From positions 138,115-202,114 of the forward strand of contig CAVVEB010000006.1 of NCBI GenBank assembly GCA_963747115.1: a stretch of DNA of 64,000 bases. Direction: 5' to 3'. Positions 1 to 64,000 of this stretch are shown here, in pieces. The notes under the pieces were generated by a model that had not been told where the DNA came from, did no database searches, and saw only the letters and a list, made by a program, of their open reading frames with translations. The first letter of the stretch is position 1, and every line of letters begins with the position of its first letter. The stretch comes from an uncultured delta proteobacterium. Its GTDB lineage: Bacteria > Desulfobacterota > Binatia > Binatales > Binataceae. Both the position numbers and the translations under genes were made by a program.

Positions 1-219
1 CGCGACGATTTCGCCGCTCACGGTTCCCGCAATCGAGATTCGCGCCGCGGTGATTCGCGCAGTTACTAGGGCGCCCGGCGCGATCAGGACTTCGTCGCCG
101 CTGATTTCTCCATCCACCTCACCGTCGATCCGTGCGGGTGCCTTGAAGAAGAGCTTTCCAGAGACCTTGGCGCCTTTACCGATTCTGGATTCGACCGACG
201 CCTCGCCATTGGTACTCAT
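1..219 (-). CDS. Bactofilin-family protein (N-terminal part; the gene runs off the left edge of the window)
   Basis: Not in the ORF track because it is open at the window edge. My minus-strand translation from the ATG at 217-219 gives MSTNGEASVESRIGKGAKVSGKLFFKAPARIDGEVDGEISGDEVLIAPGALVTARITAARISIAGTVSGEIVA. This short repetitive x-G-x-[IV] beta-helix pattern is typical of bactofilin/DUF583. A purine-rich SD-like GGGGGAGAGGG lies just upstream. The tracked ORF 50..316 (+) is its antisense shadow. Confidence 0.6.
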   Translation of the reverse strand, partial: MSTNGEASVESRIGKGAKVSGKLFFKAPARIDGEVDGEISGDEVLIAPGALVTARITAARISIAGTVSGEIVA

Positions 220-337
220 AAGTCCACCCTCTCCCCCCAGCGCGACGCTCAGTTCCGGGACAGCGGCGCAAACAGACCTTTGCGCGTATAACGTTGGTGG
301 GTCAAGATGGCGCTAACAGAGTCGAAGCGAGACTAAA

Positions 338-2239
338 GTGAGAGAATACGGACCAGAACGCCTCGCAGGCCAGGGACTCGATCCTAATCAGTACGAATCA
401 GGCGACAGGACCATCGCGGCCCTACTTGGCAACGTTCCCGCGCGCGACCAGGTAGATATCGTCGCCACTTGGCGCGATGATGCCTTCGAGGTGTGGGCGC
501 GTCGCGGCATGATCCGTTTCAAGCGCTATGCCGATGACGCCGGCAATCTCCATTTCGAGGTCGTCGAGCAGATCGGGGAAAATCCAATCGGGAATCAAGA
601 TCCGTTCGCCGTGTCCACGATTGAAGACGAGCTCCGCGCCAGCGCCGCGAGCGGCTATCCATCCGAGGATCCCAACTTCGCTTTTCTCGAGCCGCATACG
701 CTCACGCACCCGTTCGCTTACGAAAGAATCGCGCAACTATTCGACAGCCCGCGCGGTCCCGACCTCATAGTCAGCCCCAAGGCGTATGCCTACGGCGTGC
801 AGCCTGGACAGCATGGCGCGCTGGATGTCGTGCAGTCGCGGGCGCCATTGATTTTTTCGGGTCCCGGAGTGCGACCCGGCCGTCATCGAGTAGCAGCGCG
901 GCACGTGGATGTCGCGCCGACGATTGCGCATCGGATGGGCTTTCCCGAAATCGCCAGCCGTGGCCGTGACGGAGTTAAGCGCGATGGCGCCGCGGGCAAT
1001 TATCTGCCGCGCCAGGACGGACGGCCGTTACTGGAGATTTTCGAAAGCGGCGAGCCAAAGCGCCCGCGCGCCGTCTATATGATCCTGCTCGACGGCCTGT
1101 CGCATTCGGAATTGGTTCATCAGTTGGAAAATAATCCTTCTTCGATCCCGAACCTCGCGCACCTGGTAAAAACCGGCGCGATGCTTTCTCATGGATCGAC
1201 GGTAAACTTTCCGAGTATCACGTGGCCGAGTCACTCGACGATTCTGACCGGCTCCTGGTGCGGACATCACGACATCGTGAATCCGAGTTACTACGAACGC
1301 GAGCGCCGCGAGACGGTGCCGGTGCAAGGGATGGTGTTCGACACCGAGCGCTTTCTCAACCCGGAAGTCGAGACTCTCTACGAGGCGTTCAAGCGCGTGT
1401 ATGGCGCCGGTACGATCACTGCTTCGATTCACGAGCCGCAGGGACGCGGTGCCGACCACAACGTTTTCGAGAAGCGCATCGTCGGCGACAAGATTCGCCT
1501 CAAAGACCTCACGATCAAGCTGATGGAGGGTATCAGTCCGCGCTGGATGGCGGATGCAAAACCCGCGATGCATCGCGAGGAGGTCGTCGACATTCGCGGA
1601 ATGGCGCAGCTAATCAATCTCATGGAGCATTGCGGCGACGACACCCCGATGTTCGTCGCACACGAGTTCGTGCTGACTGACGGCGCCGGGCACGACTATG
1701 GTCCGCATCACGAGGGCCTGCGCGAGGCGCTGTATCGCACCGATGAGAGAATCGGAAATGTGCTCGAACTGATCCGTGCGCGCCGCCGCTTAGAATCGAC
1801 GCTGTTCGTGGTCACCTCTGATCACGGAATGGCGGCGCAACGGATCGAGCTCAAGGCGAATCCGACGGTCGAACCGGTGAAAGCGGGAATCAAGGGCGTG
1901 TTCACGGAGCCGATGATCTATCTGCGCGATCTTGCGGTTGAATGCACTCGCGCCAACGATCGAAGAACGATTCGAGTGGTGGTTCTCGCAAATGATGCGG
2001 CAGTCGATGGCGAACGGCCACCGATCGAGGGCGCGACCGTGAAGCTGCTCGATGGAGAAGGACGCACTATCGGCGAGCGTCTCACTTCGGCCGCGGGCAT
2101 CGCGGCATTTGCAACTCCGGGGAACCATCGCGACGAGGACCTGGTGTTAGCGGTGGAACATCCGGAATTCAACCCGCGCAACCTTCGCGCCACCGGCGAC
2201 TCAATCCGGCCCGACCTTCGTAAACTGCTCTATGGGTGA
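338..2239 (+). CDS. Alkaline-phosphatase-superfamily enzyme (nucleotide pyrophosphatase/phosphodiesterase-like) with a C-terminal beta-sandwich domain
   Basis: 633-aa ORF. Metal and nucleophile motifs of the AP/NPP superfamily are present: YMILLDGLSHSEL, FPSITWPSHSTILTGSWCGHHDIVNP, TDGAGHDYGPH, VVTSDHGM. The C-terminal IRVVVLANDA...GATVKLLDGEGRTIGERLTSAAGIAAF resembles a carboxypeptidase-regulatory-like fold. Confidence 0.7.
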   Translation: MREYGPERLAGQGLDPNQYESGDRTIAALLGNVPARDQVDIVATWRDDAFEVWARRGMIRFKRYADDAGNLHFEVVEQIGENPIGNQDPFAVSTIEDELRASAASGYPSEDPNFAFLEPHTLTHPFAYERIAQLFDSPRGPDLIVSPKAYAYGVQPGQHGALDVVQSRAPLIFSGPGVRPGRHRVAARHVDVAPTIAHRMGFPEIASRGRDGVKRDGAAGNYLPRQDGRPLLEIFESGEPKRPRAVYMILLDGLSHSELVHQLENNPSSIPNLAHLVKTGAMLSHGSTVNFPSITWPSHSTILTGSWCGHHDIVNPSYYERERRETVPVQGMVFDTERFLNPEVETLYEAFKRVYGAGTITASIHEPQGRGADHNVFEKRIVGDKIRLKDLTIKLMEGISPRWMADAKPAMHREEVVDIRGMAQLINLMEHCGDDTPMFVAHEFVLTDGAGHDYGPHHEGLREALYRTDERIGNVLELIRARRRLESTLFVVTSDHGMAAQRIELKANPTVEPVKAGIKGVFTEPMIYLRDLAVECTRANDRRTIRVVVLANDAAVDGERPPIEGATVKLLDGEGRTIGERLTSAAGIAAFATPGNHRDEDLVLAVEHPEFNPRNLRATGDSIRPDLRKLLYG

Positions 2240-2326
2240 TCTCGTCGCGAGAGAATCTCCGCTCACATCCGCGTCGATGTGCGAAACCTTCCATGATGCA
2301 CTGACAATGCGAGACGCGACGTAATC

Positions 2327-3741
2327 GTGCTGTTCAACTCGTATCAGTTTAGTTTTGGGTTTCTTCCCATTGTTCTGATCGTGTTCGGATTGCTGGCGGT
2401 GACGGACCTGCGGCGCGGCGCTGGCGTCTTTTTGATCTTCGCCTCGTTTTTCTTCTACGCTTACTGGGACTGGCGGTATCTGTTCCTGTTTGGCTTCTCG
2501 ATCGTCTTCAACTTTCTGTGGGCGTCGCGCTTAACCCCTGGTTTGGACGGCGATGGATCTTCCGTTAGATCGCGGCGGCTTCGGTTGGGAATCGGAATCG
2601 CGGTCAATCTGGCGATCCTGGGATTTTTCAAGTATCGAAACTTCGTGGTGGGTAGCATCGGTGCGGCAGCCGGGCATGATTGGAGATTGCCGCCGCTCGT
2701 GCTGCCGCTGGCAATTTCGTTCTTCACCTTCGAACAGATCACCTATCTGAAGACCGCCTATGAAGGTGCGCCGGGAACGCGCGATTTCCTGAGCTACTGC
2801 ATGTTCATTACGTTCTTCCCACATCTGATTGCCGGTCCGATCGTTCGCTACCAGGAGATCTATCCGCAGTTCAATCGCGATACGAAATTTACCCTGAGCG
2901 CGGTCAATCTTTCCGCGGGGCTAATGATTTTCGCGATCGGCCTTTTCAAGAAGGTGATAATCGCCGATTATTTTCGCGTCATAGTCAATCCGCTATTCGA
3001 TAAGGTACCGAGCCTTTCGATTTTTCGACGCGTGGGGCGCGACTCCTCGCTTTTTCGCTCGAAATCTATTTCGATTTTTCCGGATACTCGGATATGGCTA
3101 TCGGTCTGGCCCGGATGTTCGGCGTCAAATTTCCGGAAAATTTCGATTCTCCGTACCAATCACGCGATGTGATCCAGTTCTGGCGCAAATGGCACATGAC
3201 GCTCTCGTTCTTCCTGCGCGACTACCTGTATATACCGCTGGGAGGAAACCGCAGCGGTGAACTGCGCCGTCACCTTAACCTCTTCATCACGATGCTGCTG
3301 GGGGGCTTGTGGCACGGGGCGAGCTGGACCTTCGTAATCTGGGGCGCGCTGCATGGGGTTTTCCTTTCGATAAATCATGTGTGGAGCAAATCGAAGCGCA
3401 CGCTACCGCCCGGAGTCGGATGGACCCTGACGTTCATTCTGGTGACGATCGCGTGGGTATTTTTTCGCGCGCCGGATTTTTCGCGCGCCGGTACGTTTCT
3501 TCGCGCGATGGCCGGACTGTCCGGTTTCGGGTGGAACCAGGGCCGAAGATCCATCGGAGGAAACGAGTTGCGCCATATTGTCGCCGGGCTGGCAATCGCT
3601 CTGTTTTGCCCTAACCGGCAACGGATTATAGGCGCGGAATGGAGGAGCGATTACCTTTATGCGTTCGCGTTCGGGATGCTCGCGGTCGTCAGCATCATGA
3701 GTATGGCGAATCCGCCCACATTCATTTACTTCCAGTTTTAG
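2327..3741 (+). pseudogene. MBOAT-family membrane O-acyltransferase (AlgI/DltB/PatA-like), frame broken twice at about 3021-3046
   Basis: ORFs 2327..3172 and 3094..3741 are the N- and C-halves of one MBOAT protein. The N-terminus is MLFNSYQFSFGFLP; the C-half carries YFDFSGYSDMAIGLARMFGVKFPENFDSPYQSRDVIQFWRKWHMTLSFFLRDYLYIPLGGNR...GLWHGASW. Removing one T from the T5 run at 3021-3025 and one C at 3043-3046 restores the canonical ...SLSIFDAWGATLAFSLEIYFDFSGYSDMAIG. Confidence 0.8.
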
Positions 3742-3757
3742 TCTTGAGCCCGCGATT

Positions 3758-4939
3758 GTGAGACGCCGCCTCGCTCTCATGTTCGCCGCTTCGACGGTTC
3801 TCGTGGCGCTGGTCGCAACTAGCAACTACCTCGTGAACCCATACGGAGCGTTCCCGATCCAGCTTTTCAGCCCAATCTTTCGCAAGATCAAGCAGGAACG
3901 GCTGGTGACTCCATATCTGATCCGGACCGCGCGGCCTGACACTCTTCTGATCGGCAGTTCGCGGGTACTGATGGGAATCCCGATTCCGCAAGGGGTGCGC
4001 GACGGAGTGATGAACGCCGCGATTGCCGCCGGCACCATGGAGCAACTTTGCGCCGTGATCCGGCTCGCCGTCGAAAATCCGAAGCTCACGGAAATCATAT
4101 GGGGCGTCGATTTTTTTGTCTTCGACAAAAACTGGAACAAAGACGATCCGCAGTTCGATCTGAGAATCAGAAACAGTCTCGGACAAAAGCTTGAAGACTC
4201 GATTATCTCAGCCTCGGCCTTCAACGATAGCCGCAACTACCTGAAGCGAGCGATCGACGGCCGCGCAGATCTGCCGCGCACGTCGACCGCCGACATTCCA
4301 TGGCCACCCGCGCTCATTTGCGGCGATTTCGAGGCCAGCCACAACGCAGGATTGGTCTCGACCGCGCCATCCGCGATTCAGCATCAGCTGACCGACGACG
4401 TCCCCAATTACGCGAACTATCAATTCTCGCAACAATTTTTCGAGATGTTCCGCGACACCGTGAACCTCGCGCGCGCACGCGGCATCCGCGTGATTATGTT
4501 CGTGCCACCGCTCAATCAATATGAGCTCGAGATGATCCGCCAGAGTGGCCGATGGGAACAGTTTCGGAACTGGAAGCGCATGCTTACGACGATCGGCCCC
4601 TACCTGGATTTCTCCGGCTATAACGAGTTCTCGCAATCGGACTGGATGTTCATGCACCTGATGCATTTCAAAGTCGCCGTTGGCGAAACCATGCTGAGGA
4701 TTCTTATGGGTCAGCCGCTCGAAACCTGCGGTTCGATGCCCGCGATCGTGATGCGTAGCGCGATGCGCGTAGATGCAGACTCCATCGACCAGGTGTTGCA
4801 GGAGCAGGAGCGTATGCGCGGCGCCCTCGCCGACGACGATTCGCGTTACACGCGTATGGTGGCGGCAGCCTTGGCGCGGCGCCGTGGCACTGCGGAACCC
4901 GGCGCTTCGCGGTCAAGTAAAAGCTCCCCGAGCGCGTGA
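3758..4939 (+). CDS. Membrane-anchored DltD/AlgX-like (SGNH-type) protein, probable partner of the MBOAT acyltransferase
   Basis: 393-aa ORF 17 nt downstream of the MBOAT gene. It has an N-terminal TM anchor (LALMFAASTVLVALVATS) and a LLIGSSRV segment resembling the DltD GSS nucleophile region. The call rests mainly on the conserved MBOAT-plus-SGNH-partner gene arrangement. Confidence 0.45.
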   Translation: MRRRLALMFAASTVLVALVATSNYLVNPYGAFPIQLFSPIFRKIKQERLVTPYLIRTARPDTLLIGSSRVLMGIPIPQGVRDGVMNAAIAAGTMEQLCAVIRLAVENPKLTEIIWGVDFFVFDKNWNKDDPQFDLRIRNSLGQKLEDSIISASAFNDSRNYLKRAIDGRADLPRTSTADIPWPPALICGDFEASHNAGLVSTAPSAIQHQLTDDVPNYANYQFSQQFFEMFRDTVNLARARGIRVIMFVPPLNQYELEMIRQSGRWEQFRNWKRMLTTIGPYLDFSGYNEFSQSDWMFMHLMHFKVAVGETMLRILMGQPLETCGSMPAIVMRSAMRVDADSIDQVLQEQERMRGALADDDSRYTRMVAAALARRRGTAEPGASRSSKSSPSA

Positions 4940-4983
4940 GGCGGGTTTCCAGGCCGCATGGTCGTGTGGTTAAGTACGCGATT

Positions 4984-6342
4984 ATGGCATCGATCACCTT
5001 TCCCAAAAATTTTCTGTGGGGCACCGCGAGCGCTTCGTATCAGATTGAGGGAGCGTGGAATGACGATGGCAAGGGCGAATCGATCTGGGATCGTTTTTCG
5101 CACACGCCCTCCACGATAAAGAACGGCGACACCGGCGACGTCGCGTGCGATTTCTACCATCGCTATCGCGAGGATATCGCCTTGATGGCTGAACTGGGAT
5201 TGAGCGCCGCGCGAATCTCGCTCAGCTGGCCGCGGATCATTCCGGGTGGAACTGGCGCCGTCAATTCCAAAGCGATCGACTTCTACAACCGCGTCATCGA
5301 CGAACTGCTCAAGCACAACATTGCGCCTTTCGTCACCCTCTATCATTGGGACCTTCCCCAAGCGCTGCAAGATCACGGAGGCTGGCCGAATCGCGATCTG
5401 GCAAAGTATTTCGGCGACTATGCCACAATCGTCGCGAAGAGCTTCGGCGATCGCGTGAAGCATTGGATGGCGTTCAACGAGCCGTGGGTATTTACCGTAC
5501 TCGGCTACCTGATCGGCATCCACGCGCCGGGACATCGCGATCGCCACGCCGCGATGCGAGCGACGCACGTAGTCAACCTCGCGCAGGGGCTCGCGGTGCG
5601 TGCGATCCGGGACAACAGCAAACCCGCGATGGTCGGTACCGCGTTCAGCATGCAGCCGATTCATCCGAAGACCGATTCCGCCGAGGATCGCAAGGCCGCC
5701 GAACGGTATCATCGCTTCAACAACATCTGGTTTCTCGAGCCGGTGATGAAGGGCCGCTACCCGGAAATTTTCCTCGAGGGACGTACCGAGGAATGGCTGG
5801 ATATTCGGCCCGGCGATATGCAAATCGTTGAAGCGCCGCTGGATTTCATCGGTATCAATCTCTACACCCGAATGACGATCGCGCATGACCCGCATGACCG
5901 GATGATGGGCACGCATCCTGCCCGACATAGCGAAGAGAACGAAAAGACAGATTTTGGATGGGAGATCTATCCGAAGGCGCTTTCGGAAATGATTCTGCGC
6001 ATTTCGCGCGAGTACCCCGAGATCCCGATTTATGTCACGGAGAACGGCTGCTCGTATGGCGAATCGCCCGAGGCCGACGGAAAAGTTCGCGATCAGCGCC
6101 GAATTCGCTTCCTGCGCGGATATATCGCAGAGATGGGGCGCGCAATCGCGCAGGGCGCCGATGTCCGCGGGTACTTCCACTGGACCTTCACCGACAACTT
6201 CGAATGGGGCGAGGGTTTCGCGCAACGATTCGGAATCGTCTATTGCGATTTCAAATCGCTAGCCAGGACCGTGAAGGAAAGTGGTTACTGGTACTCGCAA
6301 CTCGCTCGCACCAACGTCCTCGATCTGGATTCGCGCGAGTAA
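4984..6342 (+). CDS. Glycoside hydrolase family 1 beta-glucosidase
   Basis: GH1 signatures: FPKNFLWGTASASYQIEGAWNDDGKGESIWDRFSHTP, TLYHWDLPQALQDHGGW, acid/base FNEPWV, nucleophile YVTENG. I place the start at the ATG at 4984 (MASITFPKNF) rather than the track start at 4936. Confidence 0.9.
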   Translation: MASITFPKNFLWGTASASYQIEGAWNDDGKGESIWDRFSHTPSTIKNGDTGDVACDFYHRYREDIALMAELGLSAARISLSWPRIIPGGTGAVNSKAIDFYNRVIDELLKHNIAPFVTLYHWDLPQALQDHGGWPNRDLAKYFGDYATIVAKSFGDRVKHWMAFNEPWVFTVLGYLIGIHAPGHRDRHAAMRATHVVNLAQGLAVRAIRDNSKPAMVGTAFSMQPIHPKTDSAEDRKAAERYHRFNNIWFLEPVMKGRYPEIFLEGRTEEWLDIRPGDMQIVEAPLDFIGINLYTRMTIAHDPHDRMMGTHPARHSEENEKTDFGWEIYPKALSEMILRISREYPEIPIYVTENGCSYGESPEADGKVRDQRRIRFLRGYIAEMGRAIAQGADVRGYFHWTFTDNFEWGEGFAQRFGIVYCDFKSLARTVKESGYWYSQLARTNVLDLDSRE

Positions 6343-6363
6343 CGACCGCCCGAACCGTCGCAA

Positions 6364-6972
6364 ATGGACAGCGCCAGTTTATTGATTTGGGTTCATGTGC
6401 TGGCGATGTCGGCGTACTTCGGGGTGCAATTCGCCGTCATCTACATGTTGTTGCCGGTCGCGGAACAGTCGGGCAATGATGCTCAGCGCCGGACCGCGCT
6501 GATCACGGGATTCAAATTCTACAATCCATTTACGATCGCGATGCTCGGCATTGTGGTCGTAACCGGTGCGATGCGCTTGACCGACGTTAAAGCCGAAATG
6601 AAGTTCGAGTACTTCAGCCGTATCTGGGCCGCGCTGTCGCTGAAACTGGGACTCGCCTTTCTGCTCATCTTCATCCAGACCTACATCACGTTCGGGCTGG
6701 CGTTCAGGATAGGGCGGCAGGAAGAGGTTGCCGCGCATGGCGACGGCGAGCCATTTTCCGTCGAGCGATTGAACTCCATGCTGGCGCGCATTCGCGCCAT
6801 GATCTGGGTCACAATCTTGCTCACCGCCGCGGTCATCTTTGTCTCTCTTACCTTCATGAAGCGCGCGGTAAGCGAAACCGCAAGCGCTTCCGCCGACGCA
6901 CTGATCGTGCCGGTAAATCAACCGGAGGCGATCATGGCGCCGATTCAGTACCGCTTAGGCAAGACCGAATAG
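6364..6972 (+). CDS. Integral membrane protein of unknown function (4-5 predicted TM helices)
   Basis: 202-aa ORF with several hydrophobic stretches (LLIWVHVLAMSAYFGVQFAVIYMLL, FTIAMLGIVVVTGAM, LGLAFLLIFIQTYITFGLAF, MIWVTILLTAAVIFVSLTF). No family recognised with confidence. Confidence 0.4.
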   Translation: MDSASLLIWVHVLAMSAYFGVQFAVIYMLLPVAEQSGNDAQRRTALITGFKFYNPFTIAMLGIVVVTGAMRLTDVKAEMKFEYFSRIWAALSLKLGLAFLLIFIQTYITFGLAFRIGRQEEVAAHGDGEPFSVERLNSMLARIRAMIWVTILLTAAVIFVSLTFMKRAVSETASASADALIVPVNQPEAIMAPIQYRLGKTE

Positions 6973-7143
6973 AGCGGTAACGATCCACGCCAGGGTCAGC
7001 AGCCCAAAGACCACCCCGGGCAGTTCGTTCAACATCGCGTACTGGGCGCGATGCATCGCCTCGCCAACCTGCTCGTCGTTTCTCCCGAACCCGGAAATCG
7101 TGGTTTCATTGATATTCGCGTTCATGTCAGCCTCCTCGGTCAA
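6955..7143 (-). CDS. Small tail-anchored membrane protein, unknown function
   Basis: 62-aa ORF with a polar N-terminus and one C-terminal TM helix (LPGVVFGLLTLAWIVTALFGLA). It is convergent with, and slightly overlaps, the end of 6364..6972. Confidence 0.3.
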   Translation of the reverse strand: MTEEADMNANINETTISGFGRNDEQVGEAMHRAQYAMLNELPGVVFGLLTLAWIVTALFGLA

Positions 7144-7444
7144 TCTCGTCGAGGGACTTTAAAGCAAATCAGATGCCATCAAGACTGACCTATTTCACTA
7201 ATGGAATATTGAAGCGAAATTCGCAGGCGAGTCCGGTTTCTGGTAATCTTTGGCTTGAAATTAAAGGATATTTGCCCTGCAAGCGGCTTTTTCGCGTTTT
7301 GCAGGAGGTAATGAAGTTGGACGCGCTTCGCAAAAACTCTCGCAGTTCGCGAAATGCGCAGCTTCTGGACTGCAGCGCGATTACTGCTAACACGTCGGTG
7401 TAGACCGCTATCTTTAGGATCCAGCTTCTGAGAGATTTTTCACA

Positions 7445-8233
7445 ATGGCTGATGGCGCGAATGTGAATCCGAGTGAGGCGCCGAAGAAGTCGACCGGACC
7501 ACTGGTCGAGCCGGCCACCGGACCCCTCGCATCGATCGACCGGGCCGAAGTTGAGCCGATCCCCGCGAGCCTTCCGGACCGCAATTTGATTATGCGCCTC
7601 GCGGAGCTGTTGATTTTCATGGTCGCGGTGGTCGGCGCGGTCGCGCTCGGTCTGGCCATCACCAGTTATTTTACCGAGCACCCTTATATCGGGGCCTACC
7701 TGCTCGCGTACGGTGGTTTTCGATGCGCCGATCTGCTGGTGCGCGAAGACTATGCTCCGGACCCTTCGCCCGAGTCTCTGACCCAACGCCTTTCCGATCA
7801 GATTCCGGTCCTGTTGCTTTTTTTCGCCGCGCCATTCGAGCGGACGTATTTTTACGGTGGTGAGGCCCCGCGCTGGATCAGTGCGCTTGCGCTCGCGATG
7901 GAGCTGGCGGGTCTGTGGATCGCGCTGGGCGCGCGCATCCAGCTGGGCTTTTTCTCATGGGAGCGGCGCGACGGTATCGAGCAACGGGTGCTGGTTCGCC
8001 GCGGGTTTTATCGATTCATCAGGAATCCGGCGTATGCGGGACTCTTCCTCGCGTTCATCGCATGGCCGATCGCATATGGCGCGCCCATTTCCGCGATCCT
8101 CACGATCGTCATCGGCACTGTCGTGATTCGCCGCGCGATCCGGCGTGAAGAGAAAGAGTTACACGAGCGCTACGGCGAGGAGTACGCGCACTACCTGGAC
8201 GAGAGCGACGCGCTGATTCCGAATCTCTGGTGA
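7445..8233 (+). CDS. ICMT/PEMT-family membrane methyltransferase (isoprenylcysteine carboxyl / phospholipid methyltransferase-like)
   Basis: C-terminal signature VRRGFYRFIRNPAYAGLFLAFIAWPIAYG...RREEKELHERYGEEYAHYLDESDALIP is typical of this family. Several TM helices lie upstream. Confidence 0.7.
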   Translation: MADGANVNPSEAPKKSTGPLVEPATGPLASIDRAEVEPIPASLPDRNLIMRLAELLIFMVAVVGAVALGLAITSYFTEHPYIGAYLLAYGGFRCADLLVREDYAPDPSPESLTQRLSDQIPVLLLFFAAPFERTYFYGGEAPRWISALALAMELAGLWIALGARIQLGFFSWERRDGIEQRVLVRRGFYRFIRNPAYAGLFLAFIAWPIAYGAPISAILTIVIGTVVIRRAIRREEKELHERYGEEYAHYLDESDALIPNLW

Positions 8234-8251
8234 GTCCGCAGTCCCGATTTT

Positions 8252-9013
8252 CTATCTTCCCGGTTTGATGTGGGTTTCATAGTACGCGCGCATCGAGCGC
8301 AGCGCGCGCATCTGATGGTACGCGAGCTCGTCGTCCGGATAGCGATGTTCCGGCCCCAGTACACATCCCGCTCGCGCATGACATCGGGGTGTGCAGTCCG
8401 GTTCAGCCTCGACGCGATGAATCACGCATCCTGTAATGTCCCATCCTTTGGGGAAACTCACTGCGTTGACTGGACACGCGGGGATGCAGCTCTTCGCGGT
8501 GCATGAGGGACATGGATCGAATCCGAATGCCTCTCCGGGGGCGTCGAGAGCTTGGTCGATCAAAATCGCGGCACGAAAAGCGATCCATGGTCCATAGGTC
8601 GGATGCACCATGACGCCGAGGATGCTCGGGCCGCTGAGGCCGGCCGCCTTCCCAGCTTCCATAAAGTTGAGCGTGGGCCCATTGTTCATGAAGGGATAAA
8701 CGATAGTGCGAACAACTTGCGACTGCGCCAAAGCAGCGTCGATGTCGCGCTCGACGACGAGGCGGGTAAAGTCATCGAGAGGATTGTCGCGAGTCATCCA
8801 TCCGGGATGGTCATCGAGGTGGCGTTTGAATGCGCTCCAGAATGCGCCGCCTCCATTGCCGATCACGATGATCGACCGCGCATCGGCGGCAACCGCGCTC
8901 GCCCGATATGCCGGCGCTACCGTGGCGTCATAGCGCCCTACCGCGGTCGCGGCGACGAGGTTCAACCCGCTTTTCGCACCGGCGGAGCGGATCGCGCTCA
9001 GTATAGAGTTCAC
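8252..9013 (-). CDS. Fe-S protein related to the epoxyqueuosine reductase / reductive dehalogenase family
   Basis: 253 aa. HPTYGPWIAFRAAILID resembles the QueG core. The Cys-rich C-terminus CPSCTAKSCIPACPVNAV...GCVIHRVEAEPDCTPRCHARAGC looks like a ferredoxin-type cluster module. Confidence 0.45.
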   Translation of the reverse strand: MNSILSAIRSAGAKSGLNLVAATAVGRYDATVAPAYRASAVAADARSIIVIGNGGGAFWSAFKRHLDDHPGWMTRDNPLDDFTRLVVERDIDAALAQSQVVRTIVYPFMNNGPTLNFMEAGKAAGLSGPSILGVMVHPTYGPWIAFRAAILIDQALDAPGEAFGFDPCPSCTAKSCIPACPVNAVSFPKGWDITGCVIHRVEAEPDCTPRCHARAGCVLGPEHRYPDDELAYHQMRALRSMRAYYETHIKPGR

Positions 9014-9028
9014 TCATCAAGTTCTAAC

Positions 9029-9066
9029 ATAAAAGAATCGCGCGAGGCTCGCGCCCCGCGCGATTC
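9029..9066 (-). terminator. Probable intrinsic terminator after the UPF0391 gene
   Basis: Perfect 10-bp inverted repeat GAATCGCGCG (9035-9044) / CGCGCGATTC (9057-9066) with a 12-nt loop. On the minus strand it is followed by TTTTAT. Confidence 0.5.
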
Positions 9067-9127
9067 CGACACAATTCAGATTGACGCGAATTTATTCTGC
9101 TGCGCCTGGCAGTCCCGGGTTCGGGGC

Positions 9128-9289
9128 TCAGACTGCTCTTCGGCCGGTGACCAGACCTACAAGGAACAGCACGACGAAGATAAAGAACAGTACCCTGGCG
9201 ATTTGTGAAGCTTCGCCAGCGATTCCTCCGAAGCCGAGAATTCCCGCGACAATCGCGACCACCAGAAAGACTAACGCGTAGTGCAGCAT
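9128..9289 (-). CDS. UPF0391 / DUF1328 small membrane protein
   Basis: Below the track's length cut-off. My translation is [53 protein letters not shown] (53 aa). This matches the highly conserved UPF0391 pattern ([26 protein letters not shown]...F). Confidence 0.75.
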
Positions 9290-9400
9290 TTGATCACTCC
9301 ATCGTTTGAGAGGCGATGCGCCAAACGAACGCAGTACAAAGGGACGCGCCCTCGTAGATGGATAGACGAAGGCAAAGTGCCGAAATTCACCATAATCGAA

Positions 9401-10186
9401 CTATCTAGCCGCTGGAGTCCTATTCTGAGACCGTTCCAGCGCGGCAGGGAGTTCGCTCAAATCTCCAATGATGTAGTCCGGCTGCGCGACGCCTTCCGGG
9501 ACCGCGGCGCCGTGGCGGTTGACCCACGCTGTGTGCATGCCGACGCTTTTGGCTCCCGCGATATCGTGGGCGTGCGTGTCACCGGCGAACAGCACTTCAC
9601 TCGCCGGCAGCTTCAGCATCTCGAGCATCCGTTGGAAGATTTTAGGATTGGGTTTTCTGAGACCGAGGTCGGCCGAGATGATGATCGCCTCGAACATCTC
9701 GCTCACACCAGTATCGGCCATGATCTGCCATCCGGTTTGCGAGTCGTCAAAGTTCGACAGCAGTCCGAGGCGATACCTTTTCGCGAGCCGATGCACCGCG
9801 TTGATCCGGGCGGCGGGCGCCGCAGTGGCCTCGCGCACCCCTTTCATATGAATTCGCGTGAGCTCTTGCGCCAACGATTGCCGCTCCGGGCTGTCCTCCA
9901 TCCCGAGCCGCGCCAGGGTGCGAAGGAACCTCTCGACGCAGGTGATCTCTATACCCTCGCGCTCGCGCTGCGCGTTGATTTCTTCGTACACGCGTCCGTG
10001 CCAGGTCATAAAGAGATCGCGGTCATATTTCGCGCCCAGCGCGTCAGCGAGTTTCGGCAGAATCCATGGAATGGTCGAACGAAGCTCGCGCCCGTGCCAC
10101 TCCATCACGGGAAGCAGATTGGGATCCCAATCGACCAAGGTATCAAACAGATCAAGAACGACCGCTTTGAACGTGTGTTCAGCCAC
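9401..10186 (-). CDS. HAD-superfamily hydrolase
   Basis: HAD motifs: motif I VVLDLFDTLV, motif II LLSNFD, motif III KPNPKIF, motif IV FAGDTHAHDIAGAKSVG. Confidence 0.8.
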   Translation of the reverse strand: MAEHTFKAVVLDLFDTLVDWDPNLLPVMEWHGRELRSTIPWILPKLADALGAKYDRDLFMTWHGRVYEEINAQREREGIEITCVERFLRTLARLGMEDSPERQSLAQELTRIHMKGVREATAAPAARINAVHRLAKRYRLGLLSNFDDSQTGWQIMADTGVSEMFEAIIISADLGLRKPNPKIFQRMLEMLKLPASEVLFAGDTHAHDIAGAKSVGMHTAWVNRHGAAVPEGVAQPDYIIGDLSELPAALERSQNRTPAAR

Positions 10187-10652
10187 GAGGCGCCAGGGCG
10201 GCAGCGGTGCCGAACAACGCGAAGAGGTCGAGCAGCAGAACCGCGCCGTTCAGCATCACCGATAGATGATGGAGGTTGTCGAATTCCGCCTTGGTGGCAG
10301 GATCGGGGTTGGCCTCCTCGGAGACCATCCGGATCGCGTCGACGCGAGGACGTACCACCGTGCCCGCGTAGAGCGTGCACGCGAGCGCGAGTCCGATCGC
10401 GACTACGGTTCCGGCCCACCATCCTCGGACGCCGCTGCTAATGGCGAGCAGGTAGATCGCGACGGCGAAGGCGAGCCCTCCGGCGAGGTATCCCAGGATG
10501 TAGTAGCGCGGGAAGATGACGCTGACGACTTTTCCCGCATCCGGTCGCGCCAGCACGGTGAACACCACCGGCGCGGTAAAGAAGGAGAAGAAAATAACCG
10601 AGCCGAGCCAGCAGACCATCGCCAGCAGATAAACAAAGATGATGACGATCAT
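10179..10652 (-). CDS. DUF4149-like (TMEM205-like) membrane protein
   Basis: Four hydrophobic helices. FFSFFTAPVVFTVL and FPRYYILGY are typical of DUF4149. I start it at the ATG at 10652 (MIVIIFVYLL), which removes the overlap with the upstream gene. Confidence 0.5.
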   Translation of the reverse strand: MIVIIFVYLLAMVCWLGSVIFFSFFTAPVVFTVLARPDAGKVVSVIFPRYYILGYLAGGLAFAVAIYLLAISSGVRGWWAGTVVAIGLALACTLYAGTVVRPRVDAIRMVSEEANPDPATKAEFDNLHHLSVMLNGAVLLLDLFALFGTAAALAPRG

Positions 10653-10659
10653 GCGTTTA

Positions 10660-11106
10660 TCAATTGAGCAGCGGCCTGGGAGTGCCTGGCAACGGACGGC
10701 GTTCCGCAAATCCGCTGTTGATGCTATGCCACGCCACTACGTGCGGTTCTCCAAATTGCCAGCACAAAAATACCACTTCATCCTCCTCGCCAGCCTCCGC
10801 GGCCTCGACCAGGAAGGGAAAATCGATCAGGCCTTGGTCGACATCTTTGAGGAAGCACCCCGTCGCCTCGATTTCGCTCGCAACCTCACTCATTCGCGCG
10901 GCGATCGGCTGAAGCTCGGGATAGCGCGCAATCACGTCGGGTAGATCGAGGTTGGCCAGCTTGTCGTCAAAACGCGCCATGTCACTGACGCGCTTACGCA
11001 GCGCATTCGCCTGGATTTGGAGATCCCGAATCAGGATCTCGAGCCGCGGGATCAGCTCATTGGCCTCGGCCGCGCTAAATAGTTTGTCAAATCGATGCCT
11101 ATCCAA
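10660..11106 (-). CDS. DUF2203 family protein
   Basis: 148 aa. FSAAEANELIPRLEILIRDLQ...GCFLKDVDQGLIDFP...VVFLCWQFGEPHVVAWH matches my memory of DUF2203. Confidence 0.65.
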   Translation of the reverse strand: MDRHRFDKLFSAAEANELIPRLEILIRDLQIQANALRKRVSDMARFDDKLANLDLPDVIARYPELQPIAARMSEVASEIEATGCFLKDVDQGLIDFPFLVEAAEAGEEDEVVFLCWQFGEPHVVAWHSINSGFAERRPLPGTPRPLLN

Positions 11107-11267
11107 AATTCTTTTGCCAGTAGCGTCTCGCCGTTACCATGCTTACCTTGATCCGAGGAGATTACCTTGTCTGCCTTGTACCCGTATACTACGGTAAACG
11201 TTGTGCGGGCCGAAAGAATCGGCGGCGTAAGCATTGAGGTTCTCTCCACAAGGGTGATTAATCGCTG

Positions 11268-13688
11268 ATGTCAGATAAGCCCAAAGGTGAGAAAAAGTTC
11301 GACGTTGAAGAGGATCTTAGCCGGGTCGAGATTCCCGATATCCTGCCCGTTCTCCCGCTGCGCGGGATCGTAATATTTCCCAGCCAGATTCATCCCTTCC
11401 TGGTTTCGCGGCCAGCCTCGCTGAAGCTTATAGATGACGTCGGCCAGGGCAGCCGGCTAATCGCGCTCGCCGCGCAAAGGAATCCGGAAGAGGAAAATCC
11501 GGGTCCCGAGGGAGTTTTTCAGCGCGCCACGGCGGTTCGCATCCTCAAGATGCTGCGCTATCCGGATCAAAGCGTGCGGGTTCTGGTGCAGGGTCTCGCG
11601 CGCCTCGAACTGCTTGACTTCACCCAGCGCGAACCTTACTTCAAGGCCAATGTGCGCCGCCTCGCCGACACTCTGGTTGCGGATAAAGAGGTCGAGGCTC
11701 TGCAAGCGCACCTGGTCAGCCAATTTTCCAAATTCGTTTCGCTGGTTCCTTATCTGCCCGATGAATTACAGGGCATTGCGATGCAGGTGCGCGAGCCGGG
11801 ACGGCTGACCGACCTGGTCGCGTCGTACCTGAAGATCGCGGTGGAAGAAGCGCAGGATCTCCTTTCGAGCACCGATATCCGCCAACGGCTGGAGAAGTTG
11901 ATCGCGATCCTGACTCGCGAAATCGAACTGCTCGAACTCGGGCACAAGATTCAATCGCAGGTTCAAACCGAGCTCAACAAAAATCAGCGCGAGTACTATC
12001 TGCGCCAGCAGCTCAAAGCGATTCAGAAGGAACTCGGCGAAGGCGATTCGCGCTCCAGCGAGCTCGAAGATATCGAGAAAAAAATCGAAGCCGCCAAGAT
12101 GCCCGAAGAGGCGCGTAAGGCGGCCGACAAGGAACTCGAGCGGCTCAAGATGATTCCGCCCGAGTCGGCGGAACATACCGTCGTGCGCACCTACCTAGAT
12201 TGGCTGGTGACTTTGCCGTGGAGCATCTCGACCGAGGATAACCTCGACATCAAACACGCCCGCGGCGTGCTCGACGAAGACCATTACGATCTCGAAAAGA
12301 TCAAGGAGCGCATCCTCGAATTTCTCGCGGTGCGCAAACTCAAAAAAAATACCAAGGGACCGATACTATGTTTTGTCGGTCCGCCGGGAACCGGCAAGAC
12401 TTCGCTAGGACGCTCGATTGCGCGCGCGCTCGGACGCAAGTTCGTGCGGCTCTCGCTCGGCGGCATCCGCGATGAAGCCGAGATCCGCGGACATCGCCGC
12501 ACCTACATCGGGTCGCTGCCGGGCCGCATCATCCAGGGTATCCGCAATGCGGGTTCCAATAATCCGCTCTTCATTCTCGACGAGGTCGATAAGCTGGGCG
12601 CCGATTTCCGTGGCGATCCCGCCTCGGCCCTGCTTGAGGTGCTCGATCCCGAACAGAACAACACCTTCCAGGATCACTACCTCGACGTTCCGTTCGATCT
12701 GTCGCATGTGTTGTTCCTGACCACCGCCAACCTGCTCGACACCATCCCGCACGCCCTGCTGGACAGGATGGAGGTGCTGGAGCTGCCGGGTTACACCGAG
12801 GAAGAAAAGCTCGAAATCGTCAAGCGGCATATCGTGCCCAAACAGCTCGAGGAAAACGGGCTGGGCAATCTGTCGATCGATTTCACGCCCGAAGCGATTT
12901 CGGAGATCGTGCGCAACTACACGCGTGAGGCCGGACTGCGAAACCTCGAACGCGAGATCGCGCGGGTATGCCGCAAGATCGCGCGCAGCATCACTGAAGG
13001 CGAGCAGCCGCCGACCAGAATCGTGCCCGAGCTGGTGCGCAAATATCTCGGTTCGCCCCGCTTCTTTTCGGAAGTCGCGGATCGCACGCAGGATCCCGGC
13101 GTTGCAACCGGGCTGGCGTGGACCGCCAGCGGGGGCGACATCCTCTTTATCGAATGCACCCGGATGAACGGGCAGAAGGCGTTGACTCTCACCGGCTCGC
13201 TCGGCGACGTGATGAAGGAATCGGCGCAGGCGGCGCTGTCCTACATTCGTTCGCGCGCGGATCGGCTCGGCATTCCGCCGGACTTCTTCGATAAATCGGA
13301 CATCCACGTTCATGTTCCCGCAGGCGCGATTCCCAAAGATGGGCCGTCCGCCGGCGTCACGATTGCGGCCTCGCTCGCCTCGCTCCTGACCGGGCGTGCA
13401 TGCCGGCCCGAGGTTGCTATGACGGGTGAGATCACGCTGCGCGGCAAAGTCCTGCCGGTCGGCGGAATCAAGGAAAAGGTGCTCGCGGCGCGCCGCGCGG
13501 GAATCAAGACGATCATCATGCCGCGGCGCAATGAGCGCGACCTCGAAGATATTCCCGAGGAACTCCGCCGCGAGCTGAAGATGTACTTCGTTGATACCGT
13601 CGACGAGGTTCTCGGTTACGCATTGCGCGGCGTCGACGAACCCGCGCAGGTCGAGGAGTCGCGTTCCGAGCGCACCGTCCTGAACTAA
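11268..13688 (+). CDS. lon: ATP-dependent Lon protease
   Basis: 806 aa. It has a LON N-domain, Walker [10 protein letters not shown], Walker [10 protein letters not shown], and the protease active site [15 protein letters not shown]...K. Confidence 0.97.
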
Positions 13689-13712
13689 GGAAATGAATTT
13701 CGCGAACCGAAG

Positions 13713-13746
13713 GGGCTGCTGAGATATCGGCGGCCCTTTTTCTTTG
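13713..13746 (+). terminator. Probable intrinsic terminator downstream of lon
   Basis: GGGCUGCU (13713-13720) pairs with GGCGGCCC (13729-13736), including G-U pairs, around an 8-nt loop. TTTTTCTTT follows. Confidence 0.5.
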
Positions 13747-13883
13747 GGTGGACGGCCTGCGATGGATGCGGGCGCTCGCCGGCCCCGGCTATGCGGTGTT
13801 CGCACCGAATCTGAAAGATTTCTTGCGCTTGGGGATTACCGATTCAAGCGGGATGGCGGATTGCCGGGAGGCGCACTACTCTT

Positions 13884-14429
13884 TTGCGGGGAAAAATGAA
13901 AATCCACATCGATCAAATTGGGGATCATACGGTCTGGCTCGGTCGCGGGTTGCGGCAGGTGCTGATAGGTTTTGCGATAGCCTGCATCCTGGTGCCCGCA
14001 GCGCAGGCCGCAACGCCGCATGCTCTGAGTGATGCGCAGATCGCGCAAATTAAGGACGCCTTCGGAGATCTTGCGCATACAATCGGCAAGGGACACCCGG
14101 CGCCTTGGGTCAACGGGTGTCAGGTCGTAGTGAACGCCAGTCCGGGCAACAAGGAATTCCGGGATAAATTTATGGCGATCGCAAAACGGGCGGGTTGCGG
14201 CGCGTCTATCGCCAAACACACACCAGCGCCAGCTGATGCGGACCCTACGACGGTCGTCATTTTTTCAACCGCATCAATGTACGACCTGACGGTGCAAGTG
14301 GTGAATACTGAAACCGACCACCTGGTATATGCCCTGAGAAAGCCTCCACTTAGCCTCGACGCGGAGCGAAGCGACAAAATGCCGCCGGAGGGTATTATCT
14401 ACATCGATCTGGGAAACGTCTCACCGTAG
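13884..14429 (+). CDS. Hypothetical secreted protein
   Basis: 181-aa ORF with a signal-peptide-like stretch (LIGFAIACILVPAAQAATP). No family recognised; the start codon is uncertain. Confidence 0.35.
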   Translation: MRGKMKIHIDQIGDHTVWLGRGLRQVLIGFAIACILVPAAQAATPHALSDAQIAQIKDAFGDLAHTIGKGHPAPWVNGCQVVVNASPGNKEFRDKFMAIAKRAGCGASIAKHTPAPADADPTTVVIFSTASMYDLTVQVVNTETDHLVYALRKPPLSLDAERSDKMPPEGIIYIDLGNVSP

Positions 14430-14451
14430 TCATCGAAATGAGCGGCGGAGA

Positions 14452-14757
14452 TCAAGCAATGAGGTCGCGGCCGATCCAGATCGTCGTTTGACGAATCGCG
14501 CGATTACGCAGTTCCGCGAGAGCTTGCAGGTCGGTATCGGCGCGATATCGCTCGAGCGATTGCGGGTCGGGAAAGGTGACGATGTGGACCTCGTGCGGTT
14601 GATCGGGATCTGCGCTCGCGGCGAAACCGATTCGGCGCTCGATGCGGCCGCCGTAGCGTCGCATGATCGCATCCGCCGCCGCCTCGAACTCTGCGAACTC
14701 GCGCTCCCGACAGGGGTGGATGCATAGCGCGGCAACGATAGTGAGTGGAGTCGGCAT
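14452..14757 (-). CDS. DUF1330 domain protein
   Basis: 101 aa; MPTPLTIVAALCIHP...FAEFEAAADAIMRRYGGRIERRI...HEVHIVTFPDPQSLERY fits DUF1330. The SD GAGG lies within the repeat core immediately upstream. Confidence 0.7.
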   Translation of the reverse strand: MPTPLTIVAALCIHPCREREFAEFEAAADAIMRRYGGRIERRIGFAASADPDQPHEVHIVTFPDPQSLERYRADTDLQALAELRNRAIRQTTIWIGRDLIA

Positions 14758-14865
14758 GAGAACCTCGCGGCGATGCGGAATTCAGGCAAGCCCTTCGAGT
14801 TTGATCTCTCCCGCAGCGATGCGACTCAGAGTGTCCACATAGATCACGTGCTCGGCTTCCAGCAT
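14758..14865 (-). repeat. Junction copy C: purN 3'-end remnant (27 codons plus stop) plus 33-nt core
   Basis: The minus strand reads ATG CTG GAA GCC GAG CAC... = MLEAEHVIYVDTLSRIAAGEIKLEGLA*, against the purN C-terminus VLEAEHAIYVETLGRIAAGEIKLEGLF*. The core AACCTCGCGGCGATGCGGAATTCAGGCAAGCCC is at 14761-14793. Confidence 0.85.
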
Positions 14866-16320
14866 TCACACGGTGGCCGCTTGTAGACGGCCCTCGCGTA
14901 CCGCTTTGCGCAGTTCCCGGTAGTCGCGCTCGGTCTGGTCGGCGTAGGCCACCGCGAACTTTGTCACCGCTTCATCGAAGACGCCGCTGTTGCCCAGATA
15001 GCCTGAGATCATCGAGGCGTCGCCCGAGCGCGCGTGAGCTCGCGCCAGGGTCCAACCGCACAGCTTTGCATAGGCCCGCAGCGTTTCGGAATCCATCGTT
15101 TCCATGATTACCGACAGCTTCACGTCGTGCAGTTGGCGCAAATAGAAATGCCGCCCGCCCAACATGCCTTCGGTCCAGCCCAGCATGATATCGCTGGCCG
15201 CCTGCATCAGGCGCTGACCCATGACCACGCGCTGCCCGTGATTGGAGTACACGCTTTTGCCCGCGTAGGGTTCGAGCACGGAGGCGTTGGCCTGTTTGAC
15301 CTGCAGGAACAGTGGATCGTTCGCAGCGGCCATGAACAAGGTCACCGCACAGAAGGTGCCGACGCTGCCGACGCCAACGACTTTGATTGCGATGTCGTAA
15401 AGCCGGAAACGATCGAGCAGAACTCGGTAAGGATCGGCTAGCGTGCCGCGATACATGTTCAGCGCATCCAGCACGTTGTCACGGGCTTCTTTGCTGCGGC
15501 TCCGTTGCTCGTGAAAAATCAACGGCGGATTATCCTTGATGCGTGGGGGGCTCTTGCCGTTACTCTCGACCAGTTTTGGAAAATCATGATCCAGCGAGGT
15601 CGGAGCGGTGCGCGCCTCATCCATTCGTGCGCGAAAACGCTTCTGCGCCGCGACGGGAAGCTCGGGTAGTAGCCTCTCGGCGTCGACGCGGTCGTACCAA
15701 ACCTCCATCGCGCGCAGGTCAGCGTAACGCGCCATCCAGCGCCGGTATGAGCGTGCCGCGCCGTGTGCTGCCGCCCGCGATTCGCGCTCCTTCAAACCGA
15801 TATGGCGCCCCGCTGCTACCAAACTCGCGGCGAGGCGCTTCAAATCCCACTCCCACGGGGCGGGCAGGGTCTCGTCAAAGTCGGGGATATCGAAAATCAC
15901 GTTGCGCTCGGGAGTGGCGAAAGCGCCGAAGTTCATCATGTGGCAATCGCCGCAAGCCTGGACCCGAATCCCACTTACCGGAGTGGTGGAAAGGTCCGCG
16001 GCCATCCCCGCGGCCGCGCCGCGCAGAAAGGCAAATGGCGACGTGAGCATCCGGCCATGCCGGATCGGCACCAATTCCGGAATGCGCCCCTTGTTGGAAG
16101 CTATCAGGATGTCGATAGGGTCGGGCCGGTCGCGCCGTTCTTTCCATTTGCCGTGGCTCTCACGGGGAACCTTTTCGCGCAACGCCTTGCCGGCCGCCCG
16201 GCGCTCTTGCGGCGAGAGCCGCTTGCGCTCGAAAAAGTCCTCTCCCAGCTTGCGCGCGCGGGCCGACTTGATCTGGCTGCCGGCCACCGGCCTGCCATTG
16301 GTCTCAAGTTGTGGTTCCAT
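14866..16320 (-). CDS. DUF2252 domain protein
   Basis: 484 aa. FAFLRGAAAGMAADL, VQACGDCHMMNFGAF, IFDIPDFDETLPAPWEWDLKRLAAS are characteristic DUF2252 blocks. Its stop codon directly abuts the purN remnant of copy C. Confidence 0.75.
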   Translation of the reverse strand: MEPQLETNGRPVAGSQIKSARARKLGEDFFERKRLSPQERRAAGKALREKVPRESHGKWKERRDRPDPIDILIASNKGRIPELVPIRHGRMLTSPFAFLRGAAAGMAADLSTTPVSGIRVQACGDCHMMNFGAFATPERNVIFDIPDFDETLPAPWEWDLKRLAASLVAAGRHIGLKERESRAAAHGAARSYRRWMARYADLRAMEVWYDRVDAERLLPELPVAAQKRFRARMDEARTAPTSLDHDFPKLVESNGKSPPRIKDNPPLIFHEQRSRSKEARDNVLDALNMYRGTLADPYRVLLDRFRLYDIAIKVVGVGSVGTFCAVTLFMAAANDPLFLQVKQANASVLEPYAGKSVYSNHGQRVVMGQRLMQAASDIMLGWTEGMLGGRHFYLRQLHDVKLSVIMETMDSETLRAYAKLCGWTLARAHARSGDASMISGYLGNSGVFDEAVTKFAVAYADQTERDYRELRKAVREGRLQAATV

Positions 16321-16435
16321 GGTTTATCCCACGCCGTTGAACACGGATGGCCAACGGCGTGCGATTGTGCGCCGTTGCATCGTCTCTTGGCAATCGGACC
16401 TCGGGCCAACGCGCTATGGTGTGAGTTGATGTGGG

Positions 16436-16477
16436 AACTTCGCGACGATGGGGAATTCAGGCAAGCCCTTCGAGTTC
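16436..16477 (-). repeat. Junction copy D: short core only
   Basis: AACTTCGCGACGATGGGGAATTCAGGCAAGCCC (16436-16468) plus TTCGAGTT equals the last codons of purN (..LEGLA*) plus the intergenic spacer. It is nearly identical to copy C. Confidence 0.75.
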
Positions 16478-16751
16478 AGTTCGCGCTCTGCGTCGTGATT
16501 TGGATCGAGAGCAAGTAAACGTGCGTCGCGTCGAATGTATAATAAACGGTCAGCGGGCTTAGCCGCCCCACGTCTACAGTCGGCAGGAACCAGACCGGCG
16601 GATCGTCGGTTGTTAGTGGCGAACCAATTTCAGGCTGACGGGCCAACGCCCACTCGGTCGCTTCTATAAATTCGTCCGCCGCCCTGGCTCCGCCTGTCGT
16701 CAGGTCGCGCAATTGCACCTCGAATGCATGCGTTCTGACAACGGTGCGCAA
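16476..16751 (-). CDS. Putative toxin partner of the Panacea antitoxin (family not recognised; possibly RelE/ParE-like fold)
   Basis: 91-aa ORF with a TTG start 3 nt after the stop of the upstream Panacea-domain gene, which suggests translational coupling. The pattern HAFEVQLRDL...EFIEATEWALARQPEIG...LTVYYTFDATHVYLLSI loosely resembles RelE/ParE-type toxins. Confidence 0.4.
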   Translation of the reverse strand: MRTVVRTHAFEVQLRDLTTGGARAADEFIEATEWALARQPEIGSPLTTDDPPVWFLPTVDVGRLSPLTVYYTFDATHVYLLSIQITTQSAN

Positions 16752-16754
16752 GAA

Positions 16755-17324
16755 CTACCGATGTGCGCCAGATAGCGCTTCTTTGGCGAGCTTTTGAAGC
16801 GCACGACCTTTGCGCCGTTCAGCCTCCGTTGGCTTACGGTTCCCGATCAGGATGACGGAATACGGAATCGTTTCGCCTTCCTCCGCCAATTTCCAGCCCA
16901 AAAAGAAGTGCGACTCGTCGCTGATCTGGGTCGCATTCATCTTCCAAAACCGTCCGACAACTTCTTCGACCAAATCGAGTTCTTCGCGGCGGAACTTGCT
17001 AATGTCGGCGGTCCTGATCGCAACCGGCCGGATTTGAGTGAAACGATATCTTTTCTCGTGTCGCTCAGTCAGGTCGCCCGCCCGCTTCATGGCGTCTACT
17101 ACGGGCCTTAGCCGGCGCGGAGCAGGACCCTGAGCCAATGCCTGATACTCTTGACCTGTGATCGGGGCGCCGAATCTCTGGTAGGCCAGAAAGTCGGAAT
17201 AGAAAAGCAGTTTGTTAAGTTTGACCGCGCCGAACTTTTCGTCTCTGGAAGACAGAGACGCCAAATACAGAATCAGCTCTCGGAGCTTGTCGTCGTCGGG
17301 GTGTTGTCGTGTCTTCGGAGCCAT
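16755..17324 (-). CDS. Panacea (DUF4065 / SocA-like) antitoxin-domain protein
   Basis: 189 aa. GAVKLNKLLFYSDFLAYQRFGAPITGQEYQALAQGPAPRRL matches the DUF4065 signature (KL.KLLyY.d......g.pi....y.A...GPv). Confidence 0.65.
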   Translation of the reverse strand: MAPKTRQHPDDDKLRELILYLASLSSRDEKFGAVKLNKLLFYSDFLAYQRFGAPITGQEYQALAQGPAPRRLRPVVDAMKRAGDLTERHEKRYRFTQIRPVAIRTADISKFRREELDLVEEVVGRFWKMNATQISDESHFFLGWKLAEEGETIPYSVILIGNRKPTEAERRKGRALQKLAKEALSGAHR

Positions 17325-17407
17325 GACTGTAGGGCGCGACTGGGCGCCTTCCCGATGATATCAACACGATAACGGAGCGTCGATCCCCTCCAAAAGAGGA
17401 CCCCGCC

Positions 17408-17500
17408 CTAACGGACGTTAGGGCGCCGCCTCGAACTCCTATCGAACTCGGGCGCGCTTCTGGGATATATGAACAGAGCGACGACGATAGTGACTGGCAT
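17408..17500 (-). pseudogene. 5' remnant of a second DUF1330 gene
   Basis: My translation MPVTIVVALFIYPRSAPEFDRSSRRRPNVR* aligns with the intact DUF1330 N-terminus MPTPLTIVAALCIHPCREREFAEFEAA. DNA homology includes GAGTTCGAGGCGGCG. Core copy E precedes it, with the same GAGG SD. Confidence 0.55.
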
Positions 17501-17510
17501 TGGCTTAGAT

Positions 17511-17543
17511 AACCTCGCAGCGACGCGGAGTTCAGGCGACCCC
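17511..17543 (-). repeat. Junction copy E: 33-nt core
   Basis: AACCTCGCAGCGACGCGGAGTTCAGGCGACCCC differs from copy C at a handful of positions. It abuts the stop codon of the DUF3800 gene. Confidence 0.7.
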
Positions 17544-18280
17544 TAACTCCAATACCGCTTCGCGTACTGCGCCCGAAACGCAGATAATTCCTTCGGCCCA
17601 AGGAATATAGATTTGCCGCGAACCGTTCTAAGCTCGTCCCACACGCGCGCGGACCAGCGGCGCTTATGTAGAAGCTGTTCCTCGTAATCGCGCCGAGTGT
17701 GCCACGCAAACAGATCGGCGGCCTGTAAGGGTAGATTCTCCTTGTCATTCTCAAAGCGCGGTCGGCTAACGAGCATGTCCGACAGTTTTTTTGGAAGATG
17801 CGAACGCATGCCGTCGTAACTCTCGCTGATCTGTTTCTCTCGCGAGAGCACGCCCTGATCAAAGATGAGTTCGATCTGCTCTGGCGGCTGTTTTACGGAT
17901 GCCGAATGAAGCAACCATGTAACGATATGGCAATAGGCTAGCGCGTCGGGATTTTTCATTATCCCTTTCGGCTGTCGCAGAACTTTCTTGAACGCGCGAG
18001 AGTCAATCGCTACTGAGAGCGCGATAAGTTCGTATTTACGAATAACGGCGATCAGCTCGCACAGTTTTGCGTCTCGCTCGGCTTCTGTCCAACCAGCGAA
18101 TTCGTACTTTAGCGCGTTTGCTGCTATGCCCTTTAGGTATGGCAATTCAGGCGACTTTCGCATGACTGCCTGATACTCCCCAGCGCAGTCCTTAATTCTA
18201 TCCGCGAAACCGACGTATCCGGCCAAAACAAAAACCGGATCGAGCCCTCGTCCACTCTCGTCGAACCACGCCTGTAACAT
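17543..18280 (-). CDS. DUF3800 domain protein
   Basis: 245 aa. The N-terminal AWFDESGRGLDPVFVLAGYVG matches the DUF3800 D-E-S-G start motif. Confidence 0.6.
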   Translation of the reverse strand: MLQAWFDESGRGLDPVFVLAGYVGFADRIKDCAGEYQAVMRKSPELPYLKGIAANALKYEFAGWTEAERDAKLCELIAVIRKYELIALSVAIDSRAFKKVLRQPKGIMKNPDALAYCHIVTWLLHSASVKQPPEQIELIFDQGVLSREKQISESYDGMRSHLPKKLSDMLVSRPRFENDKENLPLQAADLFAWHTRRDYEEQLLHKRRWSARVWDELRTVRGKSIFLGPKELSAFRAQYAKRYWS

Positions 18281-18308
18281 TGGTTTTTCTCAGAATTCGC
18301 GAAGCGCC

Positions 18309-18432
18309 TTATAGCCCTTCCAGTTTGATCTCTCCCGACGCGATGCGGCTGAGAGTCTCCACATAGATCGCGTGCTCGGCTTCCAGCACCCGCGCACCTA
18401 GACTCTCGACGGTGTCGCCGGGCCGCACCGGA
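18309..18432 (-). repeat. Junction copy B: purN 3'-end remnant (about 39 codons)
   Basis: 18315-18432 aligns with 20044-20160 of intact purN with roughly nine mismatches over about 117 nt, counted by eye. It encodes ...RPGDTVETLGARVLEAEHAIYVETLSRIASGEIKLEGL*. Confidence 0.9.
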
Positions 18433-18533
18433 TTCGGATCATCGCTTGACTATCGAGCTTCGGCGGCGTCCAGTCGATCCTCTGACGCTTGCCGACGACA
18501 CGTCTGCGGACGGGATGTTGCACTGATCGTTGC

Positions 18534-18851
18534 TTAGGGCAGGAACTCCCTAGCAAGACGCCCCACCATTTGCTCAATGTCCGCCCTTTCGAAGACACCG
18601 CTCAAAGGAATCGTTGGCTTCCCGTTGTCATACCACATGAGCCAGTAACACTCGCGGTTATCCTGCTTATCGAACGCGTGTTCGAGCCAAAGTGAGGAAG
18701 AGCCGTCCGCGATGAGGGCGTTGTCGAATACGCTCCCACCTGTTGCTGACGTGCGGTGCGGTTTTCCTTTGTTGATGTTGGTTCGAAAGCGATGGTTTTC
18801 GCACGAATAGTCGAGTCTGTTTCCATTCTGAACGATCCTAAAGTCCTTCAT
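18534..18851 (-). CDS. Hypothetical protein (cassette cargo)
   Basis: 105-aa ORF in a lower-GC segment. No recognisable family. Confidence 0.3.
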   Translation of the reverse strand: MKDFRIVQNGNRLDYSCENHRFRTNINKGKPHRTSATGGSVFDNALIADGSSSLWLEHAFDKQDNRECYWLMWYDNGKPTIPLSGVFERADIEQMVGRLAREFLP

Positions 18852-18967
18852 GGTGTCACCTCAAAAACATCGTCGGGATTCTTCGACAGTCTGTGCCGCA
18901 GACGGCGTGGCTCTGAATCACAGCAAAAGACTGTAGGCCCATCAAAATTCAACCAGTGCCGAAACTC

Positions 18968-19939
18968 TCACCCACATTTCGCCAATGTCGGCCAAACTTC
19001 GAAAACTTCCGGACCGGGCGACAAGGCATTTACCAAGTAGACTTTCGTGAATGGGATCGGGGTTTTTGTTGCCAAAAACCGCGCAGCTTCCCGAGCCATA
19101 CTCTCGAACGTTTCGTACGCTAGGTCATGGTACGGCGAATTATAAAGCACGGCGTCGTCGTAGTAGATGAGGAGCCTTATGTCGCTGCTCTCGGACTTTC
19201 CATAGTGGCAGATTTTCTTGTCGAATATGTTCTTAAGAGCCCGTACGGCGTTTTCTGAGGAATAGGCGCCGCCGTCGGCCGGAAATTTGGTCCAACTCGG
19301 TGCCTGAGCCTCGCGCAAAATATTCACTCCTTGCGCTTCAGCCCAAACTTTGACGTCTTCGTGGAATTGTCGAAGGAGACCCTGCGAATCGGGATCGGAC
19401 CAAGCTCGTTCAATAGCCTCACCGATTGCCCTCTCTTGATACGAATCGCGAGGTAGGAACAGGGCACTCCTGACGTACTTTTGAAGAGTGGGGTATTCAG
19501 CGAACTCGGTTAGTGGCAAGTAGCAATTACCGTGTTCGAACAGTTCACTACAGTTTCGATCGATTTTTGCGGTCAAGCGCCCAAATTCATTCTTGAAGAC
19601 GTCCATATCTTTATCGCGAAACCGTACCTCTTTGACCTGGATCATCACGTAAGCAAAGTTGCTCGGTTCCGGTATTGAGGAGGCCGAGAACACCCTTTGA
19701 AGCGCGCTCCGAAGCTTCTCTTTTCGCTTTGCGGTCGCCGCTTGTAACGGCTCAAGCCATTCGCCTAGCTGAAATCCTATCTCGCCTCCGTTCTTAAGCT
19801 TCGCCAGGACATCCGCCGGCTCTTTGGGCGCAGGTCCGTAAGCCTCCATCCGATCTCCGAAGGAGGGATATGCATCGATGAAGCATCTGAAAACGGCGAG
19901 TTCGTGCTGTTTCTGATTCGGATCCGAGTCTGTTCGCAT
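18968..19939 (-). CDS. Hypothetical protein (cassette cargo)
   Basis: 323-aa ORF in a lower-GC segment. No recognisable family. The N-terminal ...EPADVLAKLKNGGEIGFQLGEW is weakly reminiscent of a PD-(D/E)xK nuclease core; this is speculative. Confidence 0.35.
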   Translation of the reverse strand: MRTDSDPNQKQHELAVFRCFIDAYPSFGDRMEAYGPAPKEPADVLAKLKNGGEIGFQLGEWLEPLQAATAKRKEKLRSALQRVFSASSIPEPSNFAYVMIQVKEVRFRDKDMDVFKNEFGRLTAKIDRNCSELFEHGNCYLPLTEFAEYPTLQKYVRSALFLPRDSYQERAIGEAIERAWSDPDSQGLLRQFHEDVKVWAEAQGVNILREAQAPSWTKFPADGGAYSSENAVRALKNIFDKKICHYGKSESSDIRLLIYYDDAVLYNSPYHDLAYETFESMAREAARFLATKTPIPFTKVYLVNALSPGPEVFEVWPTLAKCG

Positions 19940-20033
19940 AGAAACGCTTCTGGCAGCTGTGATGCCAGCATCAAACCGCTATTAGGCTACTCTATTGAGA
20001 TTAGTGTTTCACGGAGAAAACGGAAATCCGGCC

Positions 20034-20642
20034 TTAAAAAAGGCCTTCCAGCTTGATCTCTCCCGCCGCGATGCGGCCAAGAGTCTCCACGTAGATCGCG
20101 TGCTCGGCTTCCAGCACTCGCGCACCTAAAGTCTCGACGGTGTCGCCGGGCCGCACCGGAACTTTTTTTTGCGCCAGAATCTTGCCGCGATCGTATTCCG
20201 CATCTGCCAGATGAACGGTGACACCGTCTTCCTTGTCGCCGGATTCCAGCACCGCCGCATGCACGCGCTCTCCATACATTCCTTTGCCGCCGAATTTCGG
20301 CAACAGCGCGGGATGGATGTTGAGCACGCGGCCGCGATAACGCGCGAGCGTTTTCGGCCCCAGCTTTTTCATGTAGCCGGCGAGGACGACGACATTCACC
20401 TGATACTTTTCGAGCGTCTCGAGGATCGCTTCATCGAGGCGACCCGGATCGGGATGAACGTGCGCGCTCAGATGGAACGCGGGAACCCGCGCCGCCATCG
20501 CGCGATCGAGAACCATCGCATCTGAGTTGTTGCTGATGACCACGCGCGGTTCGGCGTCGAGCCTGCCCTCGCGGCAGGCGTCGAGAATCGCCTGCACGTT
20601 GCTGCCGCCGTGCGAGGCCATAAATCCGAGCCGCAGTTTCAT
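20034..20642 (-). CDS. purN: Phosphoribosylglycinamide formyltransferase
   Basis: MKLRLGFMASHGGSNVQAILDA..., VVLAGYMKKL, LNIHPALLPKFGGKGMYG, GVTVHLADAEYDRGKILAQ are classical PurN blocks. I place the start at the ATG at 20642. Confidence 0.9.
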   Translation of the reverse strand: MKLRLGFMASHGGSNVQAILDACREGRLDAEPRVVISNNSDAMVLDRAMAARVPAFHLSAHVHPDPGRLDEAILETLEKYQVNVVVLAGYMKKLGPKTLARYRGRVLNIHPALLPKFGGKGMYGERVHAAVLESGDKEDGVTVHLADAEYDRGKILAQKKVPVRPGDTVETLGARVLEAEHAIYVETLGRIAAGEIKLEGLF

Positions 20643-20685
20643 CGCCCCGGCATTATAGCCCGGCATGGTAGAATGACGAGGAGTC

Positions 20686-21246
20686 TTAGCGAACCAGAAC
20701 CGGGCGCTTCTGCGGCGGGCGCAGCAGATCGGCGCGCGCGAGCATCACTCGATGCGGCGACTTTATCGCGGCGAGCAATTCGGAAATCGACGAGTTCAGC
20801 TTCGGATGGATCAGCGTCGGCGCCAACTCCGCCATCGGGGCCAGCACGAAGCGGCGCTCGTGGAGGCGCGGGTGCGGTATCGTGAGCGCGCGCGTGTTGA
20901 TCGCTTCTTTATCGTAGAAGAGCAGATCCAGATCGATGATGCGCGGCCGATATTTTCCGCGCAGAGGCTTGCGTCCCTTGAACGGCTTGCGGCCCATCCC
21001 GCGCTCGATCGTAAGCAGCCGCTTCATCAGAATTTCGGGCGTGGTCTCGGCTTCGACTTCGATGACGCCGTTGAGAAACGGCCACTTGAGCATCAGCTCG
21101 TCGCCGACCGGTTCGGTCTCGTAGATCGAGGATTGGCGCACGACGCGCGTACCGGGGATGGCAGCGATCTTTTGGATCGCCTCCCGGTAATTGCCGGCTC
21201 GGTCGCCGAGATTGCTGCCTATTCCAATGAAAGCCCGATGGGGCAT
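20686..21246 (-). CDS. folK: 2-amino-4-hydroxy-6-hydroxymethyldihydropteridine diphosphokinase (HPPK)
   Basis: AFIGIGSNLGDR, SSIYETEPVG, PRIIDLDLLFY, LTIPHPRLHERRFVLAPMAEL. Confidence 0.9.
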   Translation of the reverse strand: MPHRAFIGIGSNLGDRAGNYREAIQKIAAIPGTRVVRQSSIYETEPVGDELMLKWPFLNGVIEVEAETTPEILMKRLLTIERGMGRKPFKGRKPLRGKYRPRIIDLDLLFYDKEAINTRALTIPHPRLHERRFVLAPMAELAPTLIHPKLNSSISELLAAIKSPHRVMLARADLLRPPQKRPVLVR

Positions 21247-21255
21247 TTCTTGACG

Positions 21256-22443
21256 CTAAAACTTAAGCGCCTTTATCCTTTCCACCGCCTCGTTCAATCG
21301 CTCACTCGACACCGTCAAAGAAAAGCGAACGAACCCTTCGCCACCCTTGCCGAATCCCGAGCCTGGCGTAATTGCCACGCCCGCTTCTTTCAGCACGCGC
21401 TCAGTGAACGAAATCGAGGTGTGGCCCTTGGGCACCTCGGCCCATATATAAAAAGTTGCGCGCGGAAGATCGCACGATAGACCCATCGCGCGAAGTGCGC
21501 CGACCAGAAGATCGCGCCGCTGCTTGTAGATGGCGCAATAGGCCGCGAGCTGATCGCCGTCGCCGCCGTCGAGCGCGGTGATCGATCCTTCCTGAATCGA
21601 TTGCGGAACGCCGGAGTCGCAGTTGGTTTTGACTTTTCCGAGCGCGCCCACCAGCGCCGCGTTGCCGACCGCGAAGCCGGCGCGCCATCCGGTCATCGAA
21701 AATGTTTTCGACAACGAATGAAATTCGATCGCGCATTCGCGGGAACCGTCCACCTGAAAAACGCTGGGCGCGCGATAACCGTCGTACGCGATCTCGGAGT
21801 AGGCGTTATCGTGCGCGAGAATGATGTCGTGCTTGAGACAGAACGCGACCGCCTCTTTGAAAAAATCCAGCTCGACTGTCGCACCGGTGGGATTGTTCGG
21901 ATAGTTGAGCCATAACAACTTGGCGCGGCGCGCGACTTCGATCGGAATCGATTTGAAATCGAGTTTGAAACCGTTGTCCTTGCGCAAAGTGCAGAAGAAC
22001 GGCTGGCCGCCATTGAACACGCATCCGGAGTAGTAGACCGGGTAGCCGGGATCGGGGATGAGCACGATGTCGCCGGGATCGACGACGGCGGTCGCGAAGT
22101 TCGCGATGCCTTCCTTGGAACCGATGAGCGCGCAGACTTCGGTGCGCGGATCGAGATCCACTTCGAAGCGCTTCTTGTACCATCCGGCGGCGGCCTGGCG
22201 ATATTCGGGCAGCCCTTCGTAATCGGGGTAGCGATGGTTCTTCGGGACATCGGCAGCGCGCTTGATACTCGAGACGATATGCGCGGGAGTCGGCAGGTCG
22301 GGATCGCCGATACCGAGGCTGATGACGTCGACGCCCTTGGCCTGAACCTCCTTCTTCAGCCGGTCGAGTTCGGCGAAGAGATAGGGGGGCAAGAGGCCGA
22401 GTCTCGAGGCGGTTTTGATCTGCACTTGATCCCTTTTTCTCAA
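21256..22443 (-). CDS. Class I/II PLP-dependent aminotransferase, probably LL-diaminopimelate aminotransferase (DapL-type)
   Basis: 395 aa. LPPYLFAELDRLKKEV...ISLGIGDPDLPTP, NYPNNPTG, SLSKTFSMTGWR (PLP lysine). The DapL assignment is an inference from similarity to annotated DapL-like enzymes and from dapA/B/F/lysA being present with no dapD/C/E seen in the window. Confidence 0.65.
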   Translation of the reverse strand: MRKRDQVQIKTASRLGLLPPYLFAELDRLKKEVQAKGVDVISLGIGDPDLPTPAHIVSSIKRAADVPKNHRYPDYEGLPEYRQAAAGWYKKRFEVDLDPRTEVCALIGSKEGIANFATAVVDPGDIVLIPDPGYPVYYSGCVFNGGQPFFCTLRKDNGFKLDFKSIPIEVARRAKLLWLNYPNNPTGATVELDFFKEAVAFCLKHDIILAHDNAYSEIAYDGYRAPSVFQVDGSRECAIEFHSLSKTFSMTGWRAGFAVGNAALVGALGKVKTNCDSGVPQSIQEGSITALDGGDGDQLAAYCAIYKQRRDLLVGALRAMGLSCDLPRATFYIWAEVPKGHTSISFTERVLKEAGVAITPGSGFGKGGEGFVRFSLTVSSERLNEAVERIKALKF

Positions 22444-22566
22444 AAATAGGACTTCAACCGTAACTTACACATTTTGTACGGGTTTCGAAACAAATGACGC
22501 GCGAGGTTCACTCCGAATCTACGCGGGATGCGCTGGAACGCTCGTTCAGGACGACATCCGGGCGAA

Positions 22567-22599
22567 TCGGAGCTACATCGGAGCAACAGATCGGCAACA
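22567..22599. repeat. Three 11-nt-phased units TCGGAGCTACA / TCGGAGCAACA / GATCGGCAACA in the dapL-like/actA divergent intergenic region
   Basis: Read directly from the sequence. It is the same unit family as the array at 40411-40476. Confidence 0.6.
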
Positions 22600-22814
22600 A
22601 AAAGGTCGCATCCGCCATTGCTTTATTTCACCTAAGACGACGCTATACGGGCACGTATCATTAGGTGCGCTTGATAGTGCAAAATCGCAATGTTAGATAA
22701 TTTAAAGTACTAACGTTGGAAGTTTGTCGCCAGGAAGACTAATGCTCTTGAGCATCCGCTCCCGGCGCGGCTCGATAATCGACTCCTCAACCGGACCGGA
22801 GCCTCGGCATTTCA

Positions 22815-23328
22815 GTGAACCGGACGCTGCTGCCCCTGGCGATCGCATTGCTGGTCATCGGACTCGGCACCCTGGCTGTTTCCCAGCGGCCGTGGGCGCC
22901 GCGCTCCGATGTCGAGCAGCCGATTCCTTTCAGTCATCGCGTTCACGCCGGCGTCAATCACATTCCCTGTCAGTACTGTCATGAGTATGCGCGACGGTCG
23001 CAGACCGCGGGCGTTCCACCGGTCGCGCGATGCGTCGGATGTCATGGCGCGAGTCTGGTCGGTGGCATCAAGCCGGTGACGCGTCCGTGGACCGATGAGA
23101 AGCGGCCGCCGTTCGAGATCCAATGGAACCGCGTCTACACGCTTCCTGACTTCGTTCGCTTCACCCATAAGCCCCATATCAATGCAGGCGTTAAGTGCCA
23201 GGAATGTCACGGCAATGTGCGAGACCATGGATCGAATCGTTCCGGTCCATGAGATCAACATGGGCTTTTGCATCGATTGTCACACGACGCGCAAAGTCAC
23301 GACCGACTGTGCGGTTTGCCATCACTAG
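22815..23328 (+). CDS. actA: Alternative Complex III subunit ActA (pentaheme cytochrome c), interrupted by a +1 frame break at about 23220
   Basis: ORF 22815..23252 carries CQYCH, CVGCH and CQECH. ORF 23095..23328 (next frame) carries CIDCH and CAVCHH. Skipping C23220 joins ...CQECHGNV to ETMDRIVPVHEINMGFCIDCH..., giving five CxxCH sites and an N-terminal anchor. Confidence 0.8.
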
Positions 23329-23345
23329 AAGGAGCGGAAAAGTAA

Positions 23346-26273
23346 ATGTCACACGAGTTTTCCAGACGCTCCTTTATGAAGCTGGCTGCGACCGCGGGCG
23401 CCGCCGCTGCGATTCCCGGATGCCAACCGGCCGCCCGCAAGCTGATCCCCTACGTCGTACCCGACGAGAACATAATTCCAGGGGTGCCGACATTTTACGC
23501 GACGACTTGCAACGAGTGCTCCGCGGGATGCGGAATTATCGCGAAGGTGCGCGAGGGCCGGGTCATCAAGCTCGAGGGCAATCCGGGCGATCCGATCGGC
23601 CAGGGCGCGATATGCGCGCGCGGACAGGCTGCGCTGCAGGGACTTTACAATCCGGATCGATTGCGCGCGCCGATGCTGCGTGGCGCCGACGGCAAACTAG
23701 GAAAAATTTCCTGGGATGACGCGCTCAAGCAGTTCGCCGATCGTCTCAAGGATGCGGCAGGCAAAGGCAGCGATCGCATCGCGATGATCGACGCACCGCG
23801 GGGGCCGACGCGGCAGAAAATTACCGCGGCGTTTCTCGAGTCCTATAAATCCAGCCGCGCAATCTACTACGAACCGCTCCATGACGGGCCCGCGCGCGAT
23901 GCATCGCAGATCGTCTTCGGGCGCCGCGACCTGCCCTCGTACCGAATCGATCAGGCCCAGGTGCTGATCTCGTTCGGTGCGGATTTCCTCGAGACCTGGC
24001 GCTCGCCGGTCGAGCTGGCGCGGCAATACGCGGAGTTTCGCGCTCCGAAGAATCGGAGTGGCGCTCTCACGATCGGCCGTGCGATCTACGTCGGTCCTCG
24101 CTTCAGCATGACCGCCGCCAGGTGCGACGAATGGATTCCGACCCCGCTCGGGGCCGAGGCGATGATCGCGCTGTCCGTGCTGAACGTGATCCTCGCGCAA
24201 GGTTGGGTAGCGCCCAACAGCACGGTCGACGTCGCGGTGCTTAAGAGTTTTGTCGCTTCATACGATCCTGCTTCGGTGAGCGAGCGCGCCGGCATTTCCG
24301 CCGATCGCATCAACCAAATCGCCGAGCACTTCGGAAAAGCCGATAGCGCACTCGCGCTCGCCGGCGGTGGCGATGCTGCGGTCCACGCTGCCGCTTACAT
24401 TTTGAATGCGGCGACCGGGAATCTCGGACGGACGCTTCAGTTCAACGAGGGCGAACCGCCCGAAGATGTAACCAGGAGCGAAGACGTAACCGCGGCGCTC
24501 GACGCGATTCGCAGCGGCCACATCGATGTGCTCGTTATCGCGGGCTCCAACCCGCTCTACTCGATGCCGCCCGCGTGGAAAGCCGACGAGGCTCTCAAAA
24601 AAGTTCCGTTCCTCATATGGGCGGGCACGGTTCCCGATGAAACCGCCGAGGCCGCCCATCTGCTGTTGCCGATTCATCATCCGCTCGAATCGTGGCGGGA
24701 TATTTTCCCTCGCGCGGGAGTGCATGGCCTGGGACAGCCGGTGATGCAGCCGGTCTTCGCGAGCAAGCCGCTCGGAGACATTCTGATCGCACTGGCGAAT
24801 CAAAGTGGTGCACCGCCGCTCGCCTGGAAGGACGCTGCCGACGCGGTCAAGACCGAATGGGTAAAGTTGAGCTCGGGTGCGACTGGATCTGCCGCGAACC
24901 AATTTTGGGTAAAGTCGCTGACCGAGGGCGGAACGTTTGCCGAAGCGAACTCCGCAAAAGCGGCATCGATAAGGCTCAATAGTGACGCGCTCAAAAGCGG
25001 GCCCACGCTGCGCGTGATCCACAATCTCTCGCTGCATACCTATCCGCATCCCTTTCTTTACGACGGACGCGGCGCTGACAAGCCGTGGCTGCAGGAAATT
25101 CCCGAACCGGTAAACCAGATCGTGTGGGATAGCTGGGCGGAGATTCATCCTGATACCGCGAAGGAAATCGGCGTCGCCTCAAATGAGGTGGTTGAGATCC
25201 GCTCCACCGAGGGAGTCATACGAGCGCCGGCGCTGGTGTCCGAGCGCGTCGCCCGAGGAGTCATCGCGGTGCCACTGGGACAGGGTCACACTTCGATGGG
25301 GCGCTATGCGAAGAATCGTGGCGCCAACGCTTTCGCGGCGCTGCCGCCACGGCGTTTCGGAATCGAGGTCACCGCGCGCGCAACCGGCGTGTCGCAAAGC
25401 AACGTCACGACCGCGGGCTACGATTTTATGCTCGGCCGTACCTTTGCCGAGTCGGTCAGTGTCGAGCAACTCGCGAACAATGTGACGCCCGGCTACGAAG
25501 AGGAAGAGCTTCCTGACGCACCCTACGAGATGTACAAATCGTTCGCGCCCAATCGCAAACACATGTGGGGCATGACGATCGATCTCAACGCGTGCACCGG
25601 ATGCAGCGCTTGCGTAGCCGCGTGCTACGCGGAGAACAACGTTCCGATCGTCGGAAAGGAAGGCGTCGCGGATGGCCACATCATGTCGTGGATCCGCATG
25701 GATCGATATTTTCCGGAGCCCAGCCGGCCGCAGCCACAACCGCAACTCTCTCTGATGCCGATGCTGTGCCAGCAGTGCGATCACGCGCCCTGCGAACCGG
25801 TTTGCCCGGTGTTCGCGGCGGTGCATACGGACGAAGGCCTGAACGGGCAGATTTACAATCGATGCGTCGGCACTCGATATTGCGAAAATAATTGCCCTTA
25901 CAAAGTGCGGCGCTTCAACTGGTTCGTGCCCGAGTGGCCGGAGCCGTTCAACCTCCAGCTCAATCCCGATGTGACCGCGCGCGGCATGGGCGTGATGGAG
26001 AAGTGTACTTTTTGCATCCAGCGGATTGTCGGGGCGGAGATCAACGCGAAGGTCGAGAAGCGCGATTTGAATGACGGCGAGATAATTCCCGCGTGCGCGC
26101 AGGCCTGTCCCAGCAAGGCGATCTCATTCGGGGATATGAAGGACCCCCGTAGCGAGATGATGCGGCGTCGCGAGGTAAACAAAAATCGCGGCTATCGGTC
26201 GCTAGAGCAACTCAACACCCAGCCGGCGATCATGTATTTGCGCAACGTCTATCACGCGCGAGGAAAAGCATAA
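23346..26273 (+). CDS. actB: Alternative Complex III subunit ActB (molybdopterin-oxidoreductase-like domain fused to an Fe-S domain)
   Basis: Tat signal SRRSFMKLAATAGAAAA; N-terminal Cys cluster CNECSAGCG; C-terminal ferredoxin clusters CTGCSACVAACYAENN, CQQCDHAPCEPVCP, CVGTRYCENNCPYKVRRFN, CTFCIQR...CAQACP. Confidence 0.9.
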   Translation: MSHEFSRRSFMKLAATAGAAAAIPGCQPAARKLIPYVVPDENIIPGVPTFYATTCNECSAGCGIIAKVREGRVIKLEGNPGDPIGQGAICARGQAALQGLYNPDRLRAPMLRGADGKLGKISWDDALKQFADRLKDAAGKGSDRIAMIDAPRGPTRQKITAAFLESYKSSRAIYYEPLHDGPARDASQIVFGRRDLPSYRIDQAQVLISFGADFLETWRSPVELARQYAEFRAPKNRSGALTIGRAIYVGPRFSMTAARCDEWIPTPLGAEAMIALSVLNVILAQGWVAPNSTVDVAVLKSFVASYDPASVSERAGISADRINQIAEHFGKADSALALAGGGDAAVHAAAYILNAATGNLGRTLQFNEGEPPEDVTRSEDVTAALDAIRSGHIDVLVIAGSNPLYSMPPAWKADEALKKVPFLIWAGTVPDETAEAAHLLLPIHHPLESWRDIFPRAGVHGLGQPVMQPVFASKPLGDILIALANQSGAPPLAWKDAADAVKTEWVKLSSGATGSAANQFWVKSLTEGGTFAEANSAKAASIRLNSDALKSGPTLRVIHNLSLHTYPHPFLYDGRGADKPWLQEIPEPVNQIVWDSWAEIHPDTAKEIGVASNEVVEIRSTEGVIRAPALVSERVARGVIAVPLGQGHTSMGRYAKNRGANAFAALPPRRFGIEVTARATGVSQSNVTTAGYDFMLGRTFAESVSVEQLANNVTPGYEEEELPDAPYEMYKSFAPNRKHMWGMTIDLNACTGCSACVAACYAENNVPIVGKEGVADGHIMSWIRMDRYFPEPSRPQPQPQLSLMPMLCQQCDHAPCEPVCPVFAAVHTDEGLNGQIYNRCVGTRYCENNCPYKVRRFNWFVPEWPEPFNLQLNPDVTARGMGVMEKCTFCIQRIVGAEINAKVEKRDLNDGEIIPACAQACPSKAISFGDMKDPRSEMMRRREVNKNRGYRSLEQLNTQPAIMYLRNVYHARGKA

Positions 26274-27659
26274 GTGGCCGCCGCCGTCGAACCAATCAAT
26301 CCCGCTCCCACTTACGCCGATATCGATCGCGGCGTGCATCGCATCATGGAGCCGCCGGGAATGTTGTTTTGGGCGTGGATTGGCTTTTGCGCGACGCTGG
26401 TGGCGACCGCGGCCGCGCTGTGGACGCGCCAGATTTACGAGGGCCTCGGGGTCACCGGGCTGAAGCAGCCCACCATGTGGGCGGTTTACATTACGAACTT
26501 TGTTTTCTGGGTCGGAATCGCGCATTCGGGCACCCTGATCTCCGCGATTCTCTATCTCTTTCGCACCAGGTGGCGGACCGCGGTTTATCGCCTCGCGGAG
26601 ACCATGACTCTCTTCGCGGTGTTGACGGCGGGACTGTTTCCGCTGGTCCATCTCGGGCGCGTATGGAATGCCTACTGGCTGTTGCCTTATCCGAACGAGC
26701 GCGACTTGCAGCCGAACTTCCGCTCGCCGCTGGTGTGGGACGCCTTCGCGGTCTCGACCTATCTGACGATCAGCGCGACCTTTCTGCTGATGGGGTTAAT
26801 TCCCGACGTGGCCAACGCGCGTGACGCGGCTGCCAAGGGACTGCGCAAAACATTCTACTCGATCCTTTCCTTCGGATGGCGTGGGACCGATGAGCAGTGG
26901 CGGCATTTCCAGATGATGTACCTGCTGCTTGCGGGCCTGGCGACGCCGCTGGTCATCTCGGTGCATAGCGTGGTGTCGTGGGACTTCGCGATGGCGCAGC
27001 TACCGGGGTGGCATAGCACGATCTTCGCGCCGTATTTCGTCGCGGGCGCAATCCTTTCGGGCGTCGCGATGGTGCTGACGCTGCTGATCCCGATGCGCCG
27101 CTTGTTGAACCTCGAAGAATTCATCACCCCGTGGCATCTCGATAACCTCGCCAAGGTGATCCTGCTGACCTCGCTGGTGGTCAGCTACTCATACATTACT
27201 GAAACCTTTATCACCTGGTACGGGCAGGACCCGTTCGAAGTGGTGACCTTCAACATGCGCTATTTCGGTCCGTACGGCCCGCTGTTCTGGGTGATGGTGT
27301 TCGGCAACTGCGTATTTCCGCTGGTACTGTTCTCGCCGCGGATTCGGCGCAGCACCATCCCGCTTTTCATCGTCACGATCTTCGTCAACATCGGGATGTG
27401 GCTGGAGCGTTTCGTGATCATCGCGGGATCACTGGCTACCAACTTCACCCCGTCGCAGTGGGGTTTTTTTCATCCGTCGATTACCGAAATCATGATCACG
27501 GTGGGCAGCTTCGCATGGTTCGTGATGCTGTTTTCGCTCTTCACGCGATATCTGCCGATCATTTCCAACACGGAGCTCAAGGAAGGCATCAAGTGGCTCC
27601 GTCAATCGCTACGCGACAACTATTACCCGGGTATTGTACGAGCGTCCGATGACCGCTGA
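26274..27659 (+). CDS. actC: Alternative Complex III subunit ActC (NrfD/PsrC-like quinol-interacting membrane subunit)
   Basis: 461-aa polytopic membrane protein of NrfD type, in the operon position after ActB. GTG start abutting the actB stop. Confidence 0.85.
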   Translation: MAAAVEPINPAPTYADIDRGVHRIMEPPGMLFWAWIGFCATLVATAAALWTRQIYEGLGVTGLKQPTMWAVYITNFVFWVGIAHSGTLISAILYLFRTRWRTAVYRLAETMTLFAVLTAGLFPLVHLGRVWNAYWLLPYPNERDLQPNFRSPLVWDAFAVSTYLTISATFLLMGLIPDVANARDAAAKGLRKTFYSILSFGWRGTDEQWRHFQMMYLLLAGLATPLVISVHSVVSWDFAMAQLPGWHSTIFAPYFVAGAILSGVAMVLTLLIPMRRLLNLEEFITPWHLDNLAKVILLTSLVVSYSYITETFITWYGQDPFEVVTFNMRYFGPYGPLFWVMVFGNCVFPLVLFSPRIRRSTIPLFIVTIFVNIGMWLERFVIIAGSLATNFTPSQWGFFHPSITEIMITVGSFAWFVMLFSLFTRYLPIISNTELKEGIKWLRQSLRDNYYPGIVRASDDR

Positions 27660-28197
27660 AATCGAATTGGTCGGCACTTTCGCCGAAGAAGAGGAATGCG
27701 TGCGCGCGGCCAGTGCGCTGAAACGCGGCGGTATCGCATTCCGCGCGTTCTCGCCGATTCCGAGCGAACACCTGCTGCACGCGATCGGCGCCCGGCTAAG
27801 TCCGGTGCGCGCATTCGTGTTGATGGGGGGTATCGCGGGCGTCTTGACCGGATTTGCGGTTACCGCGGGAACTTCGCTGGAATGGAATCTGGTCGCCGGC
27901 GGCAAGCCCGTCATCTCGATGCCGCCATTCATCATCATCATGTTCGAATTGATGATCCTGTTCGGAGGGTTGTCCGCCGCGCTCAGCTTTTTCTTTTTCG
28001 CGAGATTGCCGCAATTCGATCCGATTGCGGGTTACTCGGAAAGGTTCGGCGCGGATCGATTCGGGATCGCGGTCGCATGCGATGAAGCGGACAGCGCAAA
28101 AATCGAAACCTTGATGCGTGAGGCGGGCGCTGAAGATGTCGTCCGCGAAGATCCCTCGGCGAAGGATTTGGTCGACCATCAGGGCCGCGACAAATGA
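27634..28197 (+). CDS. actD: Alternative Complex III subunit ActD (DUF3341)
   Basis: 187 aa. The soluble N-terminal LVGTFAEEEECVRAASALKRGGIAFRAFSPIPSEHL is followed by two TM helices. No CxxCH, so it is not ActE. Confidence 0.75.
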   Translation: MYERPMTAEIELVGTFAEEEECVRAASALKRGGIAFRAFSPIPSEHLLHAIGARLSPVRAFVLMGGIAGVLTGFAVTAGTSLEWNLVAGGKPVISMPPFIIIMFELMILFGGLSAALSFFFFARLPQFDPIAGYSERFGADRFGIAVACDEADSAKIETLMREAGAEDVVREDPSAKDLVDHQGRDK

Positions 28198-29438
28198 GCG
28201 CGCAAGCTGAAGCATCCATGAGGCCCAGAGCTCCCGAGACGATCCCGGGCGCGAGCGGCGTTCGCACTCCGATGGTGCTGATCGCAATTTTGATCGCGCT
28301 CACGCTTCTCGGCGTCGTGGGTTTTGTTTTCGGCGTCATGACCGAGACCGAGCCGCACGCGTGGCAGGCATTTCTGGTCAACTTTCTTTTCTTCTTCGGC
28401 GTCGCGCAGGGCGGCGTGATGATCTCCGGCGCGTTTTATCTGACCCAGGCGCGATGGGGCGGCCCGGGCGCCTATCGGCTCGCCGAATCGTTCTACGTCT
28501 TCATTCCGGTCGCGTTCGTTTTATTCTGGGTATTATTTTTCGGCCGCGCCGAACTATGGCCGTGGGTGACAAAGCCGGTCGCGAAAAATCCCACCTGGCT
28601 CAATACTCCATTTTTTTTCGCGCGCGAGGGGTTGGCATTGCTCGCCCTGACATTGCTGGATTTGTGGTTCATCCGTATCTCGCAGCGCGTCGATGTCCGT
28701 CAGTGGGCACTCTCGAATGACAACATCGAGATGCCGCCGGCTGCGATTCGCCGCGTCGCCCCGGCGCTCGCGCTCACCTACGCCGCGGTGATGTCGCTGA
28801 TCGCATTCGACCTGATCATGTCGCTGGCGCCGCAATGGAAGAGTACCCTCTTCGGCGTCTTTTTTTTCGCCGGCGCGTTCTGGAGTGGAATCGTTGCGAT
28901 GGCTCTCACAGCGGTCGCGCTGCGCAGCCGTCTTGCTCCGGGAAATCTGTTTACCCGCGACAGTATCATGCACGATCTCGGCAAGTTCACCTTCGCGTTC
29001 TCCGTGTTCTGGGCTTACACGCTATTCGCGCAGTACATCGTGATCTGGTATGGCGACATTCCTGCGGAAACTTTTTTTCTGGTCGTCCGCGGCGCGATCA
29101 TAGGAGCGCCCAGCGGCTACACCCCGTGGATGATCCCGACGTGGCTGGTGCCGATCCTCGTGTGGGCTGTCCCATTTGTAATGCTGATGGGCGTGAGGCC
29201 GAAGAAGACGCCGGCGATTCTCGGCAGCGTGGCTTTTCTCGGACTGGTTGGGATGTGGCTCGAGCGCTATGTGCTGGTGGTGCCCTCGATCACCCCGCGC
29301 TATATCCCGTTCAACTGGATCGAGTTTCTGATCACGCTGGGATTTCTCGGTATCTTTGGACTCTGCGCAATTCCAGGAATGAAACTGACGATCGCCGCCG
29401 CGACTTCGCCCGAAGTGCTGGAGGCGGCTGAAGAATGA
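28194..29438 (+). CDS. actF: Alternative Complex III subunit ActF (second NrfD-like membrane subunit)
   Basis: 414-aa polytopic membrane protein, paralogous in character to ActC. Its start overlaps the actD stop. Confidence 0.8.
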   Translation: MSAQAEASMRPRAPETIPGASGVRTPMVLIAILIALTLLGVVGFVFGVMTETEPHAWQAFLVNFLFFFGVAQGGVMISGAFYLTQARWGGPGAYRLAESFYVFIPVAFVLFWVLFFGRAELWPWVTKPVAKNPTWLNTPFFFAREGLALLALTLLDLWFIRISQRVDVRQWALSNDNIEMPPAAIRRVAPALALTYAAVMSLIAFDLIMSLAPQWKSTLFGVFFFAGAFWSGIVAMALTAVALRSRLAPGNLFTRDSIMHDLGKFTFAFSVFWAYTLFAQYIVIWYGDIPAETFFLVVRGAIIGAPSGYTPWMIPTWLVPILVWAVPFVMLMGVRPKKTPAILGSVAFLGLVGMWLERYVLVVPSITPRYIPFNWIEFLITLGFLGIFGLCAIPGMKLTIAAATSPEVLEAAEE

Positions 29439-30472
29439 AGACTCGAAATCGCAAGATTTGGCCTTTCAGGTTCGCCCCGTACCGGTTTGCGATAGTCGCC
29501 GCGATCGCCGGTTGCAGGAGCGAAGATCGCGTGCATCCGATGAGCGCGCTGGCGCCAAAATCGGATCTCGCCAATTGGTGCTACGGGCTATTCATGGAAA
29601 TCACGGCGTGGGATTTGATGATCCTCGCGATCGTGACCGTCGCTTTTATTTTAGCGGTGTTCTTTTTTTCGACGCGAGTTGGAGAAGCGGGACCTCCAAC
29701 TTCCGTTAGCTCGGACCTCGGACTAGAAGTCGCGTGGACCATAGGCCCCGCTCTCATCCTTCTAATGATTTCCATCCCCACCGTCCGGCTCATCTTTCGC
29801 ACTCAGCCGCGCGCCGAGGCGGCTAACGAACTTCCGATCACTGTTATCGCGCATCAGTGGTGGTGGGAGTTCCGCTATGACGACGGCTCCAACGTAACGA
29901 CCGCAAACGAATTGCACATTCCCGCGGGCCGACCGATTCATCTCAAGCTGGTATCCAATGACGTGATTCACAGCTTCTGGGTACCGCGGCTCGGCGGAAA
30001 ACGCGATGTGATTCCCGGCCAGGTAAACCAGATCGATCTCGTCTCGAATGTTCCAGGTGAATACTACGGTCAGTGCGCGGAGTTCTGCGGACTGTCGCAT
30101 GCCAACATGCGTTTCAGAATATTCGTCGACCCGCCCGACGATTTTGCGATGTGGGAAAAAGCTCAGGCGATGCCCGGCGTGGCGCCCGCGGACGGAACAC
30201 CGGCCGGCCGCGGCGCGCAGATTTTTGCGAACAGCCCCTGCACCGCGTGTCACACCGTCGCAGGAACTTCGAAGGGCTACGTCGGCCCCAACCTGACGCA
30301 TCTTGGGAGCCGCACAACCATTGCCGCCGGAATTCTCACGAACGATCCGAAAGACCTGGCCGCATGGATCGAGCATCCCGCGGAAATCAAACCCGGCGCC
30401 CAGATGCCAGACTTCGGACTAAGTGGCGATGAGCTCAACGACCTGGTCGCGTACCTCGAAACGCTCAAGTAA
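29435..30472 (+). CDS. coxB: Cytochrome c oxidase subunit II with fused C-terminal cytochrome c domain (caa3-type)
   Basis: CuA site HSFWVPRLGGKRDVIPG...CAEFCGLSHANM; C-terminal heme c motif CTACHTV...M; lipobox-like IAGC in the N-terminus. Confidence 0.9.
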   Translation: MKTRNRKIWPFRFAPYRFAIVAAIAGCRSEDRVHPMSALAPKSDLANWCYGLFMEITAWDLMILAIVTVAFILAVFFFSTRVGEAGPPTSVSSDLGLEVAWTIGPALILLMISIPTVRLIFRTQPRAEAANELPITVIAHQWWWEFRYDDGSNVTTANELHIPAGRPIHLKLVSNDVIHSFWVPRLGGKRDVIPGQVNQIDLVSNVPGEYYGQCAEFCGLSHANMRFRIFVDPPDDFAMWEKAQAMPGVAPADGTPAGRGAQIFANSPCTACHTVAGTSKGYVGPNLTHLGSRTTIAAGILTNDPKDLAAWIEHPAEIKPGAQMPDFGLSGDELNDLVAYLETLK

Positions 30473-30487
30473 GAGGACACTTCGGTC

Positions 30488-32959
30488 ATGGCTGCGCAAC
30501 CAAAAGTATTGCCGATAGAAACGCCGAGCTATCTCGAAGGCGGGCCGATTAGCTGGCTCAATACGGTCGACCACAAAAAAGTTGGCATGCTGTATGGCTT
30601 CACCGCGCTGTTTTTTATGGCGGTCGGCGGTATCGAGGCGTTGCTGATCCGCACTCAGCTTTTCTACCCGAACAATCATTTCATTTCGGCGGCAGTTTAC
30701 AACGAACTGTTTACGATGCACGGCACCACAATGATTTTTCTGGTGGTGATGCCGCTGCTGCTTGGATTTTTCGCAAATTTTCTGATTCCGCTGATGATCG
30801 GCGCGCGCGACGTCGCATTTCCCCGGCTGAACGCCCTCAGTTTTTGGATCTTTTTGTTCAGCGGAATTTTTCTGCACCTGGGTTTCTTTTGGCACAATGG
30901 AGGCCTGCCCAACGCGGGATGGTTCGGCTACGCGAACCTGACCGAGCGTCCTTACTCGCCCGGCTTGCACATTGATTTTTGGGACATCGGGCTCATCATT
31001 GCGGGCGTCGCTACGGTTATGACCGCGGTAAATTTTCTGGCGACGATCGTGGCGATGCGCGCGCCCGGCATGACCTACATGCGGATGCCGCTCTTCGTGT
31101 GGTCGATGCTGGTGACGGTGGTTCTGATCCTGCTCGCGTTTCCGGCGCTCACAGTCGGACTGATTTTTTTGTTCCTCGACCGCTTCTTCGGCGCACACTT
31201 CTATCAGGCAATGGCCGGCGCGACGCCGATCCTGTGGCAGCACCTGTTCTGGTTGTTCGGACATCCGGAGGTGTACATCATGGCGCTGCCCGCCTTCGGA
31301 ATGATTTCGGAAATGCTTCCCACGTTCTCGCGCAAGCCGCTGTTCGGCTATCCGATGATGGTCTATTCGATGATCCTGATCGGATTTCTCTCTTACGGAG
31401 TGTGGGGCCATCACATGTTCGCGACCGGAATGGGCCCGGTTGCGGACAGCGCGTTTGCGATAACCTCGATGCTCATCGCGATTCCCACCGGCATCAAGAT
31501 TTTCTCGTGGATCGCGACCGTATGGGGCGGCTCGCTGCGCATGACCACTGCGATGTATTTCGGCCTCGCGTTTATTCTGGAGTTCACCATCGGCGGCTTG
31601 TCCGGAATCATGCACGCGAGTCCGCCCGTCGATCTGCAGCAGACCGATTCATATGTCGTGGTGGCGCACTTTCATTACGTACTATTCGGCGGAGTGGCCT
31701 TCGCGATCCTCGGCGCATTTTACTATTGGTGGCCGAAGATGACTGGACGGATGATGAGCGAACGACTGGGCAAGTGGCAGTTCTGGCTCACCGTCATCGG
31801 TTTCAACGGGACTTTTTTTCCGATGCATATCCTCGGTGAATGGGGGATGCCGAGGCGCATTTATACTTACGCTCCCGATATGGGATGGACCTTTCTCAAC
31901 CAGTTCGAGACGGTGTTCGCCTTCATCCTTGGACTTTCGTTTTTGATTTTCTACGTCAACATCATCAAGAGTCTGATCAACGGAGAGCGTGCGCTCGCCG
32001 ATCCGTGGGATGGACGCGGTCTGGAATGGGCGACCGCTTCGCCGCCCCCGCCATACAATTTCGCAAACATTCCGAATGTGCGCGGACGTGATGCATTCTG
32101 GATCTCGAAATATGGACGCGCCGGATCGCGCGGCATCGCGATGTATGCGGCGGGACAGATTCCCAAGCCGGCGCCGGAGGAGATGCCGACGGAGCCCGTT
32201 CATATGCCGGCGCCGTCATTTTTTCCATTGGTGATAGCGGCTGGGCTCTTCGTGATGGGCCTCGGATGGATCGTGCTCTGGTGGCGGTTGGTAGCGCTCG
32301 GCGTGCTCGCGATGTTCATGGGCGTGGTTGGGATGGCGTTCGAGTATCCAACTTTCGGACAAGAGACTCACGAAACTAAGGAAGCATCGCGCTCGGTCGG
32401 CGCCGACATCCGCAAGATCGGTCTGTGGTCCTTTATCGGATCGGAGTGTCTCTTTTTCGCTACTTTGATATCGACCTACGTGGTGTACAAGTCTCGCAAC
32501 CCGGGTCCGCCCGGGCCGGAAATGCTCGAACTGCCGCTGACCTCCTTCAGCACCTTCATTCTTCTGATGTCGAGCGTGCTGATGGTGCTGGCGCTGAATG
32601 CGATTCAGCGCGACGACCAGCGATGGAATCGGATCTGGTTAATCGGATGCGCGTCGTTCGGGCTGATTTTCCTCGGCGTTGAGGCGCATGAATTTTACGG
32701 CTTCTGGTCTCGAGGAATGGCTTTTCAGACCGATTTGTTCTCGCAGTGCTTCTATACGCTGGTCGGCACGCACGGCACCCATGTCGCGATTGGATTGCTG
32801 TGGATCATGGTTCTGATCGTGGCGTCGTTCACCGGCAAACTCGACAAATCGCGAGCGCTCTCGGTCGAGATGGCCGGACTTTATTGGCACTTCGTCGATA
32901 TAGTGTGGGTGATAATTTTCACCCTCGTCTATCTGATGCAGCAGGTTAAAGGCGCATGA
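30488..32959 (+). CDS. ctaD: Cytochrome c oxidase subunit I fused to subunit III
   Basis: 823 aa. Subunit I blocks: LFWLFGHPEVYIMALPAFG, GVWGHHMFATG, HFHYVLFGG. The last approximately 200 aa (WSFIGSECLFFATLISTY...GTHGTHVAIGLLW...YWHFVDIVWVIIF) are subunit III-like, as in known caa3 I/III fusions. Confidence 0.9.
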   Translation: MAAQPKVLPIETPSYLEGGPISWLNTVDHKKVGMLYGFTALFFMAVGGIEALLIRTQLFYPNNHFISAAVYNELFTMHGTTMIFLVVMPLLLGFFANFLIPLMIGARDVAFPRLNALSFWIFLFSGIFLHLGFFWHNGGLPNAGWFGYANLTERPYSPGLHIDFWDIGLIIAGVATVMTAVNFLATIVAMRAPGMTYMRMPLFVWSMLVTVVLILLAFPALTVGLIFLFLDRFFGAHFYQAMAGATPILWQHLFWLFGHPEVYIMALPAFGMISEMLPTFSRKPLFGYPMMVYSMILIGFLSYGVWGHHMFATGMGPVADSAFAITSMLIAIPTGIKIFSWIATVWGGSLRMTTAMYFGLAFILEFTIGGLSGIMHASPPVDLQQTDSYVVVAHFHYVLFGGVAFAILGAFYYWWPKMTGRMMSERLGKWQFWLTVIGFNGTFFPMHILGEWGMPRRIYTYAPDMGWTFLNQFETVFAFILGLSFLIFYVNIIKSLINGERALADPWDGRGLEWATASPPPPYNFANIPNVRGRDAFWISKYGRAGSRGIAMYAAGQIPKPAPEEMPTEPVHMPAPSFFPLVIAAGLFVMGLGWIVLWWRLVALGVLAMFMGVVGMAFEYPTFGQETHETKEASRSVGADIRKIGLWSFIGSECLFFATLISTYVVYKSRNPGPPGPEMLELPLTSFSTFILLMSSVLMVLALNAIQRDDQRWNRIWLIGCASFGLIFLGVEAHEFYGFWSRGMAFQTDLFSQCFYTLVGTHGTHVAIGLLWIMVLIVASFTGKLDKSRALSVEMAGLYWHFVDIVWVIIFTLVYLMQQVKGA

Positions 32960-33303
32960 GCGACGACCGTTACGAAGACAAGCCGGAGCATCACATCAGC
33001 AATACGGTGTACCTGATCGTGGGCGCGTTCCTGATCGTGCTGACCGCGATGGAGATCACGGTGTCCTATGTTCACGCATTGAGGCCGGTGATGGTGCCGT
33101 TGCTGGTGGTATTGGCGATTGCGAAATTCGCGCTGATCGCGATGTTCTTCATGCATCTGCGATATGAGAAATGGGTACTCAATACTATGTTTGTATTTCC
33201 ACTGACTATTGCGCTCGGGGCGTTTCTGGCGCTGTTCGGACTATTCACTTTTCTGTCGCACCACCTGGCGTCGGCGTCAGCTATGGGTATTCATTACTAC
33301 TAA
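32956..33303 (+). CDS. Cytochrome c oxidase subunit IV (bacterial CoxD-type)
   Basis: 115 aa, three TM helices; ...VLTAMEITVSYV...KFALIAMFFMHLRYE is typical of the family. Confidence 0.7.
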   Translation: MSDDRYEDKPEHHISNTVYLIVGAFLIVLTAMEITVSYVHALRPVMVPLLVVLAIAKFALIAMFFMHLRYEKWVLNTMFVFPLTIALGAFLALFGLFTFLSHHLASASAMGIHYY

Positions 33304-33318
33304 CCTGGTAGTCCAGTT

Positions 33319-34137
33319 GTGGATTTCATAACCAACATACATCCCAGTGTAGCTATAGGCATTGCGGCGTTGATTGCGCTGTACGTCGGCGCCGCGACGA
33401 TCGGCAATCACCGCGTCACGCCGCGGCACTGGTTCTGGTTTGTGATCGCGGTGGCCGTAACGGTGTTTACTTTGGGGCCGGTGGACGAGTGGGCCGAGCG
33501 GCGATGCTTTACGATGCACATGCTGCAGCACTTCAGCCAGACCTTCGTCATTCCGCCCTTGATGCTGCTTGCGGTTCCCGGATCGATGCTGCGGCCGTGG
33601 GTGTTGAGCAAGCGGGTGCTTCCTCTCGCGAAGTTCTTCACCAACCCGCTGATCGCATTCCTGACCTTCACGGCGGTATTCGTGATCGCGCATGACCCGC
33701 CGGTGTTCAACCTGATGTGCCGCGACGAGAACGTCCACATCGCGATTCATCTCGCGTTCATGGTCAGCGGCGTAGTCATGTGGTGGCCAATACTCAGTCC
33801 ACTGCCGGAGCTGCCGCGTCTGTCCTACCCAATGCAGATTCTCTACCTGTTCCTGCTGATGATTCCGATGACGGCGGTCGCGGCGCCGATCACACTCGCA
33901 TACTCAGTCGTATACCCATGGTACCTGGAAGGTCCGCATCCGTGGGGATTGACCGCGATGGACGATCAAATTCTCGGCGGCCTGCTGATGTGGATAGGGC
34001 AAGGTACCTATTTGATGTGCGTATTCACCGCGATCTTTTATCAGTGGGCGCGGCGTGAAGATGACAGCGACATGCCAATCATCGATCAACCGCCAGCTCC
34101 GAAAATCCGCGCGATCTCCCCGCGCGCTCGCGCCTAG
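33319..34137 (+). CDS. ctaG: Cytochrome c oxidase assembly factor CtaG (caa3_CtaG family)
   Basis: 272-aa polytopic membrane protein. HMLQH and MWWPILSP blocks, plus its position after the oxidase genes. Confidence 0.65.
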   Translation: MDFITNIHPSVAIGIAALIALYVGAATIGNHRVTPRHWFWFVIAVAVTVFTLGPVDEWAERRCFTMHMLQHFSQTFVIPPLMLLAVPGSMLRPWVLSKRVLPLAKFFTNPLIAFLTFTAVFVIAHDPPVFNLMCRDENVHIAIHLAFMVSGVVMWWPILSPLPELPRLSYPMQILYLFLLMIPMTAVAAPITLAYSVVYPWYLEGPHPWGLTAMDDQILGGLLMWIGQGTYLMCVFTAIFYQWARREDDSDMPIIDQPPAPKIRAISPRARA

Positions 34138-34141
34138 CGCC

Positions 34142-34678
34142 CTAGTCGTCGAGCAATGCCGGATCGTACCCCGCTCGGATGAGCGCTCGCCTGGCGGCCT
34201 CGATAATTCGCGGAGTCGTCGCATTCGGAGTGGTCGGGACTTCCGGCGCCGCAAGAATTTTGCGCGCCAGCTCCTCGAGTTCCGATGCGGCAAGTTTCTG
34301 GCACTGTTCATAGACCCCGTCGGCACCTTCTTCGATCGGGTTGTGCGCCGCGAGTACGGTCTTGAGCGCGCGAACGATCGCCGGGGTCGGAATCGGCATC
34401 AGCAATGACACGATCGCGCCGTGATCGAGTCGCAGGCGTGCAGCTTGCTCCAGCGGCGCGCCGCGAAGCCGCTGCGCCGCTGTGAACAGGACTCTTTCCT
34501 CGATGCCGATGTGCCTCAGAATTCCGCGGCGAAATTCGTCGTAAGCCGCGAGCTCGTCGGAGCTTCGGCAACTACCGCTGCGTTCGATCAGCGCGTCGAG
34601 GCGCTGATGGTCAGCGGTCAAAAATTCCGTCAGCGATTTCATTGGCGTCGAGAACCCCTCGGGCCCTTCCAGTGACAA
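34142..34678 (-). CDS. Hemerythrin-domain protein
   Basis: LTADHQRLDALIE...EFRRGILRHIGIEERVLF...DHGAIVSLL shows HHE cation-binding spacing. Confidence 0.6.
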   Translation of the reverse strand: MSLEGPEGFSTPMKSLTEFLTADHQRLDALIERSGSCRSSDELAAYDEFRRGILRHIGIEERVLFTAAQRLRGAPLEQAARLRLDHGAIVSLLMPIPTPAIVRALKTVLAAHNPIEEGADGVYEQCQKLAASELEELARKILAAPEVPTTPNATTPRIIEAARRALIRAGYDPALLDD

Positions 34679-34816
34679 TCTACGCGAACCGTCACGCTAA
34701 ACACCACGCGCGCGATGGGTTAGAATCCGTTGCGGAGTTTTGCTTGCAAACTTATCGGAGCGTTTGCCGGGCATGACTCTGGTGGGTTAGTAGTTTTGAT
34801 TCGGGAGCGGTCGAAC

Positions 34817-35815
34817 ATGCAGCATTCCAGAACCCGGATAACCCTTGACGGAGCGATCGCTGGACTGCTCGGCGCGGGCGTCGTCGCGTTGTGGTTTTTG
34901 ATTTTCGATGCGGCGCGAGGCCATGCGTTCCAAACCCCGGTGATGCTCGCGGCCGCGATTCTTCACGGCTCTAATGCCGCCGGTGTAAGCGCCGCGCAAC
35001 TGATCCTTGAATACTCGACACTGCATTTTATCGCGTTCATCATCGCCGGAATTGTCGGCGCGCATTTGCTCGAAGCCGCCGAGCGCGAACCGATGCTGCT
35101 GGTTTCGTTGATGGTATTCCTGGGCGCGTTCGATATCTTTTTTATCGGCGTCGTCATGTTCCTGGGACCCGCCGTGATGCACGAAGTCACCTGGTGGGGA
35201 ATCGTCGTCGCCAACCTGACCGCGACCGCGGTGATGCTCTACTACTTTCTCGCGCGGCATCCGGCGCTCGCGCGAAATCTCCTCGGGCCGTGGATCGGCA
35301 TTTTTCAGGAAGGCCTTGCGGCCGGCTTGATCGGCGCGGTGATCGTGGCCGCATGGTTCCTGGCTTATGACCTCGCGATGGGCGAGGCTTTCAAAACTCC
35401 GCTGCTGTTGGGCGAAGCGATCTTCAACAACGCGATGCCCGCGACGCGCGACACGATGGTGCCGCTGATTGCCGGATACACCGTGATCCATTTTCTCGCG
35501 TTCATCGGATTCGGCATGGCGGTCGCCATTTTAATGGCCGCCACCGATCGCGAGCCGTTGATCGCGCTCGGCGCGCTGGTGGTGTTCGCGATTTTCGAAG
35601 TGTTCTTCTTCGGATGGGTGACGCTGATCGATTCGTCGCTGCTCCAGCAGCTCGGATGGTGGAAGATTGTCGCCGCCAATGTGCTCGCGCTGATCGGAAT
35701 GATTGCGTACGAGATGCACGCCCATCGCGGCGTGATCCTAAGACTCCAGGAGCGATGGGCCGCGCTTGAGAGCGAGGGCGACGAGGCCGCGACTCCGACT
35801 CCGCCGCGGCGCTAG
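34817..35815 (+). CDS. Polytopic membrane protein built from two homologous halves, unknown function
   Basis: Internal repeat: LLGAGVVALWFLIFDAARGHAFQTPVMLAAAILHG...HFIAFIIAGIVGAHLLEAAEREPMLL versus LIGAVIVAAWFLAYDLAMGEAFKTPLLLGEAIFNN...HFLAFIGFGMAVAILMAATDREPLIAL. I place the start at the ATG at 34817, behind a GGGAG. Confidence 0.5.
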   Translation: MQHSRTRITLDGAIAGLLGAGVVALWFLIFDAARGHAFQTPVMLAAAILHGSNAAGVSAAQLILEYSTLHFIAFIIAGIVGAHLLEAAEREPMLLVSLMVFLGAFDIFFIGVVMFLGPAVMHEVTWWGIVVANLTATAVMLYYFLARHPALARNLLGPWIGIFQEGLAAGLIGAVIVAAWFLAYDLAMGEAFKTPLLLGEAIFNNAMPATRDTMVPLIAGYTVIHFLAFIGFGMAVAILMAATDREPLIALGALVVFAIFEVFFFGWVTLIDSSLLQQLGWWKIVAANVLALIGMIAYEMHAHRGVILRLQERWAALESEGDEAATPTPPRR

Positions 35816-35819
35816 CGGT

Positions 35820-36629
35820 TCAGATTCCGAGTACGTCGCGCATCGTGTAGAGGCCGGGTTTTTTATCCGCGAGCCATCCGGCGGCGCGGATCGCGCCGCG
35901 CGCGAGTGACTCCCGGCTCTGTGCGCGATGCGTCAGCTCGAGCCGCTCCCCGTTACCACCGAAAATCACGGTGTGGTCGCCCACCGCGTCGCCCGCGCGG
36001 ATCGCGAGCACTCCGATCTGTCCCTCGGGACGGACTCCGGTAATTCCCTCGCGGCCGTATGCCGCCTGGTCGGCGAAATTTTGTCCGCGCGCCTCGGCGA
36101 TCGCGCGGCCGAGTCCGAGCGCGGTTCCGCTGGGCGCGTCCACTTTGGTGCGATGATGAATCTCGATCACCTCGGCGTCGAAATCGCGCAGAATCGCCGC
36201 GACCTCCGCGACGATTTTCGTAAGCACGTTCACTCCGATGCTCATGTTGGGCGCGATCACGGTGCGCGTTTTCGCAGCCAGTTGCTTCGCGCGCTTTTCC
36301 ATCTCCGGCGTGAAGCCGGTCGAGCCGATCACGATCGCCGCGCCGACTTTGGCCGCGATCTCGAGATGCTCGAGCGAGGCGGCGGCGCTGGTGAAATCGA
36401 GCGTGACCGTATCGGGCCGCGCGATCGAGGCGTAATCCTCCGTGATCGCGACCCCGATCTTTTCGATCCCCGCGAGCGCGCCCGCATCGGCGCCTAACGC
36501 GGGAACGCCGCGGGCTTCGAGCGCTCCGACCAGTTTGTGCCTGGGGTCACTCGCAGATTTCTGCGCGATCAGCTGGATGAGCATCTTGCCCATCCTGCCC
36601 GCGGCTCCGGCGACGATCAGATTGGCCAT
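35820..36629 (-). CDS. dapB: 4-hydroxy-tetrahydrodipicolinate reductase
   Basis: NAD-binding start MANLIVAGAAGRMGK; ...IEIHHRTKVDAPSGTA... catalytic block. Confidence 0.9.
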   Translation of the reverse strand: MANLIVAGAAGRMGKMLIQLIAQKSASDPRHKLVGALEARGVPALGADAGALAGIEKIGVAITEDYASIARPDTVTLDFTSAAASLEHLEIAAKVGAAIVIGSTGFTPEMEKRAKQLAAKTRTVIAPNMSIGVNVLTKIVAEVAAILRDFDAEVIEIHHRTKVDAPSGTALGLGRAIAEARGQNFADQAAYGREGITGVRPEGQIGVLAIRAGDAVGDHTVIFGGNGERLELTHRAQSRESLARGAIRAAGWLADKKPGLYTMRDVLGI

Positions 36630-36664
36630 CGCGAGATTACCGATCCGCGATCAGATATTTCGAA

Positions 36665-36928
36665 TCACGACGCGGGAGCTTCGGCAGCGGGCGCTGGCGC
36701 AGCGGCGGCACCGGCTTCGGGCGCCTTGCTGTGCGCGGTCGTCCAATGCTCATCGCACAAGCTGCCCTTGGCGCCGCGCGGCTTTCGGCATTTCTCGAAG
36801 GTGCAGATCTTGTAGCGCGGGCGCGGCATTTCGCCCGCCTTCCATAAGCGATAGTGCTTGCGGCAGTAGCCCTTGGCGAATAGTTCGCGTCCACAATCTT
36901 TAGCTTTGCAAGTTTGCTTCGTTGCCAT
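36665..36928 (-). CDS. Small duplicated Cys/His zinc-ribbon-like protein
   Basis: I start it at the ATG at 36928: MATKQTCKAKDCGRELFAKGYCRKHYRLWKAGEMPRPRYKICTFEKCRKPRGAKGSLCDEHW... It has two C-x2-C...C-x2-H units and an Ala/Pro-rich tail. It fits exactly between gpsA and dapB. Confidence 0.5.
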   Translation of the reverse strand: MATKQTCKAKDCGRELFAKGYCRKHYRLWKAGEMPRPRYKICTFEKCRKPRGAKGSLCDEHWTTAHSKAPEAGAAAAPAPAAEAPAS

Positions 36929-36950
36929 CGATATTTTCTTTCCTGGAGAA

Positions 36951-37955
36951 CTAGAACTCAGCCTTGAGCGTACGGCTGAGCAATTCATCGACCATAGCTT
37001 TTGCCGGCTCTCCTTCATAGAGGGCGCGATAGACCGCATCGACGATCGGCATTTCGATCTGATGACGATTCGCGAGCACTTTTATCGAGCGCGCGTTGAC
37101 GACACCCTCCGCGACCGCGCCGCTATCATCATATATGCTGCACATCGCGCGAGTTCCCTCGCGGCCGAGCTTCAATCCCAGGCTGCGATTGCGCGATAGA
37201 TCGCCGGTGCAGGTAAGCACCAGATCGCCGAGGCCGGCGAGACCCATCACGGTCTCGCGCTTTGCGCCGGCCGCCTCGACCAGCCGCGCGAGTTCGGCCA
37301 GTCCGCGGGTGATGACGGCCGCGCGCGCGCTCGATCCGAGATCGAGGCCGTCGCTCACGCCGGCCGCGATCGCGATCACGTTCTTCGCGGCGCCCGCGAG
37401 TTCCACGCCGGTCACGTCGGAGCTGCGATAGACGCGCAGCGTCGGCGCGGCCAGCATAGCTTGCACACGGCGCGCGGCGGCGTCGTCGCTCGACGCAACG
37501 ACCAGCGCCGCGGGTTTTCCTCGCGCGACTTCGGCGGCGAAACCGGGGCCCGACAGCGCCGCGTATGCGCGCGCGTTGGGCGCGGTCTCGCGGAGCATCG
37601 CGGTCATGCTCGCGAGAGTTGTCACCTCGATGCCCTTGGTCGCGCTGACCAGGATCGATTCGGGACGAACCGCGCCCGCGATGCCCTCGATCGCGGCGCG
37701 CGCAAATGGCGACGGCACCGCCATCACGACGACGGCCGAGCGCGCGACCGCCTGACCCCATGAATCGGTCAACTCAACGCTCGCGGGAATTTCGACGCCG
37801 GGGAGGTAGGCGGGATTTTCCCGCGCCGAGATCATCTGACAAAGTAACTCGCCGCGCCGCACGCATAGCACGACGCGATGGCCGCCGCGCGCGAGCATCA
37901 CCGCGAGCGCGGTCCCCCACGCCCCTGCGCCAAGGATGGTGGTGGTGTCGTTCAT
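36951..37955 (-). CDS. gpsA: NAD(P)H-dependent glycerol-3-phosphate dehydrogenase
   Basis: ILGAGAWGTALAVMLA, GVELAGAAKNVIAIAAGVSDGL, GDLVLTCTGDLSRNR. I place the start at the ATG at 37955. Confidence 0.9.
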   Translation of the reverse strand: MNDTTTILGAGAWGTALAVMLARGGHRVVLCVRRGELLCQMISARENPAYLPGVEIPASVELTDSWGQAVARSAVVVMAVPSPFARAAIEGIAGAVRPESILVSATKGIEVTTLASMTAMLRETAPNARAYAALSGPGFAAEVARGKPAALVVASSDDAAARRVQAMLAAPTLRVYRSSDVTGVELAGAAKNVIAIAAGVSDGLDLGSSARAAVITRGLAELARLVEAAGAKRETVMGLAGLGDLVLTCTGDLSRNRSLGLKLGREGTRAMCSIYDDSGAVAEGVVNARSIKVLANRHQIEMPIVDAVYRALYEGEPAKAMVDELLSRTLKAEF

Positions 37956-37983
37956 GAGTTGGCGAAATTGCTCCGCGTAGGTC

Positions 37984-38394
37984 CTACTTCGGAAGGCTGA
38001 CGATCCGGCTGGAGTTTGCAAGAGTCGTTAAGGCCAGGACTTCCGGATGCGTCGCTCTGAGATTTTTACCTCCCGAGCTTCGCCTGAGCACGACGTGAGC
38101 ACCGGGTGGCCAATTCGGATCGGGATCGCTATCGAACGTACAGCCGGTTCGCTTGACGGTTTCGTCGGCATCAAGTTCGACAATTCCGTGGTTTACGAAT
38201 TTGGTTTGCAAGTTGGCATCAAGGTAAGCGTCCACTATTTTTTCGTCTACCAACGATGCTCGAACCAGCGAAACCTGTCCGATGAAGGCCGCTTCCATGA
38301 TGGTAGTTCGCCGGCCTGAAGCATCGACTGGAAACCAATCGTCTTGCAGCATTCGCCACAGTTTCTCGCCGGATGCGACCGCGCCACCGCCCAA
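37984..38394 (-). CDS. Hypothetical protein
   Basis: 136-aa ORF in a lower-GC patch. No family recognised. Confidence 0.3.
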   Translation of the reverse strand: MGGGAVASGEKLWRMLQDDWFPVDASGRRTTIMEAAFIGQVSLVRASLVDEKIVDAYLDANLQTKFVNHGIVELDADETVKRTGCTFDSDPDPNWPPGAHVVLRRSSGGKNLRATHPEVLALTTLANSSRIVSLPK

Positions 38395-38433
38395 TAACGG
38401 TCTCCCGCCTATCCTTCAATTCTGAATATGTTT

Positions 38434-38871
38434 TTATTCGAGAAGGAAATCAGCCAGCGCGGCGACCTGGTGAAGGGTTTTTACACCACCACTTTTCACT
38501 TTCGATGGGTCAGCGCCGACAAAGAGATATTCGATACTCTGATCCGGATAAACGAACAGCGAGAACTCGCGTCCGCCGCTACTCCATTTCAATTGAATCC
38601 CACCTTCCGAGGTGGCGGCAATCAACGGATTCGGTAACGGGTTGCGAACGGACGTGACAAATCGCTCCGCGACTTCCTTAGCGGTCTTCACCACATCGTT
38701 GGCGGGCCGATGCGCGGTCCAACTATCGGAACCGCTCGGCAGATTCGCTTGCAGGCTTGCGAGTTTTTCCTCGATGAACATCCGCCAACGCTCATCGCGC
38801 CCTTCTCGCCGTAGGCCGCGCGGAACACTGCTCATCAGATTATTATAAGGCGCCGGCAGCCGGTGGCGCAA
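38434..38871 (-). CDS. Hypothetical protein
   Basis: 145-aa ORF (start uncertain; internal Met candidates exist) in the same lower-GC patch. No family recognised. Confidence 0.3.
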   Translation of the reverse strand: MRHRLPAPYNNLMSSVPRGLRREGRDERWRMFIEEKLASLQANLPSGSDSWTAHRPANDVVKTAKEVAERFVTSVRNPLPNPLIAATSEGGIQLKWSSGGREFSLFVYPDQSIEYLFVGADPSKVKSGGVKTLHQVAALADFLLE

Positions 38872-38938
38872 TTACAGCGCCAGGCGTGAGCGCTTCACAA
38901 TGGGTCAAGGCGGTTTCGCTCATGAGTTAGCGCGGCCG

Positions 38939-39559
38939 TTAAGAAACCGAGCGGAGGATCCGATACAGCGGTTCGAGTTCGCTCCAGGCGTCGAGCAGTT
39001 CCGCGCGATCGAGTCGCACAGAATCCCTCACACTCCAACCGAATCCCACATCGAGGACGCCGGTTTTTTTATCGATGGCCTCACCGACAGTTTCGAAAAA
39101 TTTCTGGTCCGCCGCGACGGTCGGCGGGAGTCGTTTGAAATCCCATTTCTCGTAGTGCGAGATCTTGGTGCCGCGAAACGATCGCGCCAGCTCCGCGGCC
39201 TTCGCGCGAATTTTCGTGCCCATCTCCGGACGATGGTCCGCTTCGGTCTTCACCACCGCGCGCGCGTGCAAGCCGGCGCCGGAAATACATAGCGCGAGAT
39301 ACCCGTAGCGCTTGTAACCTTTGGGCGAGGGACCGAAGGCCGCCCAGGTCTCAGCGGGAGGATTCACCGTGCGGCGCGCGTGTTTGGCGACATGCGGAAA
39401 AAACTCGACGTGAAGTTTTCGCGACAGCTCGGGCGCGAGCTCTTTGCCGAGTTTCACCAGCCGCGGACGAATGTGCCGATAGATGAGGCCCATCCGCGCG
39501 CTGAACTCATCGACGGAAAAAATCGCGAAGTCACCCGGCTTGAATCCAACGGTCGGCAA
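38939..39559 (-). CDS. YktB / DUF1054 (UPF0637) family protein
   Basis: GFKPGDFAIFSVDEFSARMGLIYRHIRPRLVKLGKEL...FPHVAKHARRTVNPPAETWAAFG...GYKRYGYLALCIS matches the family pattern. Confidence 0.7.
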   Translation of the reverse strand: MPTVGFKPGDFAIFSVDEFSARMGLIYRHIRPRLVKLGKELAPELSRKLHVEFFPHVAKHARRTVNPPAETWAAFGPSPKGYKRYGYLALCISGAGLHARAVVKTEADHRPEMGTKIRAKAAELARSFRGTKISHYEKWDFKRLPPTVAADQKFFETVGEAIDKKTGVLDVGFGWSVRDSVRLDRAELLDAWSELEPLYRILRSVS

Positions 39560-39571
39560 AACCCTGCTCCC

Positions 39572-40051
39572 CTATTTCTGACGCTTCGCCTTATAGTCCG
39601 AAATATTAGCTTCCCAGTTCTGCCCGTCGAAAAATTCGATGGTCAATGATTTGCGATCAACGCCCTCGAGGCATCGCACATTGACGTCAACCTTGTCGGG
39701 ATCGGAGCGCGGAATATAAAAAGACGCGATGCCGCAGGTGGGGCAGAAGTGATGCTTCGCGACACCGGTGTTGAAGGTGTAGGTCGCGAGGTCATCGGGC
39801 GGTGTCAGCAGCCGGAACGCGTCGCGCGCGACGACCCAATGCAGATAGCCCTTCTTCACGCAGATCGAACAGTTGCACTCGCTCGCCTTGCGCAAGTCGC
39901 CGGTGACCTGGAATTTTACGCGGCCGCAATGGCATCCGCCTCGGTAGATCTGTTCGCTGGAAACGCTCGCCACCGGAAACACCTCGCATCGAAAGTGCGA
40001 GAAGTTTAGTCCCGCGATCTCGCACATCGCAACGCCGCCGCGCCGCCGCAT
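39572..40051 (-). CDS. GFA / CENP-V family protein (glutathione-dependent formaldehyde-activating-like)
   Basis: Zn-binding Cys pattern GGCHCGRVKF...CNCSICVKKGYLH...FCPTCG. The start codon is uncertain (alternative ATG at 40027). Confidence 0.75.
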   Translation of the reverse strand: MRRRGGVAMCEIAGLNFSHFRCEVFPVASVSSEQIYRGGCHCGRVKFQVTGDLRKASECNCSICVKKGYLHWVVARDAFRLLTPPDDLATYTFNTGVAKHHFCPTCGIASFYIPRSDPDKVDVNVRCLEGVDRKSLTIEFFDGQNWEANISDYKAKRQK

Positions 40052-40106
40052 AGTAGCGGTGATCGCGAGCTATTGAGAAAAAATTCCGGAAGCGAAAAAA
40101 ATCAGA

Positions 40107-40358
40107 TCAGGTTGCGATCAAAATGACGGGGCGCTTCGAACTTTTGCGGGCCTCGGGCGCGCGACGGATTACTTTTGCGCGACTGGTGGACTTCGGATCG
40201 GATTCGGCGGCCGCGTCGGCAGTACCGTTCGCGCGGGTCGCCTGACCGGGCGAATACCAGGGGGTGACGGCGGCAGGAATCGGCTTGGTGGACACCGCGA
40301 CGGAAGGTGACTTCCGATTGTCGACGACGAATTTCATTCCCGATCGTTTAGCCATCAC
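40107..40358 (-). CDS. Small, probably disordered hypothetical protein
   Basis: 83-aa ORF with GAGG about 8-11 nt upstream of GTG-ATG and reasonable third-position GC. No family. It lies directly downstream of the 11-nt repeat array. Confidence 0.35.
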   Translation of the reverse strand: MMAKRSGMKFVVDNRKSPSVAVSTKPIPAAVTPWYSPGQATRANGTADAAAESDPKSTSRAKVIRRAPEARKSSKRPVILIAT

Positions 40359-40410
40359 GCCGCTACCTCGGCGCTACAGACGGTGACATAAATCCTACCG
40401 TGCGGCAAAC

Positions 40411-40476
40411 TCGAGCTACATCGGAATGACACCCGAGCGACCCCGAGCAACACCCGAGCAACATCCGAGCAACATC
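40411..40476. repeat. Six phased 10-11-nt units: TCGAGCTACA / TCGGAATGACA / CCCGAGCGAC / CCCGAGCAACA / CCCGAGCAACA / TCCGAGCAACA
   Basis: Read directly from the sequence. The period is about one helical turn. It sits 50-120 nt upstream of the 40358 start. Confidence 0.7.
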
Positions 40477-40562
40477 GGCGCGCCCGAATGCACGATAAAG
40501 GTTCATAAAGCCAGTAAAAATGGCTGTCTTATAGATGTTAATGCTTCTTTAAGCTAGCACCC

Positions 40563-41363
40563 CTACTGCTGCAATTTGCGCGCGACCACGATCGCGAGGC
40601 GCTGGGTAAAGTGCAATTCGCCATCGATTCGCGTCGGATGCGCACCGCTCAGATCCTCCGCGAGGTCGCGCTCGATCATCGCGCGCGCTTCGGCGGCGCG
40701 GTCGTCCGGCGTATGGCTCGACTTGAACCACGCCTCGACCGGATTTTTGATGACCGAAGATTCGAAGCGCGTGATCTCCACTCCGGCCGCGGCCACCGTC
40801 TTCACCAGCTCGCTAAGCGACAGCGCCCGCGTATGCGAAGTGTCGCGCAGCCGCTCGAAGCGATTGTAATATTCCGCGCGCCGCGGATGCTCGCTCGAGA
40901 TCAAATCCTCGACCGCGACCGTGCCGCCGACGCGGCAGACGCGGCTCATCTCGGCGATGACTGCGGCCGGGTTTTGAAAATGATGAACCGCGAAACGGCA
41001 GAACACCACGTCGAATTCATTGTCGCCAAACGGCAGATGTTCCGCGTCGCCAATTCTGAAACTCACATTCTTGAGGCCGCGCTCATCGCGCATCCGCTCG
41101 GCGATTTTCAACGGCGCCTCGGTCAAATCGACGCCGACCACTTCGCGCGCGATTTTCGCGAAGGCCATAGCGACATGACCGGGACCGGTCGCGACTTCGA
41201 GCACGCGCGCCTCCGGGCGCGGATGGATCGCGTTGAGCAACCTTTCGATGTGCTCGAGATCGCGGATGACGGGCGAGGCAGCGTACTCATCGGCCTGCCG
41301 CGTGAATTCCTCGCGGATCAAATCCTTGTGCTGCGAGTCGGAAGGCGAGCGCTCAGAAACCAT
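40563..41363 (-). CDS. Class I SAM-dependent methyltransferase
   Basis: Motif I VLEVATGPGHVA; post-I VGVDLT; FDVVFCRFAVHHF. I place the start at the ATG at 41363, behind AGGAGG. Confidence 0.8.
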   Translation of the reverse strand: MVSERSPSDSQHKDLIREEFTRQADEYAASPVIRDLEHIERLLNAIHPRPEARVLEVATGPGHVAMAFAKIAREVVGVDLTEAPLKIAERMRDERGLKNVSFRIGDAEHLPFGDNEFDVVFCRFAVHHFQNPAAVIAEMSRVCRVGGTVAVEDLISSEHPRRAEYYNRFERLRDTSHTRALSLSELVKTVAAAGVEITRFESSVIKNPVEAWFKSSHTPDDRAAEARAMIERDLAEDLSGAHPTRIDGELHFTQRLAIVVARKLQQ

Positions 41364-41571
41364 GCGAGAAACTCCTCCTGGGTGACGCCTCATTGTGGTG
41401 CGGAAACCCGCGCCCATCAAGCGAAAACGCGAATTTGAGCGATGGCCACGGGCGCCGCGCGGGTCTTTGAGCTTGCGCACTTTTAGCAGTTAATGGTAGC
41501 TGAGACATAGATTCGAGCCGGGCTCACCCCAGCGGGATTCCAGCCTCGGAAATCAATGGAGGAATACCAAG

Positions 41572-42699
41572 TTGGATTTCGGATTTTCAGAAGAACAGGA
41601 AATGTTGCGCGATGCGGCCAAGCGATTTCTGGCTGACAATTGTCCCACCACGTTCGTACGCAAAATGATGGCGGACGCCACCGGTCACGATAAGGATTTC
41701 TGGAAAAAGCTGGTCGAGCTCGGATGGCCCGGACTGCTGATCCCGGAAAAGTTCGGCGGACAAGGCGGAAGCTTTCTCGACATGACCGTCATCGCCGAGG
41801 AAGCCGGCAAGGCGCTGGTGCCGGGCCCATTTTTCACCTCGGCATTGCTCGGGGTGCCGCTCGCGCTCGAGGGCGGCTCCGAGGAGCAGAAGAAAGACGT
41901 CCTGCCGCGGATGGCCAAGGGCGAGTTCATCGGGACGCTGGCGCTGGCCGAGGCCGCGGGCCGCTTTGACGCGGAAGGAGTTCAGCTCAAGGCGACCAGG
42001 AGCGGCAACGACTACATCATCACCGGGGAGAAGTTTTTCGTGCCGGATGCGCATGTCGCAAACGGGATGGCGGTCGCGGTACGCACCGGCGGCAGTGGCG
42101 AAAAAGGGATCACGATTGTGATAGTGCCGACTAATGCGAAGGGCGTCACCATCACCCAGCTCAAAACCGTCGACATGACTCGGCGCCTGTGCCACGTGAA
42201 ATTCGACAACGTGAAAGCCGCCGGCACCCTCGGCAAAGAGGGCGAGGGCTGGCCGATTCTGCGCCGCGTGCTGGATATCGCCACGGCCGGGCTTTCCGCA
42301 GAAATGGTCGGCACCGCGCAGAAGGCGCTCGATCTGTCGGTCGAGTATGCGAAGACGCGGGTGCAGTTCGGCAAGCCCATCGGCTCATTTCAGGCGGTGA
42401 AGCATAAGTGCGTCGACATGATGGTCGCGGTCGAGAACGCGCGCTCGCTCACCTACTACGCGTGCTGGACCGTCGACGAAAAAACCCCGGAAGCCGCGAC
42501 CGCGGTTCCGATGGCGAAAGCGTACGCCTCCGACATGGCGAAAAACGTGACCTCGGAAGCGATTCAGGTCCACGGCGGCATCGGATTCACCTGGGAGCAC
42601 GATATGCATCTGTTCCATCGCCGCGCGCTCGCGGGTGAAGCGAACCTGGGAAATGCGCCGGTGCATCGGGAGAGTGTCGCGCGCGCCCTGCTCGACTGA
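41572..42699 (+). CDS. Acyl-CoA dehydrogenase
   Basis: 375 aa. Typical ACAD blocks are present, and the C-terminal QVHGGIGFTWEHDMHLFHRRA. Confidence 0.85.
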   Translation: MDFGFSEEQEMLRDAAKRFLADNCPTTFVRKMMADATGHDKDFWKKLVELGWPGLLIPEKFGGQGGSFLDMTVIAEEAGKALVPGPFFTSALLGVPLALEGGSEEQKKDVLPRMAKGEFIGTLALAEAAGRFDAEGVQLKATRSGNDYIITGEKFFVPDAHVANGMAVAVRTGGSGEKGITIVIVPTNAKGVTITQLKTVDMTRRLCHVKFDNVKAAGTLGKEGEGWPILRRVLDIATAGLSAEMVGTAQKALDLSVEYAKTRVQFGKPIGSFQAVKHKCVDMMVAVENARSLTYYACWTVDEKTPEAATAVPMAKAYASDMAKNVTSEAIQVHGGIGFTWEHDMHLFHRRALAGEANLGNAPVHRESVARALLD

Positions 42700-43064
42700 A
42701 GATCCACGCTCATGCGAGAGCGCCGCAGCCATCGGGCGGCGGCGTTTTCCTTTTCCCCAGCAGACAATCGTTGCGATGAACCGCTGCCAGGCGTGCGTGT
42801 GAAGCGATGTTCCAGGAAGGGCGGGCACGTCGGGTTTTCACGCCTGGGGAAGCGTCAACGCAGCATTGGTCCGCTGGGGGGGTCAGCGTCCCGCCGCGCC
42901 CCGACGTGCCCACATAGCCACAGTATGACTCTTTGTAGGTAAACACGTCAAGAGGGAGTTACGTGAAGTTTCGCATGTCTACCAATGATATGTAGAGTTA
43001 CCGCACGATCCGATGGAAGGTTTCTTTTGCGCAAACTTCACTTTCGCTTTATGGTCGATTTCCA

Positions 43065-44225
43065 ATGGAAAAGCTTATCGAAATGGCAGCTATATCGGCG
43101 TTGGCGCCGGAGATCAGTTCGCGGTCGCGCGAGTTCGAGTCGGTCCGCCGGTTGCCCGCCGATCTCGCGCGCAAGCTGGCCGAGGCCGGGCTGTTCAGAA
43201 GCGCGATCGCGAAAGTATATGGCGGCACGGAGCTAACTCCCGCCGACTCGATTCGTCTGATCGAAGAGGTTTCTCGCGCCGATGGGTCGGTAGGATGGTG
43301 CGTCATGATCGGGAGCGTGACTGGAGTGCTTTCCGGTTTTCTCCCTGAAAAATCGGCGCGCGAAATTTATGGATCCGATCCATTGGTGATAACCGCCGGC
43401 GCGGTAGCTCCGAGCGGACGGGCAGTTACCACCGACGGCGGGTATATCGTGAACGGGCGCTGGCAGTGGGGCAGCGTAACCCAGAACTGCAACTGGATCG
43501 TCGGTGGGTCGCTGGTCCTTGAAGGGGGTCAGCCGCGACTTTATCCGAGCGGCGATCCCGAGATCCGCCTGATGCTCTTTTCGGCGGAGCAGGTTGAGAT
43601 TCTCGATAGCTGGGATTCATCGGGATTGCGCGGAACCGGCAGTCATGATTTCCAGGTAAAAGACGCGTTCGTGCCGGCCGATCGATCGATCGCGCTGGGC
43701 GTCGCGCCTCCCGTGGTAAAAACTCCGCTCTATAGATTCCCCTTCATCGGTTTGCTCGCGATTGGAGTATGCGGTGTGTCGCTCGGCATCGCGCGGCGCG
43801 CGATCGATGAGTTCATCGATCTCGCGAACAAAAAAACTCCGACCTGGGAGCGCCGCCCAATCGCGCAATCGGCGCGCGTACAGGAGCGCGTGGCTGAGGC
43901 CGAAGCCGCGCTGCGCTCATCACGAGCGTTCCTGTTCGAGGCGATTGGCGCCGCGTGGGAGGCGGCATCGGCCGGCAGAGATCCCTCGCTGGAAATGCGC
44001 CGCGATATCCGGCTCGCGGCTGCAAATGTGTCGTGGCAAGCGGTGAAAGCGGTGGATCAGATGTACTCGATGGGCGGCGGATCAGTCGTGCATTCGAGCA
44101 ATCCGATTCAACGATGCTTCCGCGATGTCCACGTCATCACCCAGCACGTGATGGTCAATCGCAGCGTTTACGAAACGGCGGGAAAGCTGTTTCTGGGCTT
44201 ATCGCCCGATTCGTTCTTTCTCTAG
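43065..44225 (+). CDS. Acyl-CoA dehydrogenase-family flavoprotein (oxidoreductase/monooxygenase-like branch)
   Basis: 386 aa. GSVGWCVMIGS, GRWQWGSV, WDSSGLRGTGSHDFQV, IQRCFRDVHVITQH. Confidence 0.7.
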   Translation: MEKLIEMAAISALAPEISSRSREFESVRRLPADLARKLAEAGLFRSAIAKVYGGTELTPADSIRLIEEVSRADGSVGWCVMIGSVTGVLSGFLPEKSAREIYGSDPLVITAGAVAPSGRAVTTDGGYIVNGRWQWGSVTQNCNWIVGGSLVLEGGQPRLYPSGDPEIRLMLFSAEQVEILDSWDSSGLRGTGSHDFQVKDAFVPADRSIALGVAPPVVKTPLYRFPFIGLLAIGVCGVSLGIARRAIDEFIDLANKKTPTWERRPIAQSARVQERVAEAEAALRSSRAFLFEAIGAAWEAASAGRDPSLEMRRDIRLAAANVSWQAVKAVDQMYSMGGGSVVHSSNPIQRCFRDVHVITQHVMVNRSVYETAGKLFLGLSPDSFFL

Positions 44226-44241
44226 AGACCGCGCCGTGTGT

Positions 44242-44261
44242 CTGAATGGTTGCGGGAGAAG
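44242..44261 (-). repeat. 20-nt copy of the 3' end of tRNA-fMet (att-like direct repeat)
   Basis: TGAATGGTTGCGGGAGAAGG (44242-44261) versus TGAATGGTTGCGGGGGAAGG (46942-46961): one mismatch. The second copy covers the T-stem 3' half, the acceptor 3' strand, CCA and 4 flanking nt of the intact tRNA. Confidence 0.8.
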
Positions 44262-44418
44262 GCTCACAGTTGCGCATCGCGCGGATCGCCAAACGCGCCT
44301 TCAGAACGGCCATCCCAACCCGACGCTAGCTTTCTGAGCGGGCGCGGTCGTTCGACGGTCCGACAAATGCCTAAACTGAGGGAGCCCTGCAATCGCTCCA
44401 GATGAAGACACGCCTATC

Positions 44419-44952
44419 TCAAGACTGTTTGTTGTTGGCCTTCGGATAACCCTTAGCCCGCGCGACCAGGGCGCGCAACGAACTTAGTTTCTGCACAGTC
44501 GCCAGCAACGATCGCGACGTACGCGACAGTTCGTAGGAAAGTGACTTTTCGAATACTCCCTCAACCGCAACCATCCCTAGTTCCTTGGCGTTCTGGTCAA
44601 TTGCGTTTTGAATCGTATCGATTTGACGGAGCACGACGCTGCGGTCGAACTCGAACCACTTGCGCTCAAGTCTGGGGCTGATATCCAAGCTGACAGACCG
44701 GGCAGCCCGTTTATCAACGGGATCCGTTCTGGGTTGAGCATTCTGGACCATGGAACGGTAAACACCTCTATTTCTCTTGGATTGCGTATCATTGCCCAGC
44801 TTTAGCAGCACCGATGCCAACCCTCGGTCAGCAAAAATGCGAGAAAACATAGACTCTCGCACGGCACGAAGTCGCAATTTGCAACTGTGTTTGGTTGAGA
44901 CTCCAACATCACGTTGTCGATACGGCGAAATTTTGGTGGCGCTACGTTCCAC
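44419..44952 (-). CDS. Hypothetical protein (islet cargo)
   Basis: 177-aa ORF (start uncertain) in lower-GC sequence. No family recognised. Confidence 0.3.
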   Translation of the reverse strand: MERSATKISPYRQRDVGVSTKHSCKLRLRAVRESMFSRIFADRGLASVLLKLGNDTQSKRNRGVYRSMVQNAQPRTDPVDKRAARSVSLDISPRLERKWFEFDRSVVLRQIDTIQNAIDQNAKELGMVAVEGVFEKSLSYELSRTSRSLLATVQKLSSLRALVARAKGYPKANNKQS

Positions 44953-45139
44953 ACACTGTCGACCAGCTATATTTGTCTTTGTCAGCTTGATTGACGCTAT
45001 TCATTTCCTAACCGTCGTGCTACGGTTCGGCCGTGGCGGCATGTGAGCAGACTGTTGACATGAAGACAACTTTGTAAGACGACCGATACCGGCAACGACG
45101 CACTTTCGCCGGATTCGCGACACCAGTCCTGAGCGAAGG

Positions 45140-46906
45140 ATGGCGAGAGCTATCGTGGAAAGCCCCGCGAGGCGGACAGGAATCAGCGTGGTGGGCGACA
45201 TGGCCTGGGGCACGCATTTCTGCCACTTCTACAACACCAAGGACGATCTCCTCGAAACTCTGGTTCCCTATTTCAAGGCCGGGTTAGAAAGCAACGAGCT
45301 GTGCCTATGGGTGCTCTCCGAGCCTCTGACTGAGCAGGAGATAAGCGATGCCATGGAAGGAGCTCTGGCAGGATTTGACAAGTACCTTGGCGAGCGGCGT
45401 ATCGAAGTGTTCGGCGACCGAGGTTGGTACTTCAACGACGGCGTGCTCAATCTGAAGCGAACCGCGCTGGGTTGGGAGGAGAAACTCAAGCATGCATTGG
45501 CGAGCGGCTTCGACGGCCTGAGGGTGGCCGGAAATACTGCCTGGCTTGGAAAAAGGGATTGGAACGACTTCTCCGAATACGAGAAAGAGCTCAACGAATC
45601 GATGGTCAATCGGCGCATGATCTGCCTCTGTAGCTATCCAATGCAGACCTGCGGAGCGGCGGAAGTCCTCGATGTGACGCGGACGCATCAGTTTGCGGTA
45701 GCGCGGCGACACGGAATTTGGGAGGTGGTCGAAACCGCCGAGCTCAAGCAAGCGAAATCCGAGATAAAGCGGCTCAATGACGAACTCGAGCAGCGGGTCG
45801 CCGAACGGACTCGGGAACTGACGGAAGCCAACCTGCAGCTCAGACGGGCACTGGAAGAGATCGACAAACTGCGCGAGCGCCTGGAGTCGGAGAACGCTTA
45901 TCTGCGCGAGGAGATCAAGGAAGCTTCAGGCAGTAGCACTATACTGGGCAACAGCGAAGGCACTCGTCGCGCGCTCGAGCTCATCGAGATGGTCGCGCCG
46001 ACCGACGCCACCGTACTCATTTCTGGCGAGACCGGCGTCGGCAAGGAACTGATCGCCCGCGCGATTCACGAGCGCAGCCCCCGGCAAGATCATCCACTGA
46101 TCAAGGTCAACTGTACAGCCGTCCCACGCGAGCTGTTCGAGAGTGAGTTTTTTGGCCACGTGAGGGGCGCCTTCACCGGAGCGATGCGAGACCGGATCGG
46201 CCGCTTTCAACTGGCCGACGGTGGCACCCTGTTTCTCGACGAGGTCGGCGATCTGCCACCGGAGATGCAACCCAAGCTGCTACGCGTCCTGCAGGACGGC
46301 GAGTTTGAGCGCATCGGCGACGACAAGACGCACCGCGCCAATGTGCGCATCATCGGCGCCACCAATCGCGACCTCAGGAAAGCGGTTCGCGAGGGACAGT
46401 TTCGCGAGGACCTCTACTATCGCCTCAGCGTGTTCCCAATCGAGGTGCTTCCGCTACGGGAGCGCAAGGAGGACATCCCTATCTTCGCAAAATTTTTCCT
46501 TGAATCGGCATGCAGACGCTTCGATCGAGCTGGCCTGGTATTGACTGACGGCCAGCTCCGTCAGTTGCTCAATTACGATTGGCCGGGGAACGTTCGGGAG
46601 CTTCAGAACGTCATCGATCGCGCCGTAATAACGGCCCGTCTCGGCTCACTTCATTTCGACATCGGTGAAGGCACGGAAGCACGGCCGCCGGCGGAGCCGG
46701 CGCACGCCAAGAGTCCGTCATCCGAAACGATAGATATCTTCACAGCCGAGGAAATGAAGCGCCGCGAGCGCGAAAACCTGATAGCGGCGCTAAAACGTAG
46801 CAATGGCAGAATTTACGGACCCGGCGGGGCTGCCGAGCTGCTCGGTATGAAGGCGACCACGCTCAGCGCGCGCATCAACAAGTTGGGCCTTAAGAAGCTT
46901 TCCTAA
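45140..46906 (+). CDS. Sigma-54-dependent transcriptional activator with an N-terminal MEDS sensory domain
   Basis: MEDS-like start: GTHFCHFYNTKDDLLETLVPYFKAGLESNELCLWV. A coiled-coil linker follows. AAA+ module: GETGVGKELIARAIH, GAFTGA, GGTLFLDEVGDL, FREDLYYRL. C-terminal Fis-type HTH: AAELLGMKATTLSARINKLGL. Confidence 0.85.
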   Translation: MARAIVESPARRTGISVVGDMAWGTHFCHFYNTKDDLLETLVPYFKAGLESNELCLWVLSEPLTEQEISDAMEGALAGFDKYLGERRIEVFGDRGWYFNDGVLNLKRTALGWEEKLKHALASGFDGLRVAGNTAWLGKRDWNDFSEYEKELNESMVNRRMICLCSYPMQTCGAAEVLDVTRTHQFAVARRHGIWEVVETAELKQAKSEIKRLNDELEQRVAERTRELTEANLQLRRALEEIDKLRERLESENAYLREEIKEASGSSTILGNSEGTRRALELIEMVAPTDATVLISGETGVGKELIARAIHERSPRQDHPLIKVNCTAVPRELFESEFFGHVRGAFTGAMRDRIGRFQLADGGTLFLDEVGDLPPEMQPKLLRVLQDGEFERIGDDKTHRANVRIIGATNRDLRKAVREGQFREDLYYRLSVFPIEVLPLRERKEDIPIFAKFFLESACRRFDRAGLVLTDGQLRQLLNYDWPGNVRELQNVIDRAVITARLGSLHFDIGEGTEARPPAEPAHAKSPSSETIDIFTAEEMKRRERENLIAALKRSNGRIYGPGGAAELLGMKATTLSARINKLGLKKLS

Positions 46907-46945
46907 GTGCGCGACCGGAGCTCTCGCGGCGCTTGGAGAGTTGAA

Positions 46946-47022
46946 TGGTTGCGGGGGAAGGATTTGAACCTTCGACCTCCGGGTTATGAGCCCGGCGAGC
47001 TACCAGACTGCTCCACCCCGCG
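46946..47022 (-). tRNA. Initiator tRNA-fMet (anticodon CAT)
   Basis: The 77-nt minus-strand sequence CGCGGGGTGGAGCAGTCTGGTAGCTCGCCGGGCTCATAACCCGGAGGTCGAAGGTTCAAATCCTTCCCCCGCAACCA folds as a cloverleaf by hand. It has the C1-A72 mismatch and three G-C pairs closing the anticodon stem, both initiator hallmarks. CCA is encoded. Confidence 0.95.
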
Positions 47023-47146
47023 TCGGAATACTAACTGCCGCGGACAACGATGGTCAATAAGGTGAAGCGCGAAAGAGCGCGTAAAATCGCGGTTTTCTGC
47101 GCGATCGTCAGGGTTGACAGTTCCCGATCGCAACCGAAATTGTCGA

Positions 47147-48400
47147 TCAATTGCGCGATGTTCGATCGAGAAACTCCGGCGTGAGCAGTTCGGATGTGAA
47201 AGCCGCGCCGGTGAAGTTTCCGAAGAAAGCCTTCTTCAGTTCCTGGCTGCGATTTACGGCTTTGAAAATCGGCGCCATCGGTTCGGGCGATAGCAACAGG
47301 GTGGCTTGCAGGGTGGCCTCGTACAATGGTCCCGCAACCCTGTCTCGAGTTTGTTCGTACTTCGAGAGAGCGTCATCGATAAGATAGACGCCCGTGAATC
47401 CGGCGTGGATCGCGGCGGCCAAAAGCTCCGCGTCGCGAAATGCATCCATGATCCCATAACCAGTGAGCGGGTCCTTGTGATAACCGGCATCGCCGACTAA
47501 CGCCCATCCGGGACCATAAGCCTTCCTGAAAAAGTTTCGCGTGTCCGCGGTTCCGATCCAACGCTCGTCGCGAGAAGTGGCAGGCGCCCGCTCGGCGAGG
47601 CTGGGCGCGTACTCGCGAAGGTCGCCGAAGAAGATTCCTTCCACGTCCGCGCGATACTTCGCAAACTCGGCGTGCGGACGATACACGGCGATGCAGGCTT
47701 TGCCGTCATTAGTGGGAAAGGCGAGGATCTCGCCGCCCTCGCGGCGGTAGATCTCGGTCGACCTCATCGGCACGTCTCTGAAGTAGCTGTAGTAGGCGCA
47801 GCCTCGCGCCTCGACCTCGCGGTACTCCCCGGCCCCAACCGCGCGCGCGACCGCCGAATGTTGTCCGTCGGCGCCAATCACGATTCGCGCCTTCTCGACG
47901 ACCTCGGCGCCATGAGCATCGCGCCCGCGAATTCCGGTGACGCGGCCGTTTTCTTCCGTGACTCCGAGAAAGTAGAAGCTCTCGCGCAACTCGGCGCCCG
48001 CCTTGATTGCCGCGTCGCCCAGGATCTTGTCGAGCGCGATGCGGCGGGGACACAATCCGAATGTGATGCCTTGATGATCTGGCGGTGTTCCCTCGACCCA
48101 AGCAACTCCGATATCGATTCGGAATCCCCCGATCTTGGGACAGTTCGTCGCAAGCACCTGGTCCAGCAGACCCCATCGCTTCAGATTCGCGACCCCGGGA
48201 AGGTGGATGAAATGGGTCGACATGATGTCGCTCGGGAATGTGGCCTTATCGAGCAGCAGGACGCGATAGCCAAGCCTCGCAAGTAGCATCGCTACAGGAG
48301 ATCCCGCGCATCGCGCACCCACGATGATCGCGTCGTAATTCACGCCCACCTCTTCGCGCGGCCCAAGATCATTCAGCCGGCCATAATTCGGATGTTGCAT
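47147..48400 (-). CDS. FAD-dependent oxidoreductase / monooxygenase
   Basis: Rossmann start YDAIIVGARCAGSPVAMLLARLGYRVLLLDK; a later GD motif WALVGDAGYHKDPLTGYG. Confidence 0.75.
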   Translation of the reverse strand: MQHPNYGRLNDLGPREEVGVNYDAIIVGARCAGSPVAMLLARLGYRVLLLDKATFPSDIMSTHFIHLPGVANLKRWGLLDQVLATNCPKIGGFRIDIGVAWVEGTPPDHQGITFGLCPRRIALDKILGDAAIKAGAELRESFYFLGVTEENGRVTGIRGRDAHGAEVVEKARIVIGADGQHSAVARAVGAGEYREVEARGCAYYSYFRDVPMRSTEIYRREGGEILAFPTNDGKACIAVYRPHAEFAKYRADVEGIFFGDLREYAPSLAERAPATSRDERWIGTADTRNFFRKAYGPGWALVGDAGYHKDPLTGYGIMDAFRDAELLAAAIHAGFTGVYLIDDALSKYEQTRDRVAGPLYEATLQATLLLSPEPMAPIFKAVNRSQELKKAFFGNFTGAAFTSELLTPEFLDRTSRN

Positions 48401-48552
48401 TCGCGATGCCGCTTGCCGAAGTCGATGATGTCCTGCTCATCCTTGGTGGCGCCGGTTTTGTTCTCGGCGAACATCAACTGCCTGGCGGCCGCGGGGTCGA
48501 CGGCGTCAGCCTCGACGCTCAAGTTATGGTCATCGCAGACGATAAATGCCAT
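48373..48552 (-). CDS. Small ORF (59 aa) overlapping the start of the FAD-dependent oxidoreductase
   Basis: Just below the track's length cut-off. My translation is MAFIVCDDHNLSVEADAVDPAAARQLMFAENKTGATKDEQDIIDFGKRHRECNIRIMAG*. GGAG lies about 12 nt upstream, and its end overlaps the downstream start by 28 nt. No family recognised. Confidence 0.3.
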   Translation of the reverse strand: MAFIVCDDHNLSVEADAVDPAAARQLMFAENKTGATKDEQDIIDFGKRHRECNIRIMAG

Positions 48553-48666
48553 GGGAAAAAATATCTCCTTAAGTGCGAGCCCGTTAAGCTATACGAAGAG
48601 ACCGCGGATGTCAGCCGCGGCAATCGGAATCGGCGCGATTCGAAACCATCGAGCGGGTTACGCCAT

Positions 48667-49539
48667 TCAGATGAGTTTCATTTCCTTCATTGCGGCACGG
48701 AGTCTATCCCCGGCGGGCGCGGACATCGGAGTCAGCGGCATGCGAAGCTCCCCGGTACATTTACCCATCAATCCCAATGCTAGTTTCAGCGGGATCGGAT
48801 TGGTTTCGATGAAGAGCGTGCGAAGCAGCGGCAATATCTGGTAATGAATTTGGCGCGCGCGCGTAAAGTCTCCCTCCAGCGCGGCGGCCGCGAGGTCGTG
48901 CATCTCGCGCGGCATTACATTGCTGATCGTCGAGATGACACCCTTGGCGCCCAGCGCCATCATCGGAAGCGTCATCGCGTCGTCGCCCGCGAGAATAGTC
49001 AGCCGATCGCCGCACAAACGGCGCACGTCGGAGATTTGATCCATCGAGCCCGAGGCGTCCTTGACGCCGACGATGTTGCGAATCTCGCATAGCCGCGCGA
49101 AGGTTTCGGGTGCAACGTTGGAGGCGGTCCTGCCGGGGATGTTGTACACCAGCATCGGCAGGTCAACTGCCGCGGCGATCATTTTGTAGTGGCGAAAAAT
49201 CCCTTCCTGCGTGGGTTTGTTGTAGTAGGGCGAAATTATCAGTGCCCCATCGGCGCCCATTTCGCGCGCCGCGACCGTGAGCCGAATCGCCTCGGCAGTG
49301 GAATTCGAGCCGGTGCCCGCGACTACCGGTACCCGCCGCCGCGCTTGTTCGATGGTGATTTTGATGACGCGATCATGTTCCGCATGGGTCAGCGTCGCCG
49401 ACTCGCCGGTAGAACCGCACGGTACCAGGCCATCGATGCCGCTTTGGATTTGCCATTCGATGAGTTCGCACAGCGAGTGTTCGTCAACCTCTCCATCGCG
49501 AAAAGGCGTTGCGAGCGCCGATAGAGCACCGTTAAACAT
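48667..49539 (-). CDS. dapA: 4-hydroxy-tetrahydrodipicolinate synthase
   Basis: MFNGALSALATPF..., GLVPCGSTGE, YNKPTQ, and the active-site Lys region. I place the start at the ATG at 49539, behind GGAGG. Confidence 0.92.
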   Translation of the reverse strand: MFNGALSALATPFRDGEVDEHSLCELIEWQIQSGIDGLVPCGSTGESATLTHAEHDRVIKITIEQARRRVPVVAGTGSNSTAEAIRLTVAAREMGADGALIISPYYNKPTQEGIFRHYKMIAAAVDLPMLVYNIPGRTASNVAPETFARLCEIRNIVGVKDASGSMDQISDVRRLCGDRLTILAGDDAMTLPMMALGAKGVISTISNVMPREMHDLAAAALEGDFTRARQIHYQILPLLRTLFIETNPIPLKLALGLMGKCTGELRMPLTPMSAPAGDRLRAAMKEMKLI

Positions 49540-49567
49540 TTCAGCCTCCGCCGATTCCAACGAGAGC

Positions 49568-50455
49568 TTAAGCCGCGATCAATTCGCCGGCCCCGAGTTC
49601 GACTTCTCCGCGAAAGACCACCACTGCGTCTCCGGTCATGAATACGTGATTAGCGTGTGCGCCACTTTCGCGCCATTCGATTTCGAGCTTTCCGCCACGC
49701 AGTTCGACGGTCGCTTTCCGATCTGATCTTTTGGTCAAGACCGCCGCGACCAGCGCCGCGCATGCGCCGGTCCCGCACCCGAGCGTCTCACCGGAGCCGC
49801 GTTCCCAGACCCGCATTTTCAGATGACTTCGCGAGAGCGGGAGGATGAATTCGGTATTCACGCGTTTTGGAAAGAACGGATGATGCTCGAATTGGCGGCC
49901 GAGCCTGGCGAACTCATAGAGATCCAGCTTGGAAATGGTGTCGTCATTCACGAAGACAACGCAATGCGGATTGCCCATCGAGACCGCGGTAATCTTCGCG
50001 CTGCGTCCACCCACTTCGAGCTTTTGGTCGACGATGGTGCCGTCGGCATCGACGGGGATTTCGCGACCCTCCAGAATCGGCTCGCCCATGTCGACTGTGG
50101 CGCCATCGACTTTGCCTTCGCTGAAGGTGAGCGCGACGGTTTTGATGCCGCAATCGGTTTCGACCTCGATCGGATTTTTGTGCGCGATGCCATTCTCGTA
50201 CGCGAGCCGCGCGAGGCAGCGGATTCCGTTGCCGCACATTTCACCCCGGCTGCCGTCGGCGTTGTACATTTCCATTCTGATGTCGGCCTGGCTGGAGGGC
50301 GCGAGCATGATCAGTCCGTCGCCGCCGACCCCGAAGCGCCGATCCGAGAGCCGGATCGAAAGCTGGGTTGGGTCCGCGGGGCGGACTTTATTCGCGACGA
50401 CGAAAATGTAGTCGTTGCCGCATCCCTGCATCTTGGTGAATTCGAGTTTGGCCAT
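49568..50455 (-). CDS. dapF: Diaminopimelate epimerase
   Basis: FTKMQGCGNDYIF, ADGSRGEMCGNGIRC, RVWERGSGETLGCGTGACA (both catalytic Cys). Confidence 0.92.
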   Translation of the reverse strand: MAKLEFTKMQGCGNDYIFVVANKVRPADPTQLSIRLSDRRFGVGGDGLIMLAPSSQADIRMEMYNADGSRGEMCGNGIRCLARLAYENGIAHKNPIEVETDCGIKTVALTFSEGKVDGATVDMGEPILEGREIPVDADGTIVDQKLEVGGRSAKITAVSMGNPHCVVFVNDDTISKLDLYEFARLGRQFEHHPFFPKRVNTEFILPLSRSHLKMRVWERGSGETLGCGTGACAALVAAVLTKRSDRKATVELRGGKLEIEWRESGAHANHVFMTGDAVVVFRGEVELGAGELIAA

Positions 50456-50461
50456 CGTGAA

Positions 50462-51721
50462 CTACCGGGCCTTCAGCTCGACGATCTTTTCACCGCGAAT
50501 AATGTCTTCGAAGCTTTCGCGTTCGCGGATCACATGCGCCTCGGAGCCATCAACCAAAATCTCCGCCACACGAGGACGGCTGTTGTAATTCGACGCCATC
50601 ACGGCGCCGTATGCACCCGCACTCATCACCGCAAGTAAGTCGCCTGACGCGGGCTCGGGCAATTCGCGCTCGCGGGCAAGAAAGTCGCCGCTTTCGCAGA
50701 CCGGGCCAACCACATCGGCAGTGACATTCAGCGCGGCTGATTTCTTCACGACCGGCTGAATCGCGTGATAGGCCTCATACAGTACCGGCCTGATCAGATC
50801 GTTCATCGCGGCATCGACGACGATGAAGCGCTTCACGTCGGTTTCCTTCAGATACAGAACCTTGGTGACCAAAACGCCGGCGTTGCCTACAATCACGCGG
50901 CCTGGCTCCGCGATAATTCTCAGCCCCAAACCCGCGATCGGTTTCAGGATCGCCTTGGCATATTCCGATGGCGACGGAGGCTCTTCCTGATACGGAATGC
51001 CCAGACCCCCGCCGATATCCAGATACTTCAGCGCGACGCCGTCGGCGCGAAGCCGGCCCACGATGGCGGCGACTTTATTTCCCGCCTCGGTGAACGGAGC
51101 CGTGTCGGTAATCTGCGACCCGATGTGCGTGCTCAATCCCACCAGCTCCAGACTCGGCAGCGTCCGCGCCTCGGCGTAATACTCATCGGCTTGCGAAAGT
51201 GGAATTCCGAACTTGCTGTCGCGATGGCCGGTGGAAATGTGCGGATGGGTGCCGGGATCGAGATCCGGATTGATTCGCAGGCTGATCGGCGCTCGATGTT
51301 TCATTCGTCCCGCAACTTCCGAGACGCGATGGAGCTCTGGACGCGACTCGATATTGATCATGAGGATCTGATGCTTGAGGGCGGCGGCGATCTCCTCGTC
51401 GGTCTTGCCGACCCCGGAAAAAACGATTTTTCGCGCGTCGGCGCCGGCCCGGACACATCGCATCAGTTCGCCGACCGACACGATATCGAATCCCGATCCC
51501 ATCGAGGCGAACAACTTCAGGATGCTAAGATTCGAAAGCGCCTTCATCGCATAGCAGATCAAATGATCGGTGCCGGCGAACGCCTCATCGAACACTCTGA
51601 AATGACGACGCAAAGTGCGCGCGCTGTAGACGTAAACCGGCGTGCCGAAACGGCGCGCGAGGTCGCGAATCGGGACGTCCTCGGCAAACAGCTCGTGGTT
51701 CCTATATTCGAAATAGTGCAT
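50462..51721 (-). CDS. lysA: Diaminopimelate decarboxylase
   Basis: TPVYVYS, CYAMKALSN (PLP Lys), DIGGGLGI, EPGR, CESGD. Confidence 0.92.
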   Translation of the reverse strand: MHYFEYRNHELFAEDVPIRDLARRFGTPVYVYSARTLRRHFRVFDEAFAGTDHLICYAMKALSNLSILKLFASMGSGFDIVSVGELMRCVRAGADARKIVFSGVGKTDEEIAAALKHQILMINIESRPELHRVSEVAGRMKHRAPISLRINPDLDPGTHPHISTGHRDSKFGIPLSQADEYYAEARTLPSLELVGLSTHIGSQITDTAPFTEAGNKVAAIVGRLRADGVALKYLDIGGGLGIPYQEEPPSPSEYAKAILKPIAGLGLRIIAEPGRVIVGNAGVLVTKVLYLKETDVKRFIVVDAAMNDLIRPVLYEAYHAIQPVVKKSAALNVTADVVGPVCESGDFLARERELPEPASGDLLAVMSAGAYGAVMASNYNSRPRVAEILVDGSEAHVIRERESFEDIIRGEKIVELKAR

Positions 51722-51758
51722 CTGTAGGGGTCGTTTTTATCATAGCTTCGACCGGTAA

Positions 51759-52253
51759 TCACGGCAGCGGCGTTGGCTGCGGTAGCTGGTAGTTCTCAGG
51801 ATTGGGAGGAGGCGCGGGTGTCTCGTAGGAAATCTCGGCCAAGTCGGAAGGTTCGCTGCGGTAGTTGTCCAGCGTCGCCGAGACCACCTGATATCGATAG
51901 TGACGCCCGATGACGGCTGTGTTGTCCAGATAGGTGAAGCGATGCTGCTGCTGGAAGCGATCCTGATCGGTGACCGGAATCTCCGCAAGCGGCTGGAATC
52001 CACCGCTGCCTTCGGCGCGATCGATCTCGAAACTCCCGAGATCGCTCATCTTGTGACCGCCGGCGGTATCTTCCGGACGATCCCATGAGAGTCTAACGCC
52101 GTCTTTCTCCGCGATCGCGTTCAAACTGGTGATTTGCTCGGGCACCGCTAATTGCGGAGCAATTGGCGGTGACTTCGCACCACATCCGATCCCGAGCATC
52201 GGCGCTACGATGATCGCCATCAAGATCGACGCGATACGAGCTTGCCGTTTCAT
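51759..52253 (-). CDS. Lipoprotein with a fibronectin-type-III-like domain
   Basis: Lipobox MLGIGC after a signal peptide. The body, ...GVRLSWDRPEDTAGG...YRYQVVSAT, resembles an FN3 fold. Confidence 0.5.
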   Translation of the reverse strand: MKRQARIASILMAIIVAPMLGIGCGAKSPPIAPQLAVPEQITSLNAIAEKDGVRLSWDRPEDTAGGHKMSDLGSFEIDRAEGSGGFQPLAEIPVTDQDRFQQQHRFTYLDNTAVIGRHYRYQVVSATLDNYRSEPSDLAEISYETPAPPPNPENYQLPQPTPLP

Positions 52254-53710
52254 TCGCGCAGGTTCTTGATACGTTGGCGGACGAGTCCGGGCGCCGGCCC
52301 GCCAATCACGGAACGGACCTTGATCGAATTTTCGGGATCGAGAAGCTCGATTACGTCGCCGTCAAAACGCGCCGAATAGCTGCGAAACTCCTGGATGCTG
52401 AGATCGCTGAGCGATTTGCCGGCGGTGATAGTATCGCGCACCAACGAGCCGACGATTTCATGGGCCTCACGGAACGGCAGGCCCCGCGCAACCAGATATT
52501 CCGCGAGATCGGTGGCGAGCGTAAATCCGCCGGCCGCGGCGCTCATCGCAGCGGGGTCAAATGTGATCAGCGGCCATAGCTTCGAGAGCAGGCTGAGGGC
52601 GGGCTTGATAGTGTCGAGGGCGTCAAAAACGCATTCCTTGTCTTCCTGCAAATCTGAGTTATAGGTCAACGGCAGGCCTTTGAGGATGGTAAGCATCGTG
52701 ACCAAGCCGCCGATCACCCGTCCGGTTTTGCCGCGGATCAGTTCGAGCAAATCGGGATTTTTCTTTTGCGGCATCATCGAGCTGCCGGTCGAGAATTCGT
52801 CAGGCAGCACCGCGAACCCGAACTCGGAGGTCGTCCACAAAATCAATTCTTCGCTCATCCGCGAAAGATGAACTGCAAGCAAGGCCGCTGCGGACAGAAA
52901 GTCGACCGCGAAATCCCGATCGGAGACGGCGTCCATGCTGTTTTGCGAAATGCGCCTGAAACCGAGCTCGCGCGCAACGGCGTCGCGATCGATCGGGAGT
53001 GTAGTGCCTGCCAACGCTCCCGCGCCGAGCGGCATGACGTCAGTACGGTCGAGGGCTTGAGTGAAACGTTCGCTATCGCGTTCGAACATTTCTACGTAGG
53101 CGAGAACATGATGCGCGAGCGAGACCGGCTGTGCCCGCTGCATATGCGTGTAGCCCGGCATGACGGTGTCAACATGATCGCTCGCGACCCGAATCAAAAC
53201 CCTTCGCAAATCCTGGATGAGCGTGATGACATCCGGGATTTCCTCCTTCAGGAAAAGTCGCAAATCCAACGCTACCTGATCATTGCGCGAACGCGCGGTG
53301 TGAAGCTTTCTGCCCGCGGCGCCGGTGGTCTCAATCAGCCGGCGCTCGATCGCTATATGGATGTCTTCGTCGGAAATATTGAATTGGAACTTCCCGGTCT
53401 TGATTTCGCGCTCGATGCGGCGCAGGCCCTCGCCGATCTGTGCTGCCTCGCGCCGCGAGATCAGCTTCACCTTCGCGAGCATGTTTGCGTGAGCGATCGA
53501 GCCACGGATGTCGTGTCGAAAAAGCCGGCGGTCGAGCGACAACGAGGCAGTATAGGCCTCGACTTCCGACAGGCGTCCTGTGCCGAAGCGGCCTCGAAGC
53601 AGATTGCCCGCCCCGGCTTTTGCCGCTGGTTTTCCTCGCGACTTCATGAAAGGAGTATCGAAGTTGCCCGAAAACCCTCTTCGCGCACAAGGGCTGGCCA
53701 AGTGCGCCAT
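52250..53710 (-). CDS. argH: Argininosuccinate lyase
   Basis: DIRGSIAHANML, TARSRNDQVALDLRL, PGYTHMQRAQP, GSSMMPQKKNPD. The start is uncertain (alternative ATG at 53647). Confidence 0.92.
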   Translation of the reverse strand: MAHLASPCARRGFSGNFDTPFMKSRGKPAAKAGAGNLLRGRFGTGRLSEVEAYTASLSLDRRLFRHDIRGSIAHANMLAKVKLISRREAAQIGEGLRRIEREIKTGKFQFNISDEDIHIAIERRLIETTGAAGRKLHTARSRNDQVALDLRLFLKEEIPDVITLIQDLRRVLIRVASDHVDTVMPGYTHMQRAQPVSLAHHVLAYVEMFERDSERFTQALDRTDVMPLGAGALAGTTLPIDRDAVARELGFRRISQNSMDAVSDRDFAVDFLSAAALLAVHLSRMSEELILWTTSEFGFAVLPDEFSTGSSMMPQKKNPDLLELIRGKTGRVIGGLVTMLTILKGLPLTYNSDLQEDKECVFDALDTIKPALSLLSKLWPLITFDPAAMSAAAGGFTLATDLAEYLVARGLPFREAHEIVGSLVRDTITAGKSLSDLSIQEFRSYSARFDGDVIELLDPENSIKVRSVIGGPAPGLVRQRIKNLRE

Positions 53711-53770
53711 GTCCTTGCGGCCGGTCGCTATTCGCAGCTCCAGCTTCCGAGTCGTCCACTTCGGGCGCGG

Positions 53771-54442
53771 CTAGTACCCCAAAGTTGCTCTGCAGAATGG
53801 CGTTGTCGCTGTCGCGGCAGCCTTCTGCGAAGCCGCCGGCGCTGCGACTGCGGTTGGCGTTGAAGTGGACGCCGGAGGCGTAGCCGTTGGCGCTAAGACA
53901 GTGGGAAGAGCCTCATTGCTCATTTCGGGAATGGTGGGAGTTGCAGCGGGTACGGCTTCCGATTCGGAGGGAGCAGGTGCGGTCATTCGAGTGCCAACTC
54001 CATAGGTGTATACCATTTCGCCACCCAGATGGCCGATGTAGAGCAGGATCCCCGCGGATGTGATGGCGAAGATAAGGTAAACTGGCCGCGAACCTGCGAA
54101 GAATCCGATTCCCTGAATCAGAATTCTCCATACCGCCAGCACGCCGAAGACGACCGCCATGTATGTCCCAAGCATCGCATGCCAATGTAGTACCGATTTC
54201 GCCTCGGGCGACATTGTTTTCCAGACCCGGTCGCCTTCCATGTCGCCGGTGAAATAAGAAGATCCGGCGGCGATCGCACTTAGGATCATGAGCGTGAGCG
54301 CCATATATCGGAGCCATATGCGAGTAGGCGCAGCACTGGCTATGACGTCGATCGCGATGCCGACGAGCAGCAGACTGACCGTAAAATGGTCAACGACCGG
54401 ATGAAGATCCCAACGTTGCAGGTCCGCGAGAATAGCGTCCAT
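53771..54442 (-). CDS. DUF2231 membrane protein with a Pro/Thr/Ala-rich C-terminal tail
   Basis: N-terminal HPVVDHFTVSLLLVGIAIDVIA is typical of DUF2231; four TM helices. Tail: APAPSESEAVPAATPTIPE...APTATPPASTSTPTAVAAPAA. Confidence 0.6.
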   Translation of the reverse strand: MDAILADLQRWDLHPVVDHFTVSLLLVGIAIDVIASAAPTRIWLRYMALTLMILSAIAAGSSYFTGDMEGDRVWKTMSPEAKSVLHWHAMLGTYMAVVFGVLAVWRILIQGIGFFAGSRPVYLIFAITSAGILLYIGHLGGEMVYTYGVGTRMTAPAPSESEAVPAATPTIPEMSNEALPTVLAPTATPPASTSTPTAVAAPAASQKAAATATTPFCRATLGY

Positions 54443-54624
54443 CGATAGCGATGCTCCTGTTCGTCGCCGCCCGTGGCAATATATGCGCCCGGCGGATCAT
54501 TCGGCCATTACTGAAATCCGTTCTCTTTTATTGCAGAGGGAACCTTTCCCACGCAAATCGCAATTCACCCGAAGAAACCGAATCATAGTGTGGATGGACC
54601 GGCCAAAAAAGCGGTATGCCACAC

Positions 54625-56487
54625 TCAAGGCGCAGGAGTCGGCGTCGCCGAGGGCATCGCGGATGACGACGCGGTGGGCGACGGCGACGAAACGTTGGTG
54701 GCAGCCGGCGTCGGCCCCGAAGCTGCCGAAACTGTCGGCTCCCCAGAAGGCGTCGATACTGGCGAAGAAACGCTCGCGGTCACCGCGGCGGCCGGAGTCT
54801 GCGCTGGAGTGGGCGCAGGAGGTACCCCGGGAGACAGCGCGCGTGCATCGATGCGGAGATCGTTGCCTGAGACGCCACTCCAGGTCGCTTGAGTGAAGAA
54901 GTAACGCACCGCCGCTGCCGCAGTCAGGTTGGCGAGCGTCGGGTCCCACCGTTCCTCGAGCGTAAAATCGTAGCTTTCGAGCAGATTCGCCTCCTTGTTG
55001 GTGCCGGCCTGGGAAACAATCAACTCGGCATCTGAGATATTGTCTGCCACCCTCAGTCCTCGCAGATACCATTCCGCAGCCGGACTATCATCAGCGAAAA
55101 ATACCGCCCCGCGATCCGTCACCGCGCGTTCGGCGTGGCTGAATTCCTGTTGCGCCTCAGTGGTGGTGGCAGCATCGGTCCAGTAAAGGAGCATATGCCG
55201 CGACCATGATGCCTCACTCGGGTCGGGAGCGACTCGTACGAAAATGACGGTCAGCTGAACATAGATTGAAAGGACCGCGAGGACCGCGAGCGGATAGCGG
55301 ACGAATCTCCACCCTTGCGTATGGTGTATCCAATCGATGCCCGCCGCTCCGATCAGCGCTGCCGGCACAATCATCATCACCAGCCACTCGGTATGCCGCG
55401 TGGGATTGGCGAGGAAAAAACTTGCCGCCAAAATAGTCCAAAGAAAACTGACCACGGCCAATCGCGATCTGATCCGGAACGCGGCAAAAGCGATCACGCC
55501 GAATAGGGCGGCTATTGCGACGCCAAATTCATAGAAGACGAGCGCCGGCAAATAGTAAGCGACCCCGCCGTGAAAATCAGGATGCACGACCGGAAGCCAA
55601 TCCTGCGCCGCGCCAACAAGTACTGGGACCAAAAAGTTGCGCCGCCCGAAAGCGGATTCGAAAGCAAAAAAGAGTGCAACTACGATCGCACCCGCGAAGA
55701 GGAACTGAGCCGAACGCCGTTCCCACCAAACCCGAAACCGGATCGTGGGATTGCGGCCAACAATCAACTCGTATATTCCCAGCAGAATAAGAATCAGCAC
55801 AAGAATCACCGCAATTGGAACCACTACTGCCGCGGTGGACAGCGCTAGTGCGATTGCACACGCGAGTCCGATCACTTTGCCCGTGTCGGCATTGCCGATG
55901 AGCGCGAGCATGACCGCAATCGCGATTACGATCAGCGCGGCGGCCGGCACTACCGGTGAGGTAGAACGCGAGAAGTAGGTCACCGTCGGCGAGAGCGTCA
56001 TCATCGTCGCGAACGCGAGCGCGCCTGCCCGACCGAGGCGCCGTCGCATAGCGAACGCGGCGGCGATCAGAAACAGACCGAACAGCGCGGAAATCATTCT
56101 GGCGCTGAAATCGCTGGCACCGAAGGCAATCAAGAATGCCGCCCTCAACGGTTCCAGCCATCCCGATCCCGTCTGCGGGTTCGACGCGAGCACCTCCAAG
56201 CCGTGGCGCGCGATATCTCTCACGCAGAGCGCATCGCGAGCCTCGGCGGAACCGAGAGGACGGAGCCCGAGCACGCCCAGCCTGGTGATCAGCGCGTACA
56301 GCGCGACTACCGCCCAGCCGAGACGGTCGACGGTGACAACGTACAGAGGAGCATCGAGGCGGTCGACGCTCAGATCGGCTGGGCCAATCGCGGACGGCGG
56401 CTGCGCTTCGGGGCGCAGATGCTCGCCGGACTCGATGCCCAACCGCCATTCATCAATATCGCGATGGATCTGATCAGGCATGGACAA
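54625..56487 (-). CDS. GT-C-fold membrane glycosyltransferase (GT39/PMT_2/ArnT-like) with a Pro/Thr/Ser/Ala-rich C-terminal tail
   Basis: 620 aa, about 11 or more TM helices, then a soluble domain. The first-loop segment LRPLGSAEARDAL resembles the GT-C acidic motif region. Tail: GVPPAPTPAQTPAAAVTASVSSPVSTPSGEPTVSAASGPTPAATNVSSPSPTASSSAMPSATPTPAP. Confidence 0.55.
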   Translation of the reverse strand: MSMPDQIHRDIDEWRLGIESGEHLRPEAQPPSAIGPADLSVDRLDAPLYVVTVDRLGWAVVALYALITRLGVLGLRPLGSAEARDALCVRDIARHGLEVLASNPQTGSGWLEPLRAAFLIAFGASDFSARMISALFGLFLIAAAFAMRRRLGRAGALAFATMMTLSPTVTYFSRSTSPVVPAAALIVIAIAVMLALIGNADTGKVIGLACAIALALSTAAVVVPIAVILVLILILLGIYELIVGRNPTIRFRVWWERRSAQFLFAGAIVVALFFAFESAFGRRNFLVPVLVGAAQDWLPVVHPDFHGGVAYYLPALVFYEFGVAIAALFGVIAFAAFRIRSRLAVVSFLWTILAASFFLANPTRHTEWLVMMIVPAALIGAAGIDWIHHTQGWRFVRYPLAVLAVLSIYVQLTVIFVRVAPDPSEASWSRHMLLYWTDAATTTEAQQEFSHAERAVTDRGAVFFADDSPAAEWYLRGLRVADNISDAELIVSQAGTNKEANLLESYDFTLEERWDPTLANLTAAAAVRYFFTQATWSGVSGNDLRIDARALSPGVPPAPTPAQTPAAAVTASVSSPVSTPSGEPTVSAASGPTPAATNVSSPSPTASSSAMPSATPTPAP

Positions 56488-56618
56488 TAGGTGGTTTTAC
56501 GAGCATGTAAAATATTAAACCAAACTACGACGGGAACCTTGAGCATTCATCGCCAGCGGTTCATTGTTAGGAGTCTTGGTCAACAGTTTTCTATCTCTGA
56601 TCGTCAAGCGCGCGTACG

Positions 56619-58349
56619 ATGGCCGAACGGACAACCAACACCCGTCGAACCATAAACGGAATTCTGTCATTTGTCGCGCTCGCCACGATAATCGCGTTGT
56701 TCTTCGAATTTCGTCATCGCGTATCGATTAGTCACCCTCCGAAGTTCAGCGTTTCGATCAGCCATCTTCCGTACTACGCGTTCTGTTCTTTTTATCGGAT
56801 GTTGGCGGCATACGTCATCTCGCTGGTCTTCTCGATTGTCTACGGTCTCGCCGCGACCCGCAGCCGCCTGTGGGAGCGAGTACTTATTCCGGCGGTCGAT
56901 ATCGCGCAATCGGTTCCGGTAGTAGGATTCTTCCCCGCCGCGGTTTACTTCTTCGTAGCGTTGGCGCACGGCAGCCGGCTCGGCATCGAGATGGCCGCCA
57001 TCTTTCTGATCTTCACCAGCCAGGCATGGAACATGACGCTGGGGGTGTTTGAGGCGATCAGAACCATTCCGGGCGACTCGGTCGAAGTGCTCGACGCCTT
57101 CGGGGTTAGGGGATGGCTTCGCCTCAAGCGCCTTCTTCTTCCCGCGATGGTTCCAAAACTGGTTTACAACTCCATCCTGTCCTGGGTGGCGGGATGGTAC
57201 TTCCTCATCGCGTGCGAAATCATCACGGTTGGTCCCGCGCACTATCGGCTTCCCGGGCTCGGCAGCTACCTGATGGAGGCCGCGGATCGCGGTGAGAACC
57301 TGAACCTGCTCAGCGGATTGATCACGCTGCTCATAATAATCACGCTGATGGATGTAGTTTTTTGGCAACCTCTCACCTCCTGGTCGGAAAAATTTCGCTA
57401 CGAATTTGCCGCATCGCCTGCACCGGCTGTCTCGTTTGGGATGACCGAGGTGTTCCGCGCAATCGGTCCCGAGGTTACCCGCGCACTGCGCACCTTCCTA
57501 CGACCGGTTACACGCGCGATTTCCGACCTGACGGCGCGGGTGCCACGCCTACCGGCCACGTACGAGATGCCTGCGATAGCGCACCTCGCTGCGGTTAGTC
57601 GAATAGTAATCGTCACCGGGGTCGCGCTTTTCTTCATATACGGTATCGGCGAGGGAATCATGGCGCTGATTCATACGCTCGCGCAGCCGTGGCCTCGTCA
57701 GGTGAGACTGATTCCGATAGCCACCTTTTATTCTTCGCTGCGAATGGTGGTCGCGTATGCGATTTCGCTAGCATGGACACTGCCGGTGGCGCTCGCCGCG
57801 AGCGACAGTGTTCGTTTCAAACGCGTGATCGCTCCCGTCGCGGAGATCGTAGGCTCGCTTCCGGCAACGGCTTTGTTTCCGGTAATCGTGGTATTCGTAA
57901 TCAAGGTTACCGGCGGAATGAATCTCGCCTCGATCCTGCTAATCCTTACCGGAATGCAATGGTACCTGATGTTCAACCTGCTGGCGGGTGTGAATCAGGT
58001 GCCCGAGGATTTGAAGGAGGCGGCGCGCGCTTTCGGACTTTCCCGTGTCGCCACCTGGCGCAAGCTCACCATTCCGGCGCTGACGCCGTCACTGATAACC
58101 GGCAGTATCACCGCATGGGGCGGCGGCTGGAACGCACTGATACTTTCGGAGTACTTCATTTATCGCAGTCACACCTATCAGGTGATGGGTCTCGGCGCCC
58201 TACTCGACGTGGCTACGTATGAGACCGGCAACGGCGTGATGATCCTGCTGAGCCTGCTATCTATGATCGCGATAGTGTTATTCTTGAATCACTTTGTATG
58301 GCGGCGAATGTACGACCTCGCGGCAGAACGCTACCGCATTGACTATTGA
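56619..58349 (+). CDS. ABC transporter permease with duplicated NitT/TauT-type transmembrane domains
   Basis: 576 aa with two BPD-transporter-like halves; the EAA-like loop ...EAARAFGLSRVATWRKLTIPA is in the second half. Confidence 0.75.
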   Translation: MAERTTNTRRTINGILSFVALATIIALFFEFRHRVSISHPPKFSVSISHLPYYAFCSFYRMLAAYVISLVFSIVYGLAATRSRLWERVLIPAVDIAQSVPVVGFFPAAVYFFVALAHGSRLGIEMAAIFLIFTSQAWNMTLGVFEAIRTIPGDSVEVLDAFGVRGWLRLKRLLLPAMVPKLVYNSILSWVAGWYFLIACEIITVGPAHYRLPGLGSYLMEAADRGENLNLLSGLITLLIIITLMDVVFWQPLTSWSEKFRYEFAASPAPAVSFGMTEVFRAIGPEVTRALRTFLRPVTRAISDLTARVPRLPATYEMPAIAHLAAVSRIVIVTGVALFFIYGIGEGIMALIHTLAQPWPRQVRLIPIATFYSSLRMVVAYAISLAWTLPVALAASDSVRFKRVIAPVAEIVGSLPATALFPVIVVFVIKVTGGMNLASILLILTGMQWYLMFNLLAGVNQVPEDLKEAARAFGLSRVATWRKLTIPALTPSLITGSITAWGGGWNALILSEYFIYRSHTYQVMGLGALLDVATYETGNGVMILLSLLSMIAIVLFLNHFVWRRMYDLAAERYRIDY

Positions 58350-58402
58350 AGGGACCCTGAGGTCGGCGAGTTATTGGAAATGGGCGAGACGGAACCTCCA
58401 CT

Positions 58403-59161
58403 ATGGCACTGCTCGATCTCAAGCGCGTCTCCAAGGGCTACCCGCACGGCAAAGGAGTGCTGTCAGTCCTCGAAGACATTTCATTTTCCATTGAGGAAGG
58501 CGAGTTTATCGCGATCGTCGGGCCGTCGGGTTGCGGCAAATCCACGCTGATAAGAATCATTAACGGAATCGTGCCGGCGACTTCGGGACAAGTTCTCTAC
58601 AACGGGCGACAGGTCGATGGAATCAACCTGGAGTGTGCGCTGGTGTTCCAATCGTTCGCGCTGATGCCATGGATGACGGTCAAGGCCAATGTGGAAATGG
58701 GACTTGAGGCGCGCGGCATCAATCCTCCGGAGCGCGAACGCATTGCGGGTATCTACATCGACAAGGTCGGGCTCGACGGTTTCGAAGAGGCCTATCCAAG
58801 GGAACTTTCAGGCGGCATGAAGCAGCGGGTCGGTTTCGCGCGCGCGCTCGCAGTCGAGCCCAAGGTTCTGCTGATGGACGAGCCCTTTTCCGCACTCGAT
58901 GCGCTAACCGCGATCACGTTGCGTGAGGAACTCCTCGATATCTGGCACTCGCCCGATATGTCGGTACACACGCTGGTGATGGTCACGCACATTATCGAGG
59001 AGGCGGTAGAACTGGCGGATCGGATTATCGTGATGTCGTCGCATCCGGGACGCGTCGCCGCCGGTATCAAAGTCGAAATTCCGCGCCCGCGTGATCGCCG
59101 CACCGACACCTTCAATCAGCTGGTTGACAAGGTCTTCTCGCTGATCGAGGAGCGCGCCTGA
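58403..59161 (+). CDS. ABC transporter ATP-binding protein (nitrate/sulfonate/bicarbonate type)
   Basis: Walker A GPSGCGKST; signature LSGGMKQRV; Walker B LLMDEPFSALD. Confidence 0.9.
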   Translation: MALLDLKRVSKGYPHGKGVLSVLEDISFSIEEGEFIAIVGPSGCGKSTLIRIINGIVPATSGQVLYNGRQVDGINLECALVFQSFALMPWMTVKANVEMGLEARGINPPERERIAGIYIDKVGLDGFEEAYPRELSGGMKQRVGFARALAVEPKVLLMDEPFSALDALTAITLREELLDIWHSPDMSVHTLVMVTHIIEEAVELADRIIVMSSHPGRVAAGIKVEIPRPRDRRTDTFNQLVDKVFSLIEERA

Positions 59162-59646
59162 TGCCCCAGTCGATCAATCCGATTCCGGATTGCCAGTTGA
59201 CCTGGGTCTTCGGCCTGCTCGAGACGCTCGAAGATCGCGGCGGGCGCGACGATGGTTATAGAATCGCGCGGGATCTCCAGTTCAACTTTTCGGATCTTCT
59301 GAAAGTGATGAAAGCGGCCGAAATCCTCGGCTTCGTGAGCACGCCGGAAGGTGACGTGGTGCTGGAGCCGCTGGGGAAGAAACTTCTCGAGCTCGATGTC
59401 AATCAGCGAAAATTGCTGGTCCGCGAGCGGCTCAAGAAGCTCTCGCTGTTCGCCTATTTCGTCGCCCTGCTGCGCGGGCAGGAAGGTCACTCCATGCAGA
59501 AGGAAGTTGTGCTCGATCATCTGGCGATACTTCTGCCCAACGAACGTCCGCAGAAGCTCTTCAACACCATTGTAAATTGGGGACGCTATGCGGAGCTTTT
59601 CGGCTATAACAAGGATGAGGATCGATTCTACCTCGATCACGAATGA
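59161..59646 (+). CDS. Stand-alone AAA-associated domain protein (a domain normally fused to the C-terminus of this ATPase type)
   Basis: 161-aa ORF whose ATG shares one base with the ATPase TGA (TGATG). The sequence GLLETLEDRGGRDDGYRIARDLQFNFSDLLKVMKAAEILGFV fits my memory of the AAA-associated C-terminal domain. Confidence 0.5.
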   Translation: MPQSINPIPDCQLTWVFGLLETLEDRGGRDDGYRIARDLQFNFSDLLKVMKAAEILGFVSTPEGDVVLEPLGKKLLELDVNQRKLLVRERLKKLSLFAYFVALLRGQEGHSMQKEVVLDHLAILLPNERPQKLFNTIVNWGRYAELFGYNKDEDRFYLDHE

Positions 59647-59680
59647 TTCCGGCGCAGATAATTTTCAGGAGGTAACCGCC

Positions 59681-60052
59681 GTGAGCAACGATGCCGAAAA
59701 AGTCGTCAACGAATTCTGCAAAGCATTCGAGCGCAAAAACCTCGAAGAAATCATGGACTACTTCACCGACGATGCCGTCTACCACAACATGCCGATGGAG
59801 CCGGCCAAGGGTAAGGACGCCATCAGGAAGACTCTCAACACTTTTTTGCCAATGGCTTCGCACGTCGAATTCAAGATCATGAAGACCGCGTCGAACGGAA
59901 ATATCGTCCTCAATGAACGGATGGACATGTTTGACGTAGGCGAAAAGCGCATCGAGCTTGCGGTCGCAGGCGTCTTTGAAGTACGCGGGGGGAAAATCAC
60001 TTTGTGGCGCGACTACTTCGACCTCCAATCGTGGACCAGGCAGATGGCATAA
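59681..60052 (+). CDS. Limonene-1,2-epoxide hydrolase / SnoaL-like fold protein
   Basis: VVNEFCKAFERKNLEEIMDYFTDDAVYHNMPMEPAKGKDAI...NERMDMF...GVFEVRGGKITLWRDYFD. I place the start at the GTG at 59681, 8 nt after AGGAGG. Confidence 0.7.
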   Translation: MSNDAEKVVNEFCKAFERKNLEEIMDYFTDDAVYHNMPMEPAKGKDAIRKTLNTFLPMASHVEFKIMKTASNGNIVLNERMDMFDVGEKRIELAVAGVFEVRGGKITLWRDYFDLQSWTRQMA

Positions 60053-60074
60053 GGTTCCCGCGCTGGATATTGGA

Positions 60075-62006
60075 ATGTCTTCGCGGGTCACTCGCGCGAT
60101 CATCGGCACCGCCGGTCATATCGATCACGGCAAGACCGCGCTAATAAAAGCGCTGACCGGACAAGATACCGATCGGCTCAAGGAAGAAAAGGAGCGCGGG
60201 ATCTCGATCGATCTCGGATTCGCCTATCTCACCCTGCCAGGCGGTTTCCGCGCCGGTATCGTCGACGTTCCCGGGCACGAACGTTTCATTCGTAACATGC
60301 TCGCTGGCGCCCACGGGATCGATCTCGTGCTGTTCGCGATCGCGGCTGACGACGGCGTAATGCCGCAAAGCGAGGAACATCTCGACATTCTCCATTTGCT
60401 CGGCGCCCGCCGGGGAATTTTCGTGATCACAAAAGCCGACCTGGCCGACGGCGCCCGAATCGCCGAGGTGCGCGACGAGATCAGGCTGTTCTGTGAGGGA
60501 ACCACGCTCGCGGGCGCGCCGGTAATTGCGGTTTCCTCTATTACCGGATCGGGACTGGAGAATCTTCGTGCGGAAATAATTCGCCAGCTCAGCGGGTTCG
60601 AAGGGCGTCGTGAGAGCGGAATTTTCCGGCTGCCATTGGATCGGGCCTTCGTCATTAGGGGACACGGCGTCGTGGTAACTGGAACCGCTACGGGGTCGAC
60701 CGTCGCGGTTGGACAGAAACTTCGCGTGCTACCGGGCGGCACTGAGATGCGCGTGCGCTCGGTTCAGGTACACGGCGAAGCAGTCGAAAAGGCTGAGCTG
60801 AGTCAGCGGGTTGCGCTCAATCTGACCGGCGCAGAAAACATCAAGCTGAAGCGCGGCGATGTCCTCGTCGATGAGCGTCTTGAACTCACGACTGCGCGGT
60901 TCGATGCGATCGTGGAGATTCGCCCTTCGGTGAAACGGCCGTTCAAGAACAACGAACGGATTCGCATCTTCATCGGAACCGCCGAGGTTTTGGGACGCGC
61001 TATTGTCCTCGATGAGCGCGGCGCGATCGCTCCCAAAGTGCGCGGCCTCGTCCAACTCGTCCTCAACGAAACAGTGGTTGCGCTTTCCGGCGATCGATTC
61101 ATCATCCGCGATCGAACCAACGTTCGTACACTCGGCGGCGGCATGGTGCTGAATCCGATCGGGCGCAAATTCCGCAAGCCGCTCAACGCCTATCGAAACA
61201 ATCTTGACACACTCGTATCCGGATCGGATGCCGGCGCGATCGAGGCGTTGCTGAGTCTGCAGGAAGTTCTCGCACTCACGCCGGTTCATATCGCTCAACT
61301 TTTGAATCGTCCCGTCGCCGAGGTTGAAACCGCGTTGAAAGACGCTCGCTTCGTGAAGCTACCGATCGGCGATGAGCGAGGCTACACCACCGGGCTCAAA
61401 TGGGCAGAGGTGAAAACCGCGGCGCTCGCCGCGGTCATGAAGCATCATGCCGCAGAGCCGCTGTCACCCGGAATCGAGATGGAAGCTCTTCGAGCACGTC
61501 TGCCATACGAAGTCGGTGCGCGCGACTACCGGGCTGTGGTCGATCGGCTTGCACAGGATACTGAAATAGTGCGCGAGGAACATAAGCTGCGCCTCAAACC
61601 TCATCGGGTTAATGCGGGAGAAAGCGATGGAGAGCTGGTGGCGCAGGTCGAAACCCGCTTGCGCAGCGCCGGATTCCAGCCGCCGGAACTTAAGCAACTC
61701 GCACAGGAGCTAAAGTTTGCGCCGAACCAGATCGGAAAGCTTCGCAGCCTGCTCGCCGCACTCGAGCGAGAAGGAAAAGTTTTCAAAATAGCGACCGATC
61801 TTTATTTCGCACGTGACGCGGCGGACGCTGCGCGCATCAAACTCATCGAACATCTGCAAAAGCACTCCGACGTCACTGCCGCGGCCTATCGCGACATTCT
61901 CGGCGCGTCGCGAAAATTTGCGATCGCGCTGCTCGACTACTTCGATCATACGGGCGTGACGACGCGGGTGGGCGACAGCCGCAAACTCCGAGCAAAACCC
62001 GTTTGA
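60075..62006 (+). CDS. selB: Selenocysteine-specific translation elongation factor
   Basis: G-domain IIGTAGHIDHGKT, DVPGHERF, TKAD, followed by a long winged-helix C-terminal extension. I place the start at the ATG at 60075. Confidence 0.88.
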   Translation: MSSRVTRAIIGTAGHIDHGKTALIKALTGQDTDRLKEEKERGISIDLGFAYLTLPGGFRAGIVDVPGHERFIRNMLAGAHGIDLVLFAIAADDGVMPQSEEHLDILHLLGARRGIFVITKADLADGARIAEVRDEIRLFCEGTTLAGAPVIAVSSITGSGLENLRAEIIRQLSGFEGRRESGIFRLPLDRAFVIRGHGVVVTGTATGSTVAVGQKLRVLPGGTEMRVRSVQVHGEAVEKAELSQRVALNLTGAENIKLKRGDVLVDERLELTTARFDAIVEIRPSVKRPFKNNERIRIFIGTAEVLGRAIVLDERGAIAPKVRGLVQLVLNETVVALSGDRFIIRDRTNVRTLGGGMVLNPIGRKFRKPLNAYRNNLDTLVSGSDAGAIEALLSLQEVLALTPVHIAQLLNRPVAEVETALKDARFVKLPIGDERGYTTGLKWAEVKTAALAAVMKHHAAEPLSPGIEMEALRARLPYEVGARDYRAVVDRLAQDTEIVREEHKLRLKPHRVNAGESDGELVAQVETRLRSAGFQPPELKQLAQELKFAPNQIGKLRSLLAALEREGKVFKIATDLYFARDAADAARIKLIEHLQKHSDVTAAAYRDILGASRKFAIALLDYFDHTGVTTRVGDSRKLRAKPV

Positions 62007-62023
62007 ATCGTGTATAAACACGC

Positions 62024-63097
62024 ATGGCAGAAAAGGACAATAGCAACGCGGGCCGTGGCCAAATCATTCGGCTAACTGAGCGCTGCAAGGCAGCGGGTTG
62101 CGCCGGCAAGTTGGGTCCGGCGGACCTCGGCGCGATGCTGGCCGGATTCGAGGTGGCCACCGATCCCAATCTCCTGGTAGGAATCTCAACCGGCGACGAC
62201 GCCGGAGTTTATCGCATCAACGACGATCTCGCGATCGTCAGCACGGTGGATTTTTTCACTCCGGTCGTCGATGATCCGTTCACCTACGGACAGATCGCCG
62301 CTGCCAACGCGATGTCCGACGTTTACGCGATGGGCGGGCGTCCCATCACCGCGCTTAATCTGGTGTGCTGGCCGCAATCCGGTCTGCCTCGCGAGATGTT
62401 GAACGAGATTCTTCGCGGCGGAAGCCAAAAGGCTAAAGAGGCTCGCGTGCTGGTCGTCGGCGGTCATAGTGTCGGTGACGAGGAAGTGAAATATGGGATG
62501 GCGGTCACCGGCGTCATCGACCCCAAGCGCGTTGTTCGAAATGTCGGCGCCAAAGTTGGCGACGCGCTCGTCCTCACCAAGCCGCTCGGCACGGGCACCC
62601 TGTTGACGGCCTTCAAGCGCGATCGGCTCGCTCGTGAGTATTACGATTCCGCAGTGGCGACTATGCTGCAACTGAATGCGCGCGCCGCCGAAGTGATGCT
62701 GAAGTACCAGGTGCACGCGGCGACCGACATTACCGGCTTCGGGCTGACCGGGCACGCTTCCAAAATGGCCGATGGCAGCGGCGTCACGCTCGTGTTTGAG
62801 GAATCGGACCTACCGCTTTTGCCCGGCGCTATCGAATGTTGCCGCGACGGCTTCATACCGGGGGGCGCTACACGCAATCGCGAATTTTATGGGCCTCAGG
62901 TGAAAATCTCGGAAGAAGTTTCCGACGAAATGAGCGCGATGGCTTTCGACCCACAAACTTCGGGCGGACTTTTGATTGCGGTTCCCGCCGATGAGGCGAC
63001 ACCGATGGTCGCGGAGCTTCACCGCGCCGGGGTCAGCGAAGCGTGCGCGATCGGGCGGGTCACAGATTCATCGGGCTTTGCAATCGAGATCGTTTGA
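62024..63097 (+). CDS. selD: Selenide, water dikinase (Cys-type active site)
   Basis: N-terminal CKAAGCAGKLGPADL (Cys/Lys catalytic loop, Cys rather than Sec), DDAGVY, VGGHS. AIR-synthase-like fold. Confidence 0.9.
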   Translation: MAEKDNSNAGRGQIIRLTERCKAAGCAGKLGPADLGAMLAGFEVATDPNLLVGISTGDDAGVYRINDDLAIVSTVDFFTPVVDDPFTYGQIAAANAMSDVYAMGGRPITALNLVCWPQSGLPREMLNEILRGGSQKAKEARVLVVGGHSVGDEEVKYGMAVTGVIDPKRVVRNVGAKVGDALVLTKPLGTGTLLTAFKRDRLAREYYDSAVATMLQLNARAAEVMLKYQVHAATDITGFGLTGHASKMADGSGVTLVFEESDLPLLPGAIECCRDGFIPGGATRNREFYGPQVKISEEVSDEMSAMAFDPQTSGGLLIAVPADEATPMVAELHRAGVSEACAIGRVTDSSGFAIEIV

Positions 63098-63120
63098 ATC
63101 GTCCGCTTCTGATTTTGCGG

Positions 63121-64000
63121 CTAGCTGCGAATCAGGGGTATTACTTCTTTTGCAAATTGTTCCAACTGTCCGTCGCGATCCGATGGATGCGAAATGACAT
63201 CGATCCCGACGTCGCGGATCCCCGCCTTGATGAATTCAGCGATTCGCGCGGCCACGTCCGCGGTCTTGCCGATGGCGGCGTATCTTTTTGCCGGTTCGCG
63301 GAAATCCATCGCGTACCGTTTACTCAGATGATTCGCCGATACGTCGAGCGCTTTTTCGTAACTCGCCCCTAGCGTAGTGAAGAGATGTATCGAGGTACCG
63401 AAGCGCTCAATTTTGCGCCCTGACTTTTGCGCCTCGCGGGCGATAAACTCGAGGCCGTCGGTGACGCGCTTGGGGGTAACGGCATACGGCATCCATCCGT
63501 CACCGAGAGTCGCCGCGCGTTTCAGCGCGGCCTCGGAACGTCCTCCACCCAAACCGGGGGACCGCCGAGCGAGGCAGGTTTCGGCAGCATTGTGACCTTG
63601 CCGAAGCTGAAATATTTTCCGCGATATTCCACCGGCTCGCCGGTCCATAGTCGTTTGATGATTTCAATTCCTTCATTGGCACGCCCGCCGCGCTGATTCA
63701 CCGCAACTCCACACGCCTCGTACTCGGAGGGAAATTCGCCGCCGACGCCGACTCCAAAAATGAAACGTCCCGCGCCCATCAAGCGATCGATCGTGGCAAC
63801 AACTTTCGCAACGGTGACTGGATGGCGCAGCGGTAGCAGATAGATGCTGGTGCCGAAGGTGAGATTTGGATTGAGCGCCGAAAGATAGCTGAGCTGGACA
63901 AGTGGGTCGCTAATCGGGCCGGTGAATGCAACATGGTCGCCAGACCAAATCACTTCGTAGCCCAAGCCGGAAAGCGAGTTGACGGTCCTCAGAGCTTGCT
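63121..64000 (-). pseudogene. Luciferase-like (LLM class) flavin/F420-dependent oxidoreductase; frame broken at about 63541-63549; the 5' end lies beyond the window
   Basis: ORF 63522..63965 (open upstream to the window edge) reads ...LGYEVIWSGDH...MLPKPASLGGPPVWVEDVPRPR*. ORF 63121..63648 continues in another frame as GGRSEAALKRAATLGDGWMPY.... Adding one G restores the canonical PPVWVGGRSEAALKRAA. Confidence 0.75.

What the first reader, a model, noticed from the sequence alone, without database searches (positions are those of the whole stretch)
14758..20160. Integrase-less cassette array at the 3' end of purN, with every junction marked by a decaying copy of the purN-end/DUF1330-start junction
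Seen directly in the sequence:
- The last approximately 117 nt of purN (20044-20160) recur at 18315-18432. That copy encodes ...VLEAEHAIYVETLSRIASGEIKLEGL*.
- A more diverged copy lies at 14782-14865 (MLEAEHVIYVDTLSRIAAGEIKLEGLA*).
- A 33-nt core occurs three times: 14761-14793, 16436-16468 and 17511-17543 (AACCTCGCGGCGATGCGGAATTCAGGCAAGCCC and variants). It comprises the final purN codons, the intergenic spacer and the GAGG SD of DUF1330.
- Copy E is followed by a 31-codon remnant of a second DUF1330 gene (17408-17500).
- Each cargo ORF ends within 10 nt of a core.
- All cargo is co-oriented with purN, looks lower in GC, and is DUF, toxin-antitoxin or orphan in type: DUF2252; Panacea plus partner; DUF3800; and a 323-aa plus 105-aa pair.

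Inference: the purN/DUF1330 junction is a site-specific integration hotspot that was hit at least three times, duplicating the target each time. No recombinase is present in the array or anywhere in this window. The elements are therefore either mobilised in trans or are decayed remnants. A protein-gene 3' end acting as a multi-cassette acquisition site without a resident integrase is unusual. The cargo resembles defence-island content.
Basis: partly seen in the sequence, partly recalled or inferred. Interest (0 to 1): 0.78.

Follow-up and report, generated by a model that had tools for sequence, protein, structure and literature searches.

The report
Orphaned purN gene-end array with cargo
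Downstream of the housekeeping gene purN in an uncultured Binatia-like bacterium lie four small blocks of foreign genes, each followed by a left-over copy of the end of purN; this records repeated gene acquisition at one spot with no recombinase gene in the 64-kb window, a pattern known from other loci but not, in the one literature search run, at purN.

Summary
The last 117 nt of purN recur at 18316-18432 (93%, E 2e-44) and 14789-14864 (88-91%). The purN-end/DUF1330-start junction recurs at 16432-16476 and 17424-17544. There are no other such repeats in the 64 kb. An independent Logan assembly reproduces the whole array at 100% identity, and no two copies share a 31-mer, so it is not an assembly chimera.

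No integrase or transposase is found in the window by Pfam. The stubs differ in length (120, 13, 20, 84 nt), share no common att core, and lack attC-like folding. Differences between stubs are mostly synonymous (pN/pS 0.16-0.26), so each was probably once a working purN end in a diverged lineage. The purN/DUF1330 junction is itself a lineage-specific rearrangement joint.

Best reading (about 0.5): serial homology-anchored additive recombination, or "sequential displacement", as proposed for Rhs and T6SS orphan arrays. Each event pushes the old gene end and its neighbours downstream. The main rival (about 0.25) is decayed tandem accretion of integrase-borne islets (CIME-like).

The cargo is DUF2252, a Panacea TA pair, DUF3800 and an orphan pair whose 323-aa member has homologues on conjugative elements. 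None hits PADLOC. This is a new variant of a known kind, of moderate interest.

The parts
20034..20666 (-). purN (phosphoribosylglycinamide formyltransferase), intact. Its last 117-120 nt (20041-20160) are repeat copy A. It ends ...KLEGLF*.
   Evidence: Pfam Formyl_trans_N, E 2e-48. 79-85% identical orthologues with conserved upstream synteny.
18433..20033 (-). Cargo block 1: 323-aa ORF (18968-19939) and 105-aa ORF (18534-18851). No family assigned. GC3 0.58 and 0.65.
   Evidence: No Pfam, NCBIfam, PHROGs or PADLOC hit. The 323-aa protein has 11 homologues. The one whose context was examined (63% identical) lies beside Trb/VirB type IV secretion genes or, on two contigs cut short there, an unannotated ORF in the same position; an IS3 transposase is also present on two contigs (6 contigs in all).
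18309..18432 (-). Copy B: orphaned purN 3' end, 120 nt plus its own stop. Encodes ...VLEAEHAIYVETLSRIASGEIKLEGL*.
   Evidence: 117 nt, 93.2% identical to copy A, E 2e-44. 7 synonymous against 3 non-synonymous differences.
17543..18280 (-). Cargo block 2: DUF3800 protein (245 aa). It starts 28 nt after the stop of copy B. Its TAG stop overlaps the first bases of copy C.
   Evidence: Pfam DUF3800, E 6.6e-10. GC3 0.59.
17424..17544 (-). Copy C: last ~13 nt of a purN end, then the spacer/DUF1330 leader (core 17511-17543), then a frameshifted 5' remnant of a second DUF1330 (ATG at 17500; homology ends at 17424; the ORF runs to 17408).
   Evidence: 121-nt gapped alignment to the resident junction. 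Score 91 against 16.4 +/- 2.2 for shuffles. The remnant is about 76% identical to the resident DUF1330 and equally to orthologues in L174 and L176.
17402..17415 (-). Terminator-like hairpin followed by a T-run, directly after the DUF1330 remnant.
   Evidence: Consensus scan and RNAfold. Function not shown.
16476..17324 (-). Cargo block 3: SocA/Panacea-domain protein (16755-17324, 189 aa) and a 91-aa partner ORF (16476-16751). A putative toxin-antitoxin pair.
   Evidence: Pfam SocA_Panacea, E 1.2e-15. phrog_1281. The partner has no family. GC3 0.63 and 0.67.
16432..16476 (-). Copy D: last 20 nt of a purN end (identical to copy E), then the spacer/DUF1330 leader. Homology stops about where DUF1330 should start.
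   Evidence: 45-nt alignment, score 70 against 15.5 +/- 2.2. 42 nt at 92.9%, E 2e-11.
14866..16320 (-). Cargo block 4: DUF2252 protein (484 aa) with host-like composition. Its TGA stop abuts copy E.
   Evidence: Pfam DUF2252, E 2e-141. GC3 0.75.
14758..14865 (-). Copy E: orphaned purN 3' end (84 nt, 14782-14865, MLEAEHVIYVDTLSRIAAGEIKLEGLA*) plus the 24-nt spacer with GAGG that leads into DUF1330.
   Evidence: 76 nt at 90.8% to B and 73 nt at 87.7% to A. The spacer's right half matches the native DUF1330 leader of relative L176.
14452..14757 (-). Resident DUF1330 gene (101 aa), the right-hand boundary of the array.
   Evidence: Pfam DUF1330. 79-85% identical orthologues in Binatia-like contigs, where the upstream neighbour is glgA or another gene and never purN.

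Best explanation
The region is a string of orphaned purN 3' ends. It was built by at least four additive recombination events anchored on homology to the purN end, and for two events also to the purN/DUF1330 joint, without a dedicated recombinase.

In each event, DNA from a diverged relative or from a mobile element entered the cell. That DNA carried its own copy of the purN end plus whatever lay downstream of it. It paired with the resident purN and was joined at its far end by an illegitimate or short-homology join a few to 120 nt upstream of the resident stop codon. Equivalently, it integrated as a circle by a single crossover.

The incoming copy became the working end of purN. The previous end, with its former downstream genes, was pushed one step further away and began to decay. 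The array therefore reads as stacked snapshots of different 'purN-downstream' haplotypes: A then 323+105 aa; B then DUF3800; C then DUF1330 remnant then Panacea pair; D then DUF2252; E then DUF1330.

Shown:
- the repeats and their order;
- variable stub lengths;
- absence of a recombinase in the window;
- synonymous-biased divergence between copies;
- the rearranged origin of the joint;
- homologues of one cargo gene lying in a conjugative-element context.

Inferred: the recombination pathway, the order of events and the donors.
For: 1. The stubs begin at four unrelated positions: TCCGGTGCGG at -120, AGGGGTCG at -13, AACTCGAAGG at -20 and ATGCTGG at -84. No shared motif marks their boundaries. 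Illegitimate joins or different carried homology segments would give this. A single att site would not.

2. After stubs C and D comes host-type flank (DUF1330 leader, plus about 77 nt of DUF1330-homologous sequence (an ORF of 31 codons, 93 nt, running past the end of homology) after C and possibly a few nt of it after D), not element-specific sequence. This is natural if each unit is a donor haplotype of the same locus.

3. Differences among copies A, B and E are mostly synonymous in the purN frame. pN/pS is 0.16, 0.19 and 0.26. Binomial p is 0.006, 0.008 and 0.047 against neutrality. The copies therefore diverged mainly while translated and under selection.

4. Copy C, in the middle of the array, is the most diverged copy. 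Its DUF1330 remnant is as far from the resident gene as from other genera's orthologues. This argues against simple in-situ duplication.

5. No integrase, transposase or recombinase domain was found in the ORFs scanned with Pfam, which cover most of the window; GH1, Lon, ActB and Cox1 were identified by homology or synteny instead. Non-coding gaps in the array are about 250 nt or less, leaving no room for a hidden integrase.

6. The purN downstream flank differs between related genera: aldo-keto reductase, SDR, or a 102-aa ORF then AKR. The upstream synteny is conserved. purN/DUF1330 adjacency is unique to this lineage.

7. The mechanism has precedent. [quoted passage not shown]

8. The structure is real. 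It appears in an independent assembly at 100% identity, and the longest exact match between any two copies is 29 nt.
Against: - No donor, empty site or alternative cargo state was found. Every protein of the locus is a singleton at 90% clustering, and the closest purN and DUF1330 relatives are only 85% identical. The model rests on this one array.
- Three of four cargo blocks end exactly at the stop codon of their last ORF. Random illegitimate joins do not predict this (sequence).
- Classical homology-facilitated illegitimate recombination usually deletes recipient DNA rather than duplicating it. A circular intermediate or a join inside the anchor must be assumed.
- The DUF3800 block shares only about 8-13 nt between its two flanks.
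- The pN/pS test rests on 9-11 substitutions per pair. It only marginally excludes a mixed model of one selected and one decaying branch (own estimate, p about 0.06-0.07 per pair).
- The rest of the genome (the source contig is 245 kb) could not be searched for a trans-acting integrase.
Confidence: 0.5

Rival explanations
1. Decayed tandem accretion of site-specific integrative elements (CIME-like). Several integrase-carrying islands or ICEs integrated one after another into the 3' end of purN. Each carried a replacement copy of the gene end in its attP. Later deletions removed the integrases and most of each island, leaving 1-2 genes and truncated att repeats. Any remaining mobility would need an integrase supplied in trans.
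For: - Direct repeats of a target gene's 3' end flank each unit, which is the hallmark of such arrays.
- Integrase-less units are documented: CIMEs (PMC5704250) and 15 Dehalococcoides ssrA islands without an integration module (PMC3146451).
- All units are co-oriented.
- The 323-aa cargo protein has homologues beside Trb/VirB conjugation genes, as expected for the remains of an ICE.
- The gradient of GC3 from DUF2252 (0.75) to block 1 (0.58) fits newest-next-to-purN insertion.
Against: - Repeat lengths and boundaries are not uniform (120, 13, 20, 84 nt).
- No sequence longer than about 8 nt is common to all junctions, and copies A and B lack the 'core'.
- There is no integrase gene or fragment in the array, and none was found in the parts of the 64-kb window that were scanned.
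- Units are only 1.0-1.7 kb.
- Two 'elements' would have to carry 45-126 nt of the host's DUF1330 leader and coding start in their attP, although that joint is a lineage-specific rearrangement.
- Four independent deletions would each have to end at or near an ORF stop.
Confidence: 0.25
2. In-situ origin. Each insertion of foreign DNA duplicated a stretch of the resident purN/DUF1330 joint, like a long target-site duplication or a replication template switch. The displaced copies have since decayed neutrally.
For: - All three long purN-end copies resemble each other (EAEH[AV]IYV[ED]TL) more than any database purN does (EVEHQLYAETL; only the closest cluster, P0002 and its relatives, ends ..AAEHEIYVETIQRIA).
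- Divergence from the working end rises with distance: B 7%, E 12%.
Against: - Substitutions between copies are synonymous-biased, not neutral.
- Copy C carries 93 nt of DUF1330, whereas the copy it would have been made from (D) has at most about 12-20 nt.
- C is more diverged than D and E although it should be younger.
- No known insertion mechanism gives duplications of 13 to 146 nt.
Confidence: 0.08
3. Assembly chimera. Strain variants of one purN locus, each with different cargo, were concatenated by the assembler through the shared purN-end sequence.
For: The source is a metagenome-assembled contig, and the repeats are the kind of sequence that can mislead assemblers.
Against: - A second assembler (Logan, single run ERR11523662) gives two contigs identical to the window across every junction.
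- The longest exact match between any two copies is 29 nt (A-B) or 25 nt (D-E). At k of 31 or more there is no repeated node to mis-thread.
- Junctions such as cargo-1 tail joined to purN position -120 cannot come from any simple single-cargo locus.
Confidence: 0.03

Closest known systems
Sequential-displacement arrays: orphan Rhs/CDI toxin 3' ends and Vibrio cholerae T6SS effector-immunity arrays (Kirchberger et al. 2017, PMC5361080)
   Same: - A conserved upstream gene serves as the homology anchor.
- Each acquisition adds a new gene end plus new downstream gene(s) and shifts the old 3' end and its partner downstream.
- The result is a co-oriented string of orphaned 3' regions.
- No integrase is involved; homology-facilitated illegitimate recombination is the proposed pathway.
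   Different: - The anchor here is a housekeeping purine-biosynthesis gene, not a polymorphic toxin with a variable C-terminus.
- The displaced stubs are 13-120 nt of conserved coding sequence, not alternative toxin domains.
- The cargo blocks are functionally unrelated to the anchor and to one another.
- No selective logic such as retention of immunity genes is evident.
Tandem accretion of ICEs/IMEs and cis-mobilizable elements (CIMEs) at the 3' end of genes (S. thermophilus fda; streptococcal rpsI, rpmG and tRNA targets; PMC5704250). Also Dehalococcoides ssrA genomic islands (PMC3146451).
   Same: - Units lie in tandem downstream of an intact target gene.
- Each unit is bounded by a direct repeat of the gene's 3' end.
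- Some units lack any integration module.
- The newest unit is thought to lie next to the gene.
   Different: - Known arrays have uniform short att repeats (for example 20 bp in ssrA), and at least some units carry integrases.
- Units in known arrays are kilobases to tens of kilobases long.
- Here the repeats are heterogeneous in extent, no integrase is present, units are 1.0-1.7 kb, and some repeats extend into the downstream gene.
Tycheposon-built islands of Prochlorococcus (bioRxiv 10.1101/2020.12.28.424599)
   Same: Successive integrations at one site push older elements further in. They leave partial copies of the target gene and degraded remnants scattered through the island.
   Different: - In the passages read, tycheposon integrations leave partial tRNA copies, i.e. 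tRNA-gene targets, and they carry tyrosine recombinases.
- Fragmented integrases are seen among the remnants.
- None of this is seen here.
Integron cassette arrays and CALINs
   Same: Small, mostly single-gene, co-oriented units without predicted promoters above chance. Each ORF ends close to the unit boundary. Newest-first order is plausible.
   Different: No intI and no attC: the junctions have no significant secondary structure and are copies of a coding-gene end. The array is therefore not a member of this family.

Membership tests
Integron / CALIN cassette array | IntI tyrosine recombinase next to the array (integron), or attC sites alone (CALIN) | tested here: not met
   No Phage_integrase or any recombinase domain in the array, nor in the rest of the window as far as scanned.
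Integron / CALIN cassette array | attC sites: imperfect palindromes that fold into hairpins, with R''/R' core sites at each cassette boundary | tested here: not met
   Junction folds have z from -1.65 to +1.73 against shuffles. The boundaries are copies of the purN coding end.
Tandem accretion of site-specific integrative elements / CIMEs | Each unit flanked by direct repeats derived from the 3' end of the target gene | tested here: met
   Copies A-E.
Tandem accretion of site-specific integrative elements / CIMEs | A common att core of constant position and extent at every junction | tested here: not met
   Stubs start at -120, -13, -20 and -84. Only about 8 nt (GAAGGNCT) is shared by A, B, D and E, and it is degenerate in C.
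Tandem accretion of site-specific integrative elements / CIMEs | A cognate integrase in one unit or elsewhere in the genome, and excision as circles | not testable with these tools
   Absent from the 64-kb window. The rest of the 245-kb contig, the genome and the raw reads are not available.
Sequential-displacement (orphan 3'-end) arrays, Rhs/CDI/T6SS type | Conserved upstream anchor followed by a string of displaced 3' ends, each with its own downstream partner gene(s) | tested here: met
   The anatomy, with the repeat alignments. Each stub is followed by a different gene set.
Sequential-displacement (orphan 3'-end) arrays, Rhs/CDI/T6SS type | Displaced ends stem from different alleles or strains rather than from in-situ duplication | tested here: inconclusive
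   pN/pS of 0.16-0.26 between copies and a strongly diverged copy C point that way. No donor was found.
Sequential-displacement (orphan 3'-end) arrays, Rhs/CDI/T6SS type | The anchor is a polymorphic toxin or effector with cognate immunity genes | tested here: not met
   The anchor is purN (Formyl_trans_N). The array therefore shares the proposed mechanism but is not a family member.
Tn7-like / CRISPR-associated transposon insertion downstream of a conserved gene | TnsA/B/C-type transposition genes, terminal TnsB-binding repeats and a 5-bp target duplication | tested here: not met
   No rve, transposase or AAA transposition proteins in the window. The duplications are 13-146 nt.
PanA (Panacea) type II toxin-antitoxin pair | SocA/Panacea-domain antitoxin adjacent to a small toxin gene in a two-gene operon | tested here: inconclusive
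   Panacea domain, E 1.2e-15. The 91-aa partner lies 4 nt downstream but has no family in Pfam, NCBIfam, PHROGs or PADLOC.
Anti-phage defence island | Cargo proteins matching known or candidate defence systems | tested here: not met
   0 PADLOC hits for all seven cargo proteins and the neighbouring 181-aa ORF.

The most novel reading that the evidence does not exclude
The end of purN, with its fused DUF1330 leader, works as a genuine cassette-capture site: a chromosomal landing pad. Gene-sized units ending exactly at their stop codons are added next to purN. The agent would be an undiscovered trans-acting recombinase with a very short core (about GAAGGNCT at the purN stop), or a self-propagating RecA-driven cycle. 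In that cycle, recombination between stubs loops out a circle of cargo plus stub, and the circle re-integrates in any relative that has the same gene end. Either way it would be an integron-like acquisition system without intI or attC, built on a housekeeping gene.
Probability: 0.1. Interest if true: 0.75.

Novelty: new variant of a known kind. Interest (0 to 1): 0.42.

Why it matters
Most explanations of how bacterial chromosomes pick up small accessory genes at "hotspots" invoke integrases or plain double-crossover replacement. This locus is a clean natural record of at least four additive acquisitions beside an essential-pathway gene, with no recombinase in sight.

The left-over gene ends preserve the order of events. 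Their substitution pattern also says something about the donors. If the homology-anchored displacement reading is right, the mechanism proposed for toxin loci (Rhs, CDI, T6SS) also operates at ordinary housekeeping genes, in a poorly known phylum (Binatia-like). It could then be a general, under-recognised way of building small gene arrays.

It also suggests a practical signature, orphaned 3' ends of core genes, for scanning metagenomes for such events.

Tried and rejected
Searches that did not help:
- Scans of genome contigs and metagenome contigs with PurN returned only relatives of 65% identity or less.
- Among about 170 such loci, none has a second purN C-terminal copy or a DUF1330 neighbour.
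- Exact look-ups of PurN failed twice.
- Contexts of 79-85% PurN relatives show no DUF1330 and no stubs.
- Contexts of 79-85% DUF1330 relatives show no purN.
- No empty site or alternative cargo state was found.
- IMG/VR scans for the 323-aa and DUF3800 proteins found nothing. PLSDB plasmids also gave no hit.
- Rfam found no RNA family in 13500-21500. The only tRNA is tRNA-Met at 46946, so this is not a tRNA-type island.
- NCBIfam gave 0 hits. PHROGs hit only the Panacea protein. PADLOC gave 0 hits.
- AlphaFold of the 323-aa protein with its 12-sequence family failed (pLDDT 36.8), so no fold search was run.
- Promoter-like sites in the array are not above chance: 4 found against 2.4 +/- 1.5.
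- The only literature link between purN and integration sites was a cargo gene in a Frankia element, which is irrelevant.

Ideas considered and rejected:
- Integron or CALIN: no intI, no attC.
- Tn7-like insertion: no transposase; duplications are the wrong size.
- Xer/dif module: no AT-rich dif-like sequence seen by eye at the GC-rich junctions; not formally tested.
- Extension of copy E's homology into the last codons of DUF2252: only 4 of 7 matches, not significant.

Full report
ANATOMY

Read on the minus strand, the region has the following order.

- purN (20666-20034).
- Block 1: a 323-aa ORF (19939-18968) and a 105-aa ORF (18851-18534).
- Copy B of the purN end (18432-18309).
- Block 2: DUF3800 (18280-17543).
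- Copy C (17544-17424). It holds about 13 nt of a purN end, the 24-nt spacer, and a frameshifted 5' remnant of a second DUF1330.
- A terminator-like hairpin (17415-17402).
- Block 3: a Panacea-domain protein (17324-16755) and a 91-aa partner (16751-16476).
- Copy D (16476-16432). It holds the last 20 nt of a purN end plus the spacer.
- Block 4: DUF2252 (16320-14866).
- Copy E (14865-14758). It holds 84 nt of a purN end plus the spacer.
- The resident DUF1330 (14757-14452).

Upstream of purN lie folK (HPPK) and an aminotransferase. Beyond DUF1330 lie a 181-aa orphan ORF and lon.

Yes. The pairwise matches are far above chance.

| Pair | Length | Identity | E-value |
|---|---|---|---|
| A vs B | 117 nt | 93.2% | 2e-44 |
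| B vs E | 76 nt | 90.8% | 3e-22 |
| A vs E | 73 nt | 87.7% | 1e-15 |
| D vs E | 42 nt | 92.9% | 2e-11 |

Copy C looks weak in ungapped comparison. With gaps it aligns to the resident junction over 121 nt, scoring 91 against 16.4 +/- 2.2 for shuffles. No other direct repeat of comparable quality exists anywhere in the 64 kb. No further copy of the junction occurs in the window.

The structure is not an assembly artefact.
- Two contigs from an independent assembly (Logan, single run ERR11523662) cover 20505..16044 and 16066..13503 at 100% identity and cross every junction.
- The longest exact match between any two copies is 29 nt, too short to create a repeated node at k = 31.

- Only two of the four terminal cargo ORFs end within 10 nt of the 33-nt core.
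- DUF2252 is not low in GC (GC3 0.75 against 0.70-0.79 for host genes). The other cargo genes are lower, at 0.58-0.67.

WHAT THE JUNCTION IS

DUF1330 homologues carry the source name Candidatus Binataceae. The organism is therefore Binatia-like.

Relatives with PurN 79-85% identical keep the upstream order cytochrome c, aminotransferase, HPPK, purN. Downstream of purN they differ: an aldo-keto reductase, an SDR, or a 102-aa ORF followed by an aldo-keto reductase. None has DUF1330 there.

Relatives with DUF1330 79-85% identical have it downstream of glgA or of another gene, and next to lon.

Mapping the genes of L177 onto the window shows that the segment from DUF1330 to x274 (window 14757-8255) is inverted relative to that relative. 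Its DUF1330 side is now fused to the purN end.

In relatives purN stops directly after ...G-L.

The purN/DUF1330 joint is therefore a derived, lineage-specific rearrangement junction. Copies C, D and E all descend from that single fusion.

IS THERE A RECOMBINASE OR A RECOMBINATION SITE?

Pfam scans of the array, of all otherwise unidentified ORFs and of 20 further genes in the window found only housekeeping or unknown families. No integrase, resolvase or transposase appeared. The four ORFs not scanned were identified otherwise: GH1 and Lon by tblastn to relatives, ActB and Cox1 by position, size and synteny only.

The purN stubs begin at -120, -13, -20 and -84 relative to the stop, with unrelated sequence at each left boundary. 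Copies A and B end their homology at the purN stop and do not contain the spacer. The only sequence present in all five junctions is about 8 nt (GAAGGNCT), and it is degenerate in C.

The junctions have no unusual folding (z from -1.65 to +1.73). No Rfam family and no tRNA lies near the array.

WHERE DID THE COPIES COME FROM?

In the purN reading frame the differences between copies are mostly synonymous.

| Pair | Synonymous : non-synonymous | pN/pS | p vs neutrality |
|---|---|---|---|
| A-B | 7 : 3 | 0.16 | 0.006 |
| A-E | 7 : 4 | 0.19 | 0.008 |
| B-E | 5 : 4 | 0.26 | 0.047 |

The displaced copies thus spent most of their divergence time as translated, selected gene ends. This suggests they are purN ends of diverged relatives rather than decaying in-situ duplicates. 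The numbers are small. A mixed model with one selected and one neutral branch is only marginally excluded.

Copy C supports the same view.
- It lies in the middle of the array but is the most diverged copy.
- Its DUF1330 remnant is 76% identical to the resident gene and equally to orthologues from other contigs.
- It carries 93 nt of DUF1330, whereas the neighbouring copy D has almost none. C therefore cannot have been copied from D.

THE CARGO

- DUF2252 and DUF3800 have unknown function.
- The Panacea protein (Pfam E 1.2e-15; phrog_1281) with its 91-aa partner looks like a PanA-type toxin-antitoxin pair (compare PMC8832971). The partner has no family.
- The 323-aa protein belongs to a family of 12 proteins. 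A homologue 63% identical lies, on six independent metagenome contigs, beside trbL (four contigs; the neighbour is cut off on the other two); virB4 on three of them, virB3, trbC, a virB11-like ATPase and traG on the longest, and an IS3 transposase on two. It therefore comes from the gene pool of conjugative elements.
- None of the cargo proteins matches a PADLOC defence model.
- NCBIfam, IMG/VR and PLSDB gave nothing.
- A structure prediction of the 323-aa protein failed (pLDDT 36.8).

MECHANISM

I favour serial homology-anchored additive recombination, or 'sequential displacement' (confidence about 0.5).
- Incoming DNA carries a purN end and its own downstream genes.
- It pairs with the resident purN.
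- Its far end joins illegitimately a short way upstream of the resident stop. Alternatively the DNA circularises and integrates by one crossover.
- The old end and its neighbours move one step downstream.

This accounts for several findings:
- variable stub lengths;
- host-type flank after stubs C and D;
- the lack of any integrase;
- co-orientation of all units;
- selection-type divergence between copies;
- variability of the purN downstream flank among genera.

The same logic has been proposed for T6SS effector-immunity arrays and for strings of orphaned Rhs 3' regions (PMC5361080).

The order of events is uncertain. One possibility is that the array grew leftward from purN only. Another is that it grew outward from an old central junction (C), with the right half anchored on DUF1330.

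The main rival (about 0.25) is tandem accretion of integrase-borne islets that later lost their integrases. Such CIME-like states are documented at gene 3' ends and at ssrA (PMC5704250, PMC3146451). Heterogeneous repeats, the missing common core and the tiny units count against it. The conjugative-element affinity of block 1 counts for it.

In-situ duplication (about 0.08) and assembly chimera (about 0.03) are unlikely, for the reasons given above.

UNEXPLAINED

In three of four blocks the stop codon of the last ORF touches or overlaps the first base of the following stub.
- DUF2252: TGA followed directly by ATGCTGG.
- 91-aa ORF: the A of its TGA is the first base of AACTCGAAGGG.
- DUF3800: the AG of its TAG overlaps AGGGGTCG.

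Neither random illegitimate joins nor classical att sites predict such gene-precise boundaries. This keeps open, at low probability, a true cassette-type mechanism.

VERDICT

- A defined site-specific hotspot served by a trans-acting integrase is not supported.
- The defence-island reading is not supported.
- The arrangement is a new variant of known kinds of array, found at a housekeeping gene in a poorly studied lineage.
- Interest is moderate (0.42). It would rise sharply if population data showed active, recombinase-free cassette exchange.

Noticed in passing
window 2327-3741 (+): The MBOAT acyltransferase gene is split into two overlapping ORFs (2327-3172 and 3094-3741) that match successive parts of the Pfam model. 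This indicates a frameshift, a pseudogene or a sequencing error.
   Followed up: no
window 37984-38871 (-): Two adjacent orphan ORFs (136 and 145 aa) with low GC3 (0.58-0.60) and no Pfam family lie between gpsA and a DUF1054 gene. They may be a second small insertion. No flanking repeats were seen.
   Followed up: partly
window 13884-14429 (+): A 181-aa ORF lies between lon and DUF1330. It has no family and no homologue in relatives. At the same place L177 has nothing and L174/L176 have an alpha/beta hydrolase. This is a second variable spot next to the array.
   Followed up: partly
window 8255-14757 compared with locus L177 10001-16328: The segment from DUF1330 through lon, DUF2203, DUF4149 and HAD to x274 is inverted relative to a Binatia-like relative. 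RNase H, glgA and a thioesterase are missing from it. The array sits at one breakpoint of this rearrangement.
   Followed up: yes
loci L177 9840-10000, L178, and the N-termini of P0133, P0142, P0150, P0155, P0176: DUF1330 orthologues in other contigs are preceded by a conserved leader that translates in frame as HDKxxALRHxARxDxR. This may be a conserved uORF or a regulatory leader. Only its last ~20 nt survive in the window's spacer.
   Followed up: no
window 14782-14868 (-): The DUF2252 stop and the first codon of the purN stub form TGAATG. A G-to-A change turned the purN GTG codon into ATG, creating a 27-codon ORF (MLEAEH...GLA*) placed for translational coupling. It may be chance.
   Followed up: no
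window 44419-44952 (-): A 177-aa ORF with GC3 0.56 and no Pfam family lies about 2 kb from the only tRNA gene of the window (tRNA-Met, 46946-47022).
   Followed up: no
loci L170 and L171, about 11190-11450: Two contigs encode the identical PurN (P0011) but differ by one extra ~75-nt tandem repeat unit about 0.6-0.8 kb downstream of the purN stop.
   Followed up: no

Follow-up and report, generated by a model that had tools for sequence, protein, structure and literature searches.

The Locus

The window analysed here is a stretch of 64,000 nucleotides from a contig of an uncultured member of the Binataceae. On its minus strand lie two adjacent genes: panA, which encodes a 189-aa Panacea-domain protein, and, directly downstream, a gene for a 91-aa acidic protein, referred to below as panT. 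The panA frame runs from 17324 to 16755 and ends in a TAG stop (16757-16755), while the second frame starts with TTG at 16751-16749 and ends in TGA at 16478-16476. Both frames lie where a first-pass annotation of this DNA had placed them, and the motifs it quoted are found in the translations. The genes and the features that surround them are as follows.

16423..16476, no strand: downstream border of the cassette, an 85% copy of the purN-end/DUF1330-start junction (direct-repeat family D2)
16476..16751, minus strand: panT-like gene for a 91-aa acidic protein with a predicted RelE/ParE fold (homologues, profile search, AlphaFold model)
16749..16757, minus strand: coupling junction TAG-TTC-TTG, that is, the panA stop, three nucleotides and the panT start, all in the same frame (sequence)
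16755..17324, minus strand: panA, encoding the 189-aa Panacea/DUF4065 protein (PF13274 match, model, conservation)
17355..17383, minus strand: promoter-like site with a -35 element TCGACG, a 17-nt spacer and an extended -10 element TG-n-TATCAT (consensus scan)
17404..17425, no strand: perfect palindrome CGCCCTAACG-tc-CGTTAGGGCG with 10-nt arms, a candidate operator or insulator
17443..17551, no strand: upstream border of the cassette, decayed junction copies (63-71%; direct-repeat families D2 and D3)

The Panacea Protein

The 189-aa protein was proposed in the first-pass annotation to carry a DUF4065/Panacea domain, and a Pfam search bears this out: the full PF13274 (SocA_Panacea) model, positions 1-113, is matched with an E-value of 1.2e-15 and 58.8 bits, well above the Pfam threshold of 25.7 bits. 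The protein also matches phrog_1281. A database search returned 1841 homologues at E<=1e-10, some of which are named 'Panacea domain-containing protein' in NCBI and come from Candidatus Binataceae or Binatus. Comparison with a phage collection (tblastn) gave only four weak matches. In the source assembly, which is 3.17 Mb in size and 74% complete, panA is the sole Panacea gene.

PanA is a basic protein, with a pI of 9.8 and a net charge of +9, and this is typical of its subfamily (median pI 9.9, net charge +10). The Pfam domain occupies residues 36-145 and is followed by a tail of about 45 residues (146-189), which is strongly conserved and some 18 residues longer than that of the PanA from the Salmonella phage Emek. 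Five positions in the tail are invariant (I153, P154, Y155, L159 and A180), while R163, P165 and L176 are conserved at 98%, E169 at 96%, and T166 and L184 at 94%. Two short helices are predicted here, at residues 167-175 and 177-185, with pLDDT values of about 94-96 in the fusion model described below.

A Family of Small Acidic Partners

The 91-aa frame is a real gene and not a chance frame, since it has 30 close homologues in a word-indexed search (mostly 91 aa in length, all 'hypothetical'), a large family in a profile search and a confident structure model. The profile search, which covered 1.84 billion representatives, recovered 402 representative clusters at E<=1e-3 and 89 at E<=1e-10, all of them unnamed. 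The gene call of the genome itself (P0001) is for an 80-aa protein that begins at an internal start and loses the conserved first β-strand. Because the alignment of homologues is conserved from residue 2 onward, the TTG start suits the family better than this shorter call. The family signature consists of R2, F10, R-A-D26-E-F, E33-W34, L36-x-R38-x-P40-x-x-G43, V-W54, Y-Y71-T-F73-D and V78-x-L-L-S-I83.

The first-pass annotation could not place the 91-aa protein in a known toxin family, and broader searches give the same answer: there is no match in Pfam, NCBIfam, PADLOC or PHROGs, even at E<=1. Searches of PDB sequences with two family profiles yielded only coiled-coil noise, and tblastn against the phage collection found nothing. 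Members of the family are unnamed and come almost exclusively from metagenomes and metagenome-assembled genomes; surveys based on RefSeq have therefore probably missed it. Several apparently longer homologues (P0205, P0118 and P0035) proved to be frameshift or deletion artefacts. Likewise, what looked like a natural PanA-PanT fusion in one genome (G021, an open frame of 302 aa) is only an upstream extension, with the TAG stop present.

Junction and Upstream Signals

A tight coupling of the two genes, claimed in the first-pass annotation from the 3-nt gap and the TTG start, is supported by conservation of the junction. A same-frame arrangement of the form TAG-NNN-TTG/GTG is kept in the close clade, in at least nine close loci. 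The junction sequence contains no clear Shine-Dalgarno element ahead of panT.

Between the promoter-like site and the panA ATG downstream of it there are 30 nt. Its module, GGGATCGAA-N17-TTGATATNAT, is also found upstream of panA at four other loci (L010, L025, L027 and L024), whose genomic contexts are unrelated. The perfect palindrome lies a further 20 nt or so upstream of the -35 element. A 5-4-5 palindrome, CTAAY-N4-RTTAG, recurs 60-150 nt upstream of panA at three other independent loci (L010/L006/L065, L027 and L031), with a chance expectation in those upstream stretches of about 0.02 by our own estimate. We read the palindrome at 17404..17425 as a candidate operator.

Predicted Fold and Charge of the Partner

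In the RelE/ParE fold, an N-terminal strand is followed by a helical hairpin and then by an antiparallel sheet of three strands. An AlphaFold2 model of PanT, built from an alignment of 22 sequences (pLDDT 88.4, pTM 0.78), shows the corresponding β-α-α-β-β-β order, with β1 at residues 3-6, α1 at 8-19, α2 at 25-38, β2 at 54-57, β3 at 67-73 and β4 at 77-85. A Foldseek search of the PDB gave, as its best matches, almost exclusively toxins of this superfamily: ParE2, PfiT, Mycobacterium tuberculosis RelE1, HP0892, ParE and HigB2, followed by Thermus thermophilus RelE, YoeB, Escherichia coli RelE, YafQ and the RelE-like domain of Cami1. TM-scores range from 0.6 to 0.76 and probabilities are about 1.0, with E-values of only 2e-3 to 1e-1; such modest E-values are usual for a fold of 90 residues. 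A Foldseek search of a viral library returned unnamed proteins only.

At the sequence level the link is much thinner. PanT itself has no profile match to PF05016 (ParE_toxin) or its relatives in Pfam or NCBIfam at E<=1, while 8 of the 128 family representatives match PF05016 weakly, the best with E 8e-4. The source genome has no PF05016 gene, and 14 true PF05016 proteins from related genomes were taken for comparison instead. Against these, hhalign gives the PanT family a probability of 19% (pairwise E 1.2e-3) and pairs equivalent elements of both families, namely the L-x-x-x-P-x-x-G motif at the end of helix 2, β2, β3 and β4. Given the Foldseek matches and these weak bridges, PanT is a separate sequence family with, according to the model, the well-known RelE/ParE toxin fold.

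This strengthens the loose RelE/ParE-like pattern that had been seen in the 91-aa frame from the letters alone. It does not leave room for a new class of PanT toxin, as had been suggested, because the predicted fold is a classical one. Membership of a well-known toxin family, which the first-pass annotation had set against its own proposal, holds for the fold and fails for sequence profiles.

One rival reading is that PanT is a conventional toxin, either a RelE-type ribosome-dependent mRNA endonuclease or a ParE-type gyrase poison, that has diverged beyond profile detection. Minimal RelE proteins give the highest TM-scores (9g12_B, 0.70/0.76; 4fxe_E, 0.69/0.76), the best E-values are to ParE2 and PfiT, and the weak PF05016 matches among relatives point the same way. 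The chemistry of the protein argues otherwise. In true PF05016 proteins of related genomes, the median pI is 9.9, and an invariant His and an Arg/Tyr/Trp motif come after β4. PanT has a pI of 4.7 and a net charge of -5, the family median is likewise 4.7, and 95% of members lie below pI 7. After β4 there are only 6-8 unconserved, Glu-rich residues, and the family alignment has no conserved His, Arg, Lys or Tyr at the position of the RelE/ParE C-terminal motif. PanT lacks both the basic character and the residues of a RelE-type mRNase (the 'HRREVY' region, of the R81/Y87 type in RelE), and the family lacks the ParE-like H-A-x-R-x-W C-terminus that is present in members of A4; in ParE-type gyrase poisons, toxicity hinges on a conserved segment at the C-terminus. 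The net charge of -5 also makes for a poor fit to binding of rRNA or mRNA in the ribosomal A site. On balance, a conventional mode of action is improbable.

Conservation, Mobility, and Decay of the Pair

In addition to contig look-ups, three scans supplied loci: one each of species-representative genomes and of metagenomes, and one of 151 genomes belonging to the same class. In 38 of the 39 loci with enough upstream DNA, panA lies directly upstream of panT; the lone exception (L041) is a decayed panT remnant. The loci come from at least four phyla (Binatia, Acidobacteriota, Omnitrophota and Planctomycetota are represented), and the spacing between the two genes varies from a gap of 3 nt to overlaps of 4-47 nt. 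Distant members, which are only 30-40% identical, occur on contigs labelled Omnitrophica and Planctomycetia and on two unlabelled ones. Here panA is still found upstream, the genes overlap by 4-47 nt and the neighbouring genes are unrelated. In the Omnitrophica-labelled locus, the pair lies two genes after a terminase large subunit. The co-occurrence of homologues that the first-pass annotation had put forward as a check therefore shows conservation as a pair.

The presence of the cassette is patchy. Only 4 of the 151 genomes of the same class have this PanA, and all four also have PanT. No longer operon is conserved, since the flanking genes differ in every context examined; an ORF of 51 aa follows the pair only in L001/L002. 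In the window, the pair had been described as a self-contained cassette of a purN array, which agrees with the repeats of the purN-end junction that bracket it. The downstream copy ends exactly at the panT stop codon, while the upstream copies overlap the stop of a neighbouring DUF3800 gene. The patchy distribution and the flanking repeats suggest that the cassette is mobile. That PanA and its RelE/ParE-fold partner form a conserved, mobile two-gene module is close to certain.

Decay of the module is uneven. In at least two lineages (L003-5 and L013) panT is broken and panA is intact, while one locus (L008) possibly has a broken panA beside an intact panT. PanA is also the more conserved protein across the same loci (in L022, for example, 49% against 31% for PanT), which is unusual if PanT is the selected effector.

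The slower evolution of PanA raises the question of whether the partner is an effector at all. An acidic protein with a RelE/ParE fold might be catalytically inert and arrest no growth, serving instead as a binding subunit, either a sensor or adaptor or a mimic that docks onto a basic protein. In that case the slowly evolving Panacea protein would be functionally dominant, and conditional phage defence or regulation might be the purpose of the module. The acidity of the family and the missing C-terminal motif are in keeping with this, as is the prophage-like context of one member. Published work adds two points: eight predicted PanTs were non-toxic in E. coli (Kurata et al. 2022, PMC8832971), and a sensor role has been proposed for the Panacea domain (Ernits et al. 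2023, PMC10440598). Against an inert partner stand the operon layout, where a first gene in excess and a weakly initiated second gene correspond to the classical design that keeps a toxin limiting, and the pattern of decay, which mostly strikes the small gene first. Furthermore, every solved relative of the fold found here is a toxin or a toxin-like domain. An inert partner is, in our view, rather unlikely.

Model of a Possible Complex

Since panA and panT share a frame, translation through the TAG gives a single chain, PanA-Q-F-PanT, of 282 aa. The alignment used to model it was built in blocks: 7 rows were paired read-throughs, 74 covered PanA only and 48 PanT only. The resulting model has a pLDDT of 92.1 and a pTM of 0.87, values that belong to an artificially tethered chain in which the interface itself is not seen, and only the junction is disordered. 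A pTM of about 0.6-0.65 would be expected if the PanA and PanT domains were not confidently packed. For a chain of 189+91 residues, the observed value implies a confident predicted placement of the two parts relative to each other, within the limits of the artificial tether.

Covariation between the two proteins (mutual information with APC, 27 distinct pairs) is dominated by phylogeny. When the fusion model was used as a Foldseek query, no solved Panacea structure came up, and the only matches were weak and winged-helix/PadR-like.

Relationship to Known Systems

PanAT systems were defined by Kurata et al. (2022, PMC8832971), who validated nine pairs. The closest of their groups are T14 and T28, whose partners are listed in their Dataset S1 as RelE/ParE/YoeB/HigB-2-like by CDD and HHpred and are marked 'notest'. 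As in the present pair, a Panacea antitoxin without an extra N-terminal domain is encoded upstream of a small partner with a RelE/ParE fold, the genes are separated by a few bases or overlap slightly, and the pair is conserved across species. The differences, judged for T14 and T28 by description only, are that the present family is acidic, lacks the catalytic residues, comes from uncultured Binatia, Acidobacteriota, Omnitrophota and Planctomycetota, and is annotated throughout as 'hypothetical'.

Classical RelBE and ParDE systems (PF05016) share with this pair the toxin fold, the order with the antitoxin gene first, and translational coupling; in both cases the antitoxin is presumed to neutralise directly, by means of its C-terminal helices. 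Here, however, the antitoxin is a globular Panacea protein and not an RHH or Phd/YefM protein. Moreover, PanT is acidic where those toxins are basic, it lacks the H-x-x-R/HRREVY-type C-terminal motif, and it scores below the PF05016 threshold.

The largest cluster of PanTs in the earlier survey, T1 ('mRNase'), also consists of unannotated partners that overlap or closely follow a stand-alone Panacea gene. In the Salmonella phage vB_SemP_Emek, the PanA/T1 pair was identified as orf149/orf161. That the PanT family might be T1 was rejected, the hhalign probability against orf161 being 0.1%. The Emek partner is a basic protein of 161 aa (pI 9.9) and its PanA is acidic (pI 4.6), a polarity opposite to that of the present pair.

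This polarity brings in a second question, namely which of the two proteins is the harmful one. The basic 189-aa Panacea protein could be a toxic or DNA-binding effector that is neutralised by the small acidic protein, in line with the rule of a basic toxin and an acidic antitoxin. Three PanA proteins were indeed toxic in E. coli (Kurata et al. 2022, PMC8832971), and the possible broken panA beside an intact partner in L008 would fit such an exchange. On the other hand, the upstream and better-translated gene is normally the antitoxin, and a neutraliser that depends on a TTG start and re-initiation, with no Shine-Dalgarno sequence, would be under-produced. All Panacea proteins validated so far are antitoxins, and panA is intact in most of the decayed loci. 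Inverted roles are therefore very improbable.

With regard to neutralisation, Ernits et al. (2023, PMC10440598) showed that the Panacea domain can act on a toxin directly, or with the help of elements attached to it, two C-terminal helices (Phd-C) being an example. In the PanA-Doc pair of Corynebacterium doosanense (PMC10440598), neutralisation is 'linear' and is brought about by such a pair of helices joined to Panacea; the present PanA likewise has conserved C-terminal helices beyond the Pfam domain, and they may be what neutralises its partner. The PanA-Doc pair differs in that its toxin has a Fic/Doc fold and the present partner a predicted RelE/ParE fold; for the present pair, a role of the PanA tail is suggested by conservation, charge and the confident fusion model.

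In SocAB-type (type VI) systems, the Panacea protein is a ClpXP adaptor that brings about degradation of a SocB-type toxin. Here, the partner has a predicted RelE/ParE fold and is not SocB.

A Possible Toxin-Antitoxin Mechanism

The best reading of the evidence is that panA and panT are a toxin-antitoxin pair, in which PanT would be a growth inhibitor held in check by direct binding of PanA; toxicity itself is a prediction, and we regard the whole as probable without being secure. The locus would then be a PanAT-type cassette, about 1.0 kb long, that is complete in itself, spreads horizontally and has a promoter-like site of its own. Both genes would be carried on one transcript. Owing to the TTG start, the missing Shine-Dalgarno sequence and the gap of only 3 nt, panT would probably be translated by re-initiation, leaving PanT scarcer than PanA.

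Following type II logic, the basic PanA would bind the acidic PanT directly and keep it inactive. PanA antitoxins are known to bind their toxins in this way, sometimes via C-terminal helices (PMC8832971, PMC10440598). In the present case, PanA would probably make contact through its conserved, positively charged C-terminal helices, and PanT through its acidic helix 2, which is conserved as well (R-A-D-E-F-x-E-x-x-E-W). Release of PanT from PanA would then stop growth. Since PanT is acidic and the C-terminal His/Arg/Tyr motif of RelE and ParE is missing, its expected mode of action is to bind a host protein stoichiometrically, following a ParE-like logic, and not to cut mRNA on the ribosome in the manner of RelE. 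The palindrome upstream of the promoter would be a likely site of autoregulation.

Several lines of evidence support this reading. Firstly, the layout of the operon speaks for it, as do the predicted fold, the confidence of the fusion model and the decayed copies, in which panT is mostly broken and panA intact. Secondly, the two proteins have opposite charges (pI 4.7 for PanT, 9.8-9.9 for PanA). Thirdly, the PanA tail is conserved, and conservation of the cassette extends to the promoter-like site and the palindrome. Counting against it are the lack of a toxin-profile match and the low hhalign probability with ParE_toxin, as well as a charge polarity that is reversed with respect to both classical type II systems and the Emek PanA/T1 pair. 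The greater conservation of PanA, the possible broken panA at L008 and the eight non-toxic PanTs of the earlier survey also weigh on this side.

It is tempting to take the divergence of PanT one step further. PanT may represent a distinct branch of the superfamily that is neither an mRNase nor a gyrase poison, and that instead targets a basic protein of host or phage, either by stoichiometric binding or by mimicry, its release being controlled by the Panacea protein as a sensor. We give this reading a fairly low probability. A rewired version of the same idea would make PanA the effector, regulated by the small protein.

Significance

Panacea is known as a 'hyperpromiscuous' antitoxin domain, and its RelE/ParE-fold partners have so far been listed and never studied. 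New here are the sequence family of PanT, its acidity, its lack of catalytic residues, and a pair in which the charge polarity is inverted. The cassette defines an unannotated family which is apparently dedicated to Panacea; its roughly 400 representative clusters stem for the most part from uncultured phyla of soil and sediment. This family breaks two rules of thumb for type II systems: that the toxin is basic and the antitoxin acidic, and that catalytic residues are conserved. In practical terms, it merits a profile of its own and a corrected start codon in annotation.

If PanT is not toxic, the family serves as a warning against annotating such pairs as toxin-antitoxin systems from the fold alone. 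If it is toxic, the cassette would be a compact case of the RelE/ParE scaffold being re-used for a different target, and also one in which the tail of a Panacea protein may be responsible for neutralisation.

A cassette array bordered by purN-end repeats

Four cassettes in the window (DUF2252, panAT, DUF3800 and a two-ORF module of lower GC) are set apart by repeats, in which the 3' end of purN and the purN/DUF1330 junction recur in an increasingly decayed state. The stop codon of panT is the exact end of one purN/DUF1330 repeat copy. No integrase gene is visible with this array in the window.

Repeats, cassettes adjoining panAT, and palindromes
Window 14694-14908, 16423-16476, 17443-17551, 18313-18432 and 20041-20160: repeat copies (purN end, purN/DUF1330 junction)
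Window 17543-18280 (-): DUF3800 protein gene, cassette adjoining panAT (PF12686, E 6.6e-10)
Window 18534-19939: two-ORF module following DUF3800, GC 0.53; neither ORF has a family match
Window 17404-17425; L010 2353-2366; L027 1277-1290; L031 1430-1443: CTAAY-N4-RTTAG palindrome

The family alignment supports the TTG at 16751 as the start of panT (16476-16751, minus strand). The assembly's gene call (P0001, 80 aa) begins at an internal start, and the conserved first β-strand is lost from it.

The palindrome was found again in independent loci, 60-150 nt upstream of panA, and its copy in the window has perfect arms of 10 nt. Possible roles for it are those of operator, insulator or recombination site.

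Decayed and unusual relatives

Decayed copies of the pair are numerous (loci L003-L005, L006, L013 and L041; proteins P0035, P0205 and P0118), and some of them may be assembly errors. In L003-L005 and L013, panA is intact and panT is frameshifted; L006 is damaged in both genes, and in L041 a panT remnant remains with panA absent. In P0035, an internal deletion joins PanA residues ~83-113 to PanT 31-91.

The PanT profile search also matched 13 separate stretches of P0090, a protein of 1568 aa, at profile positions 9-64. P0090 may consist of repeats of the helical hairpin; alternatively, the matches may be an artefact of low complexity.

Genomic settings of the pair

In one relative, L003 (4348-6743), the pair lies within a small island of TA modules that also includes an MNT/HepT-like gene fusion along with HicB/HicA. 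Salmonella phage vB_SemP_Emek (L047, 14764-15637) carries a PanA/T1 pair, orf149 and orf161, overlapping by 62 nt and annotated only as hypothetical; orf161 is basic, with a RelE/YafQ-like segment at its C-terminal end ('...FFVIWLDREFNLYKH'). In Omnitrophica contigs (L018/L019, 1-2770), the pair is located two genes past a terminase large subunit, and one HTH_17 and one PLD-like gene come after it; this setting suggests that the pair is carried there by a prophage.
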